DNA of 51,051 bases from Candidatus Woesearchaeota archaeon. Its GTDB lineage: Archaea > Nanobdellota > Nanobdellia > Woesearchaeales > ARS49. Positions within the stretch are counted from its first letter, which is position 1, and every line of letters begins with the position of its first letter. A program made the position numbers and the translations under genes. Positions 1 through 51,051 of the stretch are shown one piece after another. Location of the stretch: positions 1-51,051 of the forward strand of contig JAHWHC010000014.1 of assembly GCA_019323555.1 (NCBI GenBank), in the 5' to 3' direction. Below the pieces are notes generated by a model. It had not been told where the DNA came from, did no database searches, and saw nothing but the letters and a program-made list of their open reading frames with translations.

Positions 1-1063
1 CGCCAAGATTCACAATAATATTTTTGTATTTCTTTAATTCTGGATTAATTTCAGAAATGTCTGTATCTCCATACCCTGTTGGTCTCTTAGACAGTATGCT
101 TTTGCCTAGGTAATAAACAACAACAGGAAGTATCACGTTATACAGTGTTGCAATATGCCACCATTTTACATTTTCCATGAAGCTTACAACAAGCGGCAGT
201 ATGACCAGGCCTAATATTGGCAGGATAACGCCCATCATGTGCAGCATTGTGATTGGTGATTTCAGGTTTTGTGCATAGTGAAGCATCTTTTCATAGGTCT
301 CTGATAATATCACGTCCAGTGATTTGTCAAGCATTGCAAGCCTTCTCTCTTCTGATGTTTCATAAAGCGAGCTCTCAACTAAATGAAATGCTTCTACAAA
401 TTCATTGTTCCATTTTTTCCAGGTCTCTAGGTATATATCTAGTGCTGCTTTTACAGATTCATATTTTCCTGCCTCCACATCCCATATTATTTTCTTTAAG
501 TCAAGAGACAATGGGGGGCTAAGATGGTCAGAGGCAAACTCTATTGCGTTCTCTAGGTTGGATGTGTGTCTCATGAATGTAACGACATAAAAGATGCATA
601 AGACCATTTGGTTGCTTGCCTTCATTCGCCAGTTGTTTGCCAAGAAATCAGGCATTCTGTTCAGCACCACTATCAGTGCAATTCCGAACAGCATAAATAT
701 CATCACAAAGAATAATGATCCTATTAATAGGCTGAATGCTGCTCCCAGCAGCATTATTGCGACAGGCAGTAAGTATGCCAGTGCCTGCACTCCTGTGGGG
801 GTTATGTTCAAATGGCAGATATTGATTGATTCCTGAAGTGCCTCTGCTTTTTCTGGTTTTACTTTTATTTTTAGTATCTTTTCGCAGAAATTGCATGCTT
901 TTTCATAGAGTGTCATGTGCTTTGGCATTGCCTCTATCTTGAACTGCTTGTACTCTCTTGTGAATGTTCTCTCAGATGGGCCCAGCTCTCTTAGCTCTAG
1001 TTCTGACTGCAGTTTTTGTTTGTACCTTGCTACCAAGTCCTTTACATCTGTTTGGTTTGCCAT
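1..1063 (-). CDS. FlaJ/TadC-like polytopic membrane platform protein of a type IV pilus/archaellum-like apparatus (C-terminal part lies beyond the window)
   Basis: Not in the ORF track because there is no in-window stop. Hand translation of the minus strand from ATG 1063..1061 stays open to nt 1 (MANQTDVKDLVARYKQKLQSELELRELGPSERTF...). It contains long hydrophobic runs (LAYLLPVAIMLLGAAFSLLIGSLFFVMIFMLFGIALIVVL; HMMGVILPILGLVILPLVVSF). It starts 1 nt after the stop of the FlaI-like ATPase, the usual flaI-flaJ order. Confidence 0.6.
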   Translation of the reverse strand, partial: MANQTDVKDLVARYKQKLQSELELRELGPSERTFTREYKQFKIEAMPKHMTLYEKACNFCEKILKIKVKPEKAEALQESINICHLNITPTGVQALAYLLPVAIMLLGAAFSLLIGSLFFVMIFMLFGIALIVVLNRMPDFLANNWRMKASNQMVLCIFYVVTFMRHTSNLENAIEFASDHLSPPLSLDLKKIIWDVEAGKYESVKAALDIYLETWKKWNNEFVEAFHLVESSLYETSEERRLAMLDKSLDVILSETYEKMLHYAQNLKSPITMLHMMGVILPILGLVILPLVVSFMENVKWWHIATLYNVILPVVVYYLGKSILSKRPTGYGDTDISEINPELKKYKNIIVNLG

Positions 1064-1064
1064 A

Positions 1065-3326
1065 TTAGAATTTCATCTTCTTGATGTGCCTTTTCATCCA
1101 TTCATTCCACCTGAAGAGTATCTGCTTGCTGTCCAGGCTTCCTACATCTTGCTTTACCTCGTCGGATATTCTGTGGAATTGGTCATTTGCCAGGACTGTG
1201 AAGTCTGCCTCTAGTATGTTGTCATTTTTTGTTTTGTCTGCTGCCTGGACTATAGCCTCTTTTATTTTTGCTCTTAGCTCTATGTTGTCCCACACTGCAT
1301 CCCAGTTTCCTGCCCAGTCTCGCACACTTCCTGCGATGTTTTTTATGACTTCAGAATCTCCGTTAAGCAGGTCTCTTGTTGCTATTAGCTTATCGGTCAT
1401 TGCATCATATTTTAGAAGGTCGACAAATCCTCCCTCTCTTAGAGGGTCTTCTTCCCACTGTTTTCTGACTTCTGTGATTTGTGTTATTCTTCTCATTCTG
1501 TGCAGTCCGTCAGGGCTCCTGACAGGATTTGCAACGCATATTACATCTGTTGCCTTGAAGCTTGTTCTTGGTACTTGCAGGTCATTGACAACTCTGTCAA
1601 ATACGCCGTATGGTGAATCGCCGTGGATTGTTCCTGCAACTACGTTTGCTAAAGCACCCACTCTCATTGCTTCATAGAGTGCTTTTGCTTCTGTGCTTCT
1701 GACCTCTCCAACTATCAAGCTTGAATCCCCTAGACGCAGTGTTGTTCTTATTCCCTCATCCGCACTAACCTCTGTTGTTCCTCTTGTCATTGCACTTGCT
1801 ACTTTCATTGATTGGATGTTGTAGTTCAGATCCCGTAATGCTTTGACAGGTAGTTCTAAAGTGTCTTCTATTGTGATTATTCTTCCCTTTCTCATTATCT
1901 CTACCATCACTGATCCTAGGAAGCTTGTTTTTCCTGCGCTTCTTGTTCCTGCAACAAGCATTGTTCTTGCGCCGTCTATCAAGAAGCTCATCACTCCTGC
2001 TGCTTGTGCAGTTATCATTCCTGTCTTGATGAATAAAGGCAGGGTCCAGGGCTTATCACGGTGTCTTCTCAGAGCAAATGCAATCCCGTGGGGATCTAAT
2101 GGCTCTGTGATTGCCGCGACTCTAGCTCTTGCTCCTGGCAGTACTAGTTCTGTATCTAGTATTGGATTTGCTTCATCCAATGGCCTGCCAGAGATCATTC
2201 TGAGCTTAGACGCCCAGGACTCTGCTTCTGTGGGGGTTGGAATTATGTTTGTGTAGCAGTCGCCGTACTCTCCGTGGTTGATGAATATCGGCGTTCTGCC
2301 CATTGGGCTGTTGATTGTGATATCCTGCACTTTTTGGTCTTGTAACAGGACTTCTATCAGTCCAAATCCTACTGTGTACCTTACAAGTATTTTTGTGAGC
2401 TCATCTCTCTCTTTTTTTCTTAGTGCGTAGTTTCTGTATCCAGAGAGTTCTTCCAGAAGGTCTGCACCCACATTGTTGAAGACCTCCCGCATTCTTTCTG
2501 GATCAACGAATTCGCTTCTTTTTGGCTTGTGCTCTGCCATTATTTTTCTTGCAGCATCAAGCAGCTCGTATTTCTCCTCTGTCAAGCGGAATTCTGGCGG
2601 TATTATGTGATACAGGTTCTGTACAGTGTTCGGCATTGTGAACACTGTTACTTCTGTGCCGTCTACTTCATAAGAATCGACTTCTTCTGCATCAGTGGGA
2701 TAGGATGACATCAGTTTTGTGTACATGAAATCTGGTTTTACCAGCGGTGCAAAAAGAAGCCTGTAAACCTCTCTGTCCCCTATCTTGAATCCAGCCAGGT
2801 GCGGTGTTGCTAATTGTATTATTTTTGTTTTTTCAAGGCTTGATGTTATGTCCTGCATTAAGGTAAAGTATTGCTGTAAGCAGGAGACGCCTTCTTTAGG
2901 TATTATTTTTCTCTCTACAAGGCTGTGCTCGTGTCTTTGTGTTCTTTTTAATTGTACATACGTTCCTACAGGGTCTGATTTTAGGTGCTGGAAAATTAGG
3001 TTCTGCATAGCAACGTATCTTGGGTCTACATATCTTCTGCATTGCGGTGATGCCAATAATCCTTTCTTGAGTTTGTGTTTTAGTATGTCTTTGTAGAGCC
3101 TTGCTATCTCCAGTAGCATCTGTGTTTGGCTGTAATCATATTCATAGTCTCTTTTCTGCGTGATGATTATTCTTGTTGCATTGCCTGTCTCTGCAAGGAT
3201 ATCAATCACCAGGTCCATTGTTTTTGGAGAGTCCTCTATTGATGGAAAGAAAGTGCACTCTTCGCAATTTATCCTGATTGTTATCTCTTCCCCTTCTCTT
3301 ACTATCTCATAATCTCCGCAGGGCAT
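1065..3326 (-). CDS. FlaI/GspE/VirB11-family secretion ATPase (archaeal type IV pilus/archaellum assembly ATPase), 753 aa with extended N-terminus
   Basis: Walker A in LVAGTRSAGKTSFLG, followed by IITIEDTLELP and SLIVGEVRSTEA blocks typical of this family. A FlaJ-like gene lies immediately downstream. Confidence 0.85.
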   Translation of the reverse strand: MPCGDYEIVREGEEITIRINCEECTFFPSIEDSPKTMDLVIDILAETGNATRIIITQKRDYEYDYSQTQMLLEIARLYKDILKHKLKKGLLASPQCRRYVDPRYVAMQNLIFQHLKSDPVGTYVQLKRTQRHEHSLVERKIIPKEGVSCLQQYFTLMQDITSSLEKTKIIQLATPHLAGFKIGDREVYRLLFAPLVKPDFMYTKLMSSYPTDAEEVDSYEVDGTEVTVFTMPNTVQNLYHIIPPEFRLTEEKYELLDAARKIMAEHKPKRSEFVDPERMREVFNNVGADLLEELSGYRNYALRKKERDELTKILVRYTVGFGLIEVLLQDQKVQDITINSPMGRTPIFINHGEYGDCYTNIIPTPTEAESWASKLRMISGRPLDEANPILDTELVLPGARARVAAITEPLDPHGIAFALRRHRDKPWTLPLFIKTGMITAQAAGVMSFLIDGARTMLVAGTRSAGKTSFLGSVMVEIMRKGRIITIEDTLELPVKALRDLNYNIQSMKVASAMTRGTTEVSADEGIRTTLRLGDSSLIVGEVRSTEAKALYEAMRVGALANVVAGTIHGDSPYGVFDRVVNDLQVPRTSFKATDVICVANPVRSPDGLHRMRRITQITEVRKQWEEDPLREGGFVDLLKYDAMTDKLIATRDLLNGDSEVIKNIAGSVRDWAGNWDAVWDNIELRAKIKEAIVQAADKTKNDNILEADFTVLANDQFHRISDEVKQDVGSLDSKQILFRWNEWMKRHIKKMKF

Positions 3327-3327
3327 T

Positions 3328-3474
3328 TTAGTCTCTCTCCTCCTCTTTTAGTTTTTCAAGCGCAATCTCGATCAAGTGAGACTTGTTTCTGTATTTTTTT
3401 CGCTCCTTAGAAACCTTTTTTTCAAGCCACTTGATTAGGTCTTCATCTATTGTTGCAGATATTGGTTTTTTCAT
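3328..3474 (-). CDS. Ribbon-helix-helix (CopG/Arc/MetJ-like) small DNA-binding protein
   Basis: 48-aa ORF below the track cutoff: MKKPISATIDEDLIKWLEKKVSKERKKYRNKSHLIEIALEKLKEEERD. It has the beta-strand plus two-helix pattern. Its TAA (3328-3330) lies 1 nt before the FlaI-like ATG (3326). Confidence 0.55.
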   Translation of the reverse strand: MKKPISATIDEDLIKWLEKKVSKERKKYRNKSHLIEIALEKLKEEERD

Positions 3475-3616
3475 TGTTTTAGGCTAATAAAAACATGTTA
3501 TTTTATATATTTTATGTTTTTTCTTAATATATAATATATTTTATATGATACTTTATTAGCTTTGTCAACCACTCTCGTATGGTTACACAAGTTTATTATT
3601 TGAGTAGTGATTCAGT

Positions 3617-4099
3617 ATGAAAATGGCAGATATTCCCGCATCAAAGCCAGGTGCAGAGCCAAGAGCAGGCATGTTTGGGGGCAAATCACCTATGCCAGAG
3701 CCCCTGGGCGGCAGAGCAGAAGATGACCTGACTAAGGTAGCTGCAAGGCTTAAGATATCTGAAGAAAGGTATAGCGAATTAAGAAAAAAGCTGCTGTTGA
3801 TAGAACAGAACATGCTTTCTCACCACAAGAAAGCAATGAATGAGATTAAGATCCTGCAGTCAGAGATAACAGACATCAATTCCAAGATTAATGAGATTCA
3901 GGACAGGATATTGCTTATTGTAAAGGAATTAAGGCTGACCGCAAAGAGAGAGGATATTGATGTAATGAAGAAATATGTTGAATTATGGAATCCTATGCGT
4001 TTTGTCACAAGAGAGCAGGTTGAGAACATTGTTCAAGAACTTGTTGATCAAGGAAACAGCGGAACAGTTAAAAGAGAAAAAACACCAAAAGATTTATAA
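3617..4099 (+). CDS. Coiled-coil protein, function unknown
   Basis: 160-aa ORF with heptad-rich centre (SEERYSELRKKLLLIEQNMLSHHKKAMNEIKILQSEITDINSKINEIQDRILLIV). A TATA-like tttattattt sits at 3592-3601. Divergent from the RHH-flaI-flaJ operon. Confidence 0.6.
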   Translation: MKMADIPASKPGAEPRAGMFGGKSPMPEPLGGRAEDDLTKVAARLKISEERYSELRKKLLLIEQNMLSHHKKAMNEIKILQSEITDINSKINEIQDRILLIVKELRLTAKREDIDVMKKYVELWNPMRFVTREQVENIVQELVDQGNSGTVKREKTPKDL

Positions 4100-4137
4100 A
4101 ATAAATTACTAATTAAATTTTAAAAAAGAGGTATAAT

Positions 4138-4800
4138 ATGGCATTTATGGATATGTTCAAAGGAAAGAAGAAAGCGCCTCCTTCTCCGCCGCCTTTTCCT
4201 AGCACTCCGCCTGGAGCTCCTGCAGCTTCTTCAGATTATGGATTGCCTATTGATCAGGTGCAGGCTCTTAAGGATCGCGGAATGTCTGATGATCAGATTA
4301 TTAATAATTTGCAGGCGCAAGGTTATGATCCTGTTTCAATTAATAACGCAATTGCACAAGTAGATGCAGGCCCTCCTGCAGGCCCTATGTCTGATATTCC
4401 TGGCCTGCCTCCTCCAGAGCCTGAGCGGTTCAGGGGAAGGCCTTCTGATAGGGAGATGCCTTCTGAGAATGTTGAGGAGATTGCAGAGTCTATTGTCGAG
4501 GAAAAATGGAGCGAGCTCACAAAAGAGCTTGCCAAGTTTACTGAGTGGAAAGACAAGGCAGAGTCTCGTGTTGCAAAGGTTGAGCAGGAATTGCAGGATA
4601 TGAAAGACGATGTTGAGAATCTCCACAAGGCAATTGTTGCTAAGATTGGGGAATATGATAAGAATCTTCTTGATGTTGGCACAGAGATAAAGGCAATGGA
4701 GAAAGTTTTTCAAAAGGTTCTTCCAGAGCTTACTGGCAGTGTTTCTGAGCTGAGCAGGATAACTAAAGGTATTAAAGGAAAGAAGAAAACATCAGAATAA
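4138..4800 (+). CDS. Pro-rich / coiled-coil protein (tentatively FlaC-like accessory protein)
   Basis: 220-aa ORF preceded by SD-like gaggt. It has a Pro-rich N-terminus and a C-terminal coiled coil (ESRVAKVEQELQDMKDDVENLHKAIVAKIGEYDKNLLDVGTEIKAMEKVF). The FlaC resemblance is by eye only. Confidence 0.55.
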   Translation: MAFMDMFKGKKKAPPSPPPFPSTPPGAPAASSDYGLPIDQVQALKDRGMSDDQIINNLQAQGYDPVSINNAIAQVDAGPPAGPMSDIPGLPPPEPERFRGRPSDREMPSENVEEIAESIVEEKWSELTKELAKFTEWKDKAESRVAKVEQELQDMKDDVENLHKAIVAKIGEYDKNLLDVGTEIKAMEKVFQKVLPELTGSVSELSRITKGIKGKKKTSE

Positions 4801-4801
4801 G

Positions 4802-5371
4802 CTAAGAGCTTCCTGTTTGTGTGAGTTTCTGTATTGTAAATAAGGCAATCAGCAGTATCAATACAAGTCCAAGTACTTTTGGGTGGAATAAGGTTTCCCA
4901 GAATCCTACTTCTTCAGGTCCTGCATCAGATGGTACAACTGATGCATTTTCTCCTGTTGTCAATGGCTGGAATCCTTTTTCTTGTGATATCACTGTTGAT
5001 AAGGATCCTAGTCCTATTATCAATACAAGTGCTAATACCCAGTACCCAAAGTCTGTTGCATACCTTCCTGTTGTGATTGTCTCAATTATTGTATCTTCCT
5101 TGACTCCAAATGCAACATATGCCATGAATACTAGCAGCATGAAGACAAACAATAGCACAAACCATGGCGCCATCATATTTATTGTCTTGACAACAACTGG
5201 GTTGAACATTGCAAGTACTGCCAGTGCAAATGATATTATGAAGCATATTGCCTGGTTTTCCTTGAACCAAGAGATTCTTGTCAAGACTACATATCCTAAT
5301 ACTAGTATCAGTAAGAAAGGAAAAATTACATCAAACTTTTGCAGTAATCCAATATCTAGTGGTGTTGCCAT
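4802..5371 (-). CDS. Multi-pass membrane protein, paralog 3 of a tandem triplet (unknown family)
   Basis: 189 aa. N-terminal motif FDVIFPFLLILVLGYVVL is shared with the two upstream paralogs. Several hydrophobic helices. Confidence 0.7.
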   Translation of the reverse strand: MATPLDIGLLQKFDVIFPFLLILVLGYVVLTRISWFKENQAICFIISFALAVLAMFNPVVVKTINMMAPWFVLLFVFMLLVFMAYVAFGVKEDTIIETITTGRYATDFGYWVLALVLIIGLGSLSTVISQEKGFQPLTTGENASVVPSDAGPEEVGFWETLFHPKVLGLVLILLIALFTIQKLTQTGSS

Positions 5372-5372
5372 T

Positions 5373-5951
5373 TTATTGTTTTGGTATTTTTTTGAATAAG
5401 CTTGTTATGTGCTGTCCTACTGTTTTTGATTCTTTTGGTTCGTGTGTCACGTATAGGAATATCAGTCCAAACACTACCAGCACAATGATTAACGTCTGTA
5501 TCTCTGGTGATAAGTAGCTTAGTATGGGTATCTCTATGATGTTGGATAAGAAGATTCCAACTAAAATTAATGCTGCGATGATTGCTGCTATTCCTGCCAG
5601 TGGCGTCTCTCCAGGCCATTCCCCATAAAGAAGGCCCATCATGACCATCAGCAAGACAACTGCGACTATAAGCAGTACTGTTTCTGGTAGTGATGCGTTC
5701 ATTATCGCGATTACATCCATTCCAGGAGGGTATGTTCCTAATATGTGCGGCACTATCGCTGTCAATGTTATCGCGAGTGCGATTAATGCATTGAATCTTT
5801 TTCCTTCATCTCCAAATAAGTTTATTTTCTGTAAGACAGCATAAAGGATAGTGAATATTAGTACAAAAGGCACTAGCACATCTAGTATTCCCCACTGCTG
5901 TAAGTAATAGAATGTGTCTTGAAACATGCCTCCGCCGTATTGGAATAACAT
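5373..5951 (-). CDS. Multi-pass membrane protein, paralog 2 of a tandem triplet (unknown family)
   Basis: 192 aa. Motif WGILDVLVPFVLIFTILYAVLQKINLFG. One-nt spacing to the next paralog. Confidence 0.7.
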   Translation of the reverse strand: MLFQYGGGMFQDTFYYLQQWGILDVLVPFVLIFTILYAVLQKINLFGDEGKRFNALIALAITLTAIVPHILGTYPPGMDVIAIMNASLPETVLLIVAVVLLMVMMGLLYGEWPGETPLAGIAAIIAALILVGIFLSNIIEIPILSYLSPEIQTLIIVLVVFGLIFLYVTHEPKESKTVGQHITSLFKKIPKQ

Positions 5952-5968
5952 TTTTGCACCTCTTGTGA

Positions 5969-6556
5969 TTATTTATTTTCAGGTTCTGATTTTTTACCGC
6001 GCAGGAATTCTGGCGGGGATACCATTATCCAAACAAATACAATAATTCCTACTATCAGGACTATTGACGCAACTGCAGTACTTGTCCAGAACTGCCTTAT
6101 CCAGTTGATGAACAGCTCAAGCCAGCTTATTCCTGAATCTGTTTTTATTGCGTATAGGAATATGAATACAATTCCCACAAACATTATTATCATGAATATG
6201 TATCTCCACCACCCTGTTAATGCCACATCTTCATCTGACTTGAAGAATGTTCCTACAAGCATCAGGAAGAATACAGATAATAATAGCAAAATGATTATGT
6301 TTGCAGATACCATTGTTATTGCTTCCACAAGTTTTCCAGAAGCTATCACCAGGAAGCCTATTACAAATGCAACCATTGCATTCAGGTTTTTCTTGGTGTA
6401 TTTCTTTCCCTCAATCTCTTCTGAGCCGAGGATTTTGGTTTTTTCTAGTATAGCGAATACTATTGTGAACGTCAATAAGAACGGCAGAACAACATCATAA
6501 ATTCCTATTTTCTGCAAAAAACCGATTACATTACCTAATATTGATGCCATATTCAT
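5969..6556 (-). CDS. Multi-pass membrane protein, paralog 1 of a tandem triplet (unknown family)
   Basis: 195 aa. Motif IGIYDVVLPFLLTFTIVFAILEKTKILG. Same size and topology as the two downstream paralogs. Confidence 0.7.
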   Translation of the reverse strand: MNMASILGNVIGFLQKIGIYDVVLPFLLTFTIVFAILEKTKILGSEEIEGKKYTKKNLNAMVAFVIGFLVIASGKLVEAITMVSANIIILLLLSVFFLMLVGTFFKSDEDVALTGWWRYIFMIIMFVGIVFIFLYAIKTDSGISWLELFINWIRQFWTSTAVASIVLIVGIIVFVWIMVSPPEFLRGKKSEPENK

Positions 6557-6651
6557 CCCTTTTTTTCTTTACTGAAAAAATTCTCTTTAGTATATATAAA
6601 CTTTTCGTTATAAACAAAAGGTTTATATTGTCTGGCTTTATAAATGCCCCT

Positions 6652-7236
6652 ATGATAAATAAAAAATCTTTTACAGCAATGCGCAAGGAAATTGAGCAGT
6701 TTGATTCTCTAAGGGAAGATCTGATCAAGACCTCCAGGGATTTGTTAAAGCTCTCTAAAGCAACTATCTACAACATTCACAGGCATGATATTTCAGAGGC
6801 TGCCAAGCAGCTGACAAAAGCCAAGACCATAATCAAGAAGATGAACTCTTTTATCAAGAAGAACGCCGCCCTTGTCTCTGTTGGAGCGTATTCAGAGGCA
6901 CTGGAAGAATATGTTGAGGCAGCGACCTATTATGGTTTCATCAAGAACAGCAAGTTGCCTACTGCTAAAGAGCTTGGGGTGGACACTGTGGTCTATCTTC
7001 AGGGCTTGTGTGATTTAGTGGGTGAATTAGTCAGGAAGGCTATTAATTCCAGCATCAAGGGTGATTTCAAGACAGCTCTAAAGATCAGGGATTTTGTCTC
7101 AGATGTATACGGAGAGTTGATGATGTTTGATTTCAGGAACAGTCCTGTTCGAAGAAAGTTTGATGCTATCAAGTATGGATTGGATAAACTAGAAAACTTA
7201 ATTCTTGAACTTAAGTTAAAGAAAAAGATAAAATGA
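6652..7236 (+). CDS. Translin-family protein
   Basis: Helical protein with LQGLCDLVGELVRKA and VRRKFDAIKYGLDKLE blocks typical of translin/TRAX. The start is placed at ATG 6652 (MINKKSF) rather than the track start 6541; ATG 6679 is also possible. Confidence 0.6.
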   Translation: MINKKSFTAMRKEIEQFDSLREDLIKTSRDLLKLSKATIYNIHRHDISEAAKQLTKAKTIIKKMNSFIKKNAALVSVGAYSEALEEYVEAATYYGFIKNSKLPTAKELGVDTVVYLQGLCDLVGELVRKAINSSIKGDFKTALKIRDFVSDVYGELMMFDFRNSPVRRKFDAIKYGLDKLENLILELKLKKKIK

Positions 7237-8174
7237 AAAACGCAGCAAGGATTGCCCTGACTCAGTGTTTGGGTGTAAAAAAGAAAGATTCTGTTCTGAT
7301 TGTTACTGATAAGCCTAAGAAAAAGATTGCAGAAGCATTTTTTTATGAAGCAATGCCTCTTGCAAGGCATGTTCTTTTAGTTACTATTCCTGTTGGAAAG
7401 ATCGATGGCGAAGAACCTCCTAAATTAGTAGGAGAAGTGATGAAGAAATATGATGTTCTTTGTTTGATAACCACAAAGTCTCTCTCTCACACTAATGCCA
7501 CCTCTGCTGCCAGGAAAAAAGGTGCAAGGATTGCCTCTATGCCAGATATTACTGTTGGTATGGCTAAGCGCTGCCTGCCTGTTGATTACAAGAAGATGGT
7601 TTCTCTTAATAAGAAACTGCTTAAAATACTTAAGAAGACGCATACCGTGCGTATCACTACAGCAAAAGGCACGGATTTTAGTGTTGTTGCTAAAGGCAGG
7701 AGGTTGTTTGATGACAGCGGTATTTTGACTAAGAAAGGTTCTTTGGGAAATCTTCCTGCTGGTGAGATTGCTTTTGCTCCGCTTGAGGCAAAGTCCCAGG
7801 GTGTTTTTGTTGTTGATGCCTCTATTCTGGATTTCCTTGTAAAGAAGCCAATAACTATCAAAGTAAAGAATGGTTATGCTTATGAGATTACAGGAGGTAA
7901 AGAGGCAAAGACTCTCTTGAAGACAATCAAGCCGCTTGGCAAAGCTGCTTTTAATATTGCAGAGTTGGGTATTGGTACAAATCCTAAGGCCAAGATCACT
8001 GGCAATGTTCTTGAGGATGAGAAGGTTATAAGCACTTGTCACGTTGCTCTTGGAAATAGCAAGGGCCTGGGTGGAAAAATATATGCAAAATGCCATCTTG
8101 ATGGCGTTATTAAGAAGCCAACTATTTTCTTTGACAAGAAATGCATAATGAAAAACGGAAAGTTTTTAATATAG
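7233..8174 (+). CDS. Aminopeptidase (AmpS/M29-like)
   Basis: 313 aa with GNLPAGEIAFAPLE, ELGIGTNPKA, EDEKV..TCHVALG and CHLDG blocks typical of thermophilic metallo-aminopeptidase-like proteins. ATGA overlap with the translin gene. Confidence 0.55.
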   Translation: MKNAARIALTQCLGVKKKDSVLIVTDKPKKKIAEAFFYEAMPLARHVLLVTIPVGKIDGEEPPKLVGEVMKKYDVLCLITTKSLSHTNATSAARKKGARIASMPDITVGMAKRCLPVDYKKMVSLNKKLLKILKKTHTVRITTAKGTDFSVVAKGRRLFDDSGILTKKGSLGNLPAGEIAFAPLEAKSQGVFVVDASILDFLVKKPITIKVKNGYAYEITGGKEAKTLLKTIKPLGKAAFNIAELGIGTNPKAKITGNVLEDEKVISTCHVALGNSKGLGGKIYAKCHLDGVIKKPTIFFDKKCIMKNGKFLI

Positions 8175-8203
8175 TTTTTATTATGTCTTTTTGAGGTGGT
8201 TTT

Positions 8204-8803
8204 ATGAGGAAATTTGTTTTTCTTCTGCTGATTTTTTTAGTTGGTTGTGCAGCAAAAACCCCTACAATATCTGCTAATGCTGAGGTGAATGATATGTCTA
8301 AAGTCTTGTTTGTTATTGCTCACGAAGGTTTTCGTGATGAAGAATGTTTTGAGCCAAAAGAGGTTCTGAAAGATCATGAAGTGATTATTGCCAGTACAGA
8401 CACGAGTCCTGCAACTGGTTCTTTAGGAGGCACAATAACTCCTGATATAACTATTGATGAAGCCTTGAATAGGATTGATGAGTTTGATGCAGTTGTGTTT
8501 GTTGGCGGTCCTGGTGCTAATGTTTATTTTGAGAATCCGACAGCTCATAAGATTGCGCAGAGTGCAAAGAATATTCTTGCAGCCATCTGTATTGCTCCGA
8601 TTACTCTTGCAAAAGCAGGTGTTCTTGAGGGCAAGAAAGCAACTGTCTGGGATGATGGCCAAAAGACGCAGGCAAAGATGCTGGAAGATGCAGGTGCTGC
8701 GTATGTTGCAGAAGATGTTGTTGTTGACGGCAATCTGATAACTGCTAACGGCCCTAAGGCTGCTAAGAAGTTTGGCGAGGCTATTCTTGCCAAATTGTCT
8801 TAA
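8204..8803 (+). CDS. DJ-1/PfpI-family protein with lipoprotein-type signal peptide
   Basis: N-terminus MRKFVFLLLIFLVGCAAK carries a lipobox-like LVGC. Nucleophile elbow AAICIAPITLAKAG. SD gaggtgg lies upstream. Confidence 0.7.
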   Translation: MRKFVFLLLIFLVGCAAKTPTISANAEVNDMSKVLFVIAHEGFRDEECFEPKEVLKDHEVIIASTDTSPATGSLGGTITPDITIDEALNRIDEFDAVVFVGGPGANVYFENPTAHKIAQSAKNILAAICIAPITLAKAGVLEGKKATVWDDGQKTQAKMLEDAGAAYVAEDVVVDGNLITANGPKAAKKFGEAILAKLS

Positions 8804-8858
8804 TTTTTATTTTTAAAGAGGAAAAGACTTAAATACTTCTGCCTGTTTTTTCTCGGTT

Positions 8859-10223
8859 ATGTATAGGACAAATACCTGCGGAGAATTGAACAAGAAATTT
8901 GTTGGTAAAGAGGTAACTCTTGCTGGCTGGATAGATTCTCTCAGGATTCAGGGCAAGATTGGTTTTTTATTATTAAGAGACAGGTATGGTGTCACGCAGT
9001 TTTTTCTTAATCCTAAATTAGCTAAAGAATTCGGGCACTTGAAAAAAGAGTCTGTTATTCAAGTTAAAGGCAAAGTTAATGCTCGGCCAGAAAATCAGGT
9101 AAAGACAGATATGCCTACCGGCGAGGTTGAGGTAGAAGCGCAGGAAATCCTTGTTCTTAATGAAGCAGAGCCTCTTCCTTTAGATGTTGAAGAGACTACT
9201 GAGGAGACAAGATTAAAGTATAGGTATCTTGACTTGCGAAGGCCTGAGATGCAGAATAATCTGATAGTAAGATACAAATTGATCAAGGCAATGCGTGATT
9301 TTCTAGATAAAGAAGGTTTTGTTGAGATTGAAACTCCTGTTTTGTCTAAATCAACTCCAGAAGGTGCTCGTGATTATCTTGTTCCTAGCAGGGTTCACCA
9401 AGGAAAGTTTTACGCGCTTCCGCAGTCCCCGCAGCAGTACAAGCAGTTGTTGATGGTTTCTGGTTTTGATAAGTATTTTCAGATAGCTAGATGTTTCAGA
9501 GACGAGGATCTAAGGGCAGATAGGCAGCCAGAGTTTACTCAGCTTGATATGGAGATGAGTTTTATTGAAGAAAAAGATGTTTATCCTTTGATTGAAAACT
9601 TAGTTAAATACATCTGGAAAGCGATTCTTGGCAAGAGCCTTAAGACTCCTTTTCCAAGGATGTCTTATGCAGAGGCTATGAAAAAATACAAGACAGACGC
9701 TCCTGATTTGAGAAAGAAACAAGATTCAGACGAACATGCTTTTGTTTGGGTTACTGACATGCCTTTGCTTGAATACAATGAAGAAGATAAGAGGTATTAC
9801 GCAGTGCACCATCCTTTCACAAGTCCTATGGCAGAAGATATTGGTTTGCTTGAGAAAAGCCCTGATAAGGTTCGTGCTCATGCGTATGACCTTGTCTTGA
9901 ATGGAACTGAGATTGCAGGAGGTTCTATCAGGATGCACAGGGCTGATTGGCAGCAGAAGGTTTTCAAGGCCTTGAATATGCCTGAGAAAGAATTTAATGA
10001 AAAGTTCGGTCATTTGTTGAATGCTTTCAAGTATGGTGCGCCTCCTCACGGAGGAATTGCTTTTGGTCTTGACAGGTTGGCTGCAATAATTACAAAAAAT
10101 GAGTCTATTAGAGAAGTCATTGCTTTCCCCAAGACAAAGACTGCAGAGTCTTTGATGGAAGAGAGCCCTTCTGAAGTTTCTAATGATCAATTGAAAGAAT
10201 TAAATCTAAAGATTGGAAAGTGA
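8859..10223 (+). CDS. aspS: Aspartate--tRNA ligase, bacterial-type catalytic core without the GAD insertion domain
   Basis: Bacterial-type motif 2 block YFQIARCFRDEDLRADRQPEFTQLDMEMSF, plus HHPFTSP, GGSIRMH, PPHGGIAFGLDRL and IAFPKT. It is only 454 aa: DAPDLRKKQDSDEHAFVWVTDMPLLE joins the two flanks where the GAD domain normally sits. Confidence 0.85.
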   Translation: MYRTNTCGELNKKFVGKEVTLAGWIDSLRIQGKIGFLLLRDRYGVTQFFLNPKLAKEFGHLKKESVIQVKGKVNARPENQVKTDMPTGEVEVEAQEILVLNEAEPLPLDVEETTEETRLKYRYLDLRRPEMQNNLIVRYKLIKAMRDFLDKEGFVEIETPVLSKSTPEGARDYLVPSRVHQGKFYALPQSPQQYKQLLMVSGFDKYFQIARCFRDEDLRADRQPEFTQLDMEMSFIEEKDVYPLIENLVKYIWKAILGKSLKTPFPRMSYAEAMKKYKTDAPDLRKKQDSDEHAFVWVTDMPLLEYNEEDKRYYAVHHPFTSPMAEDIGLLEKSPDKVRAHAYDLVLNGTEIAGGSIRMHRADWQQKVFKALNMPEKEFNEKFGHLLNAFKYGAPPHGGIAFGLDRLAAIITKNESIREVIAFPKTKTAESLMEESPSEVSNDQLKELNLKIGK

Positions 10224-11297
10224 TTTCTTAAACTCCTCAAACTTCCCTTCTTTAATACTTGCTCTTATTCTTCGCATGAACTCCTGCATCCAAGAGACAT
10301 TATGGATAGTCTTCAATGTATGTCCTGTTGGTTCATTTAATCGAGTAAGATGATGCAAATATGCTCTTGTAAAATTCTTGCAGGTAAAACATCCACATTC
10401 TGAATCAATTGGTTTTTCATCTAGTTCAAATTCTTTTTTGTCAATGTTTATCTGGCCTTTCCAGGTGAACATTGTTCCATTGCGCGCAGTCATTGTAGGG
10501 TAGCGGGAATCAAAGCAGTCAACACCCATGCTAACTGCCTCTAGGATCAAGCCAGGTGTTCCAACACCCATCAGATATCTTGGTTTTTCTTTAGGCACGA
10601 ATTTGATTGCAGCTTCAACAGCAGCAAATGTCTCTTCAGGCGGTTCTCCTATTGCCAGCCCCCCGAATGCATAGCCGTCAAAGTCTAGTGCAACTATTGC
10701 TCGTGCACAGAACTCCCGAAGATCTGGGTATGTTCCTCCCTGTATTATCCCAAATAACAGTTGTTTGTCTTTTATTTTGTCGTGATGTTCTTTGCATCTC
10801 TTTGCCCATTTTATTGTTTTCAGTACAGATTCTTGTATTCTTTCTTTGTCAGAGCCGTAAACTGGCATGTCGTCAAGGCACATTGCAACATCGCTTCCAA
10901 TTGTATTCTGCATGTCCATGTCTTTTTCAGGTGTTATCAATAATTTGCTGCCATGAAAAGGCTCTTTGAAGTGTATGCCTTCCTCTGTTGTCTTTTCCAG
11001 TAATTTGTCAGAGTACATCTGGAATCCTCCAGAATCAGTAAAAATAACGCCGTTGTAATTGATGAACTTGTGTATTCCTCCCATCTTTCTTAGAACAGTT
11101 AGTCCTGGTTTCACAGAGAGGATGAACCCATTGCATATTATCGCGTCTGAGCCAATCTGCTCTAGCTCTTTGTTGTTGATGAATTTTGCAGCCCCTTTTG
11201 TGACCACAGGCATGAAGAAAGGTGTCTCTACCTCTTTGCCATCTATTTTTAGTTTTCCTGCTCTTGCATTTCCCTGTTCTGCAATTATCTCAAACAT
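10206..11297 (-). CDS. tgt: tRNA-guanine transglycosylase family protein (catalytic domain only, no PUA/C-terminal domains)
   Basis: TPFFMPV, FTDSGGFQ, LFGIIQGG, GGLAIGE, PRYLMGVGTP and zinc site CGCFTCKNFTRAYLHHL. The start is set at ATG 11297 (MFEIIAEQG), because a minus-strand TATA (11319-11329) is centred 27 nt upstream. Confidence 0.8.
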   Translation of the reverse strand: MFEIIAEQGNARAGKLKIDGKEVETPFFMPVVTKGAAKFINNKELEQIGSDAIICNGFILSVKPGLTVLRKMGGIHKFINYNGVIFTDSGGFQMYSDKLLEKTTEEGIHFKEPFHGSKLLITPEKDMDMQNTIGSDVAMCLDDMPVYGSDKERIQESVLKTIKWAKRCKEHHDKIKDKQLLFGIIQGGTYPDLREFCARAIVALDFDGYAFGGLAIGEPPEETFAAVEAAIKFVPKEKPRYLMGVGTPGLILEAVSMGVDCFDSRYPTMTARNGTMFTWKGQINIDKKEFELDEKPIDSECGCFTCKNFTRAYLHHLTRLNEPTGHTLKTIHNVSWMQEFMRRIRASIKEGKFEEFKKSLSNL

Positions 11298-11369
11298 AGA
11301 ATTAAAGAAGGCATATTTCCTTAAAAAGGTAACGTAACATATATAAAGGCAAGACATTTTTTAGAGGGT

Positions 11370-12668
11370 ATGACTAATTTCCTTACAGTCAAGGAAGCTA
11401 TGGAAAAAGGCAAGGGCAAGGTAGCTCTGAGAGGCTGGGTCTGGAGAGAAAGAAAATCCAATGCTTATGCTTTTATTGTTCTTAGGGATCACACTGACGT
11501 TATTCAGTGTGTTATTGAGAAAGACAAGGTTAGTAAAAATATCTGGGAAGATACTGAAAAACTTGCAATTGAGTCCAGCATAGAGCTAGAAGGCACAATT
11601 AAGGAAGACAAGAGGGCGCCTACTGGTTATGAGGTTCATGTTGATAAGCTAAATGTCGTGCAGTTTGCAGAGAGATTTCCTATTGTGAAGGACCAAAGCC
11701 CTGAATTTTTGTTAGATAACAGGCATCTCTGGATTAGGTCCAGGAAGATGGTTGCAATAATGAAGATTCGTTCCACTGTCACAGGCGCGATTCATAAGTT
11801 TTTCAGGGACCAGGGTTACATAGAGTTCACTCCGCCAATCTTTCAGCCCACTCAATCAGAGGGCGGCTCAACTTTGTTTGAGGTAAAGTACTTCAAGGAA
11901 ACAACTTACCTTTCACAGACCTGGCAGTTATATGCAGAAGCTGCTGTTTTTGCTTTAGGGAAGATATATGATGTCTCTCCTACTTTTCGTGCAGAAAAAT
12001 CAAAGACCTCAAGGCATTTAACTGAATTCTGGATGGCTGAGATGGAGGCTGCCTGGATGAAGTTAGAGGAAGTCACAGAGGTTGCTAAAGAAGAGATTCG
12101 TTTCATAATCAAGGAAGTTCTAAAAAATAATACGGAAGAATTAAAATTACTAGAGCGGGATACAAAGCTTCTTGAGCATTATGCCAAGGCAAAGTATCCT
12201 ACAATAACATACGATGAAGCCCTGAAAATTCTAAAAGAAAAATACAAGATGAAGATCCCTTGGGGCAAGGATTTGAGGACTTTAGAAGAAGACAAGATCA
12301 CAAAGCATTATGGCGTGCCTGTCGTGGTAACGCATTACCCTACTGAGACAATGGCTTTCTACAAGCCGCCAGAGAAAGATAATCCCAAGACCGCAAGGTG
12401 TTTTGACATGCTTGCGCCAGAGGGCTATGTGGAGATTGTGGGCGGTTCTGAGAGAAGTCTTGACGTCAAGGATATGACTAAGCGTTTGAAAGCAATGGGT
12501 GAAGATCCCAAGAATTATTCCTGGTATTTTGATTTACGTAAATTTGGTTCAGTTCCTCATTCAGGCTATGGGGTGGGAGTTGAAAGGGTCGTTGCATGGA
12601 TATGTGGATTAGAGAACATAAAAGATGCAATTCCCTTTCCTAGGACTATGCTGAGAAAAAGTCCTTAA
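11370..12668 (+). CDS. asnS: Asparagine--tRNA ligase
   Basis: Class IIb synthetase: FRAEKSKTSRHLTEFWMAEME, GGSERS, YSWYFDLRKFGSVPHSGYGVGVERV and PFPR. Confidence 0.75.
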   Translation: MTNFLTVKEAMEKGKGKVALRGWVWRERKSNAYAFIVLRDHTDVIQCVIEKDKVSKNIWEDTEKLAIESSIELEGTIKEDKRAPTGYEVHVDKLNVVQFAERFPIVKDQSPEFLLDNRHLWIRSRKMVAIMKIRSTVTGAIHKFFRDQGYIEFTPPIFQPTQSEGGSTLFEVKYFKETTYLSQTWQLYAEAAVFALGKIYDVSPTFRAEKSKTSRHLTEFWMAEMEAAWMKLEEVTEVAKEEIRFIIKEVLKNNTEELKLLERDTKLLEHYAKAKYPTITYDEALKILKEKYKMKIPWGKDLRTLEEDKITKHYGVPVVVTHYPTETMAFYKPPEKDNPKTARCFDMLAPEGYVEIVGGSERSLDVKDMTKRLKAMGEDPKNYSWYFDLRKFGSVPHSGYGVGVERVVAWICGLENIKDAIPFPRTMLRKSP

Positions 12669-12679
12669 TTGTAGGTACA

Positions 12680-13540
12680 ATGATAGAAGAACTTGTTGCA
12701 GTCTACTTGATACACTTATCTTATTTTGCTCTAGTTTTTATTCCAGTCATCTCAAGCCTTGGTTTCCCGTTTTCAGAAGAACTGGTTCTTTTAGGCGCAG
12801 GTTATCTTGCTTCTACTGGTTTCATACGCTGGGATCTTGGTATCTTGCTGGTGTTCATCGGGGTTGTTGCAGGCGATAATGCTGCGTACTTTATTGGCTG
12901 GCAGGGCGGCAAGCTTTTTGATTACGTTGTTCCTGAGAGAAGGCTCAGAAAGGCAAGGAAATTTGTGGACAAGTACGGTGCAAAAGCGGTGTTTATTTCA
13001 CGGTTTATTATTGGTGTCAGGTGGCTTGTCCCGATTATTGCAGGCGCCTCAAGAATGAAGTACAGTAAATTCTTTTTTTACAATACCCTTGGTGCAGTTA
13101 TTGTTGTTCCTCTTGGCATGGGCCTTGGCTATTTTATTGGCATGAGCATGGACCAGCTTATCAATTTTACACAAGAACTTAACATAATTATTCTTGTCTC
13201 TGTCCTGCTTTTGCTGCTCACTGCTGCGATTTTTGTTTGTTTGTACAGGAGGTATATCCGGACAAAGATTCGTGAGAGTAATTTTTATGATGCTTGGCTC
13301 AAGAAAGGGGAAGAGCCTTACCAGGTGGTCACTTTGGGAAATCCTGATTCCTCTGCACGGCAGCTTCTTGCTAAGATCCGTACTTGTGACGGCAAAGTGA
13401 GCTGCATGATAAGTGATGTTAGGCGGGGTTCTGTGAAAAGATTTATAAAGTTAAAGCCGTGGTTCTCTCTCAGGGCTTATCAGCGCTTTGTCAAGACTTT
13501 TGCAAGAAAGCGCAGGCATAAGGTTGAGAAATGGGAATAA
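12680..13540 (+). CDS. DedA/SNARE-associated family membrane protein with about 100-aa basic C-terminal extension
   Basis: LLGAGYLA...GDNAAYFIGWQGG...FISRFIIGVRWLVPIIAG pattern typical of DedA. Confidence 0.65.
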   Translation: MIEELVAVYLIHLSYFALVFIPVISSLGFPFSEELVLLGAGYLASTGFIRWDLGILLVFIGVVAGDNAAYFIGWQGGKLFDYVVPERRLRKARKFVDKYGAKAVFISRFIIGVRWLVPIIAGASRMKYSKFFFYNTLGAVIVVPLGMGLGYFIGMSMDQLINFTQELNIIILVSVLLLLLTAAIFVCLYRRYIRTKIRESNFYDAWLKKGEEPYQVVTLGNPDSSARQLLAKIRTCDGKVSCMISDVRRGSVKRFIKLKPWFSLRAYQRFVKTFARKRRHKVEKWE

Positions 13541-14202
13541 AGAAGATTATTGGTTTTGATTTTGATGGTTCTGTCATTCGTTCTATTGCTAGTGATGAGG
13601 CTCATTATGAGTGGTTTAAGGTTATGAGTGTTCTATTGAAAGATCCTAAAGTTAAGAAACTTGCAGGCAAGAAAGATTATTTTCCAGATGTCTATAGATT
13701 AATGCAAAAGTATACTGGATTAAGCATTAAAAATGCTTTTGAGAAAGAGGTCAGCACACGGCTTGCAAGAAATTTATACCAGCTTGCTATGCTTGGTCCT
13801 GCTAACAAGCACAAAAAGAAGCTGCTGTTCAAGGATGTTGCTAAAGTAATACTTCAATTAAAAAAGAAATACTGTGTTGCATTGATCACAACTGTTCCTG
13901 GTGATGTTGTCCTGCCTATGCTTAAATTAATTGATTTTGATAAGTTTGATATTGTTCACACAACTGCGATTAATGAAAGACCCTCTAAACTAATTGCTTT
14001 GAAGCGATTCTCTAAAAAATACAAAAAGCCCGCAGTATACATCGGCAACACCATAGAAGACATCGCGGCGTGTAAAAAACTGAAGATTAAGTCTATCCTT
14101 GTTACCTGGGGCAAGTATGATAAAGAAGCAGTTCACAAGGCAGATTATGTTGCGCAGAATGCAGAAGAGCTTAAGAAAATAATAGATCACCTAAATCTCT
14201 AA
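13531..14202 (+). CDS. HAD-superfamily hydrolase
   Basis: Motif I IIGFDFDGSVI and a C-terminal IGNTIEDIAA block. 10-nt overlap with the dedA-like gene. Confidence 0.6.
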   Translation: MGIKKIIGFDFDGSVIRSIASDEAHYEWFKVMSVLLKDPKVKKLAGKKDYFPDVYRLMQKYTGLSIKNAFEKEVSTRLARNLYQLAMLGPANKHKKKLLFKDVAKVILQLKKKYCVALITTVPGDVVLPMLKLIDFDKFDIVHTTAINERPSKLIALKRFSKKYKKPAVYIGNTIEDIAACKKLKIKSILVTWGKYDKEAVHKADYVAQNAEELKKIIDHLNL

Positions 14203-15396
14203 TAGTATGTCCACATCTGTTTTAACTCTTTGTTCAAAGTCTGCAGTCTTCTCTCCTTCCTCTTTCTCTACAGATAATAATCTTATCAGTTCTGCTGTTA
14301 GTTCTTTCTCTTTTTCAGTCTCAAACACCCCTAATTGTCCAGAGTGTTCATTTATTGCAGCTTCCTCTATCTCATCTACAGAGCTCTTGCTTGTCTTTAT
14401 CTCCTCAAATTCTTTTGATACTAACTTATTGGTGTTCTTCATCACAAAGTATGCTCCGGAGGAATATGCTTTGTTAAAAAACTCTTTAAACTTTATGTCG
14501 CTTGGTTTTCCTGTTCTCAAGCATCCTGCAATCCTTAATGTGATTATTGCATCTTTTACTTCTCCTGTTAGCAGGCTCATTAACTCGTCATTTGCCTCTT
14601 CAGGTGTTTTGTTCTCTGCATTCAGTTCATGACTGATGACTCTGTGCGGCTCTATCTTCAGGTGCTGTACATGGCCGTTGTCTACAATTACAAAGCTTCC
14701 TTTCTTGAGTTTCTCCAGCTCTGAGAAGGAGTTGGGGTATATCGGGCCAGGATAGACTATGTTTTCATATCCTGCTATGTTCACTTTGTCTATTATGTGG
14801 ACGTGCCCGCCTGCATAATAATTAAAGTTCTTTGGCAGCAATGATACTGGCATTGCATCCATCTTCTCTAGTTCTTTTGGTTTAAGCTCTGAGAGTGCAG
14901 AGTGGAACAAGAATATCTTGTATCTTGTCTCTTTTTCTTCAAGGTGTTTTCTTTCCAGATGGTAGAAGTAATTTTTTTCTAGTCCTCCCTTTTTCCCGAG
15001 CAGGCCCGTTATCTTTATTTTTGTCTTGGGGTCTACCACAAAATCTAGTTTTAATTTTCCATCCACCTCTTGTCCCGTGCAAACGTTTTTCATAAGCCCT
15101 GCACTCTCAAGCACCTCTAATATTGTTTTGCCAGAAGAACTGAAGTCATGACTTCCAGGAATAGAATATACTGGGATGTTTTTATCAGCAAGCTGTTTCA
15201 GTTTCTCTACAACTGTCCTTAGGCAGTCTATAGGGGGCATTGCTGTGTTGAACAAGTCTCCGGATAATAATACAAAATCTACTCCTGCCTTTAGGCAGTA
15301 GTCTACTACAGAAACAAATGATTTAGTATTGACTGCCCTTAGTTTTGGTTCACGCCACCCGCCTACATGACAGTCTGCTATATGTGCAAACTTCAT
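14191..15396 (-). CDS. mre11: Mre11-type DNA repair nuclease (calcineurin-like phosphoesterase)
   Basis: FAHIADCHVG, LLSGDLFN, IPGSHDF and AGGHVH phosphoesterase motifs. Immediately downstream of herA. Confidence 0.8.
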   Translation of the reverse strand: MKFAHIADCHVGGWREPKLRAVNTKSFVSVVDYCLKAGVDFVLLSGDLFNTAMPPIDCLRTVVEKLKQLADKNIPVYSIPGSHDFSSSGKTILEVLESAGLMKNVCTGQEVDGKLKLDFVVDPKTKIKITGLLGKKGGLEKNYFYHLERKHLEEKETRYKIFLFHSALSELKPKELEKMDAMPVSLLPKNFNYYAGGHVHIIDKVNIAGYENIVYPGPIYPNSFSELEKLKKGSFVIVDNGHVQHLKIEPHRVISHELNAENKTPEEANDELMSLLTGEVKDAIITLRIAGCLRTGKPSDIKFKEFFNKAYSSGAYFVMKNTNKLVSKEFEEIKTSKSSVDEIEEAAINEHSGQLGVFETEKEKELTAELIRLLSVEKEEGEKTADFEQRVKTDVDILLEI

Positions 15397-15447
15397 GCAG
15401 TATGAAATGTCTTGGAGCTTTTTAAATTTTTATTGCCTGCAAAATAA

Positions 15448-16968
15448 TCAATGCAGTTTAACTCCTGAGAACTCCTGTTTTACCTCTTGTTTTTTCTTTA
15501 CAATGTCATCGAAAAAAGGTATTGTGACAGGTATTGCGAATTTTGCAAAGTTAGAGCTCACTATGGCCTCTCCGATATCCAGGGAAGCTATGTTTCTTTC
15601 GTCAGAGCTTAGGTCTTGTGCAGCACTCTCTATTATTGCCTGCCTCTCTGGCTTTAGCTCTATGCCTAGTATTATTTTTGTGTTCATGTTTGCCAGTATC
15701 TCTCTGGGTATGAGGCTTGGCAGCTGCGTTATTGCTGTCAGCCCTATCTTGAACTTTCTTCCCTCTCTTGCTATTGTTGAGAATACATTTGCTCCTCTCT
15801 CCAGCGCCTCTTTCCCAAGCACCCGCGGAGCCTCCTCCAATACTATGGATATCACTGGTTTTTGTTTGAGCTCGTCTGATTTGGAATTTTTGTGCTTGTC
15901 AAGTGCATTTGTTGCAATCACGCTTCCGATCAGTATCTCTACTGCGCCGGAAAATTCTGACGTGTCGATTACAACAGTCTTTCTTTCCTCTAGCTCTGTG
16001 ATTATGTCTGTGATTGTTGCCTGTCCTGCATCTGTGTCAAATATTCCTTTGCAGGCGATCTCTTCATTCTCTACATTCAGGTGCAGTATCTGAAGCAGTC
16101 TTCTGCGTACGACGTCTGTTGTTGCCTCTATGAATTTTACCTCTAGTGGTTTCTCCAGGACTATTGCAGATATCCACTCCGCCCCGTATTTCCGGTAATA
16201 TGCAGACATTGCCTGCTTCTGTGCATCGCTCCAGTATGCTACGCCGTTGAAATGATTTGGCTTTAGTGTCCTTAAGTTTATTTTTAGTGTCTTGCATCCT
16301 GCAGGCGGGCTGCGCGGCGTGTAATAAACCAGTTTCTCTTTTGCTTGCGGATGATCCTTCAGTCCTAATTTGTTTCTTCCGTAGTATTCGTCGTGCGGGT
16401 CCAGCACTAAAAAACTGCAGTACTCCTGGTCAATTGTGTGCCACAGTAAATTGCTCATCAAGACGCTTTTTCCTCTCCCTGTTGTTCCGGAGATCAATAT
16501 GTGGTGGCTCAATACTTTATTTCCGTCCAGGTATATGGGCAGCGCCAGTGTTTTTGTTCCGCTCCTGAGGTTTCCTATAAAGAATTGGCTGTTTGTTTTT
16601 GTCAAAAGAAAAGTAAAATCATCAGCATTGACTTCTCTTACAGATGAAAAAAAGCTTGGGAGGGTTTTTGGGGCGATTGCCTTGTTGTCCTGTATCGTTA
16701 CCAGGCTCTTGATTTTTGCGAGTGTGTAATTCCTTAGGTTCGCATCCATTATCTCCATGTCAGAGTCTTCCTCTAATCTTAGGCCAGAGACCAGCTCAAG
16801 GTTTTGCTGGCTTAGCTGTGATCCATAAACAAGATCAAATACCTGAAAAAGTATTTTTTGGTTTCCTGATTCTGCAATCAGCAGTTCCCCTAGTTCAAGC
16901 TTCTTGCCTGCCTTCTCTCTGACAATAATGCTTCCAAACTCTCCCGAAATAACCAGACCCTTAGTCAT
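15448..16968 (-). CDS. herA: HerA-type hexameric ATPase/helicase
   Basis: N-terminal barrel-like segment ([16 protein letters not shown]...GELLIAE) and Walker [13 protein letters not shown]. Paired with mre11. A minus-strand TATA at 16991-17004 sits about 27 nt upstream of the ATG. Confidence 0.8.
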
Positions 16969-17156
16969 TAAGCAGGGGATTGTTCAGGATTTTATAAATA
17001 TTTATGTAATCCAGTTTAAACAATAAGCTTTTGTATTTTTTATTTGAATTTATTGTGCAAAAGCTTATGTTACGAGGCTTTTGTCTAATTTTTATACACA
17101 ACACAAAAGTAGAGTAAACAAAAAAGTTTATATATCTGTCAAGTAAAAATACGGTC

Positions 17157-17423
17157 ATGGGAAAATATACTGAGAAAAAAGAAGTCAAAGAGGCTCTTAA
17201 GAAAGCAAAAGAGCTTGAGAAAGAGCGCATCCTGACTCCTAAAGAGGAAGTGGGTGTCCAAAAAGAGGCTGTTTCTCTTTCTGAAAAACTGAAGAGGCTG
17301 CTTAAGCCGGAGTGGTTTGTTAAGGACGTGCACAAGAGAAAGTCTGCTGGAAAAATAACAAAGCCTGCTAAGAAGAAAGCAGTGAAAAAGACCAGGAAAC
17401 AGACGAAAAAGAAGAAGAAATAG
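17157..17423 (+). CDS. Small lysine-rich protein (88 aa), unknown function
   Basis: ORF MGKYTEKKEVKEALKKAKELEKE...KPAKKKAVKKTRKQTKKKKK. The TATA tttatatat (17127-17135) is centred about 26 nt upstream of the ATG, implying a leaderless mRNA. Confidence 0.6.
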   Translation: MGKYTEKKEVKEALKKAKELEKERILTPKEEVGVQKEAVSLSEKLKRLLKPEWFVKDVHKRKSAGKITKPAKKKAVKKTRKQTKKKKK

Positions 17424-17541
17424 TCGAAAAGTTTATAAACTAGAAGTCTTTTAATACCAGAATTCAGGTGATTTATCGTCTGAAAAGGGTTCAGGGGTTT
17501 CATGCTCCGAATTCAAAAATAAAAAGAGGAGGGTAACTAAA

Positions 17542-17841
17542 ATGGCAGAAAAAGTAGCTAAAGTTGGTGTAAAGAAAGCTGCTGGATATCTATATTTTGT
17601 AGACAAAAATGGTGATGTATCCAGAGCTAAAATGGCTAGGGGCCGCAAGAAAGGAGCTAAAAAGATTGAGAAAGTAGCTAAAGTCGGCGTAAAGAAAGTA
17701 AAGGGATACCTATACTTTATTGATGGAAAAGGAGACGTCTCAAGAGCAAAAATGGCTCGCGGCGGCAGAAAAAAGAAGGCTAAAAAGAAGAAAGTAAAGA
17801 AGAAAAAAGCCAAGAAAAAAGCTAAAAAGAAAAAGAAATAA
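17542..17841 (+). CDS. Small basic protein with two 40-aa tandem repeats and a poly-Lys tail; candidate nucleic-acid-binding protein
   Basis: Strong SD gaggaggg. The repeat EKVAKVGVKK..GYLYF(V/I)D..GDVSRAKMARG occurs twice, followed by KKKAKKKKVKKKKAKKKAKKKKK. Confidence 0.7.
   Translation: MAEKVAKVGVKKAAGYLYFVDKNGDVSRAKMARGRKKGAKKIEKVAKVGVKKVKGYLYFIDGKGDVSRAKMARGGRKKKAKKKKVKKKKAKKKAKKKKK
17548..17787 (+). repeat. In-frame 120-nt tandem duplication (2 copies) inside the basic protein gene
   Basis: The copies start at 17548 (gaaaaagtagctaaagttggtgtaaagaaa) and 17668 (gagaaagtagctaaagtcggcgtaaagaaa). They have diverged mostly at synonymous positions. Confidence 0.8.
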
Positions 17842-17953
17842 ATCTTTTCTTTCTAATTCTTTTTTTTTATGATTTTTTTATATTCCCTGTAATAGAAAAG
17901 TATATAAACTAATTCAGTAAACAGAAGATATAGTAATAAAATAGGTGGTTTGA

Positions 17954-18592
17954 GTGATTAGCATACTAAAAAAAGTCTTGAACTTGTTCCTTACTGACTG
18001 GTTTAAGTCTAAAAAAGATATTAAATTAGGCCTATACGGCCCGCCTAATTCTGGCAAGACTACTTTGGCTAATCGGATTTGTAAAGACTGGTTGGGAGAG
18101 GAGATGGGTTCTACTAGTAACGTGCCTCATGAGACAAGGGAGATTCATGTCAAGGAGCAGATAACCCTTAAGTCAAAGGATGGCAGAAAGGAGTTGCTGT
18201 TTAATCTGGTCGATACACCAGGTATTGCCACGAGGATAGATTATGAGGATTTCCTTAAGGCAGGCATGACTGAGAAAAAGGCAAAGAAGCGTGCTAAAGA
18301 GGCTACAAAGGGCGTTATTGAAGCTATCAAGTGGCTTGATGAGATGGATACTGTTCTTGTTGTTCTTGATGCAACAAAAGATCCGTATTCACAAGTTAAT
18401 ATCACGATAATTGGAAATCTTGCTGCAAGAGACATTCCTGTCTTGGTTGTGGCAAACAAGGTTGACTTGAAGAAGGCAAACATGAAGAAAGTTCAGGCAG
18501 CATTTCCGCAGTACCCTATTGTGGGAATATCTGCAAAGTATGGAAGAAAGGTCAAGGACCTTTACGAGAGTATATTTGATTTGATAAAATAG
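17954..18592 (+). CDS. Small P-loop GTPase
   Basis: GTG start with SD aggtgg. G1 GPPNSGKTT, G3 DTPG, G4 NKVD, G5 SAK. Confidence 0.8.
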   Translation: MISILKKVLNLFLTDWFKSKKDIKLGLYGPPNSGKTTLANRICKDWLGEEMGSTSNVPHETREIHVKEQITLKSKDGRKELLFNLVDTPGIATRIDYEDFLKAGMTEKKAKKRAKEATKGVIEAIKWLDEMDTVLVVLDATKDPYSQVNITIIGNLAARDIPVLVVANKVDLKKANMKKVQAAFPQYPIVGISAKYGRKVKDLYESIFDLIK

Positions 18593-18603
18593 GTGAAAAA
18601 AAG

Positions 18604-18993
18604 ATGGTAACACTGCAATTTATGCCGTACACAGAGATTGCAAGTCTTAGTTCAGTGGGCAGGATAAGAAAGCTTCTGAACATTGCAAAGCAGAACAAGA
18701 TAGTTCTATTGCAGGGAAGGCTTAAGAAAGATGAGGAGACCGAGCTGATAAAGGCGACAATGGAGGAGATTAACAGGGAGTTCAAGGGAATCGAGCTGGC
18801 TGTCATCAATCCAAAGCAGGAGGATACAGGCGGTTTTGAAAAGATAAAGAGTGATTTTGTTGAAATGCTTCTCGGAGACAGGTCTGGTATGACTATTATC
18901 GGCCCTGCAAATGTCGTCAAGTCTATAAAGAAGGATCCTGATAAGATAGAGCTTCTCACCAAAGAAAGCAAGAAAAAGAAGAGGAAGAAATAA
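18604..18993 (+). CDS. Conserved archaeal protein (DUF2073-like by recollection)
   Basis: 129 aa, SD aggtga. Includes the block IVLLQGRLKKDEETELIKATMEEINREFKGIEL. Sits between the GTPase and the Zn-ribbon gene. Confidence 0.5.
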   Translation: MVTLQFMPYTEIASLSSVGRIRKLLNIAKQNKIVLLQGRLKKDEETELIKATMEEINREFKGIELAVINPKQEDTGGFEKIKSDFVEMLLGDRSGMTIIGPANVVKSIKKDPDKIELLTKESKKKKRKK

Positions 18994-19370
18994 TGCCTCA
19001 TCAATGCGTTCGATGTGACTCTCTGTATGACGACGGTGCTCAGGAGATTCTGAAAGGCTGCCCTTGCGGCGGCAAGTTATTTTTCTATATCAAGAAGGAG
19101 CGGTTAGAGCAGGCTAAGGCAGAGGAGAAGATCGCGCTCTCTCCAGTACAGAAAGAGCAGATTGAGAAAGACATATATGACATGACTGGTATTGATGACC
19201 AGGACAGGCCCGTCGTTCTGGATCTTGAATCTATAAAAGTTCTTAAGCCAGGCAAGATTGAGCTGGATCTTGTCAAGCTTTTCAAGGGAGATCCTTTGAT
19301 TTTCAAGCTGGCTTCTGGAAAATACATCATTGATGTTGCAGAGACTTTTAGGCAGATGAGGAAGAAGTAG
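18993..19370 (+). CDS. Zn-ribbon protein (DUF2072-like by recollection)
   Basis: N-terminal CVRCDSLYDDGAQEILKGCPCGG four-Cys ribbon. TAATG overlap with the preceding gene. Confidence 0.55.
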   Translation: MPHQCVRCDSLYDDGAQEILKGCPCGGKLFFYIKKERLEQAKAEEKIALSPVQKEQIEKDIYDMTGIDDQDRPVVLDLESIKVLKPGKIELDLVKLFKGDPLIFKLASGKYIIDVAETFRQMRKK

Positions 19371-19463
19371 TTTCAAAAATAGACTATTACAACAAAAGAT
19401 TTATATATGAGAAATAAATTTATATACGTAGGAAGTTCATAATAAAAAACTTGAGGTGATTAT

Positions 19464-19844
19464 ATGGCTGAACCTAAGAATATCGCTTTGGTGATTCTAG
19501 GAGTTGTTGCGATTATCGCAGTTGTTGGATTAGTTCTGTTGTTCACTAGGACAGGTACAACTGGTGGAATAGTTACTATGGCAGGATGTGATTCCCCTGC
19601 AACACCGGTTCTTGCAGAACCAGGCATTAATCCAGCATTCTTGGCAATGTGGCAAGAAGCAGGATACACTTGTGTAAAAGCTCCTGGACAGGATGAGTAC
19701 AGTTTGCAGACCTGGTGCTGCACACCACCAGCAGGAGTTCCAGTTGATCCGCATTACCAGCCTGGAGAGGGTCCAATCCCACCAATATCCTATGATCAAG
19801 AGCCAGGATATCCGGATTACAGATATAACTGGGAAGGACAATAA
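19464..19844 (+). CDS. Small membrane-anchored Cys-rich protein (C...C...CC family, paralog of 23847..24113)
   Basis: SD gaggtgat, N-terminal TM ALVILGVVAIIAVVGLVLLF, then C..TPVLAE...EAGYTCVKA...WCCTPP and a Pro/Tyr-rich tail. Confidence 0.7.
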   Translation: MAEPKNIALVILGVVAIIAVVGLVLLFTRTGTTGGIVTMAGCDSPATPVLAEPGINPAFLAMWQEAGYTCVKAPGQDEYSLQTWCCTPPAGVPVDPHYQPGEGPIPPISYDQEPGYPDYRYNWEGQ

Positions 19845-19872
19845 ATTTATTTTTTTCTTTTAACTTATTACC

Positions 19873-20361
19873 ATGGTGCGACATTCTACACTTACATTTT
19901 TTTTGGTCTCTGTAGTTGCAATAGCAAGTCTTGCTCTTTTTTTTGATGCTGTGAATACTGGCAGTGTGATATCTAAGAGGGATTGCGCAGGTTATGCTTA
20001 TGAGCATGACATCCTGTTTAATGATATTATTTTCAAGGCGCAGGGTAAAGAAGGATACTATAGAGACACTATTGCTCTTTTTGATCCGTGCACAAATCAA
20101 GAAGTTGATGGCAGTTTTGAGGCATTTGTGCAGGCACCTCCTCTTCTGGGCTATGGGCGGTTTATGCTTGCTTCCGGCTCTATCTTTGCGTTTCAGGGTG
20201 CTCCTGAGCCAGGCAAGGGAAATATACTGTACTGGATGTGTCCTCCTGATGAGACCGGCTTTCAGCGTGCAAGAGTTGTAATGTATGATACAGAAGTCTG
20301 CAACACTTTTGGGGATTCTTTTGTCTTTGAAGATGCTGTGACTTCTAGAGGCGCACTTTAA
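19873..20361 (+). CDS. Membrane-anchored/secreted protein with 4 Cys, unknown function
   Basis: N-terminal hydrophobic segment TLTFFLVSVVAIASLALFF. An AT-rich TATA-like run lies about 26 nt upstream of the ATG. Confidence 0.55.
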   Translation: MVRHSTLTFFLVSVVAIASLALFFDAVNTGSVISKRDCAGYAYEHDILFNDIIFKAQGKEGYYRDTIALFDPCTNQEVDGSFEAFVQAPPLLGYGRFMLASGSIFAFQGAPEPGKGNILYWMCPPDETGFQRARVVMYDTEVCNTFGDSFVFEDAVTSRGAL

Positions 20362-20362
20362 G

Positions 20363-21319
20363 TTATTCTTTGTCTAGCACTATTCTCGCTATGTTGCTGA
20401 CCAGTGTTGTTCCTGTCTTGATGTTCTCTACAAGCTCCACTGTTTCTGCTGCTGTGTTTTTTGTTATTAGGCTCGTGCACTGTTTTACAAGCTCTATTCT
20501 TTTTCTTGCTACTGCATCTGCCAGTGCTTTGTCGTCAGAGTGCAGGGCTTTCATGACTGTCGTGTATTGCTTGTCTAACTCTTCGAGTATTGGTTTTATT
20601 TTTACAAGTTCTTTTTTGTCTATTTTTCCTGCAGTTGTGCACATGTGCTTTACGCAGTCTGCAAGATTTTCCAGGTTCATTGATAAGTACCAGCTTGGAA
20701 GTATCTGTGTTTTTTCTATTCCTATGTCTTCTGCTAATTGTGTGTTTGTCACTGCACTTTTCAATAGTCTTGATAAAAGGAAGTATAGTCGATTGACGTC
20801 ATAGTCCCTGAACACTATTGTTTCGTAATTGAATTTTTTGTCTTCTACGCCGTCTGCAATGTCTTTTAGCATTGTTCTTACAATCATGTCCATTCTTTTT
20901 ATTGTCTTGTCCACAGATATTTCTTTTAGGTTCAGGAGGTCTTTTGCGATTATGCTTTTTGCTGTCTGCTCAGATATCTCTAGTGCCACAAAGTCGTGCA
21001 GCATTTTTCTGATTTGTTTTACTTTTTCAGCTAGGCTGTCGCCGAATATTGTGATTGTGTTATAGTTGTTTACATATGCTGCTGTGATTTCTCTTTGTAT
21101 TGTGTCTAGCTCTTTTTTGTCTATATTGATTGTTATCTCTTTTTGTTCCTGCACCTCTTGCTCCTGGCTCTGTTCAGGCATGATCACTAGTTCTCTGTCA
21201 GATTTCTCAACAAGATACACATTATGTCCTTTCTCTAGGTTGTTCTTTTCAATCCACTTTTTTGGTAAAGAAACAGTGTGGCTGGCAGGTCCTGCCTTTA
21301 CAAGTCTTCTGATATGCAT
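20363..21319 (-). CDS. AbrB/SpoVT-domain plus PhoU-repeat regulator (archaeal PhoU-like phosphate uptake regulator)
   Basis: N-terminus MHIRRLVKAGPASHTVSLPKKWIEKNNLEKGHNVYLVEK is an AbrB-like swapped hairpin, followed by helical PhoU-like repeats. The start is set at ATG 21319, 6 nt after SD gaggtgat. Confidence 0.7.
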   Translation of the reverse strand: MHIRRLVKAGPASHTVSLPKKWIEKNNLEKGHNVYLVEKSDRELVIMPEQSQEQEVQEQKEITINIDKKELDTIQREITAAYVNNYNTITIFGDSLAEKVKQIRKMLHDFVALEISEQTAKSIIAKDLLNLKEISVDKTIKRMDMIVRTMLKDIADGVEDKKFNYETIVFRDYDVNRLYFLLSRLLKSAVTNTQLAEDIGIEKTQILPSWYLSMNLENLADCVKHMCTTAGKIDKKELVKIKPILEELDKQYTTVMKALHSDDKALADAVARKRIELVKQCTSLITKNTAAETVELVENIKTGTTLVSNIARIVLDKE

Positions 21320-21405
21320 TAAAATCACCTCATTTTGTAAGTATTAAACGTATATTTGATATTGTAAATACGTTACGCTTATATAAATTTTTTGTATAGT
21401 TCTGT

Positions 21406-22206
21406 TTGTGGGTGGCAAACATAGCTGCTCCCTATAGTGATAATATGACATTAACAGATACTAAACACAGAACAAGCAGCAGCGTGGATAGAATAGTTCT
21501 TAATGCTGAAAATGAGGCACTGCAAAGAGAAGTGGATCGGTTAAAACGTAAAACTCGGCAGCTAGAATCTCAGGAAATGCTGCGCGAGGCTGAAACAGCT
21601 GCAGATTTTACAGCTGGACAGATGGATCGCACAGTATATAACGTTCGTAATGCAAATTATGGCATGGATAAATTAGTGTCTGCAATAGATGGAATACGAA
21701 GATATGATGCTTTATTGTCAAAAACACAGGGTGTGCAGGTGAATCCCCATAGAGAGGCAGTTACTGTAGTATATCTCTGTATGAACCATTATCAGCACAA
21801 GAGAGATAATATAAGCAAGACATCAGCACTGCGTGAATTGACAGAGCTTACTGGCAGGATTAACAAGTATTTTGAGATGCGTTGCAGGCCTGCTGATTGT
21901 TTTGCTAAAGGAGGCTGGCAAGATCATATGTTTATGTTTGTGCTTCCTGCTACAGACAGGGCAGGCGCAAAGACATTTTTAGATCGGGTTGTTAGGGTTG
22001 CGATTAAAGGCCATGAAGGTGCAGTTGATATTTCTTATGGTATTGCTAATCATGCTGCAGATGTCCAAGAATTGCATCCGCGCGAAGAGTCACGAGCTAT
22101 TGCATCAAGATTATTAGATGCTGCCAAGAAGATAGCTAGGGATCAAAATTCTGAATTTGCTGGCAGGATTGAAAAAGAAGCACAGTATCAGCATGATGCA
22201 GCTTAA
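21406..22206 (+). CDS. Coiled-coil protein with degenerate GGDEF-like (palm/cyclase-fold) C-terminal domain, predicted catalytically inactive
   Basis: The domain aligns by eye to GGDEF landmarks. VTVVYLCMNHYQHKRDN sits in place of lallDiDhFKxiND, CFAKGGWQDHMFMFVLPATD in place of RyGGDEFxxllP, VDISYGIAN in place of SiGva, and LLDAAKKIARDQ in place of ADxALYxAK. The start is uncertain: TTG 21406, GTG 21412 or ATG 21445. Confidence 0.55.
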   Translation: MWVANIAAPYSDNMTLTDTKHRTSSSVDRIVLNAENEALQREVDRLKRKTRQLESQEMLREAETAADFTAGQMDRTVYNVRNANYGMDKLVSAIDGIRRYDALLSKTQGVQVNPHREAVTVVYLCMNHYQHKRDNISKTSALRELTELTGRINKYFEMRCRPADCFAKGGWQDHMFMFVLPATDRAGAKTFLDRVVRVAIKGHEGAVDISYGIANHAADVQELHPREESRAIASRLLDAAKKIARDQNSEFAGRIEKEAQYQHDAA

Positions 22207-22435
22207 GTCTATATTTCTTCATAAATACACTCTTGATGCTATATACTTACAAAACGTATATGCAGTATAGTAAGTACGTCAAATATATATAATTCATGCA
22301 ACACTATAGTAATTAAGATGAATAAAACCTGAGGGCAGGTACCTGTGACGCAGGGCGTAAAAGCACAGGATCTGAACACAGGCCAAGGCTGAACGCCAAA
22401 ACCAAACGCTAAATGCCTTGTCCGCTTACCCTTTT

Positions 22436-22456
22436 ATCCTTTATTCATCCTTTATT
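22436..22456 (+). repeat. Tandem direct repeat atcctttatt(c)atcctttatt
   Basis: Two exact 10-mers with an 11-nt period, immediately after the GC-rich island. Confidence 0.6.
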
Positions 22457-22623
22457 ATCATTGGCAACATTGAGAAACAGTGGAGCTTTGTTTATTTAAG
22501 GCAAAGAAAAACACAAATAGGCGAAAAACGCACAGCTCATACCGGAGCGGTTGTTGGCTATCTTGCCGCTCCATCAAAAATTTACAAAAATGACACTCAC
22601 TCAACCCCCCTCGAAACTTAAAA

Positions 22624-22671
22624 GGCGCGTGCTCACGAATTCTTCAATTCAGCGCGCCTCCCTTTTTTTTT
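22624..22671 (+). terminator. Hairpin plus T9 intrinsic-terminator-like element
   Basis: The outer stem has six G-C pairs plus one U-G pair, and the inner stem is 5 bp GAATT/AATTC with loop cttc. It is followed by tccc and nine T residues. Confidence 0.5.
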
Positions 22672-22741
22672 ATAGTTCTCCATTATTGTTCATTGACAGG
22701 CCTGCCTTTGTTGAAATGATGATCACGCAGATCAAGAAAAG

Positions 22742-23839
22742 ATGATATTCAAAAACCAGGCCCTGGTTAATAGGTTCAAAAGATTTGTTAATTCTATAAC
22801 CCCTAAAGATCGCATAGCAGTCATTCATCACACAGATCCAGACGGCGTCTGCTCAGGAGTTATAATCTCCAAAGTTGTTGAAAGAGTTCGCGGAAAGAAG
22901 ATTGATTTGCGTTTAAATCAAAAAGGAAATGTTCACGTCATAACCCCCAAGACTTTTAATTTATTGAAATCTAAAAAGATAAATAAGCTTATACTGACTG
23001 ATTTGGGTGCAGACGAAAACCCAAAATACCTGAAAAAGATGGAGGAGTTTGCAGATGTTTTATTGATAGACCACCACAAGATTTACAATAATCTGTCCTC
23101 TAAAAAAACAGTTTTTATCAAGCCGCAGCTTTTCTGCAGTATTGACCCTGCACGATACGCGACTGCAAAGATGTGCTATGATCTTGGAGGGCTGGTTGCA
23201 GATGTCTCTGATCTTGATTGGCTTGCTGCAGTTGGTTCTGTGGGTGATATTGCAACAAAGCCCTGGGCCTCCTGGCTTAACCGTGTTTTTAAGAGGTATA
23301 AGATCAAGAAACAGAAGGATTTGTTTAAGACAAAATTTGGGCAGTGTGCAATTCTCATCAGTTCTGCAGAATCATTTGATGTTAAAAATGTAAAACTTGC
23401 TTTTGATGTCTTGTACAAGGCAAAGTCATACAAAGATGTTTTAAGATCCAAACTGAAGACTTTTAGGAAAAAGATTGATGATGAGCTTCAGAAATATCTG
23501 AAACAGCTAAAGAAAAATGCTCTTTTTGAGAAAGACATAATCTATTATGAAGTTAAGCCAAAGTATCACACAAAATCACCATTGTGCACGATTCTCGGAT
23601 TGAAATATCCTCACAAGTCTGTCTTGGTTGCAGACATATCTAGAAACCCTGTCGGCATCAGCGGCAGACGCGGCGATGTCAAGATAAAGATAAACAAGTC
23701 ATTGGAAGATGCCTGCAAAGGCATTTCAGGAGCATCTGCAGGAGGGCATGCAGTCTCTGCAGGAGCTACAGTTCCTAAAAAACACTACAAAAAATTCAAA
23801 TCACGCTTATTCAATATTTTAAATAAAAAAAGGAGGTGA
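22742..23839 (+). CDS. DHH/DHHA1-family phosphoesterase (NrnA/RecJ-like)
   Basis: Motifs VIHHTDPDGVCSG (DxD), LTDLG, LLIDHH (DHH), GSVGD and the C-terminal DHHA1 motif SAGGHAVSAGA. Confidence 0.75.
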   Translation: MIFKNQALVNRFKRFVNSITPKDRIAVIHHTDPDGVCSGVIISKVVERVRGKKIDLRLNQKGNVHVITPKTFNLLKSKKINKLILTDLGADENPKYLKKMEEFADVLLIDHHKIYNNLSSKKTVFIKPQLFCSIDPARYATAKMCYDLGGLVADVSDLDWLAAVGSVGDIATKPWASWLNRVFKRYKIKKQKDLFKTKFGQCAILISSAESFDVKNVKLAFDVLYKAKSYKDVLRSKLKTFRKKIDDELQKYLKQLKKNALFEKDIIYYEVKPKYHTKSPLCTILGLKYPHKSVLVADISRNPVGISGRRGDVKIKINKSLEDACKGISGASAGGHAVSAGATVPKKHYKKFKSRLFNILNKKRR

Positions 23840-23846
23840 AATAGAA

Positions 23847-24113
23847 ATGGCAAAATGTAAGACAATGTCATCAAAGACAATTGTTGTTATGATGCTGGGC
23901 ATCTTAGTGATAGTTGCTATAGTTGGCTTAGTAATGACCATGAAATCACAAGGCACTGGCAAGGCAGTATATTCCTCTGTACAGATGTGTCCTTATGGCC
24001 ACACTAGTCAGGCATCAGATTCACCGGTTTTAGAAGCTAAGATAAAAGCAGGCCAAGAATGCAGAAAAGCAGCATACCCTGGCTGGCACTGCTGCAAGAC
24101 AGCTATGCGCTGA
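23847..24113 (+). CDS. Small membrane-anchored Cys-rich protein (C...C...CC family, paralog of 19464..19844)
   Basis: SD ggaggtga, TM VVMMLGILVIVAIVGLVM, then C..SPVLEA..KAGQECRKA...WHCCKTA. Confidence 0.7.
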   Translation: MAKCKTMSSKTIVVMMLGILVIVAIVGLVMTMKSQGTGKAVYSSVQMCPYGHTSQASDSPVLEAKIKAGQECRKAAYPGWHCCKTAMR

Positions 24114-24133
24114 TCATATTGTTTGCATCACAT

Positions 24134-24154
24134 AAAACTATTTAAAATAGTTTT
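24134..24154 (+). promoter_or_regulatory. Palindromic TATA-like element upstream of the GGDEF gene
   Basis: aaaactattt-a-aaatagtttt has perfect 10-nt arms and is centred 25 nt upstream of ATG 24169. Confidence 0.45.
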
Positions 24155-24168
24155 ATTACCGTTTTTTT

Positions 24169-25152
24169 ATGGCTTATGAAGAGATATTGCTGAAGTTTTT
24201 GGACTTGCTTAACTCTGCAATGAACGTCGACCAGGTCCTTCAGCGTAGTTGTGACTTCTTTTATACAGAATTCCGGCTGGCAGACTGCTCAATAGCATTC
24301 AATAAAACTGAAAAAAGGCAGAACAATGCCCCGCAAGGCATGCAGGATGTTGAAAAAGTCATCAAGAGCCAGGTTCTTGACTCTAATTCTTTTCTGTTTA
24401 TCAAGGACCCAAAGTCAGATATATCTCTTTCTGATTGTAAGGGTGCTAAGGCAATAGATAACCCTATCCTTGCTTTTCCAATTCCTCATGAGCAGAAGGC
24501 AGTTGGTGTCTGTTTTTTTTATTCTAGCATTGACTTAAGCAATTATATTGAGCTTGTCTCCCTGCTTCTCTCTAAGATGGCTGTTGCCTGCTCAAGAGCA
24601 AAGTATTTTGAGGACGCGCAGCACTGTGCTATCACAGATCTTCTCACTGGCCTGTATAATAAGGCATATTTTATTGAGGCTATCAAGACAGAGATTGCTC
24701 GTGGAAAGCGCAATCAAAAGCCTCTTTCCTTGGTCATGTTTGATTTTGATAATTTCAAGGAATTGAATGACACCAAGGGGCATATGGAGGGAGACAGGAT
24801 CTTGAAAGAAGTTGGTAGGCTGCTCAAGGAGCAGATTCGCTCAATGGACATCCCTTGCAGGTATGGGGGAGAAGAATTTACTATCATTCTGCCGGAGACA
24901 GCGCAGGATGATGCGTTTTCTATTGCTGAACGGCTGAGAAAGTCTGTTGCAGATGCATTTTCTGGCTTGACAACTATCTCTTTAGGTGTTGTCACCTGCA
25001 TGAATTCCAGCATTGATGCTGACACCATGGTTAAGCAGGCAGATGCTGCGCTCTATAAGGCGAAGAATCTTGGAAAGAACAGGACTGTTAATTTTGTTGT
25101 GATTGATAAGAGCATTGCCCCCATTGATGTTCAGGCAGCAATAGGCAAGTGA
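24169..25152 (+). CDS. Diguanylate cyclase: N-terminal sensory (GAF-like?) region plus intact GGDEF domain
   Basis: DLLTGLYNKAYF, LVMFDFDNFKELNDTKGHMEGD and GGEEF (aa 233-237, nt 24865-24879). The RSMD I-site lies 5 residues upstream. Also ISLGVV and ADAALYKAKNLGKNR. Confidence 0.85.
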   Translation: MAYEEILLKFLDLLNSAMNVDQVLQRSCDFFYTEFRLADCSIAFNKTEKRQNNAPQGMQDVEKVIKSQVLDSNSFLFIKDPKSDISLSDCKGAKAIDNPILAFPIPHEQKAVGVCFFYSSIDLSNYIELVSLLLSKMAVACSRAKYFEDAQHCAITDLLTGLYNKAYFIEAIKTEIARGKRNQKPLSLVMFDFDNFKELNDTKGHMEGDRILKEVGRLLKEQIRSMDIPCRYGGEEFTIILPETAQDDAFSIAERLRKSVADAFSGLTTISLGVVTCMNSSIDADTMVKQADAALYKAKNLGKNRTVNFVVIDKSIAPIDVQAAIGK

Positions 25153-26346
25153 TTATTTTCCGCTCACTATCTCAATCACGTCTCCGTGTTTGAGTATGTG
25201 GTCTCTGCCTATTGTTCTTTTTGTTTTTACATCTATTGCTCTCACAAAGTTATCCCCAAAGTCAGAATGAAGCTTGTATGCAAAATCTAGGGCAGTTGAT
25301 CCTTCTGGCAAAAGAAAGCAGTCTGGAAGTATGTTGCCGTGCTGGTCAGATAGCTTGTTCACGCCTCCTGGAAATATCGCGATGTGTTTCAAAAGAGTGA
25401 ATACTGCATCATCGATTGCTGGCTGTACCCCTGTGCTTTTCCATTTGTTCAGTATTTTTGATTTTATGAACTGTAGTGCCTTGTCTTGTTTTTCATTAAG
25501 CTGGCCGATTATCTTGAAGTCCTGTGCTCCAGGAATATACTCTATCAGTCCTTTTTTGGCAGCCTCTTTTAAGGCCAGTTCTGATTCTGCTGAGCAGGGT
25601 ATTATTGTGTATTCTGGAAACTCTTTTTTTACTCTCTCTAGGTTTGCTTCTGCTGATGGAAGGTCTATCTTGTTTGCTGCGATTATCATTGGTTTTGTTG
25701 CTTTTCTGAATTCCTTTGCCATCTCCAGCAGGTTTTCTTCTGTCCACTCCACAGGTCGCTCAGTGTTAAGGTCTAGTTTTTTGAATATGCTGTCAACAAG
25801 ATCCTCTGTTATGTTCAGTCCTGATAATTGTTTTGCCAGGACTTTTGTTATCTGGCTTTTTTCCTGCTGGACCTGTCTTGCTAGTTTTTCCCATCCTTTT
25901 TTCAGTATTGATAGATACCACATGTCTAGTTCTATCTCTAGGAATTTTATGTCAAAAGCAGGGTCATAGCTGCCTGGCTCTACTGGCTCGCCTTTTTCAT
26001 TTGTGCTTCCTGCAATGTCTACTATGTGGATTAAGGCGTGCGCCTGTCTTAGGTCATCCAGGAATTTGTTGCCCATTCCTTTTCCTTCGTGAGCGCCTGG
26101 GACTAATCCTGCCACGTCTATCACTTCTACTGGCACGAATCTTGTCCCCTCTAAACAATACCCGAATCTTGGGTTGCATTTTACATTGAAATGTTTTTCC
26201 GCACACTCTACCCGCACATGCCCGAATCCTTTGTTTGGGTCTATTGTTGCAAAAGGGTAGTTTGCGATGAGTATCTCTGCCAAGGTTAAGGCTTTGAAAA
26301 ATGTGCTTTTTCCTACGTTTGCTTTTCCTACCACGCCGATTATCAT
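25153..26346 (-). CDS. ychF: YchF/OLA1-type (Obg-family) GTPase/ATPase with C-terminal TGS-like domain
   Basis: G1 GVVGKANVGKSTFF, DVAGLV, NKID, and a C-terminal ...KHGDVIEIVSGK. Confidence 0.8.
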   Translation of the reverse strand: MIIGVVGKANVGKSTFFKALTLAEILIANYPFATIDPNKGFGHVRVECAEKHFNVKCNPRFGYCLEGTRFVPVEVIDVAGLVPGAHEGKGMGNKFLDDLRQAHALIHIVDIAGSTNEKGEPVEPGSYDPAFDIKFLEIELDMWYLSILKKGWEKLARQVQQEKSQITKVLAKQLSGLNITEDLVDSIFKKLDLNTERPVEWTEENLLEMAKEFRKATKPMIIAANKIDLPSAEANLERVKKEFPEYTIIPCSAESELALKEAAKKGLIEYIPGAQDFKIIGQLNEKQDKALQFIKSKILNKWKSTGVQPAIDDAVFTLLKHIAIFPGGVNKLSDQHGNILPDCFLLPEGSTALDFAYKLHSDFGDNFVRAIDVKTKRTIGRDHILKHGDVIEIVSGK

Positions 26347-26392
26347 GTTTAGCCTTTATTTGGCAGACTTATAAAAATCTTTGGGCGAAAAC

Positions 26393-26403
26393 CTTATAAA
26401 TAT
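26393..26403 (+). promoter_or_regulatory. TATA box for 26424 gene (leaderless)
   Basis: cttataaatat preceded by gaaaa (BRE-like), centred about 26 nt upstream of the ATG. Confidence 0.5.
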
Positions 26404-26423
26404 GAGAATTTAAAAGGGTATTA

Positions 26424-27026
26424 ATGGTTTCAATAAAGCACAGGTATACAGGCGTTGAGTATAAGACAGTTACCAGGTTTTCTGTAAAGTTTAAGGATGT
26501 TTTTGTTCTTGACGATCTTTATGTCTTGATGTATGAGTGGCTTATTGAGCATGGGTTTGCAACAAGGTCAGATGCTGATTTTCCTGAAAGATATTATTTA
26601 GATAGGACTGGTCCTGCTGGTAAAGAGGTATGGATTAGGTGGAGGCCTAAGAGATATCCTCTTCCTGGAAATAATTTTTGGCGGTTTGATTTAGATATTG
26701 ACATGCACGTTCTTAGCCTGAAGGATGTTGAGTTGGTTGTGCAGAACAAGAAATTAAAGGCGCATAAGGGGGAGATTGAGGTGCAGGTCGCTGCAAACTT
26801 GATTTATGATGCAGCAGGAGACTGGAGAAAGAATTCTCTTCTAAAGCCGTTCAGGAGTTTTTATTTCAAGAGATTCATGAGCAAGAAAAAAGATATGCTT
26901 GAAAAAGAGTTTTATAATGAGGCTTATGAGTTCAGGGATGCAATTAATAATTACCTGAAGCTGGAGACCTACCTGCCAAGCAAGATGGCTGGCCTGGAAT
27001 TCTGGCCAAAACGCACCCCTGAGTAA
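26424..27026 (+). CDS. Unknown-family protein, paralog 1 of a tandem triplet
   Basis: 200 aa. Shares the ungapped block LKDVELVVQNKKLKAHKGEIEVQVAANLIYDAAGDW with the next two ORFs. Confidence 0.7.
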   Translation: MVSIKHRYTGVEYKTVTRFSVKFKDVFVLDDLYVLMYEWLIEHGFATRSDADFPERYYLDRTGPAGKEVWIRWRPKRYPLPGNNFWRFDLDIDMHVLSLKDVELVVQNKKLKAHKGEIEVQVAANLIYDAAGDWRKNSLLKPFRSFYFKRFMSKKKDMLEKEFYNEAYEFRDAINNYLKLETYLPSKMAGLEFWPKRTPE

Positions 27027-27034
27027 GTAGAAAC

Positions 27035-27044
27035 TTTTATATAT
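27035..27044 (+). promoter_or_regulatory. TATA box for 27067 gene (leaderless)
   Basis: gtagaaac-ttttatatat, centred 27 nt upstream of the ATG. Confidence 0.5.
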
Positions 27045-27066
27045 CCTTCTTCCAACTTTTTAATTA

Positions 27067-27567
27067 ATGACAACAATAAACATGCCCACAGTAGCAATAA
27101 AGCATAAGGGTATCTTTAACCTGTCTGATATTCTTCAAGGCATTAAGAGTTACTTTGAAGCTGATTATTTTAAGGTGCACTACCCAAAGCATAAGTTGAA
27201 GCAGCCCTCTACTGGCTGGGAGCATGAGATGGAGATCTATGGCGAGCGTAAGATGAATGAGTATGTTAAGTTCAAGATAACGCTCTTCATTCGCCTTTAT
27301 GATATTAAAGATATCGAGATTATTAAAGAAGGCAAAAAGGTGCAGACCAACAGCGGAAGGATTACTGTTGAGATCAGCGGCGAGATCACCCTGGATTTTG
27401 AGAACAGGTTTGGGGGCTCAAAACTATTGCAGGGGCTTCAGGACTTTTATCACAAGTACATTATCAAGCAGGACATTGGTGATGTCTGGGAAGATGATAT
27501 CATGCTTAAGATGGTTAATTTAGGAAAATTAATAAGGGAGAAGTGTCAACAAGACATAATCACTTAG
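27067..27567 (+). CDS. Unknown-family protein, paralog 2 of a tandem triplet
   Basis: 166 aa. Shares the block IKDIEIIKEGKKVQTNSGRITVEISGEITLDFENRF. Confidence 0.7.
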   Translation: MTTINMPTVAIKHKGIFNLSDILQGIKSYFEADYFKVHYPKHKLKQPSTGWEHEMEIYGERKMNEYVKFKITLFIRLYDIKDIEIIKEGKKVQTNSGRITVEISGEITLDFENRFGGSKLLQGLQDFYHKYIIKQDIGDVWEDDIMLKMVNLGKLIREKCQQDIIT

Positions 27568-27570
27568 AAA

Positions 27571-28071
27571 ATGTCTGAAAAAGCAACAGTCGTGGATAAA
27601 GAAGCAATAAAGTATTCTGGCTTGTTCTCTGTTAAAGAGCTCTACGCACTTATTGAGCAATGGGAAGAGTCAAAAGGGTACTTTCCTGTTGAGAATTTTA
27701 TTGAGGAGAGTGTTGAGAAAGAGGGCAAAGTTATCACAGCAAAGCTTGAGCCTTTCAAGAAGCTCACTGATTATGCAAAGGCAGTTATCAAGATTGATAT
27801 AATGATATCTGACTGTAAAGAGGTTGAGGTTACACGGGCTGGCAAAAAGCAGAAATTGAACAAAGGGATTGTTGTTATTGAGATCATGTCTATTTTAGAG
27901 ACAGATTATGAGCACAGATGGGAGATGAAGCCCTGGCTTTATGTCTTGAGGACTATTTTTGAGAAATATATTTACACGCCGTTTTTAAGCGGCTTCAGGA
28001 ATGCCATCCGCGAGGATACAGACCATTTGAAAGAGCAGATAAAGGCATTTTTAAATCTCTATAAGAAGTAA
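27571..28071 (+). CDS. Unknown-family protein, paralog 3 of a tandem triplet
   Basis: 166 aa. Shares the block CKEVEVTRAGKKQKLNKGIVVIEIMSILETDYEHRW. Starts 3 nt after the paralog 2 stop. Confidence 0.7.
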   Translation: MSEKATVVDKEAIKYSGLFSVKELYALIEQWEESKGYFPVENFIEESVEKEGKVITAKLEPFKKLTDYAKAVIKIDIMISDCKEVEVTRAGKKQKLNKGIVVIEIMSILETDYEHRWEMKPWLYVLRTIFEKYIYTPFLSGFRNAIREDTDHLKEQIKAFLNLYKK

Positions 28072-28206
28072 GGAAAAGCTTTATAAATTGTTCAGTAATC
28101 CGAATTCTTATGCCCTATCCTTTACAAAAGGATAGAACCCAAAGATGTGCTGCACAAGACAGCACGGGCGAAGGCTTATTCCAATAGGATATTCGCATTC
28201 AATTAA

Positions 28207-28293
28207 GCCTCCGTAGCTTAGTAGCTATAGCGGCTGACTTGTATCTAAATGCAAGCAATCAGCAGGTCGAGGGTGCAACTCCCTCCGGAGGCT
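28207..28293 (+). tRNA. tRNA-Thr (anticodon TGT) with 14-nt intron at canonical 37/38 position
   Basis: Acceptor GCCTCCG/CGGAGGC, D arm GCTT..AGC, anticodon stem GCTGA/TCAGC. The 21-nt loop is CTTGTA|tctaaatgcaagca|A. T arm GAGGG-TGCAACT-CCCTC, discriminator T, no encoded CCA. Exon CTTG pairs with intron CAAG, flanked by two 3-nt bulges (BHB). Confidence 0.85.
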
Positions 28294-28357
28294 TTCGAAG
28301 CATAAGCGAGAAAGCTGTACGGAGACCAGCCAAAAACTCTGTGAGTGTTGGAGCGCT

Positions 28358-28377
28358 GCCTCCGGAGGCTTATTTTT
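28358..28377 (+). terminator. Palindrome GCCTCCGGAGGC plus T-run downstream of tRNA-Thr
   Basis: 12-nt perfect palindrome followed by ttattttt. It repeats the last 12 nt of the tRNA (CCTCCGGAGGCT). Confidence 0.4.
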
Positions 28378-28397
28378 CAATAAAAAAAGGAGATAAT

Positions 28398-28856
28398 ATG
28401 AAAGAAATATATGATAAACTAAAAAAAGAATTTGATCTGCCGGATTTTGATGTTCTTAATAATGAGTTTGAGATCATTACAATTGAGCCAGACGGATTTT
28501 TCTTGAGAGAGATCAAGAGAAAAATAAATGAGCGGCTTAGTTCTGCTTGTGAATTATTGACAAAGCTGATTCAGCCAGAGACTACGTCCTTGGTTGACTT
28601 GTATGAATATCGGTGTTTTGATGATTCTGAAAAAAAGAAAATATTTGCGTTATTTTGCAATGTGATGTATCTAAAGCGAAAGATTAATGAATCAGAACTA
28701 TTGTTAGATGATAAGGTTGATGCTGCAATCATCAAGCAGGCAGCAGAGACTTGGCCTAAATTAAGGAAGCAGATGATTCCTTTTGTCAAGGAATTAGAGG
28801 TTTGCTGGGAAAAGACCCCAGAATCAGATACCGAGTTAAAGGAGTATTTAGGATGA
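28398..28856 (+). CDS. Hypothetical helical protein (152 aa), translationally coupled to adk
   Basis: ATG 28398 preceded by SD aggag (MKEIYDKLKKEFDLPDF...). The track ORF start at 28239 lies inside the tRNA and is rejected. ATGA overlap with adk. Confidence 0.6.
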   Translation: MKEIYDKLKKEFDLPDFDVLNNEFEIITIEPDGFFLREIKRKINERLSSACELLTKLIQPETTSLVDLYEYRCFDDSEKKKIFALFCNVMYLKRKINESELLLDDKVDAAIIKQAAETWPKLRKQMIPFVKELEVCWEKTPESDTELKEYLG

Positions 28857-29467
28857 ATATACTTATTTTTGGTGCGCAAGGCTGTGGAAAAGGGACTCAG
28901 GCTGAATTAATTGCAGAAAGGTACGGCATTCCGCACATCTCTACAGGGGATATGTTCCGTGCTGCAATGGAGAAAGGCACAGATCTTGGCAAGCAGATTA
29001 CTGAGCGCATGAAAAAAGGAGTTCTTATTTCTGATGAGATAACTATCAAACTTGTTGAATTGCGCTTGAAAGAGTCAGACTGCACAGAAGGGTTTATTCT
29101 TGATGGTTTTCCAAGGACTCTTGAGCAGGCAGAGGCTCTTGATGAGATGGCAGAGATTGGTTTTGTTATTGTTCTTGATGTTCCAGAGGATGTTCTTATT
29201 GAAAGACTGGCTAAGCGCAGGCAGTGCGCTAAGTGTAAAAGGATAACTAATGTCTCTGAAGGTGAGAAATGCAAGGAGTGCGGTGGAAAGCTTATTCAGC
29301 GAGAAGATGATACTCCTGAAGGCATTAAGCAGAGACTAACAATGTATCGTGATCAGACAGAGCCTTTGATAGAATATTATAAGCCTAGAGATATTGTCCA
29401 TATTATTGATGGCAACAGGCCGATAGAACCAATTTTTCAGGATATTCTCAAGGTTTTAGGCGAATAA
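28853..29467 (+). CDS. adk: Adenylate kinase, bacterial/long type with Zn-binding lid
   Basis: MNILIFGAQGCGKGTQAE P-loop, HISTGDMFR, and lid CAKCKR...CKECGG. Confidence 0.85.
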   Translation: MNILIFGAQGCGKGTQAELIAERYGIPHISTGDMFRAAMEKGTDLGKQITERMKKGVLISDEITIKLVELRLKESDCTEGFILDGFPRTLEQAEALDEMAEIGFVIVLDVPEDVLIERLAKRRQCAKCKRITNVSEGEKCKECGGKLIQREDDTPEGIKQRLTMYRDQTEPLIEYYKPRDIVHIIDGNRPIEPIFQDILKVLGE

Positions 29468-29490
29468 CAAAAATTGCCATGCAATTTTTG
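29468..29490. terminator. Perfect 10-bp palindrome between convergent adk and truD
   Basis: caaaaattgc-cat-gcaatttttg lies immediately after the adk stop. The arms are A/T-run rich, which suits bidirectional termination. Confidence 0.4.
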
Positions 29491-29522
29491 GGATTACAAA
29501 ATTTGCGCTTTTTCCAAATTGA

Positions 29523-30467
29523 TTATCGCAAATTTTGAAATAGTTGTTTTAGGAATTCTGTTGCATAGCTTCCTTTTGATAATGTAAACTTTATCAAGAC
29601 TTTTTTCTTGCTCTTGTTTAGTTCGTCTTCCTCTAGCTTTCCTATCTTTAGGTCTTTTGCTTCTGCAAGTATCTCTCTTTCATCTCCTTCAGAGCTTAGC
29701 TCTGGAATCTCTTTTATTATGAAGTCCCTTGGTTCTATGCCTTCCTCTGCCAAGAAGTCTGCCAAGACGGAATTATCTATTATTGTTCCAAAGCCCACTA
29801 GCGGCAGCTCTCCTTTTTTCTCTGTTTTTTCAACTACTTTGTTCCATATCCAGCTCTGGTATGCATGGATGTAAATTTTCAGCAGCTTAAAAGGAAGTAT
29901 CTTTAATGCCCCTACAAAATTTGTTGGGTTTTTCTGGATATAATCCCTCACTTTAATCTGTTCTGGCCCCTTGTCTTCAAGCATTAGTTTTACTGCTTTT
30001 TCAAAATCCTTCTGGACTATTGCTTTTCCTATCGGTGCATTTGCTTGTCCGAATCTCTGCTCCCCAAAATAATTCACAAATTCTGTTTTTGCTGCTGGCT
30101 TTTTGTCAATATTTCTTACGACTATATCGAATTTATTCCCCTCAAGATCTCCTAAGCTTATTGGTTCAGTTCCTTTTCCTAGAAATTTTAATTCAATATC
30201 TCTTAGCTCTACTTTTTCTAGCCTGTCTTTGTTGATTTCTGGTACAGAGCAGGTTTGTTCTGTAACCGCGATTTTATCCTTGTTCCCTGCAAAACCGAAC
30301 TTTTTAGGATTGGTGTGTAAAGCACTTGCTACATGCTCTAGTGCTCTTATTGTGTTGTAGTTTTTTTTCTTTAGCAAGAAATAGGTGTATTTTCCTTTTT
30401 CTCCTGGTTTTATGATGCTTATCTCTTTTACAGCAAAATCTTCTGGTTTTTCTTTTATTCTGTACAT
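29523..30467 (-). CDS. truD: tRNA pseudouridine(13) synthase TruD
   Basis: Catalytic block FGFAGNKDKIAVTEQ and NYFGEQRFG. The start is set at ATG 30467 (MYRIKEK), because the track start 30479 is a GTG inside the tRNA-Arg acceptor stem. Confidence 0.8.
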   Translation of the reverse strand: MYRIKEKPEDFAVKEISIIKPGEKGKYTYFLLKKKNYNTIRALEHVASALHTNPKKFGFAGNKDKIAVTEQTCSVPEINKDRLEKVELRDIELKFLGKGTEPISLGDLEGNKFDIVVRNIDKKPAAKTEFVNYFGEQRFGQANAPIGKAIVQKDFEKAVKLMLEDKGPEQIKVRDYIQKNPTNFVGALKILPFKLLKIYIHAYQSWIWNKVVEKTEKKGELPLVGFGTIIDNSVLADFLAEEGIEPRDFIIKEIPELSSEGDEREILAEAKDLKIGKLEEDELNKSKKKVLIKFTLSKGSYATEFLKQLFQNLR

Positions 30468-30474
30468 TTTGAGA

Positions 30475-30563
30475 CGCACTCGAGGGGATTCGAACCCCCG
30501 ACCCCTTGCTGGCTCCTTGGTAAATAGGAGGCAAGTGCTCTATCCAAGCTGAGCTACGAGTGC
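30475..30563 (-). tRNA. tRNA-Arg (anticodon CCT) with 14-nt intron at canonical 37/38 position
   Basis: The minus strand reads as follows. Acceptor GCACTCG, TA, D arm GCTC-AGCTTGGATA-GAGC, anticodon stem CTTGC. The loop is CTCCTA|tttaccaaggagcc|A, closed by GCAAG. Variable loop GGGTC, T arm GGGGG-TTCGAAT-CCCCT, acceptor CGAGTGC, discriminator G. Exon CTCC pairs with intron GGAG, flanked by 3-nt bulges. Confidence 0.85.
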
Positions 30564-30587
30564 ATTTAGAGAATTAGTTCTGTATTG

Positions 30588-30599
30588 TTTTTAAAGTTT
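30588..30599 (-). promoter_or_regulatory. TATA box for tRNA-Arg (and co-transcribed truD)
   Basis: The minus strand reads aaactttaaaaa, centred about 30 nt upstream of the mature tRNA 5' end. This implies a very short leader. Confidence 0.45.
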
Positions 30600-31839
30600 A
30601 CCACTTTCTTTTTGTCTTAAAGACTTCCTGGAAAATTGAGGATATCCAGTTTGCTGTGGTAAAGTATGGTATGAATAAGAAGTATCCTACTGCGCCTGCT
30701 ATGTTTCTTGTTATCTTTTCATTGAATCTCTTGTGCGCGTGCAGTATAAGGTAAAAGCCAAGCACTGTTGCCAGGATGATTGGTATCATTATCCTAAGAT
30801 TCTGTCCAAGTAGCATCTGCTGCAGTGTCGGCATCTCTAGTATTCTTGTCCAGAAGTACCCTTTTATTGTTGCGCTTCTTATTGTGAACTCAATCATTTT
30901 GTCCATGAAGTTGTATGCGATTATGCTTACGTTTATCAACAATAGTCCTACTACCAGGACATTTACAGGCATCTGGAATGTTCCGAAGATTCCGTGTTTT
31001 CTTGAGAACATCATTGATCTGTAGTTCCACATGTTGTAGATGTATCCTCTTGCCCACCTTATTCTCTGCTTCCAGAGCTTGTTTAGGTTGTGTGGAGCAA
31101 GTGTGTGTGTTGTGCTTCTTGTCTCCATCTCTATCTGGTGCCCATTGAATTTCAGGCGCATTGCTATCTCCAGGTCTTCTGTCAGGTTGTTCCTGTCTTT
31201 TGTGAAGCCGCCGACTTTTCTCAGTGTTTCTGTCCTGTATACAGATAATACTCCTGGCGTTATTGCTAGTGTTCCTAGCACTGCCATCAGTTTTCTTACG
31301 AAATTGCTCATGATGTATTCAAAGAATTGTATTCTTTCAATCATCTTGTTTGGGCTGTCTACTCTTACCCTGCTTATCACAGCCCCTACATTAGAATCAT
31401 CAAAATGAGGCACTACTAGTTGTAGGGCGTCTTTCTCTATTCTGCTGTCTGCATCTACCACTGCAAAGAATTCTCCTGTTGCGCGCTCAATAGCTGCATT
31501 TACTGCACTTGATTTTCCGCCGTTTGGCTTGTTGATTAGGATTATGTTGTATCCTTTGTTTTTCTTGATTATGTTTTGAGCCACTTTTGCAGTATTATCT
31601 GTACTGCCGTCATTTACTATGATTATCTCTATCTTCTCTTTTGGATAGTCTGATTGTACTATAGAATTCACAGTTTTTTCTATTGTTCTTGCTTCATTAT
31701 ATGCAGGTATGCCTATTGTGACTTTTGGAAACCTCTTTAGTTTAGTCTTCTTTGGCTCCTCTGCGTGCAGTACACTGATCCATATGATTGCCAGCCATAG
31801 TGTGAAGAACAATATGGCCCATAATATGTGCTGTAACAT
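30598..31839 (-). CDS. Processive family-2 glycosyltransferase (PgaC/IcaA/NodC/cellulose-synthase-like), membrane-embedded
   Basis: IPAYNEA, VNDGSTDNT, GGKSSAVNAA, VVDADS, TEDLEIAMRL and QRIRWARG (QxxRW), with N- and C-terminal TM helices. Confidence 0.8.
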   Translation of the reverse strand: MLQHILWAILFFTLWLAIIWISVLHAEEPKKTKLKRFPKVTIGIPAYNEARTIEKTVNSIVQSDYPKEKIEIIIVNDGSTDNTAKVAQNIIKKNKGYNIILINKPNGGKSSAVNAAIERATGEFFAVVDADSRIEKDALQLVVPHFDDSNVGAVISRVRVDSPNKMIERIQFFEYIMSNFVRKLMAVLGTLAITPGVLSVYRTETLRKVGGFTKDRNNLTEDLEIAMRLKFNGHQIEMETRSTTHTLAPHNLNKLWKQRIRWARGYIYNMWNYRSMMFSRKHGIFGTFQMPVNVLVVGLLLINVSIIAYNFMDKMIEFTIRSATIKGYFWTRILEMPTLQQMLLGQNLRIMIPIILATVLGFYLILHAHKRFNEKITRNIAGAVGYFLFIPYFTTANWISSIFQEVFKTKRKW

Positions 31840-31925
31840 GCTATTAAATGGCTTATTTGCCTTTTTAAAGCTTGCGGTTTTTTTAGAGACTAACCTTTTT
31901 AAATGCAGCCCTATTTTTAGGGTAT

Positions 31926-32597
31926 ATGGCTGGGAAGGATATTTATGCAGCAGTTGTACTTGGTATGGGTACTGTTATTTTTCTAGTTATGATACTGATG
32001 TCTTTTATCTGGGGCAATACTGGTTTTGTTCCTGACATGATTGCATTTATTGTTCTTTCACTGTTTTTTTACTTTACTTATGAGAAGTGGAATTTGAACC
32101 TTCCAATATATACTATCTTGATTTTAGGTTTTATTCCGCATGCTCTTGGTTTTATGGGTTTTTATGGCTCTACACCTATTGGGCTTTCCTGGGATCATTT
32201 AACTCATATTATGCCTATTTTTGCATTTGCTTTGCTATTCTTTAATTTCTTGTACCCCTGGATGGACAGGAAATTCTTTACTCAGAAGACTATTTTCCTG
32301 ATCTTGGTTGTCTTGATGGCAGCCTCTGGAATTGGTGTTGTAATCGAGCTTGTTGAGTTCACTGGATTCCTGGCATACGGCTTTGGTGAAGGCGCTCTTG
32401 CATTTGGCACAGGCGATGCCTGTCCAGGTCAATTAGTCACATCTGTCGAAGAAATCGAGGCATACGGTGTTGGCTGGTTCAACACAATGTATGATTTAGT
32501 GTGGAACTCTATGGGTGCTCTATTAGCTGTCATTATTATGATTCTTATTCATTATGTTATTCTAAAGCCTAGAAAGAATCTGTTTGATAGGTATTGA
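31926..32597 (+). CDS. Polytopic membrane protein, function unknown
   Basis: 223 aa with 6-7 hydrophobic helices. The TATA ctttttaaatg (31895-31905) is centred 26 nt upstream of the ATG. Confidence 0.6.
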   Translation: MAGKDIYAAVVLGMGTVIFLVMILMSFIWGNTGFVPDMIAFIVLSLFFYFTYEKWNLNLPIYTILILGFIPHALGFMGFYGSTPIGLSWDHLTHIMPIFAFALLFFNFLYPWMDRKFFTQKTIFLILVVLMAASGIGVVIELVEFTGFLAYGFGEGALAFGTGDACPGQLVTSVEEIEAYGVGWFNTMYDLVWNSMGALLAVIIMILIHYVILKPRKNLFDRY

Positions 32598-32672
32598 AGA
32601 TATTCTTAATTGCTGTGGGTTGTAGTGTGTTAGACGCGAAACTTTATAAAGAAATAGTCTTTATTATATTCC

Positions 32673-33314
32673 ATGGTAAATAAAAAATATCTATTATCTG
32701 GACATACTTCAACAGGAGGATTGAAAGAAATAGATCGAAGAATAATTGCAGAAGCTGATCAGTATTCAGATGATCGCAATATTCTAATTTTAAATTTAAC
32801 TTCTTCTGATATGTCAAAATTAAGAGGCAAAAGAGAATTTTTTCAAGAATACTTTAAAAAATTAGGAGCTACAAATATAGATTGTTTTTCTGATGAAAGT
32901 CCTATAAATCTGCAAGAAGCATTTGAAAGAGCAAGCATTCTATATCTTCCGGGCGGAGATACCGAAACATTTATTAGAAAAATAAGAGAAAACTGTTTAG
33001 AATCTAGAATTGCTTTTTTTGATGGAATAACGTCAGGAAATAGTGCTGGAGCATATGTTCTGTGCACAGAATATTTAAAAATTCGAGACGACGAAGTTAA
33101 GATTATCCCCGCAATGGATCTCGTAAATTTTTGGATTAAAGCACATTATGAACCTAAATTTGATCCTGTTCTTATAGAATTATCAAAAGGAAGAGATATT
33201 TTTGCTTTAGAAAATGTATCTGCAATAGGAGTTGACTTTACTTCTGTACAGGAACTAGACTTCACAGGAAATATATGGAAGTTTTGTGAAGGAAGAAAAG
33301 AAAAAGTAAATTAA
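32673..33314 (+). CDS. Peptidase S51 (dipeptidase E / cyanophycinase-like) family protein
   Basis: ILYLPGGDTETF and the nucleophile block TSGNSAGAYVL. The TATA tttataaa (32643-32650) is centred 26 nt upstream of the ATG. Confidence 0.6.
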   Translation: MVNKKYLLSGHTSTGGLKEIDRRIIAEADQYSDDRNILILNLTSSDMSKLRGKREFFQEYFKKLGATNIDCFSDESPINLQEAFERASILYLPGGDTETFIRKIRENCLESRIAFFDGITSGNSAGAYVLCTEYLKIRDDEVKIIPAMDLVNFWIKAHYEPKFDPVLIELSKGRDIFALENVSAIGVDFTSVQELDFTGNIWKFCEGRKEKVN

Positions 33315-33338
33315 GCCTTAATCAATATTAACCGAAGT

Positions 33339-35174
33339 CTACCCAACCATCTTCTTCAGCATCTCAGAAATCTTCTTTCCTGCCGCCTTTCCGCGAAGTT
33401 TCTTCATTGCTTCTCCAATGAGTGCATTGAAAGCCAATCCTTTATTCGCAGCAACTATCTTCTTTAGTTCAGTTTCAAGGTCTTTATCAGACATCATGTG
33501 ATATTTCTCAATCACTTCAGAGACAGGCTTATTCTCTTTCAATATATCAAGAACATTTTCTTTAGATATCTTATCTGTTGAAAGTTCATCAAATAATAAC
33601 TCAAAGTCTTCTTCTGTTGGATTAATAGAAATCTTAAACTGTCTATTGATTATCTTGTCTGCTGTCATAACTATCTCTGCTATATATGCAGCTTTGATTT
33701 TCTTGTGTTTCGCAACTAATTTCTCAAACAATGCTGCTTTTGGTGATTTTGCAGTCAATATGGCAAGGTCCTTGCCTAAGCCCATCTTTTCATATCTTGG
33801 TGCTTTGTCTGTGATTAATTCTGGTAATTTAATAGAACTAATCATTTTCTTTGTAATTGTGATAGGGGGTATGTCTGTTTCAGGATACATTCTTGCTGCT
33901 CCTGGCATCTGTCTTTCATAGCTTGTTGTATTGTCTGGATTTGCCTTGCGAACCTCCATTGGAACGCCATCAATTGCCTGGTTTGCTCTTTCATTAACAG
34001 CTACTAGTGCCTTCAAGCATCTTTCTTTCTCATCTGCTACTAGTGCAAAGCCGTCTTGTTCTTTGCATCCTAGTTCTTTTTTCAAGACATCGACTTCTCT
34101 GTCTGTTATTCCATATGCTGGAAGTTCATCTGAGTGGATTATTCCTCCTACTCCTGCAATTACTTTGGCTCTTTCTGAGAATTCTGTTCCTAATCTTTTC
34201 TTTGGCAGTGTTTCCCTGCCTATTAATCCTGCAAAGCCGTTTAGTTTTATTCCCATTACAGAGTTTCCTGCCTGTAATGTCTTTGTGATTAGTTTTGCTC
34301 CTGAATTCTTTAGTGTCTTGCTTACATCTGCTGCTTTGTTCTCAAATTTCTTTACTCTTCTTTTGTGCAATTCTTTGTAAATGTCAACTAGATTGATTTG
34401 TCTTTTTACTTCATTCTCAATAAGTGTTGGAATACTTTTCAAGTCCTGTGCTCCTTTTATCTCTACTCTGTTGCCTTCTTTTATGGATACATTGACGTCC
34501 TGTCTTATTGTTCCGATTCCTCTTTTTGCTTTTCCAGTGCTTCTCAACAGCATTCCTAGTTTCTCTGCTGTTTCTTTTGCATGTTCTGGACTAATTATGT
34601 CTGGTTCTGTTCCTATCTCCATTAATGGTATCCCTAATCTGTCTAATCTAAACACAACATGATCTTTTTCATTTTTTATTGGCCTGCAGGCATCTTCTTC
34701 TAGGATTATTGTTGGTATCCTTACTTTTCCTTCGCTTGTCTCAAGCACACCATTCCTTGCAATTAACGCTGTTCTCTGAAATCCTGATGTATTGCTGCCA
34801 TCAACTACAGTCTTCCGCATTACCTGCGCGCCGTCTACAAAATCTCCATTTAGCATCTTGCATACTTGTAATGCAGTATCAAATGCCTCAGAATTAATTG
34901 GGTTTGGCGGCATCTCATCCAGCTCAACCAAGCAGTTAGAATTATAATATCCTTCGTAGAGGTAGTATTTTCCTTTCTCAGTCTCTTCTCTTGCAGCTAT
35001 GTCTACTTTTCCTGTCTCTCCTACAACTGCTCTTAATCTTCTTTTGACAGTAAACTGCGGTTCATCATCTCTTAAGGTAGTTGGACAGTTGCAAAAGAGT
35101 TTGCGGCCTTCAAGTTGTTGATGAATCTCGATTCCGCACTTGAATCCTAGTCGTTTGAGATCGGCCTTTTCCAT
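33339..35174 (-). CDS. gatE: Glutamyl-tRNA(Gln) amidotransferase subunit E
   Basis: N-terminus LGFKCGIEIHQQL, 611 aa, C-terminal YqeY/GatB-like tail. Paired with gatD. Confidence 0.85.
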   Translation of the reverse strand: MEKADLKRLGFKCGIEIHQQLEGRKLFCNCPTTLRDDEPQFTVKRRLRAVVGETGKVDIAAREETEKGKYYLYEGYYNSNCLVELDEMPPNPINSEAFDTALQVCKMLNGDFVDGAQVMRKTVVDGSNTSGFQRTALIARNGVLETSEGKVRIPTIILEEDACRPIKNEKDHVVFRLDRLGIPLMEIGTEPDIISPEHAKETAEKLGMLLRSTGKAKRGIGTIRQDVNVSIKEGNRVEIKGAQDLKSIPTLIENEVKRQINLVDIYKELHKRRVKKFENKAADVSKTLKNSGAKLITKTLQAGNSVMGIKLNGFAGLIGRETLPKKRLGTEFSERAKVIAGVGGIIHSDELPAYGITDREVDVLKKELGCKEQDGFALVADEKERCLKALVAVNERANQAIDGVPMEVRKANPDNTTSYERQMPGAARMYPETDIPPITITKKMISSIKLPELITDKAPRYEKMGLGKDLAILTAKSPKAALFEKLVAKHKKIKAAYIAEIVMTADKIINRQFKISINPTEEDFELLFDELSTDKISKENVLDILKENKPVSEVIEKYHMMSDKDLETELKKIVAANKGLAFNALIGEAMKKLRGKAAGKKISEMLKKMVG

Positions 35175-35401
35175 AATTGTTCTCCTTTTTTCCTTACTAT
35201 TTTGATCGCATGTAGGGGAATTGTTTTTTCCTCCCCATTTATTTCAATTAACATGAAGTTTTCATCAGTCTCTTTTATTGATTTAAAGGGAAATTCAATG
35301 ATTTCTTTCCTTATTCTGTCATAATATCCGACAGTATAATCCTCAGGATTCTCGTTTTTGTCCCACTTGATCTTATTTAGTAATTCTTTTATTGGAATCA
35401 T
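35147..35401 (-). CDS. DUF504/MJ1316-like small protein
   Basis: 84 aa with LLNKIKWD...EDYTVGYYDRI...IPLHAIKIVRKKGEQLWKR. ATGA overlap with the gatD stop and a 28-nt overlap with the gatE start. Confidence 0.55.
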   Translation of the reverse strand: MIPIKELLNKIKWDKNENPEDYTVGYYDRIRKEIIEFPFKSIKETDENFMLIEINGEEKTIPLHAIKIVRKKGEQLWKRPISND

Positions 35402-36702
35402 TGCTTGACAAACTCTTTTTCATATTCGAGTCTTTCAGAAATTTCCCCAACTAGATTCTGTCCAAACATTTCCTTTGCTTTTTCTTTAGGATAATTGCTT
35501 AATAGCCATGCCAGTTTTATATACGCGGTCTCTGTGGTCATGTCGCAGTAATTTCCCAGGACTCCTGCCTCTATTAGTTTTCTTCCAGGTGCATAGACAT
35601 TCATGTCTATTCCTCCATAAACAGTTTGTGTTGCCATAACCACTATTGTTCCTTTTTTTATCAAGTCCTGTATCTCTTTCATTATTTGTGCATTTTCTTT
35701 TGTTATTTTGTCTGTTTCAGATACTGGTGCATGTCCTAGTCCTGTTCCATCAATAACTAGGCCGTCATATCCTGAGAATGCCTTGAATTGTGATGCATAC
35801 ATGTTAGGGTGGCAGTAGATTATGCCTACTTGGATGTTTTCTTTCATAGGCAGTATCTGCGCTTTTTTCTTAGCAGATACTTTGTTGAATCCTGTTCTTA
35901 GGTAGTTTGCTTGCTTTTTGTCATAGTCTACTCTTGCCCAGGGCAGTACGTTTATTGCCTGGAATGCGTCACGCCGGCTTGAATGCATTTTTCTGCATTT
36001 TGTTCCTGGTAAAATCACGCAAGTTTCATCTTCTGTGTTTTCATGCATGCAGACTGCTACTTCTGCAAATTTCTTGTTTGCTGCTATGAAAAATACTGCA
36101 GATATTAGGTTCAAGGCTGCATCAGAGCTGCCTCTGTCAGAGCTTCTTTGTGCTCCAACTAATATTACTGGTATTGATAAGTCTTTAAGCATGAAAGATA
36201 GTGCCGCTGAAGTATAGTGCAGTGTGTCTGTTCCGTGTGTTATGATTACCCCGTCTGCTCCTGCTTTTATCTCTTTATCAATCTCTTTTGCAAGTATATT
36301 ATAATGGCCGAATCTCATGTCTTCTGACCACATGTTTGCAACTAATCTTGAATTGATGTTTGCAATGCCTTTTAGTTCTGGAAACATTGCCAGTATCTCT
36401 TCTGGTGAGAATCTTGCTATGACTCCGCCTGTTTCATAGTCTACTTTTGAGGCGATTGTTCCGCCAGTATGTAATATTGTGATTGTTGGCAGGCCTTTTT
36501 TCGGCTTTTCTTTAGGAAGTTCTGGAACTTTTTCTTTTTTCTTGCCCAGCGGCTTTATTTCCTTGACTCTTTTCTTGTCTATGCCCATGTTGTAGCCAGT
36601 ATCCAGCTTTAGAACTACGAATTCCTTTTCTTCAGGCATTAGAACTCCCTCTATTTCCTCTTTATCAACAACGACTTTTACTCTTTCTCCTGGTTTTGCC
36701 AT
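35398..36702 (-). CDS. gatD: Glutamyl-tRNA(Gln) amidotransferase subunit D (asparaginase-like)
   Basis: ILHTGGTIASKVDYETGG and ITHGTDTLHYT asparaginase motifs, with an N-terminal extra domain. Confidence 0.85.
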   Translation of the reverse strand: MAKPGERVKVVVDKEEIEGVLMPEEKEFVVLKLDTGYNMGIDKKRVKEIKPLGKKKEKVPELPKEKPKKGLPTITILHTGGTIASKVDYETGGVIARFSPEEILAMFPELKGIANINSRLVANMWSEDMRFGHYNILAKEIDKEIKAGADGVIITHGTDTLHYTSAALSFMLKDLSIPVILVGAQRSSDRGSSDAALNLISAVFFIAANKKFAEVAVCMHENTEDETCVILPGTKCRKMHSSRRDAFQAINVLPWARVDYDKKQANYLRTGFNKVSAKKKAQILPMKENIQVGIIYCHPNMYASQFKAFSGYDGLVIDGTGLGHAPVSETDKITKENAQIMKEIQDLIKKGTIVVMATQTVYGGIDMNVYAPGRKLIEAGVLGNYCDMTTETAYIKLAWLLSNYPKEKAKEMFGQNLVGEISERLEYEKEFVKQ

Positions 36703-36760
36703 ATCTTGTGAAGAACAATAAATAGTATATAAATTTATTCAAAAAAGAAGAAAAAAGAAA

Positions 36761-37366
36761 TTAAAACTCGACTTTTGGTGCTGTCGCAGCTCCTTCGTCT
36801 GCCTCAAAGCTCTGTTTTCTATCAAAGCCGAACATTGAAGCAATTAGGTTTGTTGGGACTTTTCTTACAGCGTTGTTATAGTTCTTGATAGCTGCGTTAA
36901 AGTCTTTTCTTGCCACTGCAACCCTGTTCTCTGTTCCTGCCAATTCATCTTGCAGGCTTAAGAAGTTTTCAGTTGCTTTAAGCTGTGGATAATTCTCAAC
37001 ATTTATGTTTAGTCCCTGGAATCTGCTTACTACTGCATCGCTCTCTGCCAGTGCTGCCTGTTGTTGTTCTGGCGTTGTTGCAGATGATAGTGCTTGTTTT
37101 GCTTTTGCTACCCCTGTTCTTAGTGCTGCAATCTCTGTCTGTGTCTCTTTCTCAAATGCCACTGCACCCTCTACTGTGTTTACTAGGTTTGGTATCAGGT
37201 CTAGTCTTCTTTGGTACTGTGTTTCTACATTTGCCCAGCTCTCTGCTACAGAGTTGTCTAAGCCAACTAGCTTGTTGTATCCCATCACAAGCCATAATAT
37301 TAGTACAACCAGTATTACTCCTCCGACTATGAGCCAGATTTTTGTTTTGTTTGTTTTCTTTGCCAT
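36761..37366 (-). CDS. lemA: LemA-family membrane protein
   Basis: N-terminal TM, then YNKLVGLDNSVAESWANVETQYQRRLDLIPNLV, typical of LemA. Confidence 0.8.
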   Translation of the reverse strand: MAKKTNKTKIWLIVGGVILVVLILWLVMGYNKLVGLDNSVAESWANVETQYQRRLDLIPNLVNTVEGAVAFEKETQTEIAALRTGVAKAKQALSSATTPEQQQAALAESDAVVSRFQGLNINVENYPQLKATENFLSLQDELAGTENRVAVARKDFNAAIKNYNNAVRKVPTNLIASMFGFDRKQSFEADEGAATAPKVEF

Positions 37367-37401
37367 AATTACACCTCATGACGTTTTGAATATAAAAAGC
37401 T

Positions 37402-38259
37402 TTACCAGCCTCCTGAGCTTCCGCCTCCTCCAAAGCTTCCGCCCCCGAATCCGCCAAAGCCTCCGCCAAATCCTCCAGAGCTTTTTCCAAATCCGCCCCA
37501 GATTATTCCGCCAGGCCCTCCTTTTTTCATGAATGCTACTTGTGCTGCTAGTATCCAGAACATTACACTAAGCACAAGTGCGATCATTAGATAAGTTAAT
37601 CCTAGGAATATAGATACTATGATTATTGCTGCGTCTGCTCCTGCTCTTGTTTTCCATTTGTGCTTTTTTTGTTTCTCTGTTGCAACAAGTAATATCAATA
37701 ATAAGATTAAGTATCCAAACACTATGAGTCCTCCAAGGGTGCTCATTGTTGTTGGTTTGTATTTTGCCACTATGCTTGGGTCTTCTTGAAGCAGGCCTTT
37801 TATGTCACTCAAGGCTTCATAGACTCCTCTGCCGTATTCTTCAAGTCTAAATGCAGGTGTCAGGATCTGTCTCCCGATTCTTCCTGTTTTTGCGTCTGGC
37901 AGAACCCCTTCAAGGCCGTAGCCAGTCTCAAATCTATACTTTCTGTCTTGAACAGATATTAAAAGCAGCAATCCATTGTTTTTCTCTTCTTTTCCTATGC
38001 CCCAGTTTCTTGCAACTGCTAGCGAGTATTCTTCTAGTGGTTGCCCCTCTAGGCTTTCGATAGTAAGTACTGCAACTTCTGCTGTGGTATTTTTTTCTAT
38101 CGCTTCGCATAGTTTCTCTATCTGTGGCCCATACTCTCCTAGAATGTTTGCATTGTCTGTTACATATCCTTTGTAAGCAGGGATTTCTGCTAGAACAACA
38201 GGTAATAGTAAGAATATTAGCAGTAATAATATTGGCTTTTTGTTCATTCTTTTATCCAA
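37402..38259 (-). CDS. TPM-domain (YgcG-like) membrane protein with Gly-rich tail
   Basis: Signal/[14 protein letters not shown] helices, and C-terminal [24 protein letters not shown]. Classical pairing with lemA. Confidence 0.75.
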
Positions 38260-39139
38260 AGTATGCTGGTTTGTCTTTCTGCATCTCTTTTGCTTTTGCA
38301 GCTGTGAAATGCTCTCTTAGTTCTTTGTATGTTTCTTCTATCTCTTTTGTTACAGATGGCCTTACTTTTTGCAGTGCTTCCTCAAAGTGTTTTTTGGTTA
38401 TCTCTTTTGCTTTCATGTCTTCTCTTAAGGCGATTATTGCTGCCTCTCTGCAAACTGCCTCTATGTCTGCTCCTGCATAGCCCTCTGTTTGTGCTGCTAG
38501 TTCTTTTGATGTCATGCCATTGATTGGCATTCCTTTTGTGTGTACTGTGAATATTTCTTCTCTTGATTTTTCATCTGGCACTGGCGTTAGTATTATCCTG
38601 TCAAATCTTCCTGGCCTCAATAATGCAGTGTCTACCATGTCTGGCCTGTTTGTTGCCCCGATTATCACGATGTCGTGTAAATCCTCTAGCCCGTCTAGTT
38701 CAGTAAGTAATTGATTAACAACTCTCTCAGACACGTGTGAATCTGAACTTACCCCTCTTCTTGGCACTAGTGAATCTATTTCATCAAAGAATATGATTGT
38801 TGGTGCTGTCTGTCTTGCTTTCTTGAATATCTCTCTGACAGCTTTTTCACTCTCGCCGACCCATTTTGATAATAGTTCTGGTCCTTTTATGGATATGAAG
38901 TTTGCCTCGCTTTCATGCGCCACTGCTTTGGCCATGAGTGTTTTTCCTGTTCCTGGCGCGCCATACAAGAGGATTCCTTTAGGTGCTTTTACTCCCATTC
39001 TCTTGAATGCATCTGGGTGTTTTAGCGGCCACTCTACTGCCTCTATCAATTCTTGTCTTACTCCTTCTAGTCCGCCTATGTCTTCCCATTTTACATTTGG
39101 GACGTCTATTAATACCTCTCTTAGTGCTGAGGGTCTCAC
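38252..39139 (-). CDS. cdc48: Cdc48/VCP AAA+ ATPase, D2 domain portion (downstream part of an interrupted frame)
   Basis: [19 protein letters not shown], Walker [10 protein letters not shown], Walker B IIFFDEID. It is in the same frame as 39194..40540, separated by one TAA plus 18 sense codons. Confidence 0.7.
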
Positions 39140-39193
39140 TACTTTTAGTGATTCTATGAAGTCTGATTTTGTGATTATCAGTTTTTCTAGTAT

Positions 39194-40540
39194 TTATTTT
39201 GGTATTGCTTCTTCTTTGTCATATTTTAAATCTGGAAGAAGTCTTCTTAGCACTATCATTGCAGCCTCTTTTGCCAGGGATGATACGTCTGCTCCCACAA
39301 ATCCGTGTGTTTTCTTTGCCAGCTCTTTTAGGCTTACGTCTTTTGCTAACGGCATGTTTCTTGTGTGGATCTTCAGTATATTCAGTCTGCCTTCTTCGTT
39401 TGGCACGCTGATCTCCAGCTCTCTGTCAAATCTTCCTGGTCTTCGCAAGGCAGGATCTAGTATATTAGGGACATTTGTTGCTGCTATGACTACGACTCTT
39501 CCTCTGTTTTTCAGGCCGTCCATTAAAGCCAGTAATTGTGCAACAACTCTTTTCTCTACTTCGCCTTTTGTTTCTTCTCTTTTTGTTGCAATTGCGTCTA
39601 TTTCATCTATGAATATGATTGCAGGTGCATTTTGTTCAGCTTCCTCGAACTTTTTTCTGATGTTTTCTTCAGATTGGCCGTAGTATTTGCTCATTATTTC
39701 AGGGCCGTTGATTAAGATGAAGTGTGAGTTTGTTTCATTTGCTACTGCTTTTGCCAGTAAGGTCTTTCCTGTTCCAGGAGGGCCGTGCAATAAAACTCCT
39801 TTTGGCGGTTCTACCCCCAGTCTCTCGAAGATTTCTGGGTGTTTTAGTGGAAGCTCCACCATCTCTCTTATTTTTTTGATTTCGTCGCTTAGTCCGCCTA
39901 TGTCTTCGTATGTTACTTCTGGTACTGTCTCTTCCTCTATCTTTACTGCTTTTGGGTTTAGGAGTATCTCTGTCTGTTCTGTCACGATCACTGGTTGTTT
40001 TGCAGGTATTGTCTCTGCAACAACTAGTTTCAAGTCCCCAAAGCCGAACCCGAATCCTGTGTTGTTTGGGTCTTCCATCATGCTGAAGACTTCATCAAAG
40101 AATGGGCTTCCTGTCATTGTTCGTCTTCTTCTTTTTGTGCCTCCTAGTGATACTATGTCTCCTTTTATCACTGCTCTTCCTAGGAGTCCTTGCTTGAATA
40201 TGTGCGTGTTGGAGGTTCTTACCTCTACCCTCTCGCTTGCTGGTGCGATTGTGATTTTCTTGGCTTCTTTTATGTCTGCTTTCTTTACTTTTACTTCTTC
40301 CCCTATTCCTGTTTTTGCATTTTTTCTTAGAAGTCCGTCCATTCTTATTGTGCTTAGGCCTATGTCTCCTGGAAGCGCTCTGTCTGCCATTGCCACTGTG
40401 CACTTTCCGCCCAGAATTTCCACTATGTCTCCTGGTTTTATGCCTATCTCTTTCATGAAGCCAGAGTCTATTCTGACGATTCCCTTATTTACGTCATCCT
40501 GTATCGCTTCTACGACCTTTAATTTTACTTCCTGTGTCAT
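39194..40540 (-). CDS. cdc48: Cdc48/VCP AAA+ ATPase, N domain plus D1 portion (ends at in-frame TAA 39194-39196)
   Basis: N-domain LKVVEA...GIVRID...GDIVEI, Walker [10 protein letters not shown], Walker B IIFIDEID. It stops in the D1-D2 linker (..DKEEAIPK*). Confidence 0.8.
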
Positions 40541-40601
40541 TTTCTATCTCTAGCTAGTTTGATTTATTTATCCCACCAGATTAGAAAGCCTTTAAGTTAC
40601 C

Positions 40602-41009
40602 CTATTTTACTGTGACTCTTGGTAATTGTATTGGCGGTGGAAGCCCTACCTCTCTTGCCAATATAAGTGCCTCGACGTTGCACCTGTTTAGTATGTTGTT
40701 AAGCAAAGGCGTCATAATGTCTTTTGGTATTTTCTTGTCTTTTTTCCATCCTTTGACTATCTCATCGATCTTTGCTTCTTGTTCAACATATGTGGTTGTT
40801 CCGTTAAGTGTGATTTTTGCGACTTTTGGTTCATAATCTGCAGCATACTCAAACTTGAATAACAGCACAAATTGTTTTGTCTTGCCTACGCTGAAATCCT
40901 TTTTCTCTAGGTCTTTTATTACTATGTTGTTCTTGACACTCATCTTGCCTTTTGGCACGTCCATTCTGTCAACAACAATCTTGTCAAACTGTAATCCTAC
41001 TATCGTCAT
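40602..41009 (-). CDS. Small conserved protein, possibly SecB-like fold (tentative)
   Basis: 135 aa with a beta-rich N-half and a C-terminal ...LNNILNRCNVEALILAREVGLPPPIQLPRV, which resembles the SecB C-terminal pattern by eye. Confidence 0.35.
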   Translation of the reverse strand: MTIVGLQFDKIVVDRMDVPKGKMSVKNNIVIKDLEKKDFSVGKTKQFVLLFKFEYAADYEPKVAKITLNGTTTYVEQEAKIDEIVKGWKKDKKIPKDIMTPLLNNILNRCNVEALILAREVGLPPPIQLPRVTVK

Positions 41010-41128
41010 ATTTTACCACCTTAGTTTTTTGCCCCTTTGTTTAAAGGCTTTGCTCTCTTGAAGCACCTGTTTATATTTAAAGTTTTCGGTCTTTGTTACT
41101 CAGGGGTTATGAACCTTTTGACCATTAC

Positions 41129-41137
41129 TTTTATAAA
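41129..41137 (+). promoter_or_regulatory. TATA box for deoxyhypusine synthase gene (leaderless)
   Basis: ttttataaa centred 27 nt upstream of ATG 41160. Confidence 0.5.
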
Positions 41138-41159
41138 CAGACTTGTTTTTTTATCGTCT

Positions 41160-42074
41160 ATGAAACCAGTTGATCATATAAGCATCCAAAAAGGCATGAA
41201 AGTCTCTGATTTAGTTAAGCAGATGGCTGGTTCTGGTGTCATGGGTGCGGGCAGGGTTGCCAAGGCTTCTCAGATCATGTCAGAGATGTTTTCAGATAAA
41301 GCCTGCACTGTTTTTCTTGGTTTGGCTGGGGCAATGGTTCCTGGCGGCATGAAGAATGTGCTTGTTGATATGCTTAAATCTGGAAAGATTGCTGTTCTTG
41401 TCACAACTGGTGCTAACCTGACGCATGATGTTTTTGAGGCGCTTGGTTTTAATCATTTTCAGGGCTGTCCTAAGGCAGATGATGCTAAATTGCATAAAGA
41501 AGGCATTGATAGGATTTATGATACTTTCCTGAAGAATGAAGTTTATGAGAAGATGGAGGATTTTTTCAAGGATAATTTTGAGGAATTATCTAAGACAAAG
41601 AACATCAAGGAGTTTTTGTGGAAGCTTGGTGAGATCTTGCCTGGCAAAGATTCAATCCTCAAGACTTGTTTTGAAAAAAAGATTCCAATATTCTGTCCAG
41701 GTATTGCAGATTCTGGCATTGGTTTGATGATCTGGGGCAGGCAGGCGCAGGGTGCAAAGTTTGACCTTCCTGTGTTTGAGGATATGAAAGAGATCATAAG
41801 CATTGCCTGGGACTCTAAGAAGAATGGGGTTATTTACATTGGCGGAGGCTTGCCAAAGAATTTTATCCAGCAGTCTATGCAGTTCAGTAAAGGTGCTTCT
41901 TTTGGTGTTCAGATATCTACGGATATGCCTCAGTGGGGCGGTTCTTCAGGAGCAAACTTGTGTGAAGGCATTTCCTGGGGCAAGATGAAGGAAGAAGGCA
42001 AGTATATTGATGTTTATTGTGATGCTACTATTGCTTTGCCCTTGATTTGGGCTAGTGTAAAAGACGTGATATGA
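41160..42074 (+). CDS. dys: Deoxyhypusine synthase
   Basis: GLAGAMVPGGMKNVLVDMLKSGKIAVLVTTGANLTHD and IYIGGGLPKNF. The start is set at ATG 41160 (MKPVDH), not the track start 41037. Confidence 0.85.
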   Translation: MKPVDHISIQKGMKVSDLVKQMAGSGVMGAGRVAKASQIMSEMFSDKACTVFLGLAGAMVPGGMKNVLVDMLKSGKIAVLVTTGANLTHDVFEALGFNHFQGCPKADDAKLHKEGIDRIYDTFLKNEVYEKMEDFFKDNFEELSKTKNIKEFLWKLGEILPGKDSILKTCFEKKIPIFCPGIADSGIGLMIWGRQAQGAKFDLPVFEDMKEIISIAWDSKKNGVIYIGGGLPKNFIQQSMQFSKGASFGVQISTDMPQWGGSSGANLCEGISWGKMKEEGKYIDVYCDATIALPLIWASVKDVI

Positions 42075-42868
42075 TGAATCTTGTGGATGTACACTGCCAC
42101 TTGAATCACGAGAAATTCAAGGAGGATCGTGATGAAGTTGTGCAGAGAGCTAAAGATGCAGGTGTTAAAGTAATCATTACTTCTGGAGTCAATGTTCCGA
42201 CTAATCGTGAAGTTCTGGAACTGGCAAAAAAGTATGACATAGTCAAATGCACTCTAGGAATATATCCTATTGATGCTCTTAACATAAAGATAGATGCTCT
42301 GGATGAAGTGGGCCTCACAAGGCAGGCAGAGCCTTTTGATGTTGATGAAGAATTAAAATTTATTTTATCAAAAAAGAAGGATATTGTGGGTATTGGTGAG
42401 TGTGGCATGGATTTCAAGTATCTGAAAGAGTACGAAAAAAAGCAGAGGGAGAATTTTCAGAAGTGTATTGATTGCGCTGAAAAACTAAAAAAACCGATTG
42501 TTGTTCACACAAGGAATGCAGAGTTAGAGTGTGTTGAGATGCTTGAGTCTAGTAAATTAAAGAAAGTCATTCTGCATTCTTTTGGCGGCAGGAAGAGTTT
42601 GATTCAAAGAGCAGCAGATAATGGCTGGTCTTTCACTGTCCCTGCGGTTATTGAAAGATTGCAGCATTTTGAGACGCTTTCAAAAGTTGTTAATATCAAT
42701 CAGTTGTTGACAGAGACAGATGCTCCTTGGTTAAGTCCTGTTAAGTTTGAGAGAAATGAGCCTGCCAATGTTGTCTGGAGCATCAGGAAGATTGCAGAAA
42801 TTAAAAAATTCAATGAGCAAGAGACTGCTGATTCAATTTTCTTGAATTATCAGAGGATGTTTGGATGA
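42071..42868 (+). CDS. tatD: TatD-family metal-dependent hydrolase/DNase
   Basis: VDVHCHLN, GECGMD, VVHTR and LLTETDAPWL. ATGA overlap with dys. Confidence 0.8.
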   Translation: MMNLVDVHCHLNHEKFKEDRDEVVQRAKDAGVKVIITSGVNVPTNREVLELAKKYDIVKCTLGIYPIDALNIKIDALDEVGLTRQAEPFDVDEELKFILSKKKDIVGIGECGMDFKYLKEYEKKQRENFQKCIDCAEKLKKPIVVHTRNAELECVEMLESSKLKKVILHSFGGRKSLIQRAADNGWSFTVPAVIERLQHFETLSKVVNINQLLTETDAPWLSPVKFERNEPANVVWSIRKIAEIKKFNEQETADSIFLNYQRMFG

Positions 42869-43992
42869 TCAAGACCAGTTTTTATTCCTGGAAAAAAGGT
42901 AAGCTTCCTAAAGGTTGTGCGTATTGTGTAAAAGGAGAGAAATTGGTTCTGTTTGTTACTGGCCTCTGCCCTAACAAGTGTTTTTTTTGCCCTGTTTCTG
43001 AGAAAAAGTGCGGCAAGGATGTGATATACGCAAATGAGTGGAAGATAACATCTCCTAAAGACATAATTGAGGAAGCGAAGCTCACAAAAGCAAAAGGCGC
43101 AGGTATCACTGGAGGGGATCCTTTAGTAAAACTCGATAGAACAGTTAAATACATCAAGCTTCTGAAGAAAAAGTTTGGCAAGAAGTTTCATATTCATTTA
43201 TACACGCCGCTTAATCTCGTCACAAAAGAAAAGCTAAGCAAGCTCCATAAGGCAGGCTTAGATGAGATAAGATTCCACCCTATGCTTGACAAACAAAAGG
43301 AGTGGAAAAAGATTGAGCTGGCAAATAAGTTCAAGTGGGATGTTGGCGTGGAAATTCCTGTGATTCCCGGCAAAAAGAAAGAGACAATAAAATTAATTGA
43401 TTACATAAAAGGGAAAATAGACTTTCTTAACCTCAATGAGCTGGAAATCTCAGACACAAACGTAAACAAGCTTGTTGAAAAAGGCTTTAAGCCTAAGGAC
43501 AAGATTTCTTATGGTGTCAAGGGCTCTGAAAAACTTGCTAAAGAGATTCTAAATCACCTGAAAAAATCAAAATTAAACATACATTATTGCACTACCACAA
43601 CTAAGGACAAGGCGCAGTTAGCCAGGAGAATAAAGAGGCGTGCTCTTAATGTGGCTCTAAAGACAGATTTCATAACTAAAGAAGGAACTCTGGTAAGAGG
43701 CGCAGTATACCTTCCTGAATTAAAGCCAGACTTTGGGTATGGCCTGCAGGTAGAGAGCGTAAACTTAAGCAAGTTCATTAAGAAACTAAAGATTGCTAAG
43801 ACTAAACTGCAAAAACAGTTAGGTATTCCCGCGAATGTTCTTCAGATAGATGAGCTTAAGCCAAGGATTCTTACATCTATTGCAATAGTTGATGAATTAA
43901 AACAAGAAATAAAGAAATTAAAGCTAGTGCCTGCAATCATCGAAGAGTATCCCACTTGGGATGCTCTTGAAGTCGATGTGCAGTTTCTTTAA
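42865..43992 (+). CDS. Radical SAM protein
   Basis: CxxxCxxC cluster GLCPNKCFFCPV and ITGGDPL. ATGA overlap with tatD. Confidence 0.7.
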   Translation: MIKTSFYSWKKGKLPKGCAYCVKGEKLVLFVTGLCPNKCFFCPVSEKKCGKDVIYANEWKITSPKDIIEEAKLTKAKGAGITGGDPLVKLDRTVKYIKLLKKKFGKKFHIHLYTPLNLVTKEKLSKLHKAGLDEIRFHPMLDKQKEWKKIELANKFKWDVGVEIPVIPGKKKETIKLIDYIKGKIDFLNLNELEISDTNVNKLVEKGFKPKDKISYGVKGSEKLAKEILNHLKKSKLNIHYCTTTTKDKAQLARRIKRRALNVALKTDFITKEGTLVRGAVYLPELKPDFGYGLQVESVNLSKFIKKLKIAKTKLQKQLGIPANVLQIDELKPRILTSIAIVDELKQEIKKLKLVPAIIEEYPTWDALEVDVQFL

Positions 43993-44007
43993 AGGGTGGT
44001 TGGAGGC

Positions 44008-44032
44008 AAGAGGGGAGGTGACCCTCTTTTTT
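44008..44032. terminator. GC hairpin plus T6 between convergent genes
   Basis: aaGAGGG-gaggtga-CCCTCtt followed by tttt (T-run 44027-44032), between the radical SAM stop and the surface protein stop. Confidence 0.5.
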
Positions 44033-44050
44033 GCCCCCCACGATTTCCAG

Positions 44051-45799
44051 CTAAAAGCTGAACATGCTTTTGAAAAATCCCATGATCTTTTCTAGGATTC
44101 CTTTTTGTTCCTCTAGTTCTCTCTGGATTCCTTTTATCTGCTCAGACATGCTCTGGCAAACTCCGTCGCTGCAGGTGTTGCTCAGGCATTCATAGTTGTT
44201 CATGCAGGTCTTGCCATTCTCTAATTGCGGCTTGAATGCATGGTCTATGTCGCAGTATACCGGAGCGTCTCCTTCAAGGAATCTTATTCCTATTTGCATG
44301 CATGCTCCGTTTTTCCTGCATCCTGGGCAGTCTTCATCTCTGTCTTCAACAACAGGAGGTTCTTTTCGTGCTCTGTCGCCAAAGCAGCTTTTGTGCATCT
44401 CTTCATATTTTCTCATGAAGCTTTCTGGAATTGGCAATCCTTTGTTGTCATATTTTTCAACAAGTTCTCTCTTGAATCGCTCTATGTCTTTCTGGCACTC
44501 GGGTATATCTCTCACTAGTTCTGGTTCAACTCTATCTTCCGGTTGTTCCTCTGGTTGAGGCATTGTGCCTTCACTAAAAGTAATCCATTGCCTGGTGCCT
44601 TTCAGTTTTTGAAAAGTCAATGCTCTTGCCATTTGTCTTGTCTCTAGTCTTGAGTATCCAAAGACAAGCATGTGTGCATACCCATTATAATCAAATAAGT
44701 ATACTACTGCTTGTCCTGGTTTCAAGCCATATGAACAGTCAAAGTCATAATCACTGATTCCATTTGCGCGCAGTATCTGTGCAGTTACTGCATTGTCACA
44801 TGGCCTTCCCACGCTTATGATGTTTCTGTTGTAATTGCTTATTTCGCTTGCTAGCATTGCTCCCCCTGTTTTGCTTACCCCATATTTCTGGAATGATACA
44901 GAGATATCAATTGCTGCGATTACATCATCTGCAGGTGCCTGGTCTCCCACCACAAAGTTGCCGTTTAAGCTTCTTCCCTTGATAAATAGTTCTGGATAAT
45001 TGGATAGGTCTATTTTTGATTCTGGCTGGCTTGTTTCTGGCGGTATTATTTTCTGTCCAGTTATCATGCAAAAAGTGATATCATCTGATCCCATGTCTAC
45101 TACGTTTATTTTCAGTCCGTCCGCCATTGTTTGTTTAGTTCCTATGTATAGCCAATCAGTATATTCGCCGTTTACATTTAGCTTGAAATTACCTTGGAAT
45201 TTTTCTGCTTTTATTTCATACTCTGTTCTTTCCACAATGTATGTTGCTCTTTCTCCTGCATTTAACGTTGCTTTTTGTCCAGCACAGGCATAGTTTTGCC
45301 TTGGAGCATCTCCAGTAACAGTATATTTGATTAAGTACTTGGAATAGGCGTCTCGTAAGGTATTGTCCTGGCCGCAGGTGCTTTGGTTTCTGCTGCAGTA
45401 AAGAATGAAAAGAGTGTAGTATGTGCCAGGTTCTTGCGGAACATTAACGTTCGCAATCCAGTAAGGGCTCACGAACTGCGCATTATATTCCTTGACAATA
45501 TTAATAGGGATGTAGTCTCCAGGCACTCCTGCGCCGAAGTACATTTGGTCTTCAGTATAGTCTGTTGCCTCAAAGGTGTAAAACTGGATGTGGAAGCCTT
45601 CGTCGTATGAGGCAACGCCATCTGCAAAATTCTCTGTTGCTTTTAACTTAAACTGTACTTGTTGTCCTGGTGAATACTGCTCTGCTGGTTCAGGTGAAAT
45701 TCCTACAATATTAATCTCTTTGGTCTCTTCTGCTGCCACACCAACAGCAAGCAGCAACAAAACAATCATGAATCCAATAATTTTTTTCATATTTTTCAT
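44051..45799 (-). CDS. Large secreted/surface protein with Cys-rich C-terminal region, unknown function
   Basis: Signal peptide MKNMKKIIGFMIVLLLLAVGVAAEE, SD taggagg, and multiple Cys pairs in the last 150 aa (CPGCRKNGAC...CMNNYECLSNTCSDGVC). Confidence 0.7.
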   Translation of the reverse strand: MKNMKKIIGFMIVLLLLAVGVAAEETKEINIVGISPEPAEQYSPGQQVQFKLKATENFADGVASYDEGFHIQFYTFEATDYTEDQMYFGAGVPGDYIPINIVKEYNAQFVSPYWIANVNVPQEPGTYYTLFILYCSRNQSTCGQDNTLRDAYSKYLIKYTVTGDAPRQNYACAGQKATLNAGERATYIVERTEYEIKAEKFQGNFKLNVNGEYTDWLYIGTKQTMADGLKINVVDMGSDDITFCMITGQKIIPPETSQPESKIDLSNYPELFIKGRSLNGNFVVGDQAPADDVIAAIDISVSFQKYGVSKTGGAMLASEISNYNRNIISVGRPCDNAVTAQILRANGISDYDFDCSYGLKPGQAVVYLFDYNGYAHMLVFGYSRLETRQMARALTFQKLKGTRQWITFSEGTMPQPEEQPEDRVEPELVRDIPECQKDIERFKRELVEKYDNKGLPIPESFMRKYEEMHKSCFGDRARKEPPVVEDRDEDCPGCRKNGACMQIGIRFLEGDAPVYCDIDHAFKPQLENGKTCMNNYECLSNTCSDGVCQSMSEQIKGIQRELEEQKGILEKIMGFFKSMFSF

Positions 45800-45922
45800 C
45801 CTCCTACTGGTTAATGTAGTGTCTAAAGTGTGGGCAAATATATATTGTTTAACTGGAACAATATCAGAAATAAGCTTGTTTAGGCTTCCTTTTGGCCATT
45901 TAAACTTTATTTAATGCCCAAT

Positions 45923-46831
45923 TCACTCTTTTCCAAGAAACCAGTCTGTTAGTTTGATTTTAATGGCTTTTCCTTCTTTTCGTACTTGAAGTATGTTTTT
46001 GTCTTCCAGACCCTTGATTATTCTTGCTAGTGATGTTCTTGGTATACCTGTGTTATGCCTTATCTGTGCCTGTAGTGCTTTTCCTTTGTTTAGTTCTAAG
46101 AAGTTCACAATCTCTTTCTCTTTCTTGTTTAAGGTTGGCAGTACGTCTTTGCTCTTTGTTTCTTTTTTTTCTGATTTTGGTTTTGTCTTTTTTCTTGTAA
46201 CTAGGTATATTATGATTGCTGCTACTGCAATTATTGCAATGATTAACACTCCAACTCCTGCATATGTTTTTGTTGGAAAAGATACAATTGTCTTGTCTAG
46301 TTGTATTTCAATGTCTCTTAGTTCTCCTTGCTCTAGTATTGCCTCTTGGAATCCTAGTGCATCTTCATAGCTTGCATAGATCTTGCATTTTCCTGCTGGC
46401 GTGATTGTTGAGAATGTTCCAAACCTGTCTGTGGTTGCGGGGTGGTTTATCTTTGGCAGAGGTTTGCATGCAAATTTAAGATCAGCATAGCTTACTACGT
46501 TGTCCAGGCGATCTTTCACTATTCCCCGCACAGAAGCAATAGGGAAAAGAAGTATCTCTTCCTCATTTTCATAAATGATTGATCCATAATAATCTTTTCC
46601 AGCAGTATTCAGGTTATCTGCTGTGAATTCTGCGTTTTGTCCAGGTTCTATGTTCAAGTTTATCTTTCCAGCAGAATCTGCTTGTTTTACAAACTCCTGA
46701 TCATTTAGATTGATAGAAATAATCTTGGCTGCAATTGGTATTCCTGTCTCACTATCCTTGAAACTTAGTTCTGCTGCTTGTGCAGTTACTGACAGCAATA
46801 CTAGCATTAAGATTAACCAAATAAACTTCAT
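45923..46831 (-). CDS. Single-pass membrane protein: extracellular carboxypeptidase-regulatory-like domain, TM helix, cytoplasmic C-terminal winged-helix DNA-binding domain
   Basis: Signal peptide MKFIWLILMLVLLSVTAQA, beta-rich ectodomain, TM GVGVLIIAIIAVAAIIIYLV, Lys-rich linker, then EKEIVNFLELNKGKALQAQIRHNTGIPRTSLARIIKGLEDKNILQVRKEGKAIKIKL (MarR/ArsR-like wHTH). Confidence 0.65.
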   Translation of the reverse strand: MKFIWLILMLVLLSVTAQAAELSFKDSETGIPIAAKIISINLNDQEFVKQADSAGKINLNIEPGQNAEFTADNLNTAGKDYYGSIIYENEEEILLFPIASVRGIVKDRLDNVVSYADLKFACKPLPKINHPATTDRFGTFSTITPAGKCKIYASYEDALGFQEAILEQGELRDIEIQLDKTIVSFPTKTYAGVGVLIIAIIAVAAIIIYLVTRKKTKPKSEKKETKSKDVLPTLNKKEKEIVNFLELNKGKALQAQIRHNTGIPRTSLARIIKGLEDKNILQVRKEGKAIKIKLTDWFLGKE

Positions 46832-46912
46832 GCAGTTTTATATAATGCACGTAGTATTTAAATGTGCTGGACCCAAATCTATTTAAACCACGTTCTTTTT
46901 GTATTATACAAG

Positions 46913-47347
46913 ATGTGGCGTAGTATGAGTGAAGAGGGATTTTTGCTTCCAAAGGATGCTGTAGCAGGCGGAAGAATAGCTAATGCTTGCGCAGGTTTAG
47001 AAGAATATAGAAAGCATGGCAAGTATGGTTCCTTGGTATTTGATCATGCAGCAGGCATTCATGATGCAATCCGTTTTCTGGAAAACGCGCAGTCTGGCTT
47101 GTTTACTAATGTAGATGATGATAATTTTCGTTATGCTCACATTGTTTGGGAATTGGCAGGCGCAGCAGAATCTGCAGGCGGTCTTGATTTGCTGTTGAGC
47201 AAGCACATTTCTGTTCTTGAGCAGGTTAAAAGAAACGAAACTCCTGACCCAGCAGACTTTTCTGATGTAAAAGCATTTTTGTACAAGCTTGCCTGCACAC
47301 TTACAGATTTGCCAAGCATTTATCCTGGCACTGTTAAGCCTGATTAA
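46913..47347 (+). CDS. Hypothetical helical protein
   Basis: ORF MWRSMSEEGFLLPKD.... The start is set at ATG 46913, downstream of the TATA-like atttaaa elements at 46853-46888. Confidence 0.5.
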   Translation: MWRSMSEEGFLLPKDAVAGGRIANACAGLEEYRKHGKYGSLVFDHAAGIHDAIRFLENAQSGLFTNVDDDNFRYAHIVWELAGAAESAGGLDLLLSKHISVLEQVKRNETPDPADFSDVKAFLYKLACTLTDLPSIYPGTVKPD

Positions 47348-47386
47348 AGAGAAAAATATTTATACTCTGTTTCTAATATTCTGTAT

Positions 47387-47671
47387 ATGAAGATAACTAT
47401 CGATACTTCGCAAGATTCTCATAATGATATTCGCAAGGCCATTAGAATGTTGCAGAGTATTGTGGGAGAGGGTCCTGTTTACTCTAATAGTCCTTCTAGG
47501 AATATTTTTGATGATCCTTCCCCTGGTTTAGGAGCCAGTGAGCCAGAGCCAGTTGCAGAGCAGGACACAGGCAATGCGTTTGCTAGTATTTTTGACAATT
47601 CTGCCCCTGCTTCAGAAACAGAAGAGAAAAAAGAAGAAGACGAGGATATTCCTGAGATTCAGTTTTACTAA
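47387..47671 (+). CDS. Small protein with short folded N-terminus and acidic disordered tail
   Basis: 94 aa. The TATA atatttatac (47356-47365) is centred 26 nt upstream. Sequence: MKITIDTSQDSHNDIRKAIRMLQSIVG...ETEEKKEEDEDIPEIQFY. Confidence 0.55.
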   Translation: MKITIDTSQDSHNDIRKAIRMLQSIVGEGPVYSNSPSRNIFDDPSPGLGASEPEPVAEQDTGNAFASIFDNSAPASETEEKKEEDEDIPEIQFY

Positions 47672-47672
47672 A

Positions 47673-48083
47673 ATGAAAAAGTTTGATATTCTTGAGCACA
47701 CTGCTGATGGAAAGTTTCGCGCCTATGGCAAGAATCTGGAGGAGCAGTTTGGCAATGCAGTTCTGGCTATGTTTTCTTTTATGTTTGATTTAGATAAAGT
47801 AAAGGCAAAGATAAAGAAAAAGATTCATCTCAAAGGCAAAGATGAAAAAGCCTTATTGTACAATTGGTTAGAAGAATTCTTGGCCCTATTAGATATAGAT
47901 GCCTTCATTCCTAAGAAGGTCGAAGAAATAAAAATCAAGAAGACCGCAGATGGTTTTGAAATCAATGCAATAATTCTGGGAGATTCTGTTGGAGAACACG
48001 ACCACATCGGCTCTGTAAAAGCAATGACTTATGCAGAGATGGAGATAACTCCCGAATATGTGCAGGTTGTTGTGGATTTGTAG
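47673..48083 (+). CDS. Archease (RtcB activator)
   Basis: MKKFDILEHTADGKFRAYG signature and a C-terminal VKAMTYAEMEI. The start is set at ATG 47673. Confidence 0.8.
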   Translation: MKKFDILEHTADGKFRAYGKNLEEQFGNAVLAMFSFMFDLDKVKAKIKKKIHLKGKDEKALLYNWLEEFLALLDIDAFIPKKVEEIKIKKTADGFEINAIILGDSVGEHDHIGSVKAMTYAEMEITPEYVQVVVDL

Positions 48084-48123
48084 AACATGAAATTTTAAAT
48101 ATCGCGGTTATTTCTTTTGCTTT

Positions 48124-48516
48124 ATGATCAATATAGATATAAGGGGAAAAACATACTTGCTAATTCCTGCAGACGGGTCTCATGATGTACGCAAGATTGT
48201 TGATAGAATTGAGGGTGGCCAGGCTTTAGCAGAGTCTGTTCGGGTTTTTGCACTGAGGCAAGTTGCAGAGGGCGCGTCTGGCGAAGGTAAAGGATTAGCT
48301 AAGTTGGAATATGCTTTTTTATATAGGAATACTGCAGGTAGGGCACAACCACATATTAACGTTGCGCCATGCAGCATGGATGTGAGATTGCAGGGACTGT
48401 TGAATTATGCGCCAGCTAATTTTCAGTCTGTTGATAGTCTTTTAATCGATGATGGTCAGGCAATTCTGTTGGAAAAACAGGCAGTTGAAGACTTGGTTCG
48501 TAAGTATTTTTTGTAG
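48124..48516 (+). CDS. Hypothetical protein inserted between archease and rtcB
   Basis: 130-aa ORF. The TATA attttaaatat (48092-48102) is centred 27 nt upstream. No recognisable motif. Confidence 0.5.
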   Translation: MINIDIRGKTYLLIPADGSHDVRKIVDRIEGGQALAESVRVFALRQVAEGASGEGKGLAKLEYAFLYRNTAGRAQPHINVAPCSMDVRLQGLLNYAPANFQSVDSLLIDDGQAILLEKQAVEDLVRKYFL

Positions 48517-48551
48517 AAAGATTTTTAAAGTGTTCTACACGAGAGATATGT

Positions 48552-49985
48552 ATGGGGGATGAAATAGCACTTAAGAAGAAAGATAAGAATATTTGGGAGA
48601 TTCCTAAGTCTGGCAAGATGTTGGTCCCTGCTTTTATTTATGCTTCTGAGGCTTTGATTGAGAAAATAAAACAAGACAAGACTCTAGAGCAGGCTAGAAA
48701 TGTTGCTCATCTTAAAGGAATCCAGAAGGCTTCTTATGTTATGCCTGATGCGCATCAGGGTTATGGTTTTCCTATTGGTGGTGTTGCTGCTTTTGATATG
48801 GATGAAGGAATAATATCTCCTGGAGGAGTTGGTTATGATATCAATTGTGGTGTAAGATTACTAAGAACCAACTGGTCTGCAGAAGAGGTTGACAAGAAAC
48901 GTCAGGAATTGCTTGATATGATGTATACAGAGATTCCTGCAGGTGTTGGTAAAGGCGGAATCACTAAGCTCGCTAAATCAGAATTAATGGAAGTCTTGAA
49001 AAACGGTGCAGAATGGGCCCTGAAGAATGGTTATGGCACTAAGGAGGATTTGCAGAGAACAGAGGAGTATGGCAAGATGCCTGGTGCAGATCCAAGCAAG
49101 TGTTCTACAAGAGCCCTGGCAAGGGGCCTTCCGCAGTTAGGTACATTGGGTGCAGGCAATCATTTCTTGGAGATTCAGAAAGTTGACCAGATTTATGATG
49201 CAAAAATTGCCAAGACTTTTGGTATTGATAAGCAGGGGCAGATTTTGTTGATGATTCACTGTGGCTCCAGGGGTTTTGGTCATCAAGTAGCTTCTGATTA
49301 CATAAGATTGATGGAAGACAAGTATGGGCATGCGCATTTGCCGGACAGGGAATTAATAAACGCCCCGATAAATTCAGATATGGGGCAGGATTATTACAAG
49401 GCTATGTCTTCTGCTATTAATTTTGCTTTTGCTAACAGGCAGATGATTGCTCACTGGACTCGTGATGTTTTCAAGAAAGTAATGGGCACTTCTGATGGTA
49501 TGGATATGATTTATGATGTCTGTCATAATATTGCTAAGTTTGAGGAGCATGCGGTTGATGGTAAAAAGAAAGAGTTGTGCATTCATAGGAAGGGTGCAAC
49601 TAGGTCTTTTGGTCCTGGAAGAAAAGAGGTTCCAGAAATATATCGTAAAGTTGGCCAGCCTGTTCTTATTCCTGGTTCTATGGGTACTGCCTCTTATGTT
49701 ATGGTTGGCACAAAAAAGGCAGAGGAGATTTCCTGGGGCTCTACTGCGCATGGTGCTGGTCGTGTCGCTTCAAGAGCTTGGGCCCTGAAGCATTATAGGG
49801 GCGAGGAAGTCAAGAAGCACATGGAAGAGATGAATATCAAGGTCAAGGCAGGTTCTTGGAAAGGGCTTGCAGAAGAGTGTCACAAGGTTTATAAAGACAT
49901 AGATGAAGTAGCTAGAGTAAGTACTGAATTGGGCATTGGCAACAAGGTTGCCAGATTAATACCATACGGGGTGATCAAAGGATGA
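48552..49985 (+). CDS. rtcB: RNA 3'-phosphate ligase RtcB (tRNA-splicing ligase)
   Basis: MPDAHQGYGFPIGGV, GGVGYDINCGVR, GAGNHFLEIQ, HCGSRGFGHQ, GSMGTASY and HGAGR. Confidence 0.9.
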   Translation: MGDEIALKKKDKNIWEIPKSGKMLVPAFIYASEALIEKIKQDKTLEQARNVAHLKGIQKASYVMPDAHQGYGFPIGGVAAFDMDEGIISPGGVGYDINCGVRLLRTNWSAEEVDKKRQELLDMMYTEIPAGVGKGGITKLAKSELMEVLKNGAEWALKNGYGTKEDLQRTEEYGKMPGADPSKCSTRALARGLPQLGTLGAGNHFLEIQKVDQIYDAKIAKTFGIDKQGQILLMIHCGSRGFGHQVASDYIRLMEDKYGHAHLPDRELINAPINSDMGQDYYKAMSSAINFAFANRQMIAHWTRDVFKKVMGTSDGMDMIYDVCHNIAKFEEHAVDGKKKELCIHRKGATRSFGPGRKEVPEIYRKVGQPVLIPGSMGTASYVMVGTKKAEEISWGSTAHGAGRVASRAWALKHYRGEEVKKHMEEMNIKVKAGSWKGLAEECHKVYKDIDEVARVSTELGIGNKVARLIPYGVIKG

Positions 49986-50962
49986 GTTTAATATTAGCAG
50001 GAAGAATTGGTGGTTCAAAAACAAAGTTAGCTATTTTTAATTATGCAAATGGGACTTTTAAGATGATGGTTGCTGAGGAGTATGCCACCCCGCGTTTCAA
50101 GGATTTTTATGCCATGCTTAAGAATTTCTTGGCAGTTGCAAAGGCAACGCCAAGTGCTGCTTGTTTTGCAGCTGCAGGTCCTTGCCACGATAATGTCTGC
50201 AAGATGACTAATCTTCCTTGGTCAATTGATGCTGCAAAAATAAATAAGTTGTTTGGCATAAAGAAAGTTACTGTTATCAATGATTATGAGGGTATTGCTT
50301 TTGGTATTGAGGTTTTGAAAAAATCAGACCTGAAGCAGATTAAGCCAGGCAAGCCTATCAAGTTTAGTTCAAAGGCGGTTCTTGGTGCTAGCACAGGTTT
50401 GGGAGAGTCTATTATTGCTTGGCTTGGACATGATGATTTTGTGCTTCCTTCTGAAGGAGGTCATGTAGATTTTGCTGCAAGAAACGAGCTTGAATGGGAT
50501 TTGAAGAAGTTTATCAAGCGCAAGACTGGCCGTGTGGATAGTGAGTCTTTTGTATCAAAAAAAGGGCTTCATGTCATTTATCAGTTCTTGACTCAAACTG
50601 GACATTTCAAGGAGTCTGATAAGATAAAGGCGCTCTTCAAGAAAAAAGAGCCGTATCTTGTTATTGCTGAGGAGGCTCTTAACGGAAGAGATCCTGCCTG
50701 TAAAAAAGCTGTTGATATGTTCACGTCTTTTTATGCTTCTGAAGCAGGTAATTTGGCTCTTACTGCCAAGGCAAATGGCGGTGTTTTTTTGGTCGGTAGT
50801 TTATCTAGGCTTCTTGCTAGGAAGTTGAAATCACCGATTTTCAAGAAGTCTTTTGAGGATAAGTCAAAGATGGTGCCTTTGCTGAAAAACATTCCTGTTT
50901 ATGTTGTCATGAATGAGGATGTTGCTTTGTTAGGAGCAGCTAATTTGGCTTCAAAGCTTTAG
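49982..50962 (+). CDS. glk: Glucokinase (bacterial Glk type)
   Basis: LAGRIGGSKTKLAIF N-terminal ATP-binding motif and GLGESI..PSEGGH. ATGA overlap with rtcB. Confidence 0.7.
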   Translation: MSLILAGRIGGSKTKLAIFNYANGTFKMMVAEEYATPRFKDFYAMLKNFLAVAKATPSAACFAAAGPCHDNVCKMTNLPWSIDAAKINKLFGIKKVTVINDYEGIAFGIEVLKKSDLKQIKPGKPIKFSSKAVLGASTGLGESIIAWLGHDDFVLPSEGGHVDFAARNELEWDLKKFIKRKTGRVDSESFVSKKGLHVIYQFLTQTGHFKESDKIKALFKKKEPYLVIAEEALNGRDPACKKAVDMFTSFYASEAGNLALTAKANGGVFLVGSLSRLLARKLKSPIFKKSFEDKSKMVPLLKNIPVYVVMNEDVALLGAANLASKL

Positions 50963-51051
50963 ATTTCTATTATTTTTCCTTTTTTTCCGACATTTACTAC
51001 TTTGGTATTTCCTATTTTTTCTTCTATGCCTTCTGCTTCGTGTACGTGTCC
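50959..51051 (-). CDS. C-terminal fragment of a gene entering from the right edge (possibly a metallophosphoesterase)
   Basis: The minus-strand frame reads ...GHVHEAEGIEEKIGNTKVVNVGKKGKIIEI*. Its TAA (50959-50961) overlaps the glk TAG. GHVH followed by VVNVG resembles the GHTH..NPGS end of YfcE-like phosphoesterases. Confidence 0.35.
   Translation of the reverse strand, partial: GHVHEAEGIEEKIGNTKVVNVGKKGKIIEI

What the first reader, a model, noticed from the sequence alone, without database searches (positions are those of the whole stretch)
21406..25152. Neighbourhood hypothesis: compact cyclic-dinucleotide signalling module in an archaeon
The gene order across this region is:
1. A degenerate GGDEF-fold protein.
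2. A structured non-coding interval.
3. A DHH/DHHA1 phosphoesterase with all motifs present: HHTDPDG, DHH, GGH.
4. An 88-aa Cys-rich membrane-anchored protein.
5. An intact GGDEF cyclase.

DHH/DHHA1 enzymes (NrnA, GdpP, Pde2) are the known degraders of pGpG, c-di-AMP and nanoRNA. The cluster therefore contains a plausible synthase, a plausible hydrolase and a plausible non-catalytic binder, with no EAL or HD-GYP gene nearby. That combination as a self-contained unit in an archaeal genome is not something I recognise as described.

The grouping could still be coincidental. DHH proteins are also housekeeping nucleases.
Basis: inference. Interest (0 to 1): 0.75.

Follow-up and report, generated by a model that had tools for sequence, protein, structure and literature searches.

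The report
Archaeal diguanylate cyclase beside mini-RecJ nuclease
A tiny symbiotic-type archaeon (Woesearchaeota) carries an intact, vertically inherited enzyme for making the "bacterial" messenger c-di-GMP, but the neighbouring DHH enzyme looks like a DNA/RNA-trimming RecJ-type nuclease rather than a dedicated messenger-degrading partner, so the five genes are not a self-contained module.

Summary
All five elements exist as described. The 327-aa protein is a textbook diguanylate cyclase (GGEEF, RxxD I-site). Its orthologues are found in more than 120 Woesearchaeal protein clusters, on contigs up to 969 kb. They co-diverge with the neighbouring genes, so this is a genuine archaeal gene and not contamination. 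The 253-aa ORF is a coiled-coil plus degenerate GGDEF fold that keeps an invariant RPAD (RxxD-like) motif. It occurs only patchily among close relatives. The "structured interval" is a stand-alone ~355-nt ncRNA with strong covariation and no Rfam match. It is not a riboswitch.

The DHH/DHHA1 protein groups with archaeal RecJ/GAN, not with NrnA/GdpP. It is conserved in DPANN lineages where no cyclase lies next to it. In two species it sits inside an Mre11–DHH–Rad50 operon.

DHH–cyclase adjacency looks ancestral in the DHH tree, and the two genes overlap in 7 species. It is nevertheless the least stable junction of a highly syntenic housekeeping block. One clade and one inversion separate the two genes without losing either.

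Verdict: genuine archaeal c-di-GMP synthesis potential is the interesting part. The "self-contained synthase–hydrolase–binder module" is only partly supported.

The parts
21445..22206 (+). Coiled-coil plus degenerate GGDEF-fold protein (253 aa from ATG 21445; the ORF opens at TTG 21406). GGDEF is replaced by GGWQDHMF. An RPAD (RxxD-like) motif is invariant. Candidate c-di-GMP receptor.
   Evidence: A2 alignment. AF2 model with pLDDT 75. Foldseek top hits are all diguanylate cyclases, E 2e-6. hhalign against the cyclase family gives E 1.9e-4, with RPAD aligned to the I-site. Only 14 homologues are known.
21346..21386 (+). Copy of the palindromic box plus TATA that also precedes the ncRNA (22252-22292). 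It flanks the degenerate GGDEF gene.
   Evidence: Direct repeat D1, 41 nt, 73% identity. The box is conserved upstream of the ncRNA in all aligned loci.
22316..22671 (+). Stand-alone structured ncRNA of about 355 nt. TATA box at 22284-22292. The 5' domain (22331-22440) has a closing helix, two hairpins and a 5-bp kissing loop. Terminator hairpin at 22624-22658, followed by a T-run. The 5' end is inferred from the TATA position.
   Evidence: Alignments A1 and A4. The covariance model finds it in 16 loci, 15 of them distinct (L004 duplicates L015), all with E<=3e-8. 18 of 24 pairs are compensatory and 90.7% of cells are paired. No Rfam match. In L022 it is followed by convergent genes.
22742..23839 (+). 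Compact (365 aa) RecJ-type DHH/DHHA1 phosphoesterase ('mini-RecJ') with all catalytic motifs intact.
   Evidence: Pfam DHH and DHHA1. NCBIfam best hit is RecJ_archaeal at 90 bits, below the 360 cutoff. PDB sequence and profile searches. AF2 pLDDT 94.8 and Foldseek. More than 170 homologues. Synteny.
23847..24113 (+). 88-aa protein with an N-terminal membrane anchor and a Cys-rich tail. Preceded by a GGAGGTGA Shine-Dalgarno sequence, 7 nt after the DHH stop. Its N-terminal anchor resembles that of the 126-aa protein at 19464-19844.
   Evidence: It lies between DHH and the cyclase only in the window's clade.
24169..25152 (+). GAF-like sensor plus GGDEF diguanylate cyclase (327 aa). Motifs present: FDFDNFK, ELND, GHMEGD, RSMD I-site and RYGGEEF.
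   Evidence: PF00990 at 146 bits and TIGR00254 at 170 bits. Motifs are conserved in 20 orthologues. GAF and PocR domains are detected in orthologues. More than 120 full-length homologue clusters.
20363..21328 (-). Context: AbrB/SpoVT-PhoU regulator. It is divergent from DHH in 37 of 38 informative Woesearchaeal loci.
25153..26346 (-). Context: YchF-related GTPase, convergent with the cyclase. It is the cyclase's most stable neighbour (12 of 13 loci, and also L059-L061).
14191..16968 (-). Context: Mre11-like phosphoesterase plus HerA helicase, 5.8 kb upstream of DHH in the window and 4-7 kb upstream across related loci, in the same conserved block.

Best explanation
The region is part of a highly syntenic Woesearchaeal housekeeping block: Mre11-HerA ... 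GTPase-OapB-OapC ... AbrB/PhoU <-> DHH - cyclase -> <- YchF. One real signalling gene is embedded in it.

**Cyclase (24169-25152).** It is a genuine, vertically inherited archaeal diguanylate cyclase. A GAF-like sensor (PocR-GAF in other lineages) most likely controls dimerisation of the GGDEF domain. The domain would condense 2 GTP into c-di-GMP and be product-inhibited through its RxxD I-site. This mechanism is inferred from motifs.

**Degenerate GGDEF protein (253 aa).** It is a recent, dispensable addition. It cannot bind substrate but keeps an RxxD-like RPAD motif. It is therefore most likely a c-di-GMP receptor or adaptor acting through its coiled coil. This is inferred.

**DHH/DHHA1 protein.** It is a compact, catalytically competent RecJ-type exonuclease. 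Its primary job is nucleic-acid end processing or turnover, such as DNA end resection with Mre11/Rad50 or trimming of short oligonucleotides. It is not a dedicated cyclic-dinucleotide phosphodiesterase. Its link to the cyclase is inherited gene order with co-transcription in some lineages. At most it may clear linear pGpG as a side activity, as housekeeping nanoRNases do in bacteria.

**ncRNA and 88-aa protein.** Both are unrelated passengers.
For: **Cyclase**
- Strong Pfam and TIGRFAM hits and all catalytic and I-site motifs.
- The 120 best homologue clusters are mostly full-length. All named ones are Woesearchaeota or Nanoarchaeota except one, and contigs reach 969 kb.
- GGDEF-domain distances track DHH distances: r=0.87, Mantel 0 of 5000.
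- GC content is uniform across the region, and the window's other genes are archaeal.

**DHH**
- The profile hits PfuRecJ at 2e-18, GAN at 3e-17 and MjaRecJ2 at 1e-16. Bacterial RecJ scores 6e-10 and NrnA-type TmPDE 3e-4.
- Foldseek top hits are archaeal RecJ and RecJ-Cdc45 at about 1e-17. NrnA, GdpP and PggH score 1e-10 to 1e-8.
- The only significant DHH-family NCBIfam hits are RecJ and GAN models.
- Orthologues occur in DPANN lineages where no cyclase lies next to DHH.
- L047 and L049 carry an Mre11-DHH-Rad50 operon with overlapping genes.
- Mre11-HerA lie 4-7 kb upstream elsewhere.

**Not a module**
- Junction stability in informative loci: AbrB-PhoU/DHH 37 of 38, OapC 28 of 29, cyclase/YchF 12 of 13, but DHH/cyclase only 17 of 31.
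- The cyclase is separated from DHH yet retained in L059 and L061. L059 comes from the same MAG as the cyclase-less DHH locus L026.
- L060 carries an inversion of the DHH/PhoU pair.
- The degenerate GGDEF gene is patchy.
- The ncRNA has its own promoter and terminator and is followed by convergent genes in L022.

**Degenerate GGDEF:**
Against: - DHH-cyclase adjacency looks ancestral in the DHH tree. It persists down to 39% DHH identity while the sensor domains change, and the genes overlap by 4-19 nt in 7 species. That is more than is usually expected of functionally unrelated genes.
- The DHH protein lacks the roughly 100-aa insertion of archaeal RecJ/GAN. It scores far below the NCBIfam RecJ cutoffs.
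- Its best global structural fit is a small-molecule enzyme, the M. thermolithotrophicus PAP phosphatase 8a8k (TM 0.75/0.86). A small-nucleotide substrate therefore remains possible.
- No alternative c-di-GMP hydrolase was seen, though only 51 kb could be inspected.
- No activity has been measured for any of the proteins.
- The tree is neighbour-joining without support values.
Confidence: 0.6

Rival explanations
1. DHH/DHHA1 is the dedicated hydrolase (c-di-GMP and/or pGpG) of a compact synthase-hydrolase-binder module. It replaces EAL and HD-GYP in these archaea.
For: - The genes are adjacent, co-oriented and often overlapping across deep lineages.
- The DHH catalytic motifs are intact.
- The protein is compact and NrnA-sized, with its best global structural fit to a small-substrate DHH enzyme (8a8k).
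- There is no EAL or HD-GYP in the window.
- From established knowledge, not tested here: stand-alone DHH/DHHA1 enzymes such as NrnA, PggH, GdpP and CnpB degrade pGpG or cyclic dinucleotides.
Against: - Sequence and fold affinity is to RecJ/GAN by about 14 orders of magnitude over NrnA-type enzymes.
- The family is conserved where no cyclase lies next to it, and it sits in Mre11-Rad50 operons.
- The cyclase and DHH are separated in a whole clade and by one inversion, with both genes retained.
- The module's other parts are not conserved.
Confidence: 0.17
2. A functional coupling of a different kind. The cyclase reports on or regulates DNA repair or replication carried out by the RecJ-type nuclease, so c-di-GMP acts as a genome-integrity or cell-cycle signal. 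This would be analogous to the c-di-AMP synthase DisA, which is encoded with radA in bacteria.
For: - Overlapping DHH-cyclase genes in 7 species.
- DHH is associated with Mre11/Rad50/HerA and with the origin-associated OapB/C genes in the same block.
- The DisA analogy comes from established knowledge only.
Against: - There is no DNA-binding or DNA-sensing domain in the cyclase. Its sensors are GAF and PocR, which bind small molecules.
- The adjacency is broken in some lineages.
- There is no direct evidence.
Confidence: 0.1
3. The GGDEF genes are bacterial contamination or mis-binning, or a very recent transfer, and say nothing about archaeal biology.
For: - Published caution that archaeal MAG hits for c-di-GMP domains may be contamination (bioRxiv 10.1101/2021.11.05.467447; PMC5847659).
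- One homologue is labelled 'Candidatus Binatia bacterium'.
Against: - The gene has the same position between archaeal genes in dozens of independent assemblies, on contigs of 395-969 kb.
- It co-diverges with its neighbours.
- A lineage-specific C-terminal tail is shared by all orthologues.
- Composition is uniform across the region.
Confidence: 0.02
4. The GGDEF enzyme makes a product other than c-di-GMP, for example 3'3'-cGAMP as Hypr GGDEFs do, or it acts as a nucleotide-binding regulator rather than a cyclase.
For: No biochemical data exist. GGDEF domains with other roles are known from established knowledge.
Against: The guanine-specifying Asp of the GHxxGD motif (Ser in Hypr enzymes), the Asn of the ND motif, the metal-binding Asp residues and RYGGEEF are all conserved in 20 orthologues.
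Confidence: 0.06

Closest known systems
Bacterial GAF-GGDEF / PleD- and WspR-type diguanylate cyclases (PF00990, TIGR00254)
   Same: Full-length GGDEF domain at 146-170 bits. It has the metal-binding DxD, the ND and GHxxGD guanine contacts, the RYGGEEF A-site and the RxxD I-site (RSMDIPCRYGGEEF; PleD has a nearly identical stretch, recalled from memory). It also has an N-terminal small-molecule sensor.
   Different: It is encoded in DPANN archaea, where c-di-GMP signalling is regarded as absent or unproven (PMC10249747, PMC5847659). It carries a lineage-specific conserved C-terminal tail (…FVxIDKSxxxID…). No EAL, HD-GYP or PilZ partner is visible nearby.
Archaeal RecJ / GAN / RecJ-Cdc45 (PfuRecJ 5x4h, TkGAN 5ghr, MjaRecJ2 6tvv, Mth RecJ-Cdc45 7bih)
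   Same: Nearest relatives by sequence profile (E 1e-18 to 1e-15) and by fold (E about 1e-17). DHH motifs I-IV and the DHHA1 GGH motif are present. The gene is associated with DNA-repair genes.
   Different: About 100 aa shorter (365 versus 430-500 aa); the missing residues were not mapped to a domain here. Well below the NCBIfam equivalog cutoffs. GINS binding and polarity of exonuclease activity are unknown.
NrnA / Pde2 / GdpP / PggH / TmPDE (DHH/DHHA1 nanoRNases and cyclic-dinucleotide phosphodiesterases)
   Same: Two-domain DHH/DHHA1 architecture of similar size, with the same catalytic motifs.
   Different: Only remote similarity: profile E 3e-4 to 3e-3 and Foldseek E 4e-10 to 3e-8, with TM 0.43-0.52. 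No NCBIfam hit to these families. No PAS-GGDEF N-terminal region as in GdpP.
PAP phosphatase of Methanothermococcus thermolithotrophicus (PDB 8a8k)
   Same: Best global superposition of the model (TMq 0.75, TMt 0.86, rmsd 3.2 Å). It is the same size and is an archaeal RecJ-core DHH enzyme acting on a small nucleotide.
   Different: Sequence similarity is marginal (profile E 2e-3). There is no sulfate-assimilation context here.
Degenerate-GGDEF c-di-GMP receptors (PelD and PopA type, binding through the RxxD I-site)
   Same: GGDEF fold with a destroyed A-site and substrate contacts, but an invariant RxxD-like motif just upstream of the GG.
   Different: RPAD lies 4 rather than 5 residues from the GG. 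The partner domain is a coiled coil only. Binding is untested. The family is confined to a few close Woesearchaeal relatives.

Membership tests
GGDEF diguanylate cyclase (PF00990 / TIGR00254) | Profile match above the curated cutoff | tested here: met
   PF00990 scores 145.9 bits against a cutoff of 23.8. TIGR00254 scores 170.1 bits against 37.4.
GGDEF diguanylate cyclase (PF00990 / TIGR00254) | GG[DE]EF A-site, metal-binding Asp residues, and the guanine-contacting Asn and Asp | tested here: met
   FDFDNFK, ELND, GHMEGD and RYGGEEF are present in the window and conserved in 20 orthologues. L018 has GGEEL and L040 has GGEEI.
GGDEF diguanylate cyclase (PF00990 / TIGR00254) | RxxD allosteric I-site five residues upstream of GGDEF (common but not obligatory) | tested here: met
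   RSMD-IPCRY-GGEEF in the window. The regex scan confirmed RxxD in 9 of the 21 cyclase-positive loci: the window's close relatives L010-L012, L056 and L057, plus L022, L024, L027 and L043. It was not found in the others.
GGDEF diguanylate cyclase (PF00990 / TIGR00254) | Synthesis of c-di-GMP from GTP | not testable with these tools
   Needs an enzyme assay.
DHH/DHHA1 phosphoesterase superfamily | DHH motifs I-IV (DxD, D, DHH, D) and the DHHA1 GGGH-type motif; Pfam domains above cutoff | tested here: met
   D32, D34, D87, D110-H111-H112, D169 and G334-G335-H336 are invariant in 26 sequences. PF01368 scores 36.4 against 28.1 and PF02272 scores 26.0 against 25.9.
NrnA / GdpP / Pde2 cyclic-dinucleotide and nanoRNA phosphodiesterases | Closer sequence and fold relationship to these enzymes than to other DHH branches | tested here: not met
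   RecJ/GAN score 1e-18 to 1e-15 and TmPDE 3e-4. Foldseek gives RecJ 1e-17 against NrnA 4e-10, GdpP 2e-9 and PggH 3e-8. The only significant DHH-family NCBIfam hits are RecJ and GAN models.
NrnA / GdpP / Pde2 cyclic-dinucleotide and nanoRNA phosphodiesterases | Hydrolysis of c-di-NMP or pNpN substrates | not testable with these tools
   Needs an enzyme assay.
Archaeal RecJ / GAN (Cdc45-like) | NCBIfam equivalog score (RecJ_archaeal 360, RecJ_Meth 550, GAN_nuclease 850) | tested here: not met
   Scores are 90.3, 66.3 and 51.9 bits, and only the DHH and DHHA1 parts align.
Archaeal RecJ / GAN (Cdc45-like) | Nearest solved relatives are archaeal RecJ/GAN | tested here: met
Archaeal RecJ / GAN (Cdc45-like) | Full architecture of about 430-500 aa with the extra (CID-type) insertion | tested here: not met
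   The protein is 365 aa. Foldseek alignments span 445-486 columns against targets of 430-470 aa, so about 100 residues have no counterpart.
Archaeal RecJ / GAN (Cdc45-like) | Sole, universal RecJ-type gene of the lineage; GINS/MCM interaction | not testable with these tools
   Only ±10 kb around hits can be read, so no whole-genome census was possible.
Archaeal RecJ / GAN (Cdc45-like) | Genomic association with DNA replication or repair genes | tested here: met
   Mre11-DHH-Rad50 with overlapping genes in L047 and L049. Mre11-HerA and OapB/C lie in the same block elsewhere.
c-di-GMP riboswitch (Rfam c-di-GMP-I / c-di-GMP-II), considered for the non-coding interval | Covariance-model match; cis position as a leader of the regulated gene | tested here: not met
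   No Rfam match even at E<=10 in three species. The RNA has its own terminator and faces convergent genes in L022.
Degenerate-GGDEF c-di-GMP receptor | GGDEF fold with an inactive A-site | tested here: met
   Foldseek E 2e-6 to diguanylate cyclases. GGWQDHMF is present and the ND and GHxxGD motifs are absent.
Degenerate-GGDEF c-di-GMP receptor | Retained RxxD I-site that binds c-di-GMP | tested here: inconclusive
   RPAD is invariant and aligns with RxxD, but its spacing to GG is one residue shorter and binding is untested.

The most novel reading that the evidence does not exclude
Woesearchaeal (DPANN) archaea run a complete c-di-GMP circuit without EAL, HD-GYP or PilZ. In this reading an ancestral operon couples a GAF/PocR-GGDEF cyclase to a miniaturised RecJ-type DHH enzyme. 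That enzyme has been recruited, or moonlights, as the c-di-GMP/pGpG hydrolase. Degenerate GGDEF proteins act as receptors. This would be the first archaeal c-di-GMP system and a new turnover route.
Probability: 0.12. Interest if true: 0.85.

Novelty: new member of a known kind. Interest (0 to 1): 0.55.

Why it matters
Reviews and censuses state that c-di-GMP has never been detected in archaea. They also say that GGDEF, EAL and HD-GYP hits in archaeal MAGs may be contamination (PMC5847659, 2018; bioRxiv 10.1101/2021.11.05.467447, 2021; PMC10086821, 2022; PMC10249747, 2023).

Here the cyclase gene sits at a fixed position between unmistakably archaeal genes, in dozens of independent assemblies. 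It co-diverges with those genes and keeps every catalytic residue. That largely settles the contamination question for this lineage. It also supplies concrete proteins for direct tests: the cyclase, a candidate receptor and a candidate hydrolase.

If the proteins are active, c-di-GMP signalling would extend to a third of the DPANN radiation. The next question would be what a genome-reduced, probably host-dependent archaeon regulates with it.

The work also tempers the attractive "compact module" idea. Gene order in this block is mostly inherited housekeeping synteny.

Tried and rejected
- **Sequence-profile identification of the 266-aa ORF.** Pfam, NCBIfam and a PDB profile search returned only coiled-coil noise. 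Structure prediction was needed.
- **Riboswitch or known RNA for the interval.** Rfam found nothing relevant at gathering threshold or at E<=10, in three species. SRP RNA and RNase P RNA were considered because of the kissing-hairpin 5' domain. They were rejected because there was no covariance-model hit and because the RNA was not detected in many related loci.
- **RNA as a 5' leader of DHH.** Rejected: it has its own terminator, and in L022 it faces convergent genes.
- **Exact look-up of the window's DHH protein in the assembly index.** Not on record.
- **Contamination or HGT artefact.** Rejected on synteny and co-divergence.
- **Hypr-GGDEF (cGAMP) reading.** The specificity Asp is conserved.
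- **Effectors nearby.**
  - No PilZ domain was found.
  - The T2SSE ATPase at 1065-3326 shows no MshEN hit at E<=0.001.
  - The three paralogous unknown proteins downstream of YchF have no Pfam or PDB relatives.
- **RNAalifold on the raw MAFFT alignment.** It missed helix H1 because of register shifts. This was solved with a covariance-model alignment.

Full report
**Source and context.** The window is a 51,051-bp contig of a Candidatus Woesearchaeota (DPANN) MAG. The DHH protein matches NCBI KY310_00955 at 100% identity. GC content is uniform at 0.34-0.44.

Pfam sweeps of about 50 ORFs show ordinary archaeal housekeeping genes:
- GatD/GatE, RtcB plus archease, deoxyhypusine synthase, CDC48, an S-layer protein and TruD;
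- two class-II aminoacyl-tRNA synthetases, Mre11-like plus HerA, OapB/OapC, an AbrB-PhoU regulator and a YchF-related GTPase.

No EAL, HD-GYP, PilZ or DAC domain was found.

**The observation.** The five elements are present in the stated order.

*(1) ORF 21406-22206.* The annotated start is ATG 21445, giving 253 aa.
- It has no Pfam, NCBIfam or PDB-sequence match beyond coiled-coil noise.
- Its 14 homologues share an invariant RPADCFxKGGWQDHMFMFVLPATD block.
- An AlphaFold model (pLDDT 75) has a long helical stalk plus an α/β domain.
- The top 26 Foldseek PDB hits are all GGDEF domains or diguanylate cyclases, including SiaD, DgcB and WspR (best E 2e-6).
- hhalign against the local cyclase family aligns the whole GGDEF domain in register (E 1.9e-4). 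RPAD falls on the RxxD I-site and GGWQD..F on GGEEF. The ND and GHxxGD substrate contacts are gone.
- "Degenerate GGDEF fold" is therefore correct.

*(2) Interval 22207-22741.* It holds a conserved TATA box (22284-22292), about 355 nt of conserved sequence, and a GGCGCG/CGCGCC hairpin followed by a T-run (22624-22671).
- A covariance model of the 5' domain (22331-22440) finds it in 16 loci with E<=3e-8, 15 of them distinct because L004 and L015 are the same contig.
- 18 of 24 pairs show compensatory changes and 90.7% of cells pair. No shuffle out of 500 reaches the observed values. Slid controls reach only 30-46% pairing.
- The structure includes a 5-bp kissing interaction between the two hairpin loops.
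- Rfam 15 has no match at E<=10 in three species.
- The RNA lies beside the AbrB-PhoU gene start wherever it was found. In L022 it is followed by two convergent genes, and DHH is 2.7 kb away.
- It is therefore a stand-alone ncRNA of unknown function, not a leader or riboswitch of DHH.

*(3) DHH/DHHA1 protein, 22742-23839.* DxD, D, DHH, D and GGH are invariant in 26 homologues spanning 40-100% identity.

*(4) 88-aa ORF, 23847-24113.* It follows the DHH stop by 7 nt and has a GGAGGTGA Shine-Dalgarno sequence. It has a hydrophobic anchor and a Cys-rich tail. The anchor resembles that of the 126-aa protein at 19464-19844.

*(5) GGDEF protein, 24169-25152.* PF00990 scores 146 bits and TIGR00254 170 bits. 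FDFDNFK, ELND, GHMEGD, the RSMD I-site and RYGGEEF are present.

**What the DHH protein is.**

Sequence evidence:
- The only significant DHH-family NCBIfam hits are archaeal RecJ, RecJ_Meth and GAN models, at 52-90 bits. These are far below their equivalog cutoffs.
- The single sequence hits MjaRecJ2, PfuRecJ and TkGAN at about 1e-9, and the NrnA-like TM1595 only at E 0.26.
- The family profile hits the archaeal RecJ/GAN entries PfuRecJ, GAN and MjaRecJ2 at 2e-18 to 2e-15 and bacterial RecJ at 6e-10. TmPDE scores 3e-4, a Borrelia DhhP 6e-4 and the methanogen PAP phosphatase 2e-3.

Structural evidence:
- The AlphaFold model is confident (pLDDT 94.8).
- Foldseek ranks archaeal RecJ and RecJ-Cdc45 first (about 1e-17, TMq 0.63-0.74). 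Those proteins are about 100 aa longer.
- The best global fit is the 317-aa PAP phosphatase 8a8k (TMq 0.75, TMt 0.86).
- NrnA/Pde2, GdpP and PggH follow at 4e-10 to 3e-8.

The protein is therefore a compact RecJ-core enzyme, a "mini-RecJ". It is catalytically competent. It belongs neither to the NrnA/GdpP branch nor to canonical GAN.

**Distribution and synteny.** The DHH family has more than 170 homologues of about 365 aa. I examined contexts of nine homologues and 49 species-representative loci from GTDB. Together they define a conserved block:

Mre11-HerA ... GTPase-OapB-OapC-(p126)-AbrB/PhoU(-) | DHH(+)

Counts in the core Woesearchaeal clade:

| Junction | Informative loci with the junction |
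|---|---|
| AbrB-PhoU upstream of DHH | 37 of 38 |
| OapC upstream of DHH | 28 of 29 |
| GGDEF gene within 1.5 kb downstream of DHH | 17 of 31 (21 counting truncated contigs) |
| YchF following the GGDEF gene | 12 of 13 |

Points in favour of linkage:
- In a neighbour-joining DHH tree the cyclase-adjacent state is basal and paraphyletic. The non-adjacent state forms essentially one derived clade plus the outgroups.
- The cyclase start overlaps the DHH stop by 4-19 nt in seven species (L018, L022, L024, L027, L035, L038, L040). The gap is 25-126 nt in three others. It is about 330 nt where a small ORF intervenes.
- In the window itself, a hairpin with a T-run and a TATA-like element lie between the small ORF and the cyclase. 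Independent transcription is therefore possible here.

Points against a dedicated module:
- *Two distant species.* In L047 and L049 (DHH 37-38% identical) the orthologue lies inside an Mre11-DHH-Rad50 operon with overlapping genes. Other DPANN outgroups (L050-L053) have yet other neighbours and no cyclase.
- *The "cyclase-less" clade.* Here the cyclase is not lost.
  - In L059 the 441-aa cyclase sits 3 nt after ATP-citrate-lyase-like genes and before YchF and the three unknown paralogues.
  - L059 is a contig of the same MAG as the cyclase-less DHH locus L026.
  - L061 shows the same arrangement.
- *An inversion.* On a 969-kb contig (L060) the DHH-ncRNA-PhoU unit is inverted. The cyclase then follows PhoU, and DHH points away.
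- *Other parts are not conserved.* The degenerate GGDEF gene is present in the window and in L003 (80% DHH identity). It is absent from L010 and L011 (90% and 87%) and from all more distant loci.
  - Its 5' flank duplicates the 41-nt box plus TATA of the ncRNA promoter and a 16-mer of the DHH leader.
  - This pattern suggests a recent local rearrangement.

**The cyclase as an archaeal gene.**
- The 120 best homologue clusters are mostly full-length (query coverage 60-100%, 97-100% for most). They occur on contigs up to 969 kb.
- Where a source names them, they are Woesearchaeota or Nanoarchaeota, with one "Binatia" label.
- GGDEF-domain distances correlate with DHH distances across 20 species (r=0.87; Mantel 0 of 5000).
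- All orthologues keep the catalytic motifs and share a lineage-specific C-terminal tail.
- Sensor modules vary: GAF-GGDEF of about 330 aa, PocR-GAF-GGDEF of about 500 aa, and an unassigned N-terminus of about 420-440 aa.

This pattern fits vertical inheritance of a working signalling enzyme. It does not fit contamination.

**Literature.**
- Galperin et al. 2018 (PMC5847659) knew one archaeal GGDEF and flagged MAG hits as possible contamination.
- Galperin & Chou 2021 (bioRxiv 10.1101/2021.11.05.467447) state that the c-di-GMP machinery "appears limited to bacteria". They leave archaeal MAG ORFs to "future studies".
- Römling 2022 (PMC10086821) notes that GGDEF presence "needs to be confirmed in archaeal contigs".
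- A 2023 review (PMC10249747) says c-di-GMP has not been described in archaea.
- I found no paper describing Woesearchaeal diguanylate cyclases.

**Interpretation.** The best-supported reading (confidence about 0.6) is as follows.
- The region encodes a genuine archaeal GAF-GGDEF cyclase, with c-di-GMP synthesis and I-site feedback inferred from motifs.
- In a few strains it also encodes a degenerate-GGDEF candidate receptor.
- Both are embedded in inherited housekeeping synteny next to a RecJ-type nuclease whose main role is nucleic-acid processing.

Arguments for it are the ancestral adjacency, the overlapping genes, the compact small-substrate-like architecture and the lack of any visible alternative hydrolase. 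It is weakened by the family affiliation, by conservation of DHH away from any cyclase, by the Mre11-Rad50 context, and by lineages that keep both genes apart.

A regulatory link between c-di-GMP and DNA repair or replication is a further possibility (about 0.1).

**Limits.**
- No whole-genome census of DHH paralogues, EAL, HD-GYP or PilZ could be made.
- The tree lacks support values.
- ORF detection in loci used phmmer thresholds.
- All activities are inferred.

Noticed in passing
window 22316-22671 (+); also L003, L006, L009-L016, L022, L027, L029, L056, L060: Conserved stand-alone ncRNA of about 355 nt with its own TATA box and terminator. The 5' domain has two hairpins joined by a covarying 5-bp kissing loop, and a downstream hairpin has a conserved GGCUAUC loop. 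There is no Rfam 15 match. It lies beside the AbrB-PhoU gene start in every locus where it was found.
   Followed up: partly
window 22252-22292 and 21346-21386; aligned loci in A1: A palindromic AAACGTAT…ATACGTT box immediately upstream of the ncRNA TATA is conserved in all loci. It is duplicated in front of the degenerate GGDEF gene. It may be the operator of the divergent AbrB-PhoU regulator.
   Followed up: partly
L047 8802-13079; L049 5766-10079: The orthologous DHH gene is sandwiched between Mre11 and Rad50 genes, with overlapping stops and starts. This suggests that in these DPANN lineages a mini-RecJ takes the place usually held by NurA in the archaeal Mre11-Rad50 operon.
   Followed up: partly
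window 26424-27026, 27067-27567, 27571-28071 (+): Three tandem paralogues of an unknown protein family (200, 166 and 166 aa). They always travel with YchF and the cyclase, even where the cyclase is separated from DHH. They have no Pfam or PDB relatives.
   Followed up: partly
L059 3239-7326; L061 4232-8326: In the clade where DHH and the cyclase are apart, the 441-aa GGDEF gene follows ATP-citrate-lyase-like genes with a 3-nt gap. It is followed by a C39-like peptidase gene.
   Followed up: no
window 30598-31839 (-): A GT2 family glycosyltransferase (cellulose/chitin-synthase-like Pfam hits) lies 5 kb from the cyclase. GT2 synthases are classic c-di-GMP targets in bacteria, but no PilZ domain is present.
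   Followed up: no
window 38252-40540 (-): CDC48/VCP appears split into two adjacent ORFs, N-domain plus D1 (448 aa) and D2 (295 aa). This could be a real split gene or an assembly frameshift.
   Followed up: no
window 28207-28293 (+) and 30473-30564 (-): Two tRNA genes of 87-92 nt, probably intron-containing. ARAGORN finds only one of them. RtcB ligase and archease are encoded at 47538-49985.
   Followed up: no
window 19464-19844 and 23847-24113 (+): Small proteins that share an N-terminal membrane anchor and both have Cys-rich C-terminal parts. In L016 the ORF between DHH and the cyclase also matches the 126-aa protein.
   Followed up: partly
record titles of L010, L012, L018 and others: Many species-representative contigs titled 'uncultured Methanosarcinales archaeon' carry the Woesearchaeal block. 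Their taxonomic labels look wrong.
   Followed up: no

What the first reader, a model, noticed from the sequence alone, without database searches (positions are those of the whole stretch)
22207..22741. 535-bp gene-free interval with GC-rich hairpin-rich segments, its own TATA box and a hairpin+T9: unclassified RNA or riboswitch-like leader
In a genome where intergenic spacers are typically under 100 bp, this interval has no credible ORF. Its contents, in order:
- A good TATA (aaatatatataa, 22281-22292).
- About 25 nt later, a ~105-nt island of roughly 55% GC (22328-22432). It contains CCTGTG...CACAGG and CAAGGC...GCCTTG pairings and a possible GGCGT/ACGCC long-range pair.
- A tandem atcctttatt repeat (22436-22456).
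- A 7-bp hairpin at 22544-22572.
- A compound GC hairpin followed by T9 (22624-22671), about 70 nt before the DHH gene start.

In AT-rich archaea, GC-rich intergenic islands usually mark structured RNAs. The layout (promoter, structured segment, terminator-like hairpin, gene) also resembles a bacterial riboswitch leader. It sits between two GGDEF-type genes.
Basis: partly seen in the sequence, partly recalled or inferred. Interest (0 to 1): 0.65.

Follow-up and report, generated by a model that had tools for sequence, protein, structure and literature searches.

The report
Structured leader RNA plus hidden small gene
The "empty" 535-base gap in this Woesearchaeota (DPANN archaeon) genome holds a strong promoter, a roughly 275-base folded leader RNA found in no RNA database, and an unannotated 51-codon gene that overlaps the start of the next gene, so it looks like a new archaeal control region and not a free-standing RNA ending at a terminator.

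Summary
Two of its readings fail.

- **Structured RNA domain.** The GC-rich island (22331-22433) is a real structured RNA. It is a three-way junction whose two hairpin loops pair with each other (GGCGU 22354-58 with ACGCC 22393-97). That loop-loop helix pairs in all 15 distinct homologues, and two of its five pairs covary. The domain is usually more conserved than the neighbouring protein gene, occurs once per locus, and matches no Rfam family.
- **Hidden small gene.** The interval is not gene-free. Positions 22590-22745 encode a conserved 51-aa protein whose stop overlaps the DHH start (ATGA).
  - It is intact in 14 of 14 relatives, and its indels are all multiples of three.
  - 40% of differing codons are synonymous in this frame, against 13% and 6.5% in the other two.
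  - The "terminator" hairpin and T9 lie inside this gene.
- **Mini-ORF.** A four-codon ORF (22318-22332) starts at the predicted transcription start and stops on the first helix of the domain.
- **Relatives.** More distant relatives keep the promoter, the C-rich motif and the GC hairpin in a short leader with no T-run.
- **The DHH gene** resembles archaeal RecJ nucleases. A true GGDEF gene lies two genes downstream.

Best reading: a cis-acting structured leader with a translationally coupled small ORF. What the leader senses is unknown, and no transcript data were available.

The parts
22244..22280 (.). Imperfect inverted repeat just upstream of the TATA box (ACGTAT 22254-59 ... TACGT 22275-79). 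Candidate operator for a transcription factor.
   Evidence: Inverted repeat I6. The ACGTA and TACGT columns are invariant in six loci. L001 has a perfect 10-bp version, AACGTATTTA/TAAATACGTT. The function is inferred.
22281..22292 (+). TATA-box promoter (AAATATATATAA)
   Evidence: Conserved in all 21 loci, including distant ones. TATATATAA occurs twice in 51 kb against 0.28 expected. A start site near 22317-22318 is inferred from the usual archaeal TATA-to-start spacing.
22318..22332 (+). Four-codon mini-ORF (ATG AAT AAA ACC TGA, MNKT*) at the predicted transcription start. Its stop codon overlaps the 5' strand of helix Pa.
   Evidence: An ATG lies 22-26 nt after the TATA box, leaving aside extra nearer ATGs in L131 and L134. 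Only L137/L138 lack one at that spacing. In long-leader loci it opens a 4-9 codon ORF ending TGA|GGGCAGG or TAG|GACAGG. In L136 the same ATG opens a 46-aa ORF. Translation is not shown.
22317..22449 (+). Outer 10-bp stem GATGAATAAA (22317-26)/TTTATTCATC (22440-49). It is specific to the window's closest relatives.
   Evidence: Perfect inverted repeat I7, part of the minimum-energy fold. The 3' arm is deleted in L130-L133 and L135.
22331..22433 (+). Core three-way-junction RNA domain.
- Pa: 22331-35 with 22429-33
- Pb: 22336-40 with 22370-74
- Pc: 22342-47 with 22364-69
- Pd: 22381-89 with 22415-23
- Invariant loop strands: UGA 22390-92 and CUAAAU 22409-14
   Evidence: - Fold z = -3.4.
- 24 pairs counted on 15 distinct sequences: 91.7% paired, 7 pairs changed on both sides, and 0 of 500 shuffles reach the observed values.
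- Pa changes GGG/CCC to GGA/UCC in L006 and L124.
- Pd changes G-C to A-U in L134.
- The covariance model gives one hit of 79-124 bits per long-leader locus and none elsewhere.
22354..22397 (+). Loop-loop (kissing) helix GGCGU 22354-58 with ACGCC 22393-97
   Evidence: 100% paired in 15 distinct sequences. Pair 34/69 is CG:7, UA:7, UG:1. Pair 30/73 is GC:13, UA:2.
22472..22485 (+). Nearly invariant single-stranded motif GAGAAACAGTGGAG
   Evidence: At most one substitution in any long-leader locus. Its partner or ligand is unknown. Pairing with 22600-22612 was predicted by RNAalifold but has no consistent register or covariation.
22498..22514 (+). Conserved A-rich motif AAGGCAAAGAAAAACAC
   Evidence: Conserved in the window and L006 clades. 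A related GAAGGCGUUUGAAAACACAC is present in L007 and L134.
22544..22572 (+). Hairpin HP1 (GGAGCGG/CCGCTCC) with conserved loop GGCTATC, 17 nt upstream of the small-ORF start
   Evidence: Present in all long-leader loci with changed stems: GGAGCGAG/CUCGCUCC in L006 and GGGCGAG/CUCGCCC in L007 and L134.
22590..22745 (+). Unannotated small ORF of 51 aa (MTLTQPPSKLKRRVLTNSSIQRASLFFYSSPLLFIDRPAFVEMMITQIKKR). Its stop TGA overlaps the DHH start (ATGA).
   Evidence: - Intact in 14 of 14 loci of the window and L006 clades, at 50-52 aa.
- Indels only in multiples of three.
- Synonymous fraction of differing codons 0.40, against 0.13 and 0.065 in the other frames. Stops: 0, against 53 and 40.
- Stop codons just upstream of the ATG in L005, L128, L130 and L131 fix the start.
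- Never called as a gene. The only database trace is the C-terminus of an over-extended 163-aa call.
22600..22612 (+). C-rich motif CTCAACCCCCCTC (codons L-T-Q-P-P-S of the small ORF)
   Evidence: No synonymous variation in the 14 small-ORF loci. Retained as CAAC(NN)CCCCC in L136, L137 and L139, where it is read in other frames. This points to nucleotide-level constraint.
22624..22658 (+). GC hairpin HP2 inside the small ORF: GGCGCG 22624-29/CGCGCC 22653-58, loop of 16-24 nt containing a conserved UUCUU-like stretch
   Evidence: - Arms conserved in all 21 loci.
- One compensatory G-C to A-U change in L137.
- The 3' arm is read in a different frame in L007, L136 and L139.
- The variable loop length argues against a DNA-binding palindrome (inference).
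22663..22671 (+). T9 run, codons (L)-F-F-(Y) of the small ORF
   Evidence: Coding frame. Broken by C in L129, L132 and L133, and absent in L136, L137 and L139. T7-T8 runs occur within other genes of the window. A role as an attenuator is not excluded.
22742..23839 (+). DHH/DHHA1 gene (365 aa), resembling archaeal RecJ-family nucleases. It is the gene the leader precedes.
   Evidence: Pfam DHH 7.5e-9 and DHHA1 1.3e-5. NCBIfam RecJ_archaeal 1.2e-25, below its cut-off. Best PDB match is M. jannaschii RecJ2 (6tvv), 9.8e-10.

Best explanation
The interval is a composite 5' control region of an operon: small ORF, RecJ-like DHH gene, 88-aa ORF, GGDEF gene.

Proposed sequence of events:
1. Transcription starts about 25 nt after the TATA box, at or next to an ATG (22318).
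2. That ATG opens a four-codon mini-ORF whose stop codon sits on the first helix of a roughly 105-nt RNA domain (22331-22433).
3. The domain is a three-way junction locked by a 5-bp loop-loop helix.
4. Next come about 150 nt of mostly A-rich RNA carrying near-invariant motifs and one hairpin (HP1).
5. Then comes a 51-codon small ORF (22590-22745) that contains a C-rich motif, a conserved GC hairpin and a T-run. It ends in ATGA, so ribosomes finishing it can restart on the DHH gene.

Most likely mechanism: the folded 5' domain is a cis-acting sensor for a protein, a metabolite or the translating ribosome. It sets how well the small ORF is translated, and the small ORF passes that on to DHH through termination-reinitiation. 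If the small ORF is not translated, the hairpin and T-run could also stop transcription early.

Shown here: the promoter motif, the RNA structure with covariation, the coding signature of the small ORF, the overlapping stop and start, and the fixed linkage to the DHH gene.

Inferred: the transcription start, translation of either ORF, any sensing, and the direction of regulation.
For: - **Conservation.** The noncoding block is about 95% identical among relatives whose DHH proteins are 80-87% identical, and it carries frameshifting indels. The 5' domain is 79-97% identical to the window in relatives whose DHH DNA is 66-84% identical, and it is the more conserved of the two in all but L079.
- **Structure.** See the counts: the kissing helix pairs in all 15 sequences and two of its five pairs covary.
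- **Not a known family.** No Rfam match.
- **Copy number.** One copy per locus, always directly upstream of DHH and on the same strand, in all 18 loci and in L134 and L135. The covariance model finds no other copy.
- **Short-leader relatives.** Relatives with DHH 42-47% identical keep the same promoter, the CAAC..CCCCC motif and the GGCGCR/YGCGCC hairpin in a 120-330 nt stretch that runs into DHH without a T-run. That core is therefore part of the DHH transcript.
- **Small ORF.** Coding signature and ATGA overlap.
- **Mini-ORF.** An ATG conserved at the predicted start.
- **Precedent.** A riboswitch-controlled uORF that drives the downstream gene by termination-reinitiation is documented in M. 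tuberculosis ppe2 (PMC11260477).
Against: - No transcript data. Four metatranscriptome runs from the same studies as runs that hold this DNA gave no reads on it, and no RNA run holds the sequence. The 5' end, any 3' end at T9 and any processing are therefore unknown.
- No alternative, mutually exclusive helices with comparative support were found between the 5' domain and the small-ORF start. Duplex predictions are weak and change register between sequences.
- Gene order around the locus is conserved as a whole, so synteny alone is weak evidence for a functional link.
- The junction strands of the three-way junction vary. The conserved unpaired bases sit in the Pd loop.
- The relatives sampled form one lineage of Woesearchaeota, in perhaps five or six independent sub-lineages, so covariation rests on few events.
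- Translation of the mini-ORF and of the small ORF is not shown.
Confidence: 0.55

Rival explanations
1. The three-way-junction domain is a true metabolite riboswitch aptamer, for example for c-di-GMP, pGpG or another nucleotide signal made or degraded by the operon's products, and it controls the operon in response to that ligand.
For: - Compact three-way junction with covarying kissing loops and invariant unpaired bases (UGA, CUAAAU) next to the kissing helix, as in ligand-binding folds.
- Located in a 5' leader.
- An intact GGEEF diguanylate-cyclase-type gene lies in the same gene string in every long-leader locus.
Against: - No match to any riboswitch family in Rfam, including c-di-GMP-I and -II, even at E <= 10.
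- The DHH protein resembles RecJ nucleases, not known pGpG or c-di-AMP phosphodiesterases.
- L136 has DHH and GGDEF but no such domain.
- No supported switching helices.
- From background knowledge, riboswitches are rare in archaea and none has been reported from DPANN archaea.
Confidence: 0.13
2. It is an independent, roughly 355-nt non-coding RNA gene (about 22317-22671) with its own promoter and an oligo-T terminator. It acts in trans, for example as part of a ribonucleoprotein or by base pairing through its invariant single-stranded motifs. The T-run followed by ATA doubles as the TATA box of a separate DHH transcript.
For: - Strong promoter.
- Very high conservation.
- Invariant unpaired motifs.
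- T9 followed by ATAG.
- The spacing from the T-run to the conserved AGGCCTG is 28 nt in the window, L130 and L006, which fits a TATA-to-start distance.
Against: - The hairpin, the T-run and the following 70 nt are under protein-coding constraint.
- The T-run is interrupted in L129, L132 and L133, where no TATA-like sequence follows it in L132 or L133.
- Distant relatives have no T-run and no room for a second promoter.
- The domain is missing from the distant relatives L136, L137, L139 and L140, so it is not a universal housekeeping RNA.
Confidence: 0.15
3. The leader is a binding platform for a protein that autoregulates the operon. Candidates are the RecJ-like nuclease, the basic small-ORF peptide, or the divergently encoded AbrB-PhoU-type regulator. 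The repeated GC hairpins and A-rich motifs would be the protein sites. This differs from the best explanation only in naming the input.
For: - HP1 and HP2 are similar hairpins. In L136 both read UGGCG.G...C.CGCCAUCAU.
- Four GGC-in-A-rich-context motifs occur in the leader (sequence).
- The N-terminal half of the small-ORF peptide is basic (KLKRR).
- The AbrB-PhoU gene and DHH form a divergent pair conserved across all lineages sampled.
Against: No direct evidence at all. AbrB-type domains are DNA binders. The hairpin similarity could reflect duplication without function.
Confidence: 0.12
4. The GC-rich island is the relic of a small mobile element (MITE-like, with 10-bp terminal inverted repeats GATGAATAAA/TTTATTCATC) inserted into an ancestral leaderless small gene, and it has no present function.
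For: - Perfect 10-bp inverted repeat flanking the island.
- Short-leader relatives lack the island.
- In L136 the ATG at the start site opens one continuous small ORF that reaches DHH, which fits an insertion splitting that ORF.
Against: - No second copy in the window or in any locus.
- The inverted repeat is not conserved, whereas the interior is.
- Compensatory changes keep four helices and the kissing helix.
- The island is usually more conserved than the adjacent coding DNA.
Confidence: 0.03
5. It is a highly diverged copy of a universal RNA: SRP RNA (whose Alu domain is also a three-way junction with kissing loops), RNase P RNA or 5S rRNA.
For: The topology resembles the SRP Alu domain at the 5' end of a roughly 300-nt RNA (resemblance from memory only).
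Against: - No Rfam hit to Archaea_SRP, the RNase P families or 5S at E <= 10.
- No helix-8-like motif seen on reading the sequence.
- The domain is absent from related lineages.
- The 3' part is protein-coding.
Confidence: 0.02

Closest known systems
Riboswitch-controlled translated uORF with termination-reinitiation (M. tuberculosis ppe2 B12 leader; PMC11260477)
   Same: A structured sensing RNA in a long 5' leader, followed by a short translated ORF whose translation is needed for the downstream gene through overlapping or adjacent stop and start.
   Different: That system is bacterial, has a known ligand (B12) and a known aptamer class, and was tested by experiment. Here the organism is a DPANN archaeon, the fold matches no family, the input is unknown, and nothing has been tested experimentally.
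Purine-riboswitch-type 'tuning fork' fold (Rfam RF00167)
   Same: A closing helix and two hairpins that form a three-way junction, with Watson-Crick loop-loop pairs between the two hairpins.
   Different: No covariance-model match. The domain is about 105 nt against about 70. The junction strands vary, and the conserved unpaired bases sit in one loop beside the kissing helix, whereas purine riboswitches bind the ligand in a conserved junction.
Bacterial leader-peptide attenuators (trp, his and erm-type leaders)
   Same: Short ORFs in a leader, a GC hairpin followed by a U-run, and a possible link between translation of the leader ORF and read-through.
   Different: Here the hairpin and U-run lie inside the ORF. 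The ORF is 51 codons, conserved as a protein, and overlaps the next start. No alternative anti-terminator helix was found. Archaeal termination does not need a hairpin.
c-di-GMP-I and c-di-GMP-II riboswitches (Rfam RF01051, RF01786)
   Same: A leader RNA next to genes of cyclic-dinucleotide metabolism.
   Different: No match at E <= 10. The shared ACGCACAG string with the Vc2 RNA (recalled from memory) is not conserved in homologues.
SRP RNA Alu domain
   Same: A 5'-terminal three-way junction with loop-loop tertiary pairs.
   Different: No Rfam match, no S-domain motifs, lineage-restricted, and part of an mRNA leader.

Membership tests
Any Rfam 15 family (4227 models) | Covariance-model score at or above the family's gathering score | tested here: not met
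   At gathering score the window gives only two tRNAs elsewhere. At E <= 10 the interval gives only chance snoRNA-type hits of 13-15 bits. The homologues L003, L006, L007, L133, L134, L135 and L136 give nothing in the element.
Riboswitch (general) | Conserved structured aptamer in the 5' leader of the regulated gene | tested here: met
   Three-way junction plus kissing helix with covariation, downstream of the predicted transcription start and always upstream of DHH.
Riboswitch (general) | Direct, specific binding of a small-molecule ligand | not testable with these tools
   Needs in-line probing, ITC or similar.
Riboswitch (general) | Expression platform with mutually exclusive helices (terminator/anti-terminator, or start-site sequestering) | tested here: inconclusive
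   The hairpin + T9 is inside a coding ORF. The predicted pairing of 22472-85 with 22600-12 has no consistent register or covariation.
Independent archaeal ncRNA gene | Own promoter and own terminator delimiting a non-coding transcript | tested here: inconclusive
   The promoter is met. The terminator is doubtful, because T9 is coding, is interrupted in three relatives and is absent in distant ones. No RNA reads are available.
Protein-coding small ORF (22590-22745) | Open frame kept across lineages, in-frame indels, and an excess of synonymous change in one frame only | tested here: met
   14 of 14 intact, lengths 50-52 aa, synonymous fraction 0.40 against 0.13 and 0.065, stops 0 against 53 and 40.
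Protein-coding small ORF (22590-22745) | Evidence of translation (ribosome footprints or a detected peptide) | not testable with these tools
   No such data are available for this uncultured lineage.
Intrinsic-terminator-like element | Short GC stem, loop of 3-8 nt, then a T-run, at the end of a transcription unit | tested here: not met
   The scan found no + strand site here. The loop is 23 nt. The element is inside an ORF. The T-run is absent in L136, L137 and L139 although the hairpin is kept.
MITE / small mobile element | Multiple dispersed copies with terminal inverted repeats | tested here: not met
   Single copy in the window and in each locus. The terminal repeat is not conserved.
   Upstream gene: no hit at E <= 10 and a weak BLASTP match, E = 0.019. 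Gene directly downstream: DHH. The GGDEF gene at 24169-25152 scores 1.2e-42.

The most novel reading that the evidence does not exclude
The kissing-loop three-way junction is a new class of archaeal riboswitch that senses a nucleotide second messenger (c-di-GMP or a relative) and, through a translated leader ORF, controls a RecJ-like nuclease together with one of the very few genuine archaeal GGDEF cyclases. That would be the first evidence of riboswitch-based cyclic-dinucleotide signalling in Archaea.
Probability: 0.1. Interest if true: 0.85.

Novelty: new variant of a known kind. Interest (0 to 1): 0.55.

Why it matters
- Structured cis-regulatory RNAs and riboswitches are scarce in Archaea, and I know of none described for DPANN archaea. 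A full-text search for Woesearchaeota together with riboswitch found no paper.
- This element gives a concrete, covariation-backed RNA fold with exact coordinates, a covariance model and a set of natural variants. It can go straight into probing and reporter experiments.
- It shows that a "gene-free" gap hides a conserved 51-aa gene that no pipeline called. Its coupling to a RecJ/Cdc45-type nuclease gene may bear on replication or repair control in reduced genomes.
- It lies in the same gene string as a bona fide GGDEF gene. Reviews describe this domain as almost absent from Archaea (PMC5847659, PMC10086821), so the locus is a good entry point for asking whether c-di-GMP signalling exists there.

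Tried and rejected
- **Known RNA families.** Rfam at gathering score and at E <= 10, on the window and on seven homologues, gave nothing. ARAGORN found only a tRNA elsewhere.
- **Repeats or mobile element.** No other copy in the window or in any locus.
- **First genome-wide pattern scan.** The pattern AAATGCCTTGN{35,65}GAGAAACAG was too loose. It returned 119 or more loci, nearly all chance hits in bacteria. Only L034, L053, L079, L099 and L124 were real.
- **Transcript evidence.** No RNA run holds the window or L001 version, and four metatranscriptomes from the same studies as DNA-holding runs gave zero coverage.
- **Housekeeping RNA (RNase P, SRP, 5S).** Considered because of the size and the kissing-loop junction. 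Rejected on Rfam results, on absence from sister lineages and on the coding 3' part.
- **K-turn or C/D-box reading** of GGCUGA...CUAAAUGCC. Rejected on inspection, because the required tandem G-A pairs are missing.
- **Long-range pairing AGUG/CACU** between 22472-85 and 22600-12. It has an apparent compensatory change in L007 (AGAG/CUCU), but L134 contradicts it. The RNAalifold register is contradicted by L007. Duplex energies are weak. Left open.
- **P-a 5' strand (GAGGG) pairing alternatively with CCCUC in 22608-12.** Not conserved in the L006 clade.
- **Origin-recognition-box resemblance** of GAGAAACAGTGGAG (shared CAGTGGA, recalled from memory). It is single-copy with no dyad, so it was not pursued.
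- **Small-ORF homologues.** The word-based search found none. A full HMMER scan of 1.8 billion representatives found only an over-extended 163-aa call ending in the same peptide, plus one uninterpretable hit. Pfam found nothing.
Full report
**Organism and setting**

The window is 39.9% G+C and carries tRNA genes with 16-nt anticodon-loop insertions. Close homologues of its DHH protein are named Candidatus Woesearchaeota, so it comes from a DPANN archaeon.

The interval 22207-22741 lies between a 266-aa ORF (21406-22206) and a 365-aa DHH/DHHA1 gene (22742-23839). It is the second-longest of 52 spacers in the window, where the median is about 30 bp.

**Checking the observation**

All the listed sequence features are present at the stated coordinates:
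- the TATA box at 22281-22292
- a 55.2% G+C island at 22328-22432
- the TCCTTTATT tandem repeat
- the hairpin at 22544-22572
- the GC hairpin followed by T9

The + strand of 22310-22460 folds into a closed multi-branch structure better than every one of 200 shuffles (z = -3.4). The - strand does not.

Rfam finds nothing here at gathering score or at E <= 10.

**Comparative evidence**

I collected the DNA upstream of DHH homologues with the look-up of encoding contigs. Two pattern scans followed. The first was too loose and mostly returned chance hits.

Relatives whose DHH proteins are 80-87% identical have a noncoding block about 95% identical to 22250-22741. That block carries 1-, 2- and 4-nt indels upstream of 22590.

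In all 18 loci, and in L134 and L135, the block sits directly upstream of DHH on the same strand. The 5' domain is 79-97% identical to the window in relatives whose DHH DNA is 66-84% identical, and it is the more conserved of the two in all but L079.

The upstream 266-aa gene is present in some loci and absent in others, for example L001, L006 and L007. It is therefore not part of the unit.

**The structured RNA domain**

The core at 22331-22433 is a three-way junction:

| Helix | 5' strand | 3' strand |
|---|---|---|
| Pa | 22331-35 | 22429-33 |
| Pb | 22336-40 | 22370-74 |
| Pc | 22342-47 | 22364-69 |
| Pd | 22381-89 | 22415-23 |
| Loop-loop helix | GGCGU 22354-58 (Pc loop) | ACGCC 22393-97 (Pd loop) |

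Counts on 15 distinct sequences:
- The loop-loop helix pairs in every sequence. One of its pairs is C-G in 7 sequences, U-A in 7 and U-G in 1. Another is G-C in 13 and U-A in 2.
- Over all 24 counted pairs, 91.7% of cells pair and 7 pairs change on both sides.
- None of 500 shuffles reaches the observed values, and sliding the partners by 1-3 columns drops pairing to 23-47%.

Other compensatory changes:
- Pa switches from GGG/CCC to GGA/UCC in the L006 clade.
- Pd shows G-C to A-U in L134.
- Pc is replaced by GCAUUG/CAAUGC in L007 and by a longer helix in L134.

The outer 10-bp stem 22317-26/22440-49 and the tandem repeat are specific to the window's nearest relatives.

A covariance model of the domain hits once per long-leader locus (79-124 bits). 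It hits nowhere else in the window and nowhere in the distant loci.

**The rest of the leader**

Downstream of the domain the RNA is mostly A-rich and predicted to be unpaired. It carries:
- the nearly invariant motif GAGAAACAGUGGAG (22472-85)
- the motif AAGGCAAAGAAAAACAC (22498-514)
- hairpin HP1 (22544-72), whose stem changes between clades and whose loop GGCUAUC is conserved in two clades

I found no supported partner for the invariant motifs.

**The hidden small gene**

The distance from the GC hairpin to the DHH ATG is 80, 83 or 86 nt in different relatives. That led me to test for coding.

An ATG at 22590 opens a 51-codon frame that ends in TGA at 22743-45, overlapping the DHH ATG as ATGA. 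The evidence that it is a gene:
- The frame is intact in all 14 loci of the window and L006 clades, at 50-52 aa.
- The peptides are clearly related, for example MT[LI]TQPPSK...RA[ST][LF]FF...P[LI][LIF].[IL][DN][RK]PAFVE.
- Stop codons lie 2-4 codons upstream of the ATG in L005, L128, L130 and L131, which fixes the start.
- Differing codons are synonymous in 40% of cases in this frame, against 13% and 6.5% in the other two. In-frame stops number 0, against 53 and 40.

The gene was never called in any assembly. Its only database trace is the C-terminus of an over-extended 163-aa prediction. It has no Pfam match.

GGCGCG falls in the R-R-V codons, CGCGCC in R-A, and the T-run in L-F-F-Y.

**Constraint beyond coding**

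Two elements inside the small ORF also look constrained at the nucleotide level.
- **C-rich motif (22600-12).** It shows no synonymous change in the 14 loci, and it uses CCC CCC in an AT-rich genome.
- **GC hairpin.**
  - Its arms persist in L007, L136, L137 and L139, where the 3' arm is read in another frame.
  - L137 carries a compensatory G-C to A-U change.
  - The loop varies from 16 to 24 nt but keeps a UUCUU-like stretch.

Variable spacing argues for an RNA hairpin and against a DNA palindrome (inference).

The T-run is interrupted by C in L129, L132 and L133 and is absent in the distant loci. T7-T8 runs in the sense strand occur inside other genes of the window. It is therefore not good evidence for a dedicated terminator, though an attenuating effect cannot be excluded.

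**The 5' end**

An ATG lies 22-26 nt after the TATA box, leaving aside extra nearer ATGs in L131 and L134. Only L137/L138 lack one at that spacing. Given the usual archaeal spacing (TATA box centred near -26/-27, background knowledge), transcription should start at or next to this ATG.
- In the long-leader loci it opens a 4-9 codon ORF. In the window this is 22318-22332, MNKT*. Its stop codon touches helix Pa (TGA|GGGCAGG or TAG|GACAGG).
- In L136 the same ATG opens a 46-codon ORF. That ORF runs through the C-rich motif and the hairpin and overlaps the DHH start by 23 nt.

This suggests the ancestral state was a leaderless small gene directly ahead of DHH. The structured domain would then be a later insertion or expansion that split it (inference).

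**Distant relatives**

Loci with DHH 42-47% identical (L136, L137/138, L139/140) share several features with the window:
- the divergent AbrB-PhoU/DHH gene pair
- the promoter AAGTATATATAAATCTTTTG
- the CAAC..CCCCC motif
- the GC hairpin

These all lie in a 120-330 nt stretch with no T-run. L137-L140 have no GGDEF gene downstream. The conserved core therefore belongs to the DHH transcript, and its tie is to DHH, not to GGDEF.

**The neighbouring genes**

The DHH protein resembles archaeal RecJ-family nucleases: NCBIfam RecJ_archaeal at 1.2e-25, below its cut-off, and PDB M. jannaschii RecJ2 at 9.8e-10. This weakens the idea that it is a pGpG phosphodiesterase.

The gene at 24169-25152 is a strong GGDEF match with an intact GGEEF site. 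It is conserved in this gene string in many assemblies.

The upstream 266-aa protein has only a faint GGDEF-like match.

**Interpretation**

The best-supported reading is a cis-acting composite leader. Its order is: promoter, mini-ORF at the transcript start, folded sensor-like domain, A-rich spacer with HP1, then a small ORF coupled to DHH by an ATGA overlap.

A documented parallel is the riboswitch-controlled uORF of M. tuberculosis ppe2. There, uORF translation is needed for the downstream gene through termination-reinitiation (PMC11260477).

What the domain senses is unknown. I give about 0.55 to the cis-leader model as a whole. A metabolite riboswitch (0.13) and a protein-binding autoregulatory leader (0.12) name specific inputs for the same element and are scored as separate rivals. 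An independent trans-acting RNA that ends at the T-run gets about 0.15.

No transcript data could be obtained. The start site, any 3' end and translation of both ORFs therefore remain inferences.

**Novelty**

The RNA fold matches no Rfam family. A full-text search for Woesearchaeota with riboswitch returned no paper. The small ORF is unannotated.

The kind of thing, a structured leader with a coupled uORF, is known from bacteria. The combination seen here, in a DPANN archaeon, appears to be new.

Noticed in passing
window 24169-25152 (+): A bona fide GGDEF-domain protein (Pfam 1.2e-42, intact GGEEF motif). It is conserved downstream of DHH in L001, L003-L007 and L134-L136. Reviews describe GGDEF as almost absent from Archaea and ask whether such genes are contamination. 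Here the conserved synteny on contigs of up to 580 kb argues that it is a genuine archaeal gene.
   Followed up: partly
window 22244-22280: Inverted repeat (ACGTAT ... TACGT) directly upstream of the TATA box, conserved across loci and perfect over 10 bp in L001. It looks like an operator shared by the divergent AbrB/MazE-PhoU-type gene (20363-21328, - strand) and the leader promoter. The AbrB-PhoU/DHH divergent pair is kept even in relatives with only 42% DHH identity.
   Followed up: partly
window 21406-22206 (+): The 266-aa gene upstream of the interval (coiled-coil N-terminus, faint GGDEF-like C-terminus with GGWQDH in place of GGDEF) is present in the window, L003, L005, L130 and L133. 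It is absent in L001, L006, L007, L134 and L135. It is a variable insertion between the AbrB-PhoU gene and the leader promoter.
   Followed up: partly
window 23847-24113 (+): An 88-aa ORF between DHH and GGDEF with no Pfam or NCBIfam match. It is conserved (87-123 aa) in all long-leader loci. In L136 it is absent, and the GGDEF protein there is about 94 aa longer (421 against 327 aa), which hints at a fusion or split.
   Followed up: no
window 28207-28293 (+) and 30475-30563 (-): Two tRNA genes, each with a 16-nt insertion in the anticodon loop (intron-like). ARAGORN reports only the second.
   Followed up: no
L034 (CAYGYR010000001.1, 585 kb) and L079 (CAZXEZ010000015.1): These GTDB-representative contigs are titled 'uncultured Methanosarcinales archaeon'. 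They carry the same leader and a DHH gene 65% and 90% identical to the window's Woesearchaeota gene, so they are probably mislabelled.
   Followed up: no
L134:2590-2720: This relative has an extra insertion of about 120 nt in the leader. It includes a long near-perfect inverted repeat (ACACGAAAAAAATCCTGCGGGATTTTTTTGTGT), possibly a small mobile element or an added hairpin.
   Followed up: no
L079 and L133 against the window: Mosaic similarity. In these two loci the DHH gene is closer to the window (84% and 76% DNA identity) than expected from their leaders, and L133's leader resembles that of L132, whose DHH is only 60% identical at the protein level. This suggests recombination between lineages near the leader/DHH boundary.
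   Followed up: no
L004 (WJJT01000008.1), contig end: This assembly's contig stops 65 nt upstream of the DHH ATG, inside the small ORF close to the T-run. It may be an assembly break at the homopolymer.
   Followed up: no
window 17504-17953 and 28072-28801: Two other unusually long spacers (450 and 730 bp). The first contains the only other T9 run in the window (17860-17868). The second holds a tRNA. Neither was examined further.
   Followed up: no

What the first reader, a model, noticed from the sequence alone, without database searches (positions are those of the whole stretch)
24169..25152. Catalytically intact GGDEF diguanylate cyclase embedded in an unmistakably archaeal neighbourhood
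The 327-aa ORF carries every landmark of an active cyclase:
- DLLTGLYNKAYF.
- The metal/substrate block FDFDNFKELNDTKGHMEGD. Its Asn (..LND) and Asp (..EGD) correspond to the guanine-specifying PleD N335/D344, so the predicted product is c-di-GMP rather than a Hypr-type product.
- GGEEF at nt 24865-24879.
- An RxxD inhibitory site (RSMD) exactly 5 residues upstream of GGEEF.
- The ADAALYKAK helix.

The N-terminal ~150 aa look like a small-ligand sensory domain.

The gene is flanked within a few kb on both sides by archaeal markers: PhoU-AbrB, HerA/Mre11, intron-containing tRNAs, GatDE and Cdc48. GGDEF domains are overwhelmingly bacterial. To my knowledge, c-di-GMP signalling has not been established experimentally in Archaea.
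Basis: partly seen in the sequence, partly recalled or inferred. Interest (0 to 1): 0.75.

Follow-up and report, generated by a model that had tools for sequence, protein, structure and literature searches.

The report
Native archaeal GAF-GGDEF diguanylate cyclase
A tiny DPANN archaeon (Candidatus Woesearchaeota) carries a conserved, selected and apparently fully functional gene for making the "bacterial" signal molecule c-di-GMP, which makes the open question of c-di-GMP signalling in Archaea directly testable.

Summary
ORF 24169-25152 (+) encodes a 327-aa GAF-GGDEF protein (Pfam GGDEF E=1.2e-42, full profile). Every PleD catalytic, metal-, phosphate- and guanine-binding residue is present, plus an RxxD I-site 5 residues before GGEEF.

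It is not contamination or a stray transfer. The window is an NCBI contig of Candidatus Woesearchaeota. At least 120 relatives at 32-89% identity keep GGEEF (119/120) and the guanine-specifying block (118/120). All 12 relative loci inspected, on 11 distinct contigs of 14-969 kb, place the gene at the same archaeal position, convergent with a YchF/YGR210 GTPase gene and usually near OapB/OapC, HerA/Mre11 and AbrB-PhoU. Codon usage matches the neighbours and dN/dS is 0.08.

The family carries a C-terminal tail motif absent from 75 sampled bacterial GGDEFs.

New here: an upstream "hypothetical" gene (21445-22206) is a coiled-coil plus catalytically dead GGDEF fold with an invariant RxxD, a candidate c-di-GMP receptor. 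An intact RecJ-like DHH/DHHA1 gene usually sits next to the cyclase.

No EAL, HD-GYP, PilZ, MshEN or riboswitch was found, so degradation and output remain unknown. Databases already label these proteins, and one paper mentions DPANN GGDEF hits; nothing has been tested experimentally.

Verdict: new member of a known kind. Interest 0.6.

The parts
24169..25152 (+). GAF-GGDEF diguanylate cyclase gene, 327 aa plus stop
   Evidence: ORF. Pfam GGDEF E=1.2e-42. AF2 pLDDT 91.2. dN/dS 0.08 against the L001 ortholog.
24169..24537 (+). N-terminal divergent GAF sensor domain (aa ~1-123). F30 and P104 are invariant; F35, C40, D84 and A102 are nearly invariant.
   Evidence: Pfam GAF in 20/54 and GAF_2 in 12/54 family members. 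Model topology and full-length Foldseek matches to 4zmu and 5llw. Conservation.
24538..24633 (+). Long linker helix (aa 124-155) joining GAF to GGDEF; presumed dimerisation and signalling helix
   Evidence: DSSP helix H124-155 in the model. Analogous to the coiled-coil/S-helix of 5llw, DgcR and DgcB, which appear among the structural hits. The function is inferred.
24628..25083 (+). GGDEF catalytic domain (aa 154-305)
   Evidence: Pfam envelope 154-305. Superposes on the WspR GGDEF domain at rmsd 1.5 A over 165 columns.
24742..24795 (+). Metal/substrate block D192-F-D194-N-F-K197-E-L-N200-D-T-K-G-H205-M-E-G-D209
   Evidence: Maps to PleD D327, K332, N335 and D344. Invariant in the 54-sequence alignment. 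The FKxxNDxxGHxxGD block is present in 118/120 relatives.
24838..24849 (+). RxxD allosteric I-site (R224-S-M-D227), 5 residues upstream of GGEEF
   Evidence: Kept in 53/54 core family members, but 0/34 of the 441-aa form and 2/10 of the ~504-aa form.
24865..24879 (+). GGEEF active-site (A-site) motif, aa 233-237
   Evidence: Exact GGEEF in 119/120 relatives.
25084..25149 (+). Lineage-specific C-terminal tail (aa 306-327, ...VIDKSIAPIDVQAAIGK); function unknown
   Evidence: D313 invariant; I319, D320 and A324 nearly invariant. The D[KR]x[LI]GV[IL]D-type motif is in 100/119 archaeal relatives and 0/75 sampled bacterial GGDEF proteins.
24134..24154 (+). Perfect 10+1+10 palindrome AAAACTATTT-A-AAATAGTTTT containing a TATA-like ATTTAAAATA about 25 nt upstream of the ATG; candidate own promoter (leaderless mRNA) or operator
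   Evidence: Read directly from the sequence. The function is inferred only.
23847..24113 (+). Small membrane-anchored Cys-rich ORF (88 aa) between the DHH and GGDEF genes, preceded by a GGAGGTGA Shine-Dalgarno-like site
   Evidence: A small ORF of 88-160 aa is called at this position in nine of the eleven relative loci that include the upstream flank (L001, L002, L004-L007, L091), none in L088, L089, L090 or L092. dN/dS 0.30. No family match.
22742..23839 (+). Stand-alone DHH/DHHA1 phosphoesterase (365 aa), archaeal RecJ-like; candidate nanoRNase or pGpG / c-di-GMP hydrolase, or simply a replication/repair nuclease
   Evidence: Pfam DHH plus DHHA1. NCBIfam RecJ_archaeal E=1.2e-25, below its cutoff. 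PDB MjaRecJ2 E=1e-9. DHH and GGH motifs are present in the sequence. A DHH gene lies within two genes of the GGDEF gene in 10 of the 11 relative loci that include the upstream flank, all but L089; it is on the same strand and upstream in 9 of those (opposite strand in L088) and overlaps the GGDEF gene by 4 nt in L090.
21445..22206 (+). KY310_00950 'hypothetical protein' (253 aa): coiled-coil stalk plus a catalytically dead GGDEF-fold domain with an invariant RPAD (RxxD). Candidate c-di-GMP receptor or cyclase partner.
   Evidence: 14 homologs at 45-100% identity. Invariant RPADCF.K.GWQ...F.FVLPATD block. hhalign against the cyclase family: probability 80.5%, E=1.3e-5, 158 columns. AF2 pLDDT 75. 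Foldseek top 26 hits are all GGDEF domains, led by SiaD at 2.4e-6. Same position in L091.
25153..26346 (-). YchF-related / YGR210-type GTPase with a TGS domain, convergent with the GGDEF gene with 0 nt between the stop codons; positional anchor of the locus
   Evidence: Pfam and NCBIfam NF007171 E=4e-171. Present beside or one gene away from the GGDEF gene in every relative locus inspected.

Best explanation
The ORF is a genuine, chromosomally native gene of a Candidatus Woesearchaeota (DPANN) archaeon. It encodes a one-component sensor enzyme.

Proposed mechanism:
- An N-terminal GAF domain senses an unidentified small ligand or redox cue.
- It transmits the signal through a long helix, which sets the dimer geometry of the C-terminal GGDEF domains.
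- Two GTP-loaded GGDEF domains condense 2 GTP into c-di-GMP.
- In this subfamily the product feeds back on the RxxD I-site to cap output.

Evolution: the gene was acquired from Bacteria once, early in a large woesearchaeal clade. It has since been inherited vertically at a fixed locus under strong purifying selection.

Shown here:
- Domain identity.
- Every catalytic, specificity and I-site residue.
- The fold.
- The archaeal location.
- Vertical inheritance and selection.

Inferred:
- Enzymatic activity and product.
- GAF-controlled dimerisation.
- The single-transfer history.

Downstream circuit (speculative): the neighbouring dead-GGDEF protein with an invariant RxxD (21445-22206) may bind c-di-GMP or pair with the cyclase. 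The RecJ-like DHH/DHHA1 enzyme (22742-23839) may clear pGpG or c-di-GMP in place of the missing EAL/HD-GYP enzymes.
For: Domain and fold:
- Pfam GGDEF E=1.2e-42, full-length profile. TIGR00254 E=3.3e-50.
- PleD alignment maps all metal, phosphate, guanine and I-site residues.
- AF2 model pLDDT 91.2.
- The GGDEF domain superposes on WspR at 1.5 A. Full-length matches go to the GAF-GGDEF cyclase Dcsbis (4zmu) and to 5llw.
- GAF Pfam hits in 20 of 54 relatives.

Conservation:
- D192, D194, K197, N200, D201, H205, D209, R231 and GGEEF are invariant in 54 sequences reaching down to 32% identity.
- GGEEF in 119/120 relatives and FKxxNDxxGHxxGD in 118/120.

Selection and composition:
- dN/dS 0.080 overall (GAF half 0.070, GGDEF half 0.080), against 0.056-0.070 for neighbouring housekeeping genes.
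- GC 0.43 and codon-usage distance 0.160, against a window mean of 0.157 +/- 0.025.

Archaeal identity and vertical descent:
- The window equals a 51,051-nt NCBI Woesearchaeota contig.
- The same synteny holds in L001-L007 and L088-L092, on contigs up to 969 kb and including three NCBI assemblies.
- The 502-504-aa and 441-aa forms are positional orthologs.
- The family forms a clade apart from 80 sampled bacterial GGDEF domains. With a half-sample (40 bacterial), bootstrap support is 66/100 and mean Jaccard 0.98.
- The C-terminal tail motif is in 100/119 family members and 0/75 bacterial proteins.
Against: - There is no biochemical evidence. c-di-GMP has never been detected in any archaeon, although only Haloferax and Sulfolobus were assayed (PMC8646023, PMC10249747).
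- No EAL, HD-GYP, PilZ or MshEN domain was found in the window's 45 main ORFs (44 of at least 120 aa plus the 88-aa ORF) or by motif scan, nor in the precomputed Pfam hits of the genes called in the 12 relative loci. No c-di-GMP riboswitch was found. A complete signalling circuit is therefore not demonstrated.
- The I-site is lost in the 441-aa form and in most ~504-aa forms, so product inhibition is not a family-wide feature.
- The NJ tree is based on 155 columns, has moderate bootstrap support, and uses a non-targeted bacterial sample. The donor lineage and the single-transfer scenario are not firmly established.
- The whole region is syntenic in these genomes. Adjacency of the DHH and dead-GGDEF genes is therefore weak evidence of a functional link.
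Confidence: 0.8

Rival explanations
1. Assembly chimera or bin contamination: a bacterial GGDEF gene was stitched into, or mis-binned with, archaeal DNA.
For: GGDEF is overwhelmingly bacterial. Galperin et al. 2018 raised exactly this worry for archaeal MAGs. One relative (P0059) is labelled 'Candidatus Binatia bacterium'.
Against: - The same gene order holds in all 12 relative loci inspected (ENA, JGI, NCBI, Logan), at 32-89% identity and on contigs up to 969 kb.
- The GGDEF stop codon abuts the archaeal GTPase gene's stop codon with 0 nt between them, here and in four other distinct loci (L001/L002/L003, L004, L005, L006).
- Composition and codon usage are indistinguishable from the neighbours.
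- The 'Binatia' contig itself shows the archaeal synteny, so it is that label that looks mis-binned.
Confidence: 0.02
2. The domain is enzymatically active but makes something other than c-di-GMP (for example 3'3'-cGAMP like Hypr GGDEFs, linear pppGpG, or other dinucleotides), or acts mainly as a GTP-binding or GTP-hydrolysing sensor.
For: - No canonical c-di-GMP turnover or receptor domains were seen nearby.
- The family has a unique C-terminal tail of unknown role.
- Some GGDEF domains have other activities, for example the GdpP GGDEF ATPase. PF24898 GGDEF_GdpP gave weak hits in 19/54 members.
Against: - The guanine-specifying pair N200/D209 (PleD N335/D344) is invariant in the 54-sequence alignment, and its sequence block is present in 118/120 relatives. 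From my own knowledge of Hallberg et al. 2016, Hypr enzymes replace the Asp with Ser.
- All residues needed for phosphodiester formation are intact.
- The best sequence and structure matches are bona fide diguanylate cyclases: PleD, WspR, DgcR and Dcsbis.
Confidence: 0.1
3. A non-catalytic role: the protein is a scaffold or receptor, or a decaying passenger from a recent transfer, and contributes no cyclase activity in vivo.
For: Degenerate GGDEF paralogs do exist in the same locus: ORF 21445-22206 here, and the L007 second GGDEF with FRDKF in place of GGEEF.
Against: - dN/dS is 0.08, and catalytic residues are invariant across deep divergence.
- Decaying or receptor-type GGDEFs lose exactly these residues, as the neighbouring paralog illustrates.
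- Ameliorated composition argues against a recent transfer.
Confidence: 0.05

Closest known systems
Dcsbis (PA2771) of Pseudomonas aeruginosa, a GAF-GGDEF diguanylate cyclase (PDB 4zmu/4zmm)
   Same: Same two-domain architecture and similar size (341 vs 327 aa). Foldseek aligns the whole model to it (342 columns, E=5.7e-17). Intact GGEEF-type A-site.
   Different: Only about 22% identity. The window protein has a lineage-specific C-terminal tail, is encoded by an archaeon, and its GAF is so divergent that Pfam misses it in this sequence.
PleD (Caulobacter) and WspR (Pseudomonas), the reference I-site-regulated diguanylate cyclases (PDB 1w25, 2v0n, 3bre, 3i5b)
   Same: - Best sequence matches in the PDB (E=3e-31, 34-38% identity in the GGDEF domain).
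- Identical catalytic, guanine-binding and RxxD I-site residues, including the secondary Arg (R255 = PleD R390).
- rmsd 1.5 A to the WspR GGDEF domain.
   Different: Those are activated by phosphorylation of REC domains. Here the input is a GAF domain, and no two-component partner is evident.
Degenerate-GGDEF c-di-GMP receptors that bind through the I-site (PelD, PopA, Bdellovibrio CdgA); named from my own knowledge. This is the comparison for the neighbouring ORF 21445-22206.
   Same: GGDEF fold with a destroyed A-site but a retained RxxD at the I-site position.
   Different: - No detectable sequence-family membership: no Pfam or NCBIfam hit.
- It has a coiled-coil stalk like SiaD and DgcB rather than the PelD or PopA architectures.
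- The RxxD-to-hairpin spacing differs by one or two residues.
- Ligand binding is untested.
Previously noted archaeal GGDEF proteins: Methanocella arvoryzae CAJ37382, the Micrarchaeum REC-GGDEF (inactivated), and more than 300 BLAST hits in Asgard and DPANN (PMC5847659, PMC8646023)
   Same: GGDEF domains encoded on DNA assigned to Archaea. DPANN membership had already been noted in passing.
   Different: Those reports left contamination open and gave no synteny, selection or active-site analysis. Here the family is shown to be syntenic, vertically inherited and catalytically intact.

Membership tests
GGDEF domain family (Pfam PF00990 / TIGR00254) | Significant full-length match to the family profile, above the curated threshold | tested here: met
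   145.9 bits against a cutoff of 23.8, profile positions 1-161 of 161. TIGR00254 170 bits against 37.4.
Catalytically competent diguanylate cyclase | GG[DE]EF A-site motif with the metal-coordinating Glu, plus the metal-binding Asp of beta1 (PleD D327) | tested here: met
   GGEEF at 233-237; D192 = D327; invariant in the family.
Catalytically competent diguanylate cyclase | Guanine-specific substrate recognition (PleD N335 and D344) and phosphate contacts (K332, R366, K442, R446) | tested here: met
   N200, D209, K197, R231, K299 and K303 (Arg to Lys).
Catalytically competent diguanylate cyclase | GGDEF palm fold | tested here: met
   AF2 pLDDT 91; rmsd 1.5 A to the WspR GGDEF domain.
Catalytically competent diguanylate cyclase | Conversion of 2 GTP to c-di-GMP by a dimer | not testable with these tools
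   Requires enzymology with LC-MS. Dimerisation through the GAF domain and long helix is inferred only from the model.
I-site (RxxD) product-inhibited cyclases | RxxD five residues upstream of GG[DE]EF, plus a secondary Arg (PleD R390) | tested here: met
   R224-S-M-D227 followed by IPCRY then GGEEF; R255 = R390. Kept in 53/54 core members but 0/34 of the 441-aa orthologs.
Hypr GGDEF (cGAMP synthases) | Ser in place of the guanine-specifying Asp (PleD D344 position). The criterion comes from my own knowledge of Hallberg et al. 2016. | tested here: not met
   D209 is invariant in the 54-sequence alignment, and the FKxxNDxxGHxxGD block that contains it is present in 118/120 relatives.
GAF sensor domain | Match to GAF profiles and the GAF fold | tested here: met
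   No Pfam hit for this sequence itself. PF01590 matched 20/54 relatives and PF13185 matched 12/54. The model aligns full-length to GAF-containing cyclases 4zmu and 5llw. The ligand is unknown.
Complete c-di-GMP signalling system | A dedicated phosphodiesterase (EAL or HD-GYP) | tested here: not met
   None among the 45 main window ORFs, by motif scan, or among the precomputed Pfam hits of the genes called in the 12 relative loci. Only about 51 kb of the genome was available. The DHH/DHHA1 enzyme is a candidate substitute, untested.
Complete c-di-GMP signalling system | A receptor or effector (PilZ, MshEN, I-site protein, riboswitch) | tested here: inconclusive
   No PilZ or MshEN and no Rfam c-di-GMP-I/II match. 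A dead-GGDEF protein with an invariant RxxD lies two genes upstream. Binding is untested.
Native archaeal gene (as opposed to contaminant) | Conserved position among archaeal marker genes in independent assemblies, and host-like composition | tested here: met
   12 relative loci on 11 distinct contigs of up to 969 kb. Codon usage. NCBI taxon label of the window contig.

The most novel reading that the evidence does not exclude
Woesearchaeota (DPANN archaea) run a minimal, non-canonical c-di-GMP circuit encoded at one locus.
- A GAF-GGDEF cyclase makes c-di-GMP.
- A coiled-coil, catalytically dead GGDEF protein with an invariant RxxD acts as the receptor or as a regulatory partner.
- A RecJ-like stand-alone DHH/DHHA1 enzyme replaces EAL/HD-GYP in degradation.

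If so, c-di-GMP would be a genuine archaeal second messenger. In an episymbiotic lineage it might control attachment to hosts or surfaces. A FlaI/TadA-like ATPase and a PgaC-like glycosyltransferase lie in the same window.
Probability: 0.25. Interest if true: 0.85.

Novelty: new member of a known kind. Interest (0 to 1): 0.6.

Why it matters
Reviews up to 2023 state that c-di-GMP has not been detected in Archaea and that diguanylate cyclases are almost exclusively bacterial. Specialists have asked that GGDEF genes on archaeal contigs be confirmed.

This locus supplies that confirmation for one large DPANN lineage: a catalytically intact cyclase held at a fixed chromosomal position under strong purifying selection across deep divergence.

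That turns "does any archaeon use c-di-GMP?" into a set of bench experiments. A 327-aa soluble protein can be expressed and assayed. A candidate receptor and a candidate hydrolase sit next to it.

It also suggests that ultra-small symbiotic archaea retain a lifestyle-switch messenger despite extreme genome reduction. And it shows that at least one contig deposited under a bacterial label ("Binatia") carries this archaeal synteny.

Tried and rejected
1. GTDB species-genome scan, meant to give the taxonomic distribution. Only bacterial GGDEF domains came back (30-46% identity, domain only). It says nothing about distribution and was reused only as a bacterial outgroup sample.

2. BLASTP of the 266-aa ORF against the second GGDEF genes of L004 and L007, and hhalign against L007, were not significant. 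Orthology of these positional equivalents is unproven. Homology of the ORF to GGDEF emerged only from profile-profile comparison and structure.

3. HMM search of the ORF266 profile against PDB sequences gave only coiled-coil noise.

4. The DHH neighbour as a GdpP/NrnA-type cyclic-dinucleotide phosphodiesterase. The closest families are archaeal RecJ/GAN nucleases, all below their cutoffs. It is kept only as a hypothesis.

5. c-di-GMP riboswitch in the conserved 490-nt leader upstream of the DHH gene. No Rfam hit at E<=1.

6. Crude motif scans for MshEN, PilZ, EAL and HD-GYP in all 262 ORFs of at least 60 aa. Nothing credible; the one 'EVLIR' match is in a spurious antisense ORF.

7. Recent HGT or a compositional island. 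Rejected on GC, GC3 and codon usage.

8. A bacterial origin for the ~504-aa 'long' relatives. Rejected: they show the archaeal synteny.
Full report
**1. The observation**

- The ORF at 24169-25152 (+) exists, starts with ATG and encodes 327 aa.
- It matches Pfam GGDEF (PF00990) at E=1.2e-42 (145.9 bits, cutoff 23.8), over aa 154-305 and the entire 161-position profile. It matches NCBIfam TIGR00254 at E=3.3e-50.
- The best solved relatives are PleD (E=3e-31), DgcR, WspR and DosC.
- The PleD alignment is ungapped through the active-site half. The PDB chain index is shifted by one relative to canonical numbering, as the 2wb4 alignment shows, so the correct offset is 135.

| Window residue | PleD residue | Role |
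|---|---|---|
| D192 | D327 | metal binding |
| K197 | K332 | phosphate contact |
| N200 | N335 | guanine recognition |
| D209 | D344 | guanine recognition |
| R224-x-x-D227 | R359-x-x-D362 | I-site |
| R231 | R366 | phosphate contact |
| GGEEF 233-237 | 368-372 | A-site |
| R255 | R390 | secondary I-site Arg |
| K299 / K303 | K442 / R446 | phosphate contact |

**2. The protein**

- An AlphaFold2 model built on a 54-sequence family alignment is confident (mean pLDDT 91.2).
- It shows an N-terminal alpha/beta domain (aa 1-123), a long helix (124-155) and a GGDEF palm domain.
- Foldseek against the PDB aligns the whole chain to sensor-coupled cyclases. These include the GAF-GGDEF enzyme Dcsbis (4zmu, 342 columns) and the phytochrome-coupled cyclase 5llw. 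The GGDEF domain superposes on WspR at 1.5 A.
- Pfam does not detect GAF in this sequence. It does in 20 of 54 family members (PF01590) and 12 of 54 (GAF_2). The sensory domain is therefore a divergent GAF with an unknown ligand.
- F30 and P104 are invariant, and F35, C40, D84 and A102 are nearly invariant.

**3. Is it really archaeal?**

The window carries archaeal hallmark genes:
- OapB/OapC origin-associated proteins.
- HerA plus a Mre11-like phosphoesterase.
- AbrB-PhoU.
- GatD/GatE.
- Cdc48.
- Deoxyhypusine synthase.
- RtcB plus archease.
- Translin and TruD.
- An S-layer-like protein and a FlaI-like ATPase.

It also has two tRNAs whose 87-89 nt span the full 71-position model, consistent with introns. 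A homology search for a neighbouring gene returned a 100% match on a 51,051-nt NCBI contig of "Candidatus Woesearchaeota archaeon" (locus tag KY310_00950). That contig is the window itself.

The cyclase has at least 120 relatives in the protein collection (clusters at 90% identity). Several are labelled Woesearchaeota or Nanoarchaeota. I inspected the genomic context of relatives spanning the whole range:

| Relative | Identity to query | Locus | Contig |
|---|---|---|---|
| P0002 | 89% | L001-L003 (three separate contigs) | 21-33 kb |
| P0013-type | 75% | L091 | 32 kb |
| P0028 | 48% | L007 | 214 kb |
| P0030 | 46% | L004 | 505 kb |
| P0048 | 46% | L005 | 227 kb |
| P0051 | 45% | L006 | 228 kb |
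| P0069 | 41% | L090 | 14 kb |
| P0062, 502-aa GAF-PocR-GGDEF | 40% | L088 | 969 kb |
| P0059, 504 aa | 40% | L092 | 16 kb |
| P0100, 441 aa | 36% | L089 | 153 kb |

- In every case the GGDEF gene is convergent with the same YchF/YGR210-type GTPase gene, either directly adjacent or one gene away.
- The GTPase gene is followed by conserved uncharacterised genes (three in ten of the loci, two in L090, none in L092).
- The block usually lies downstream of Mre11-HerA-GTPase-OapB-OapC-...-AbrB/PhoU-DHH.
- L089 adds eRF1, ribosomal protein L37ae and prefoldin.
- The one member labelled "Candidatus Binatia bacterium" (P0059) sits in this same archaeal synteny, so that label looks like a binning error.
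- The gene's GC (0.43), GC3 (0.46) and codon-usage distance (0.160) are typical of the window (mean 0.157 +/- 0.025).

Chimerism, contamination and recent transfer are therefore excluded for practical purposes.

**4. Is it functional?**

- Against the L001 ortholog, dN/dS is 0.080 overall: 0.070 for the GAF half and 0.080 for the GGDEF half. Neighbouring housekeeping genes give 0.056-0.070.
- In the 54-sequence alignment the invariant residues include D192, D194, K197, N200, D201, H205, D209, R231, G233-F237, K299 and K303.
- Across 120 relatives, GGEEF is exact in 119 (the exception is a fragment). The FKxxNDxxGHxxGD block is present in 118.
- The Asn/Asp pair specifies guanine. Hypr cGAMP-synthase GGDEFs replace the Asp with Ser (my own knowledge, Hallberg et al. 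2016). The predicted product is therefore c-di-GMP.
- The RxxD I-site is kept in 53 of 54 core members. It is absent from all 34 of the 441-aa orthologs and from 8 of 10 long forms. Product inhibition is thus a feature of this subfamily, not of the whole family.

**5. Evolution**

- In an NJ tree of the GGDEF domain (155 columns), all but two of the 120 relatives (P0084 and P0111), together with the window protein, form a clade apart from 80 sampled bacterial GGDEF domains.
- With a half-sample (40 bacterial), bootstrap support for that split, which left out those two sequences, is 66/100, with mean Jaccard 0.98.
- An independent synapomorphy is a conserved C-terminal tail beyond the Pfam domain, D[KR]x[LI]GV[IL]D...GK (aa 306-327 here). 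It is present in 100 of 119 family members and 0 of 75 bacterial proteins.
- Together with the fixed chromosomal position, this favours a single ancient acquisition followed by vertical descent. Sensor modules were later swapped: plain GAF, GAF-PocR, and the 441-aa form.
- The bacterial sample was not targeted, so the donor lineage is unknown.

**6. The surrounding module**

(a) Two genes upstream, ORF 21445-22206 (NCBI "hypothetical protein", 253 aa) has no Pfam or NCBIfam hit.
- It has 14 conserved homologs with an invariant block RPADCF.K.GWQ...F.FVLPATD..GA.
- Profile-profile comparison with the cyclase family gives probability 80.5%, E=1.3e-5, over 158 columns covering the whole GGDEF domain in register.
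- Its AF2 model (pLDDT 75) is a long coiled coil plus a beta-alpha-alpha-beta-beta-alpha-beta-alpha-beta palm.
- The top 26 Foldseek hits are all GGDEF domains, led by the coiled-coil-stalk cyclases SiaD and DgcB.
- The metal-binding Asp, the Lys, the ND..GH block and GGEEF are all lost, while RxxD is invariant. This is the pattern of I-site-type degenerate GGDEF receptors.
- The gene is at the same position in L091. It is absent from L001, where an ~860-nt segment is missing.
- In L004 and L007 the same slot holds a different GGDEF-domain gene. The two are 42% identical to each other, and L007's has FRDKF in place of GGEEF.

(b) The DHH/DHHA1 gene (22742-23839) has intact DHH and GGH motifs.
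- It is closest to archaeal RecJ-family nucleases: MjaRecJ2 at E=1e-9, and NCBIfam RecJ_archaeal at E=1e-25 but far below its cutoff.
- It has the short stand-alone architecture typical of nanoRNases.
- A DHH gene lies within two genes of the GGDEF gene in 10 of the 11 relative loci that include the upstream flank. It overlaps the GGDEF gene by 4 nt in L090, is on the opposite strand in L088 and is absent from L089.
- L092 carries a second DHH/DHHA1 paralog.
- Its link to c-di-GMP turnover is a hypothesis only. The entire region is syntenic, so adjacency is weak evidence.

(c) A small membrane-anchored Cys-rich ORF (23847-24113) lies between the DHH and GGDEF genes. It has a GGAGGTGA ribosome-binding site. 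The GGDEF gene has its own TATA-like palindrome (24134-24154) about 25 nt upstream of its ATG.

(d) No canonical turnover or effector element was found.
- No EAL, HD-GYP, PilZ or MshEN was found among the window's 45 main ORFs, in a motif scan of 262 ORFs, or among the precomputed Pfam hits of the genes called in the 12 related loci.
- No c-di-GMP riboswitch was found.
- Possible outputs in the window are a FlaI/TadA-like ATPase (1065-3326) and a PgaC/IcaA-like GT2 (30598-31839). These are speculative.

**7. Comparison with what is known**

- Functionally it is a GAF-GGDEF, I-site-regulated diguanylate cyclase of the Dcsbis/PleD/WspR kind. All sequence- and fold-level membership criteria are met. 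Activity cannot be tested here.
- Galperin et al. 2018 knew of only one archaeal GGDEF and suspected contamination for the others.
- Braun et al. 2021 found no c-di-GMP in Haloferax or Sulfolobus. They noted more than 300 archaeal BLAST hits, many in Asgard and DPANN lineages.
- Romling 2022 asked for confirmation on archaeal contigs.
- The 2023 review still says that c-di-GMP has not been detected in archaea.
- A 2025 cold-seep survey found c-di-GMP genes in only 6% of archaeal MAGs.
- Searches for an experimentally characterised archaeal cyclase found nothing.

The existence of such genes is therefore recorded in databases and mentioned in passing, but has been neither analysed nor tested.

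**8. Verdict**

- It is a real gene and a genuine archaeal one.
- It is very likely an active c-di-GMP synthase (confidence 0.8).
- It is a new member of a known enzyme kind in an unexpected domain of life.
- It has a lineage-specific tail and a neighbouring dead-GGDEF partner, which together hint at a minimal non-canonical circuit (probability about 0.25).
- Interest is 0.6. The enzyme itself is not surprising, but it makes a long-standing open question directly testable.

Noticed in passing
window 22252-22741, core 22317-22449 (+): The non-coding stretch between ORF266 and the DHH gene is 91.7% identical to L001 and 86% identical to L091, although flanking genes have dS of 0.7-1.1. Positions 22305-22438 are 100% identical to L001. 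The core folds into a three-way junction (MFE -43 kcal/mol, z=-3.5, 0 of 200 shuffles as stable). The closing helix GAUGAAUAAA/UUUAUUCAUC shows compensatory changes in L005/L006, and L005 independently folds to the same shape. A gap of about 500 nt recurs upstream of the DHH gene in seven further loci (L001, L002, L005, L006, L088, L091, L092). No Rfam family matches at E<=1. It is a candidate novel ncRNA or leader.
   Followed up: partly
window 22245-22290: A conserved palindromic element (ACGTAT...GTATAGTAAGTACGT) followed by TATATATAA lies at the 5' edge of that non-coding region. It is invariant across window/L001/L005/L006. It could be a promoter or operator, or an origin-recognition-box-like site, given the nearby OapB/OapC genes.
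   Followed up: no
window 26424-28071 (+): Three conserved uncharacterised genes (200, 166 and 166 aa) follow the YchF-type GTPase gene in ten of the twelve related loci inspected (two in L090, none in L092). None has a Pfam or NCBIfam match. The two 166-aa proteins are paralogs (27% identity, E=4e-13).
   Followed up: partly
L092 (ENA ERZ27256872 k141_2731589) and protein P0059: A 504-aa GAF-PocR-GGDEF protein that NCBI labels 'Candidatus Binatia bacterium' lies in the woesearchaeal synteny PhoU(-)/DHH/GGDEF/YGR210-GTPase(-). This is probably a mis-binned archaeal contig in a bacterial MAG.
   Followed up: yes
window 38252-40540 (-): Cdc48/VCP appears split into two adjacent ORFs that overlap or are separated by a short gap. 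One carries the N domain plus the first AAA domain (39194-40540, 448 aa). The other carries the second AAA domain (38252-39139, 295 aa). This could be a real split gene, a frameshift or an assembly error.
   Followed up: no
window 28207-28293 (+) and 30475-30563 (-): Two tRNA genes of 87-89 nt match the complete 71-position Rfam model, which implies insertions of about 16-18 nt (introns). ARAGORN reported only one of them, tRNA-Gly(GCC). The mechanical ORF 28239-28856 overlaps the first tRNA, so its start is probably wrong.
   Followed up: partly
window 30598-31839 (-) and 1065-3326 (-): A PgaC/IcaA-like family-2 glycosyltransferase (E=3.8e-51, below the equivalog cutoff) and a 753-aa FlaI/TadA-like secretion ATPase with an unassigned ~225-aa N-terminal region. 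In bacteria both classes are classic c-di-GMP targets. No PilZ or MshEN signature was found.
   Followed up: partly
L004 7478-8191 and L007 5359-6177: In two distant relatives the slot between AbrB-PhoU and DHH holds a second, Pfam-positive but N-terminally truncated or degenerate GGDEF gene. L004 keeps GGEEF and L007 has FRDKF; the two are 42% identical to each other. Whether these are orthologs of the window's dead-GGDEF ORF could not be shown.
   Followed up: partly
window 8859-10223 and 11370-12668 (+): Two class-II aminoacyl-tRNA synthetase genes of the Asp/Asn/Lys type lie 1.1 kb apart, flanking a tRNA-guanine transglycosylase gene on the opposite strand. They sit alongside GatD/GatE elsewhere in the window.
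   Followed up: no
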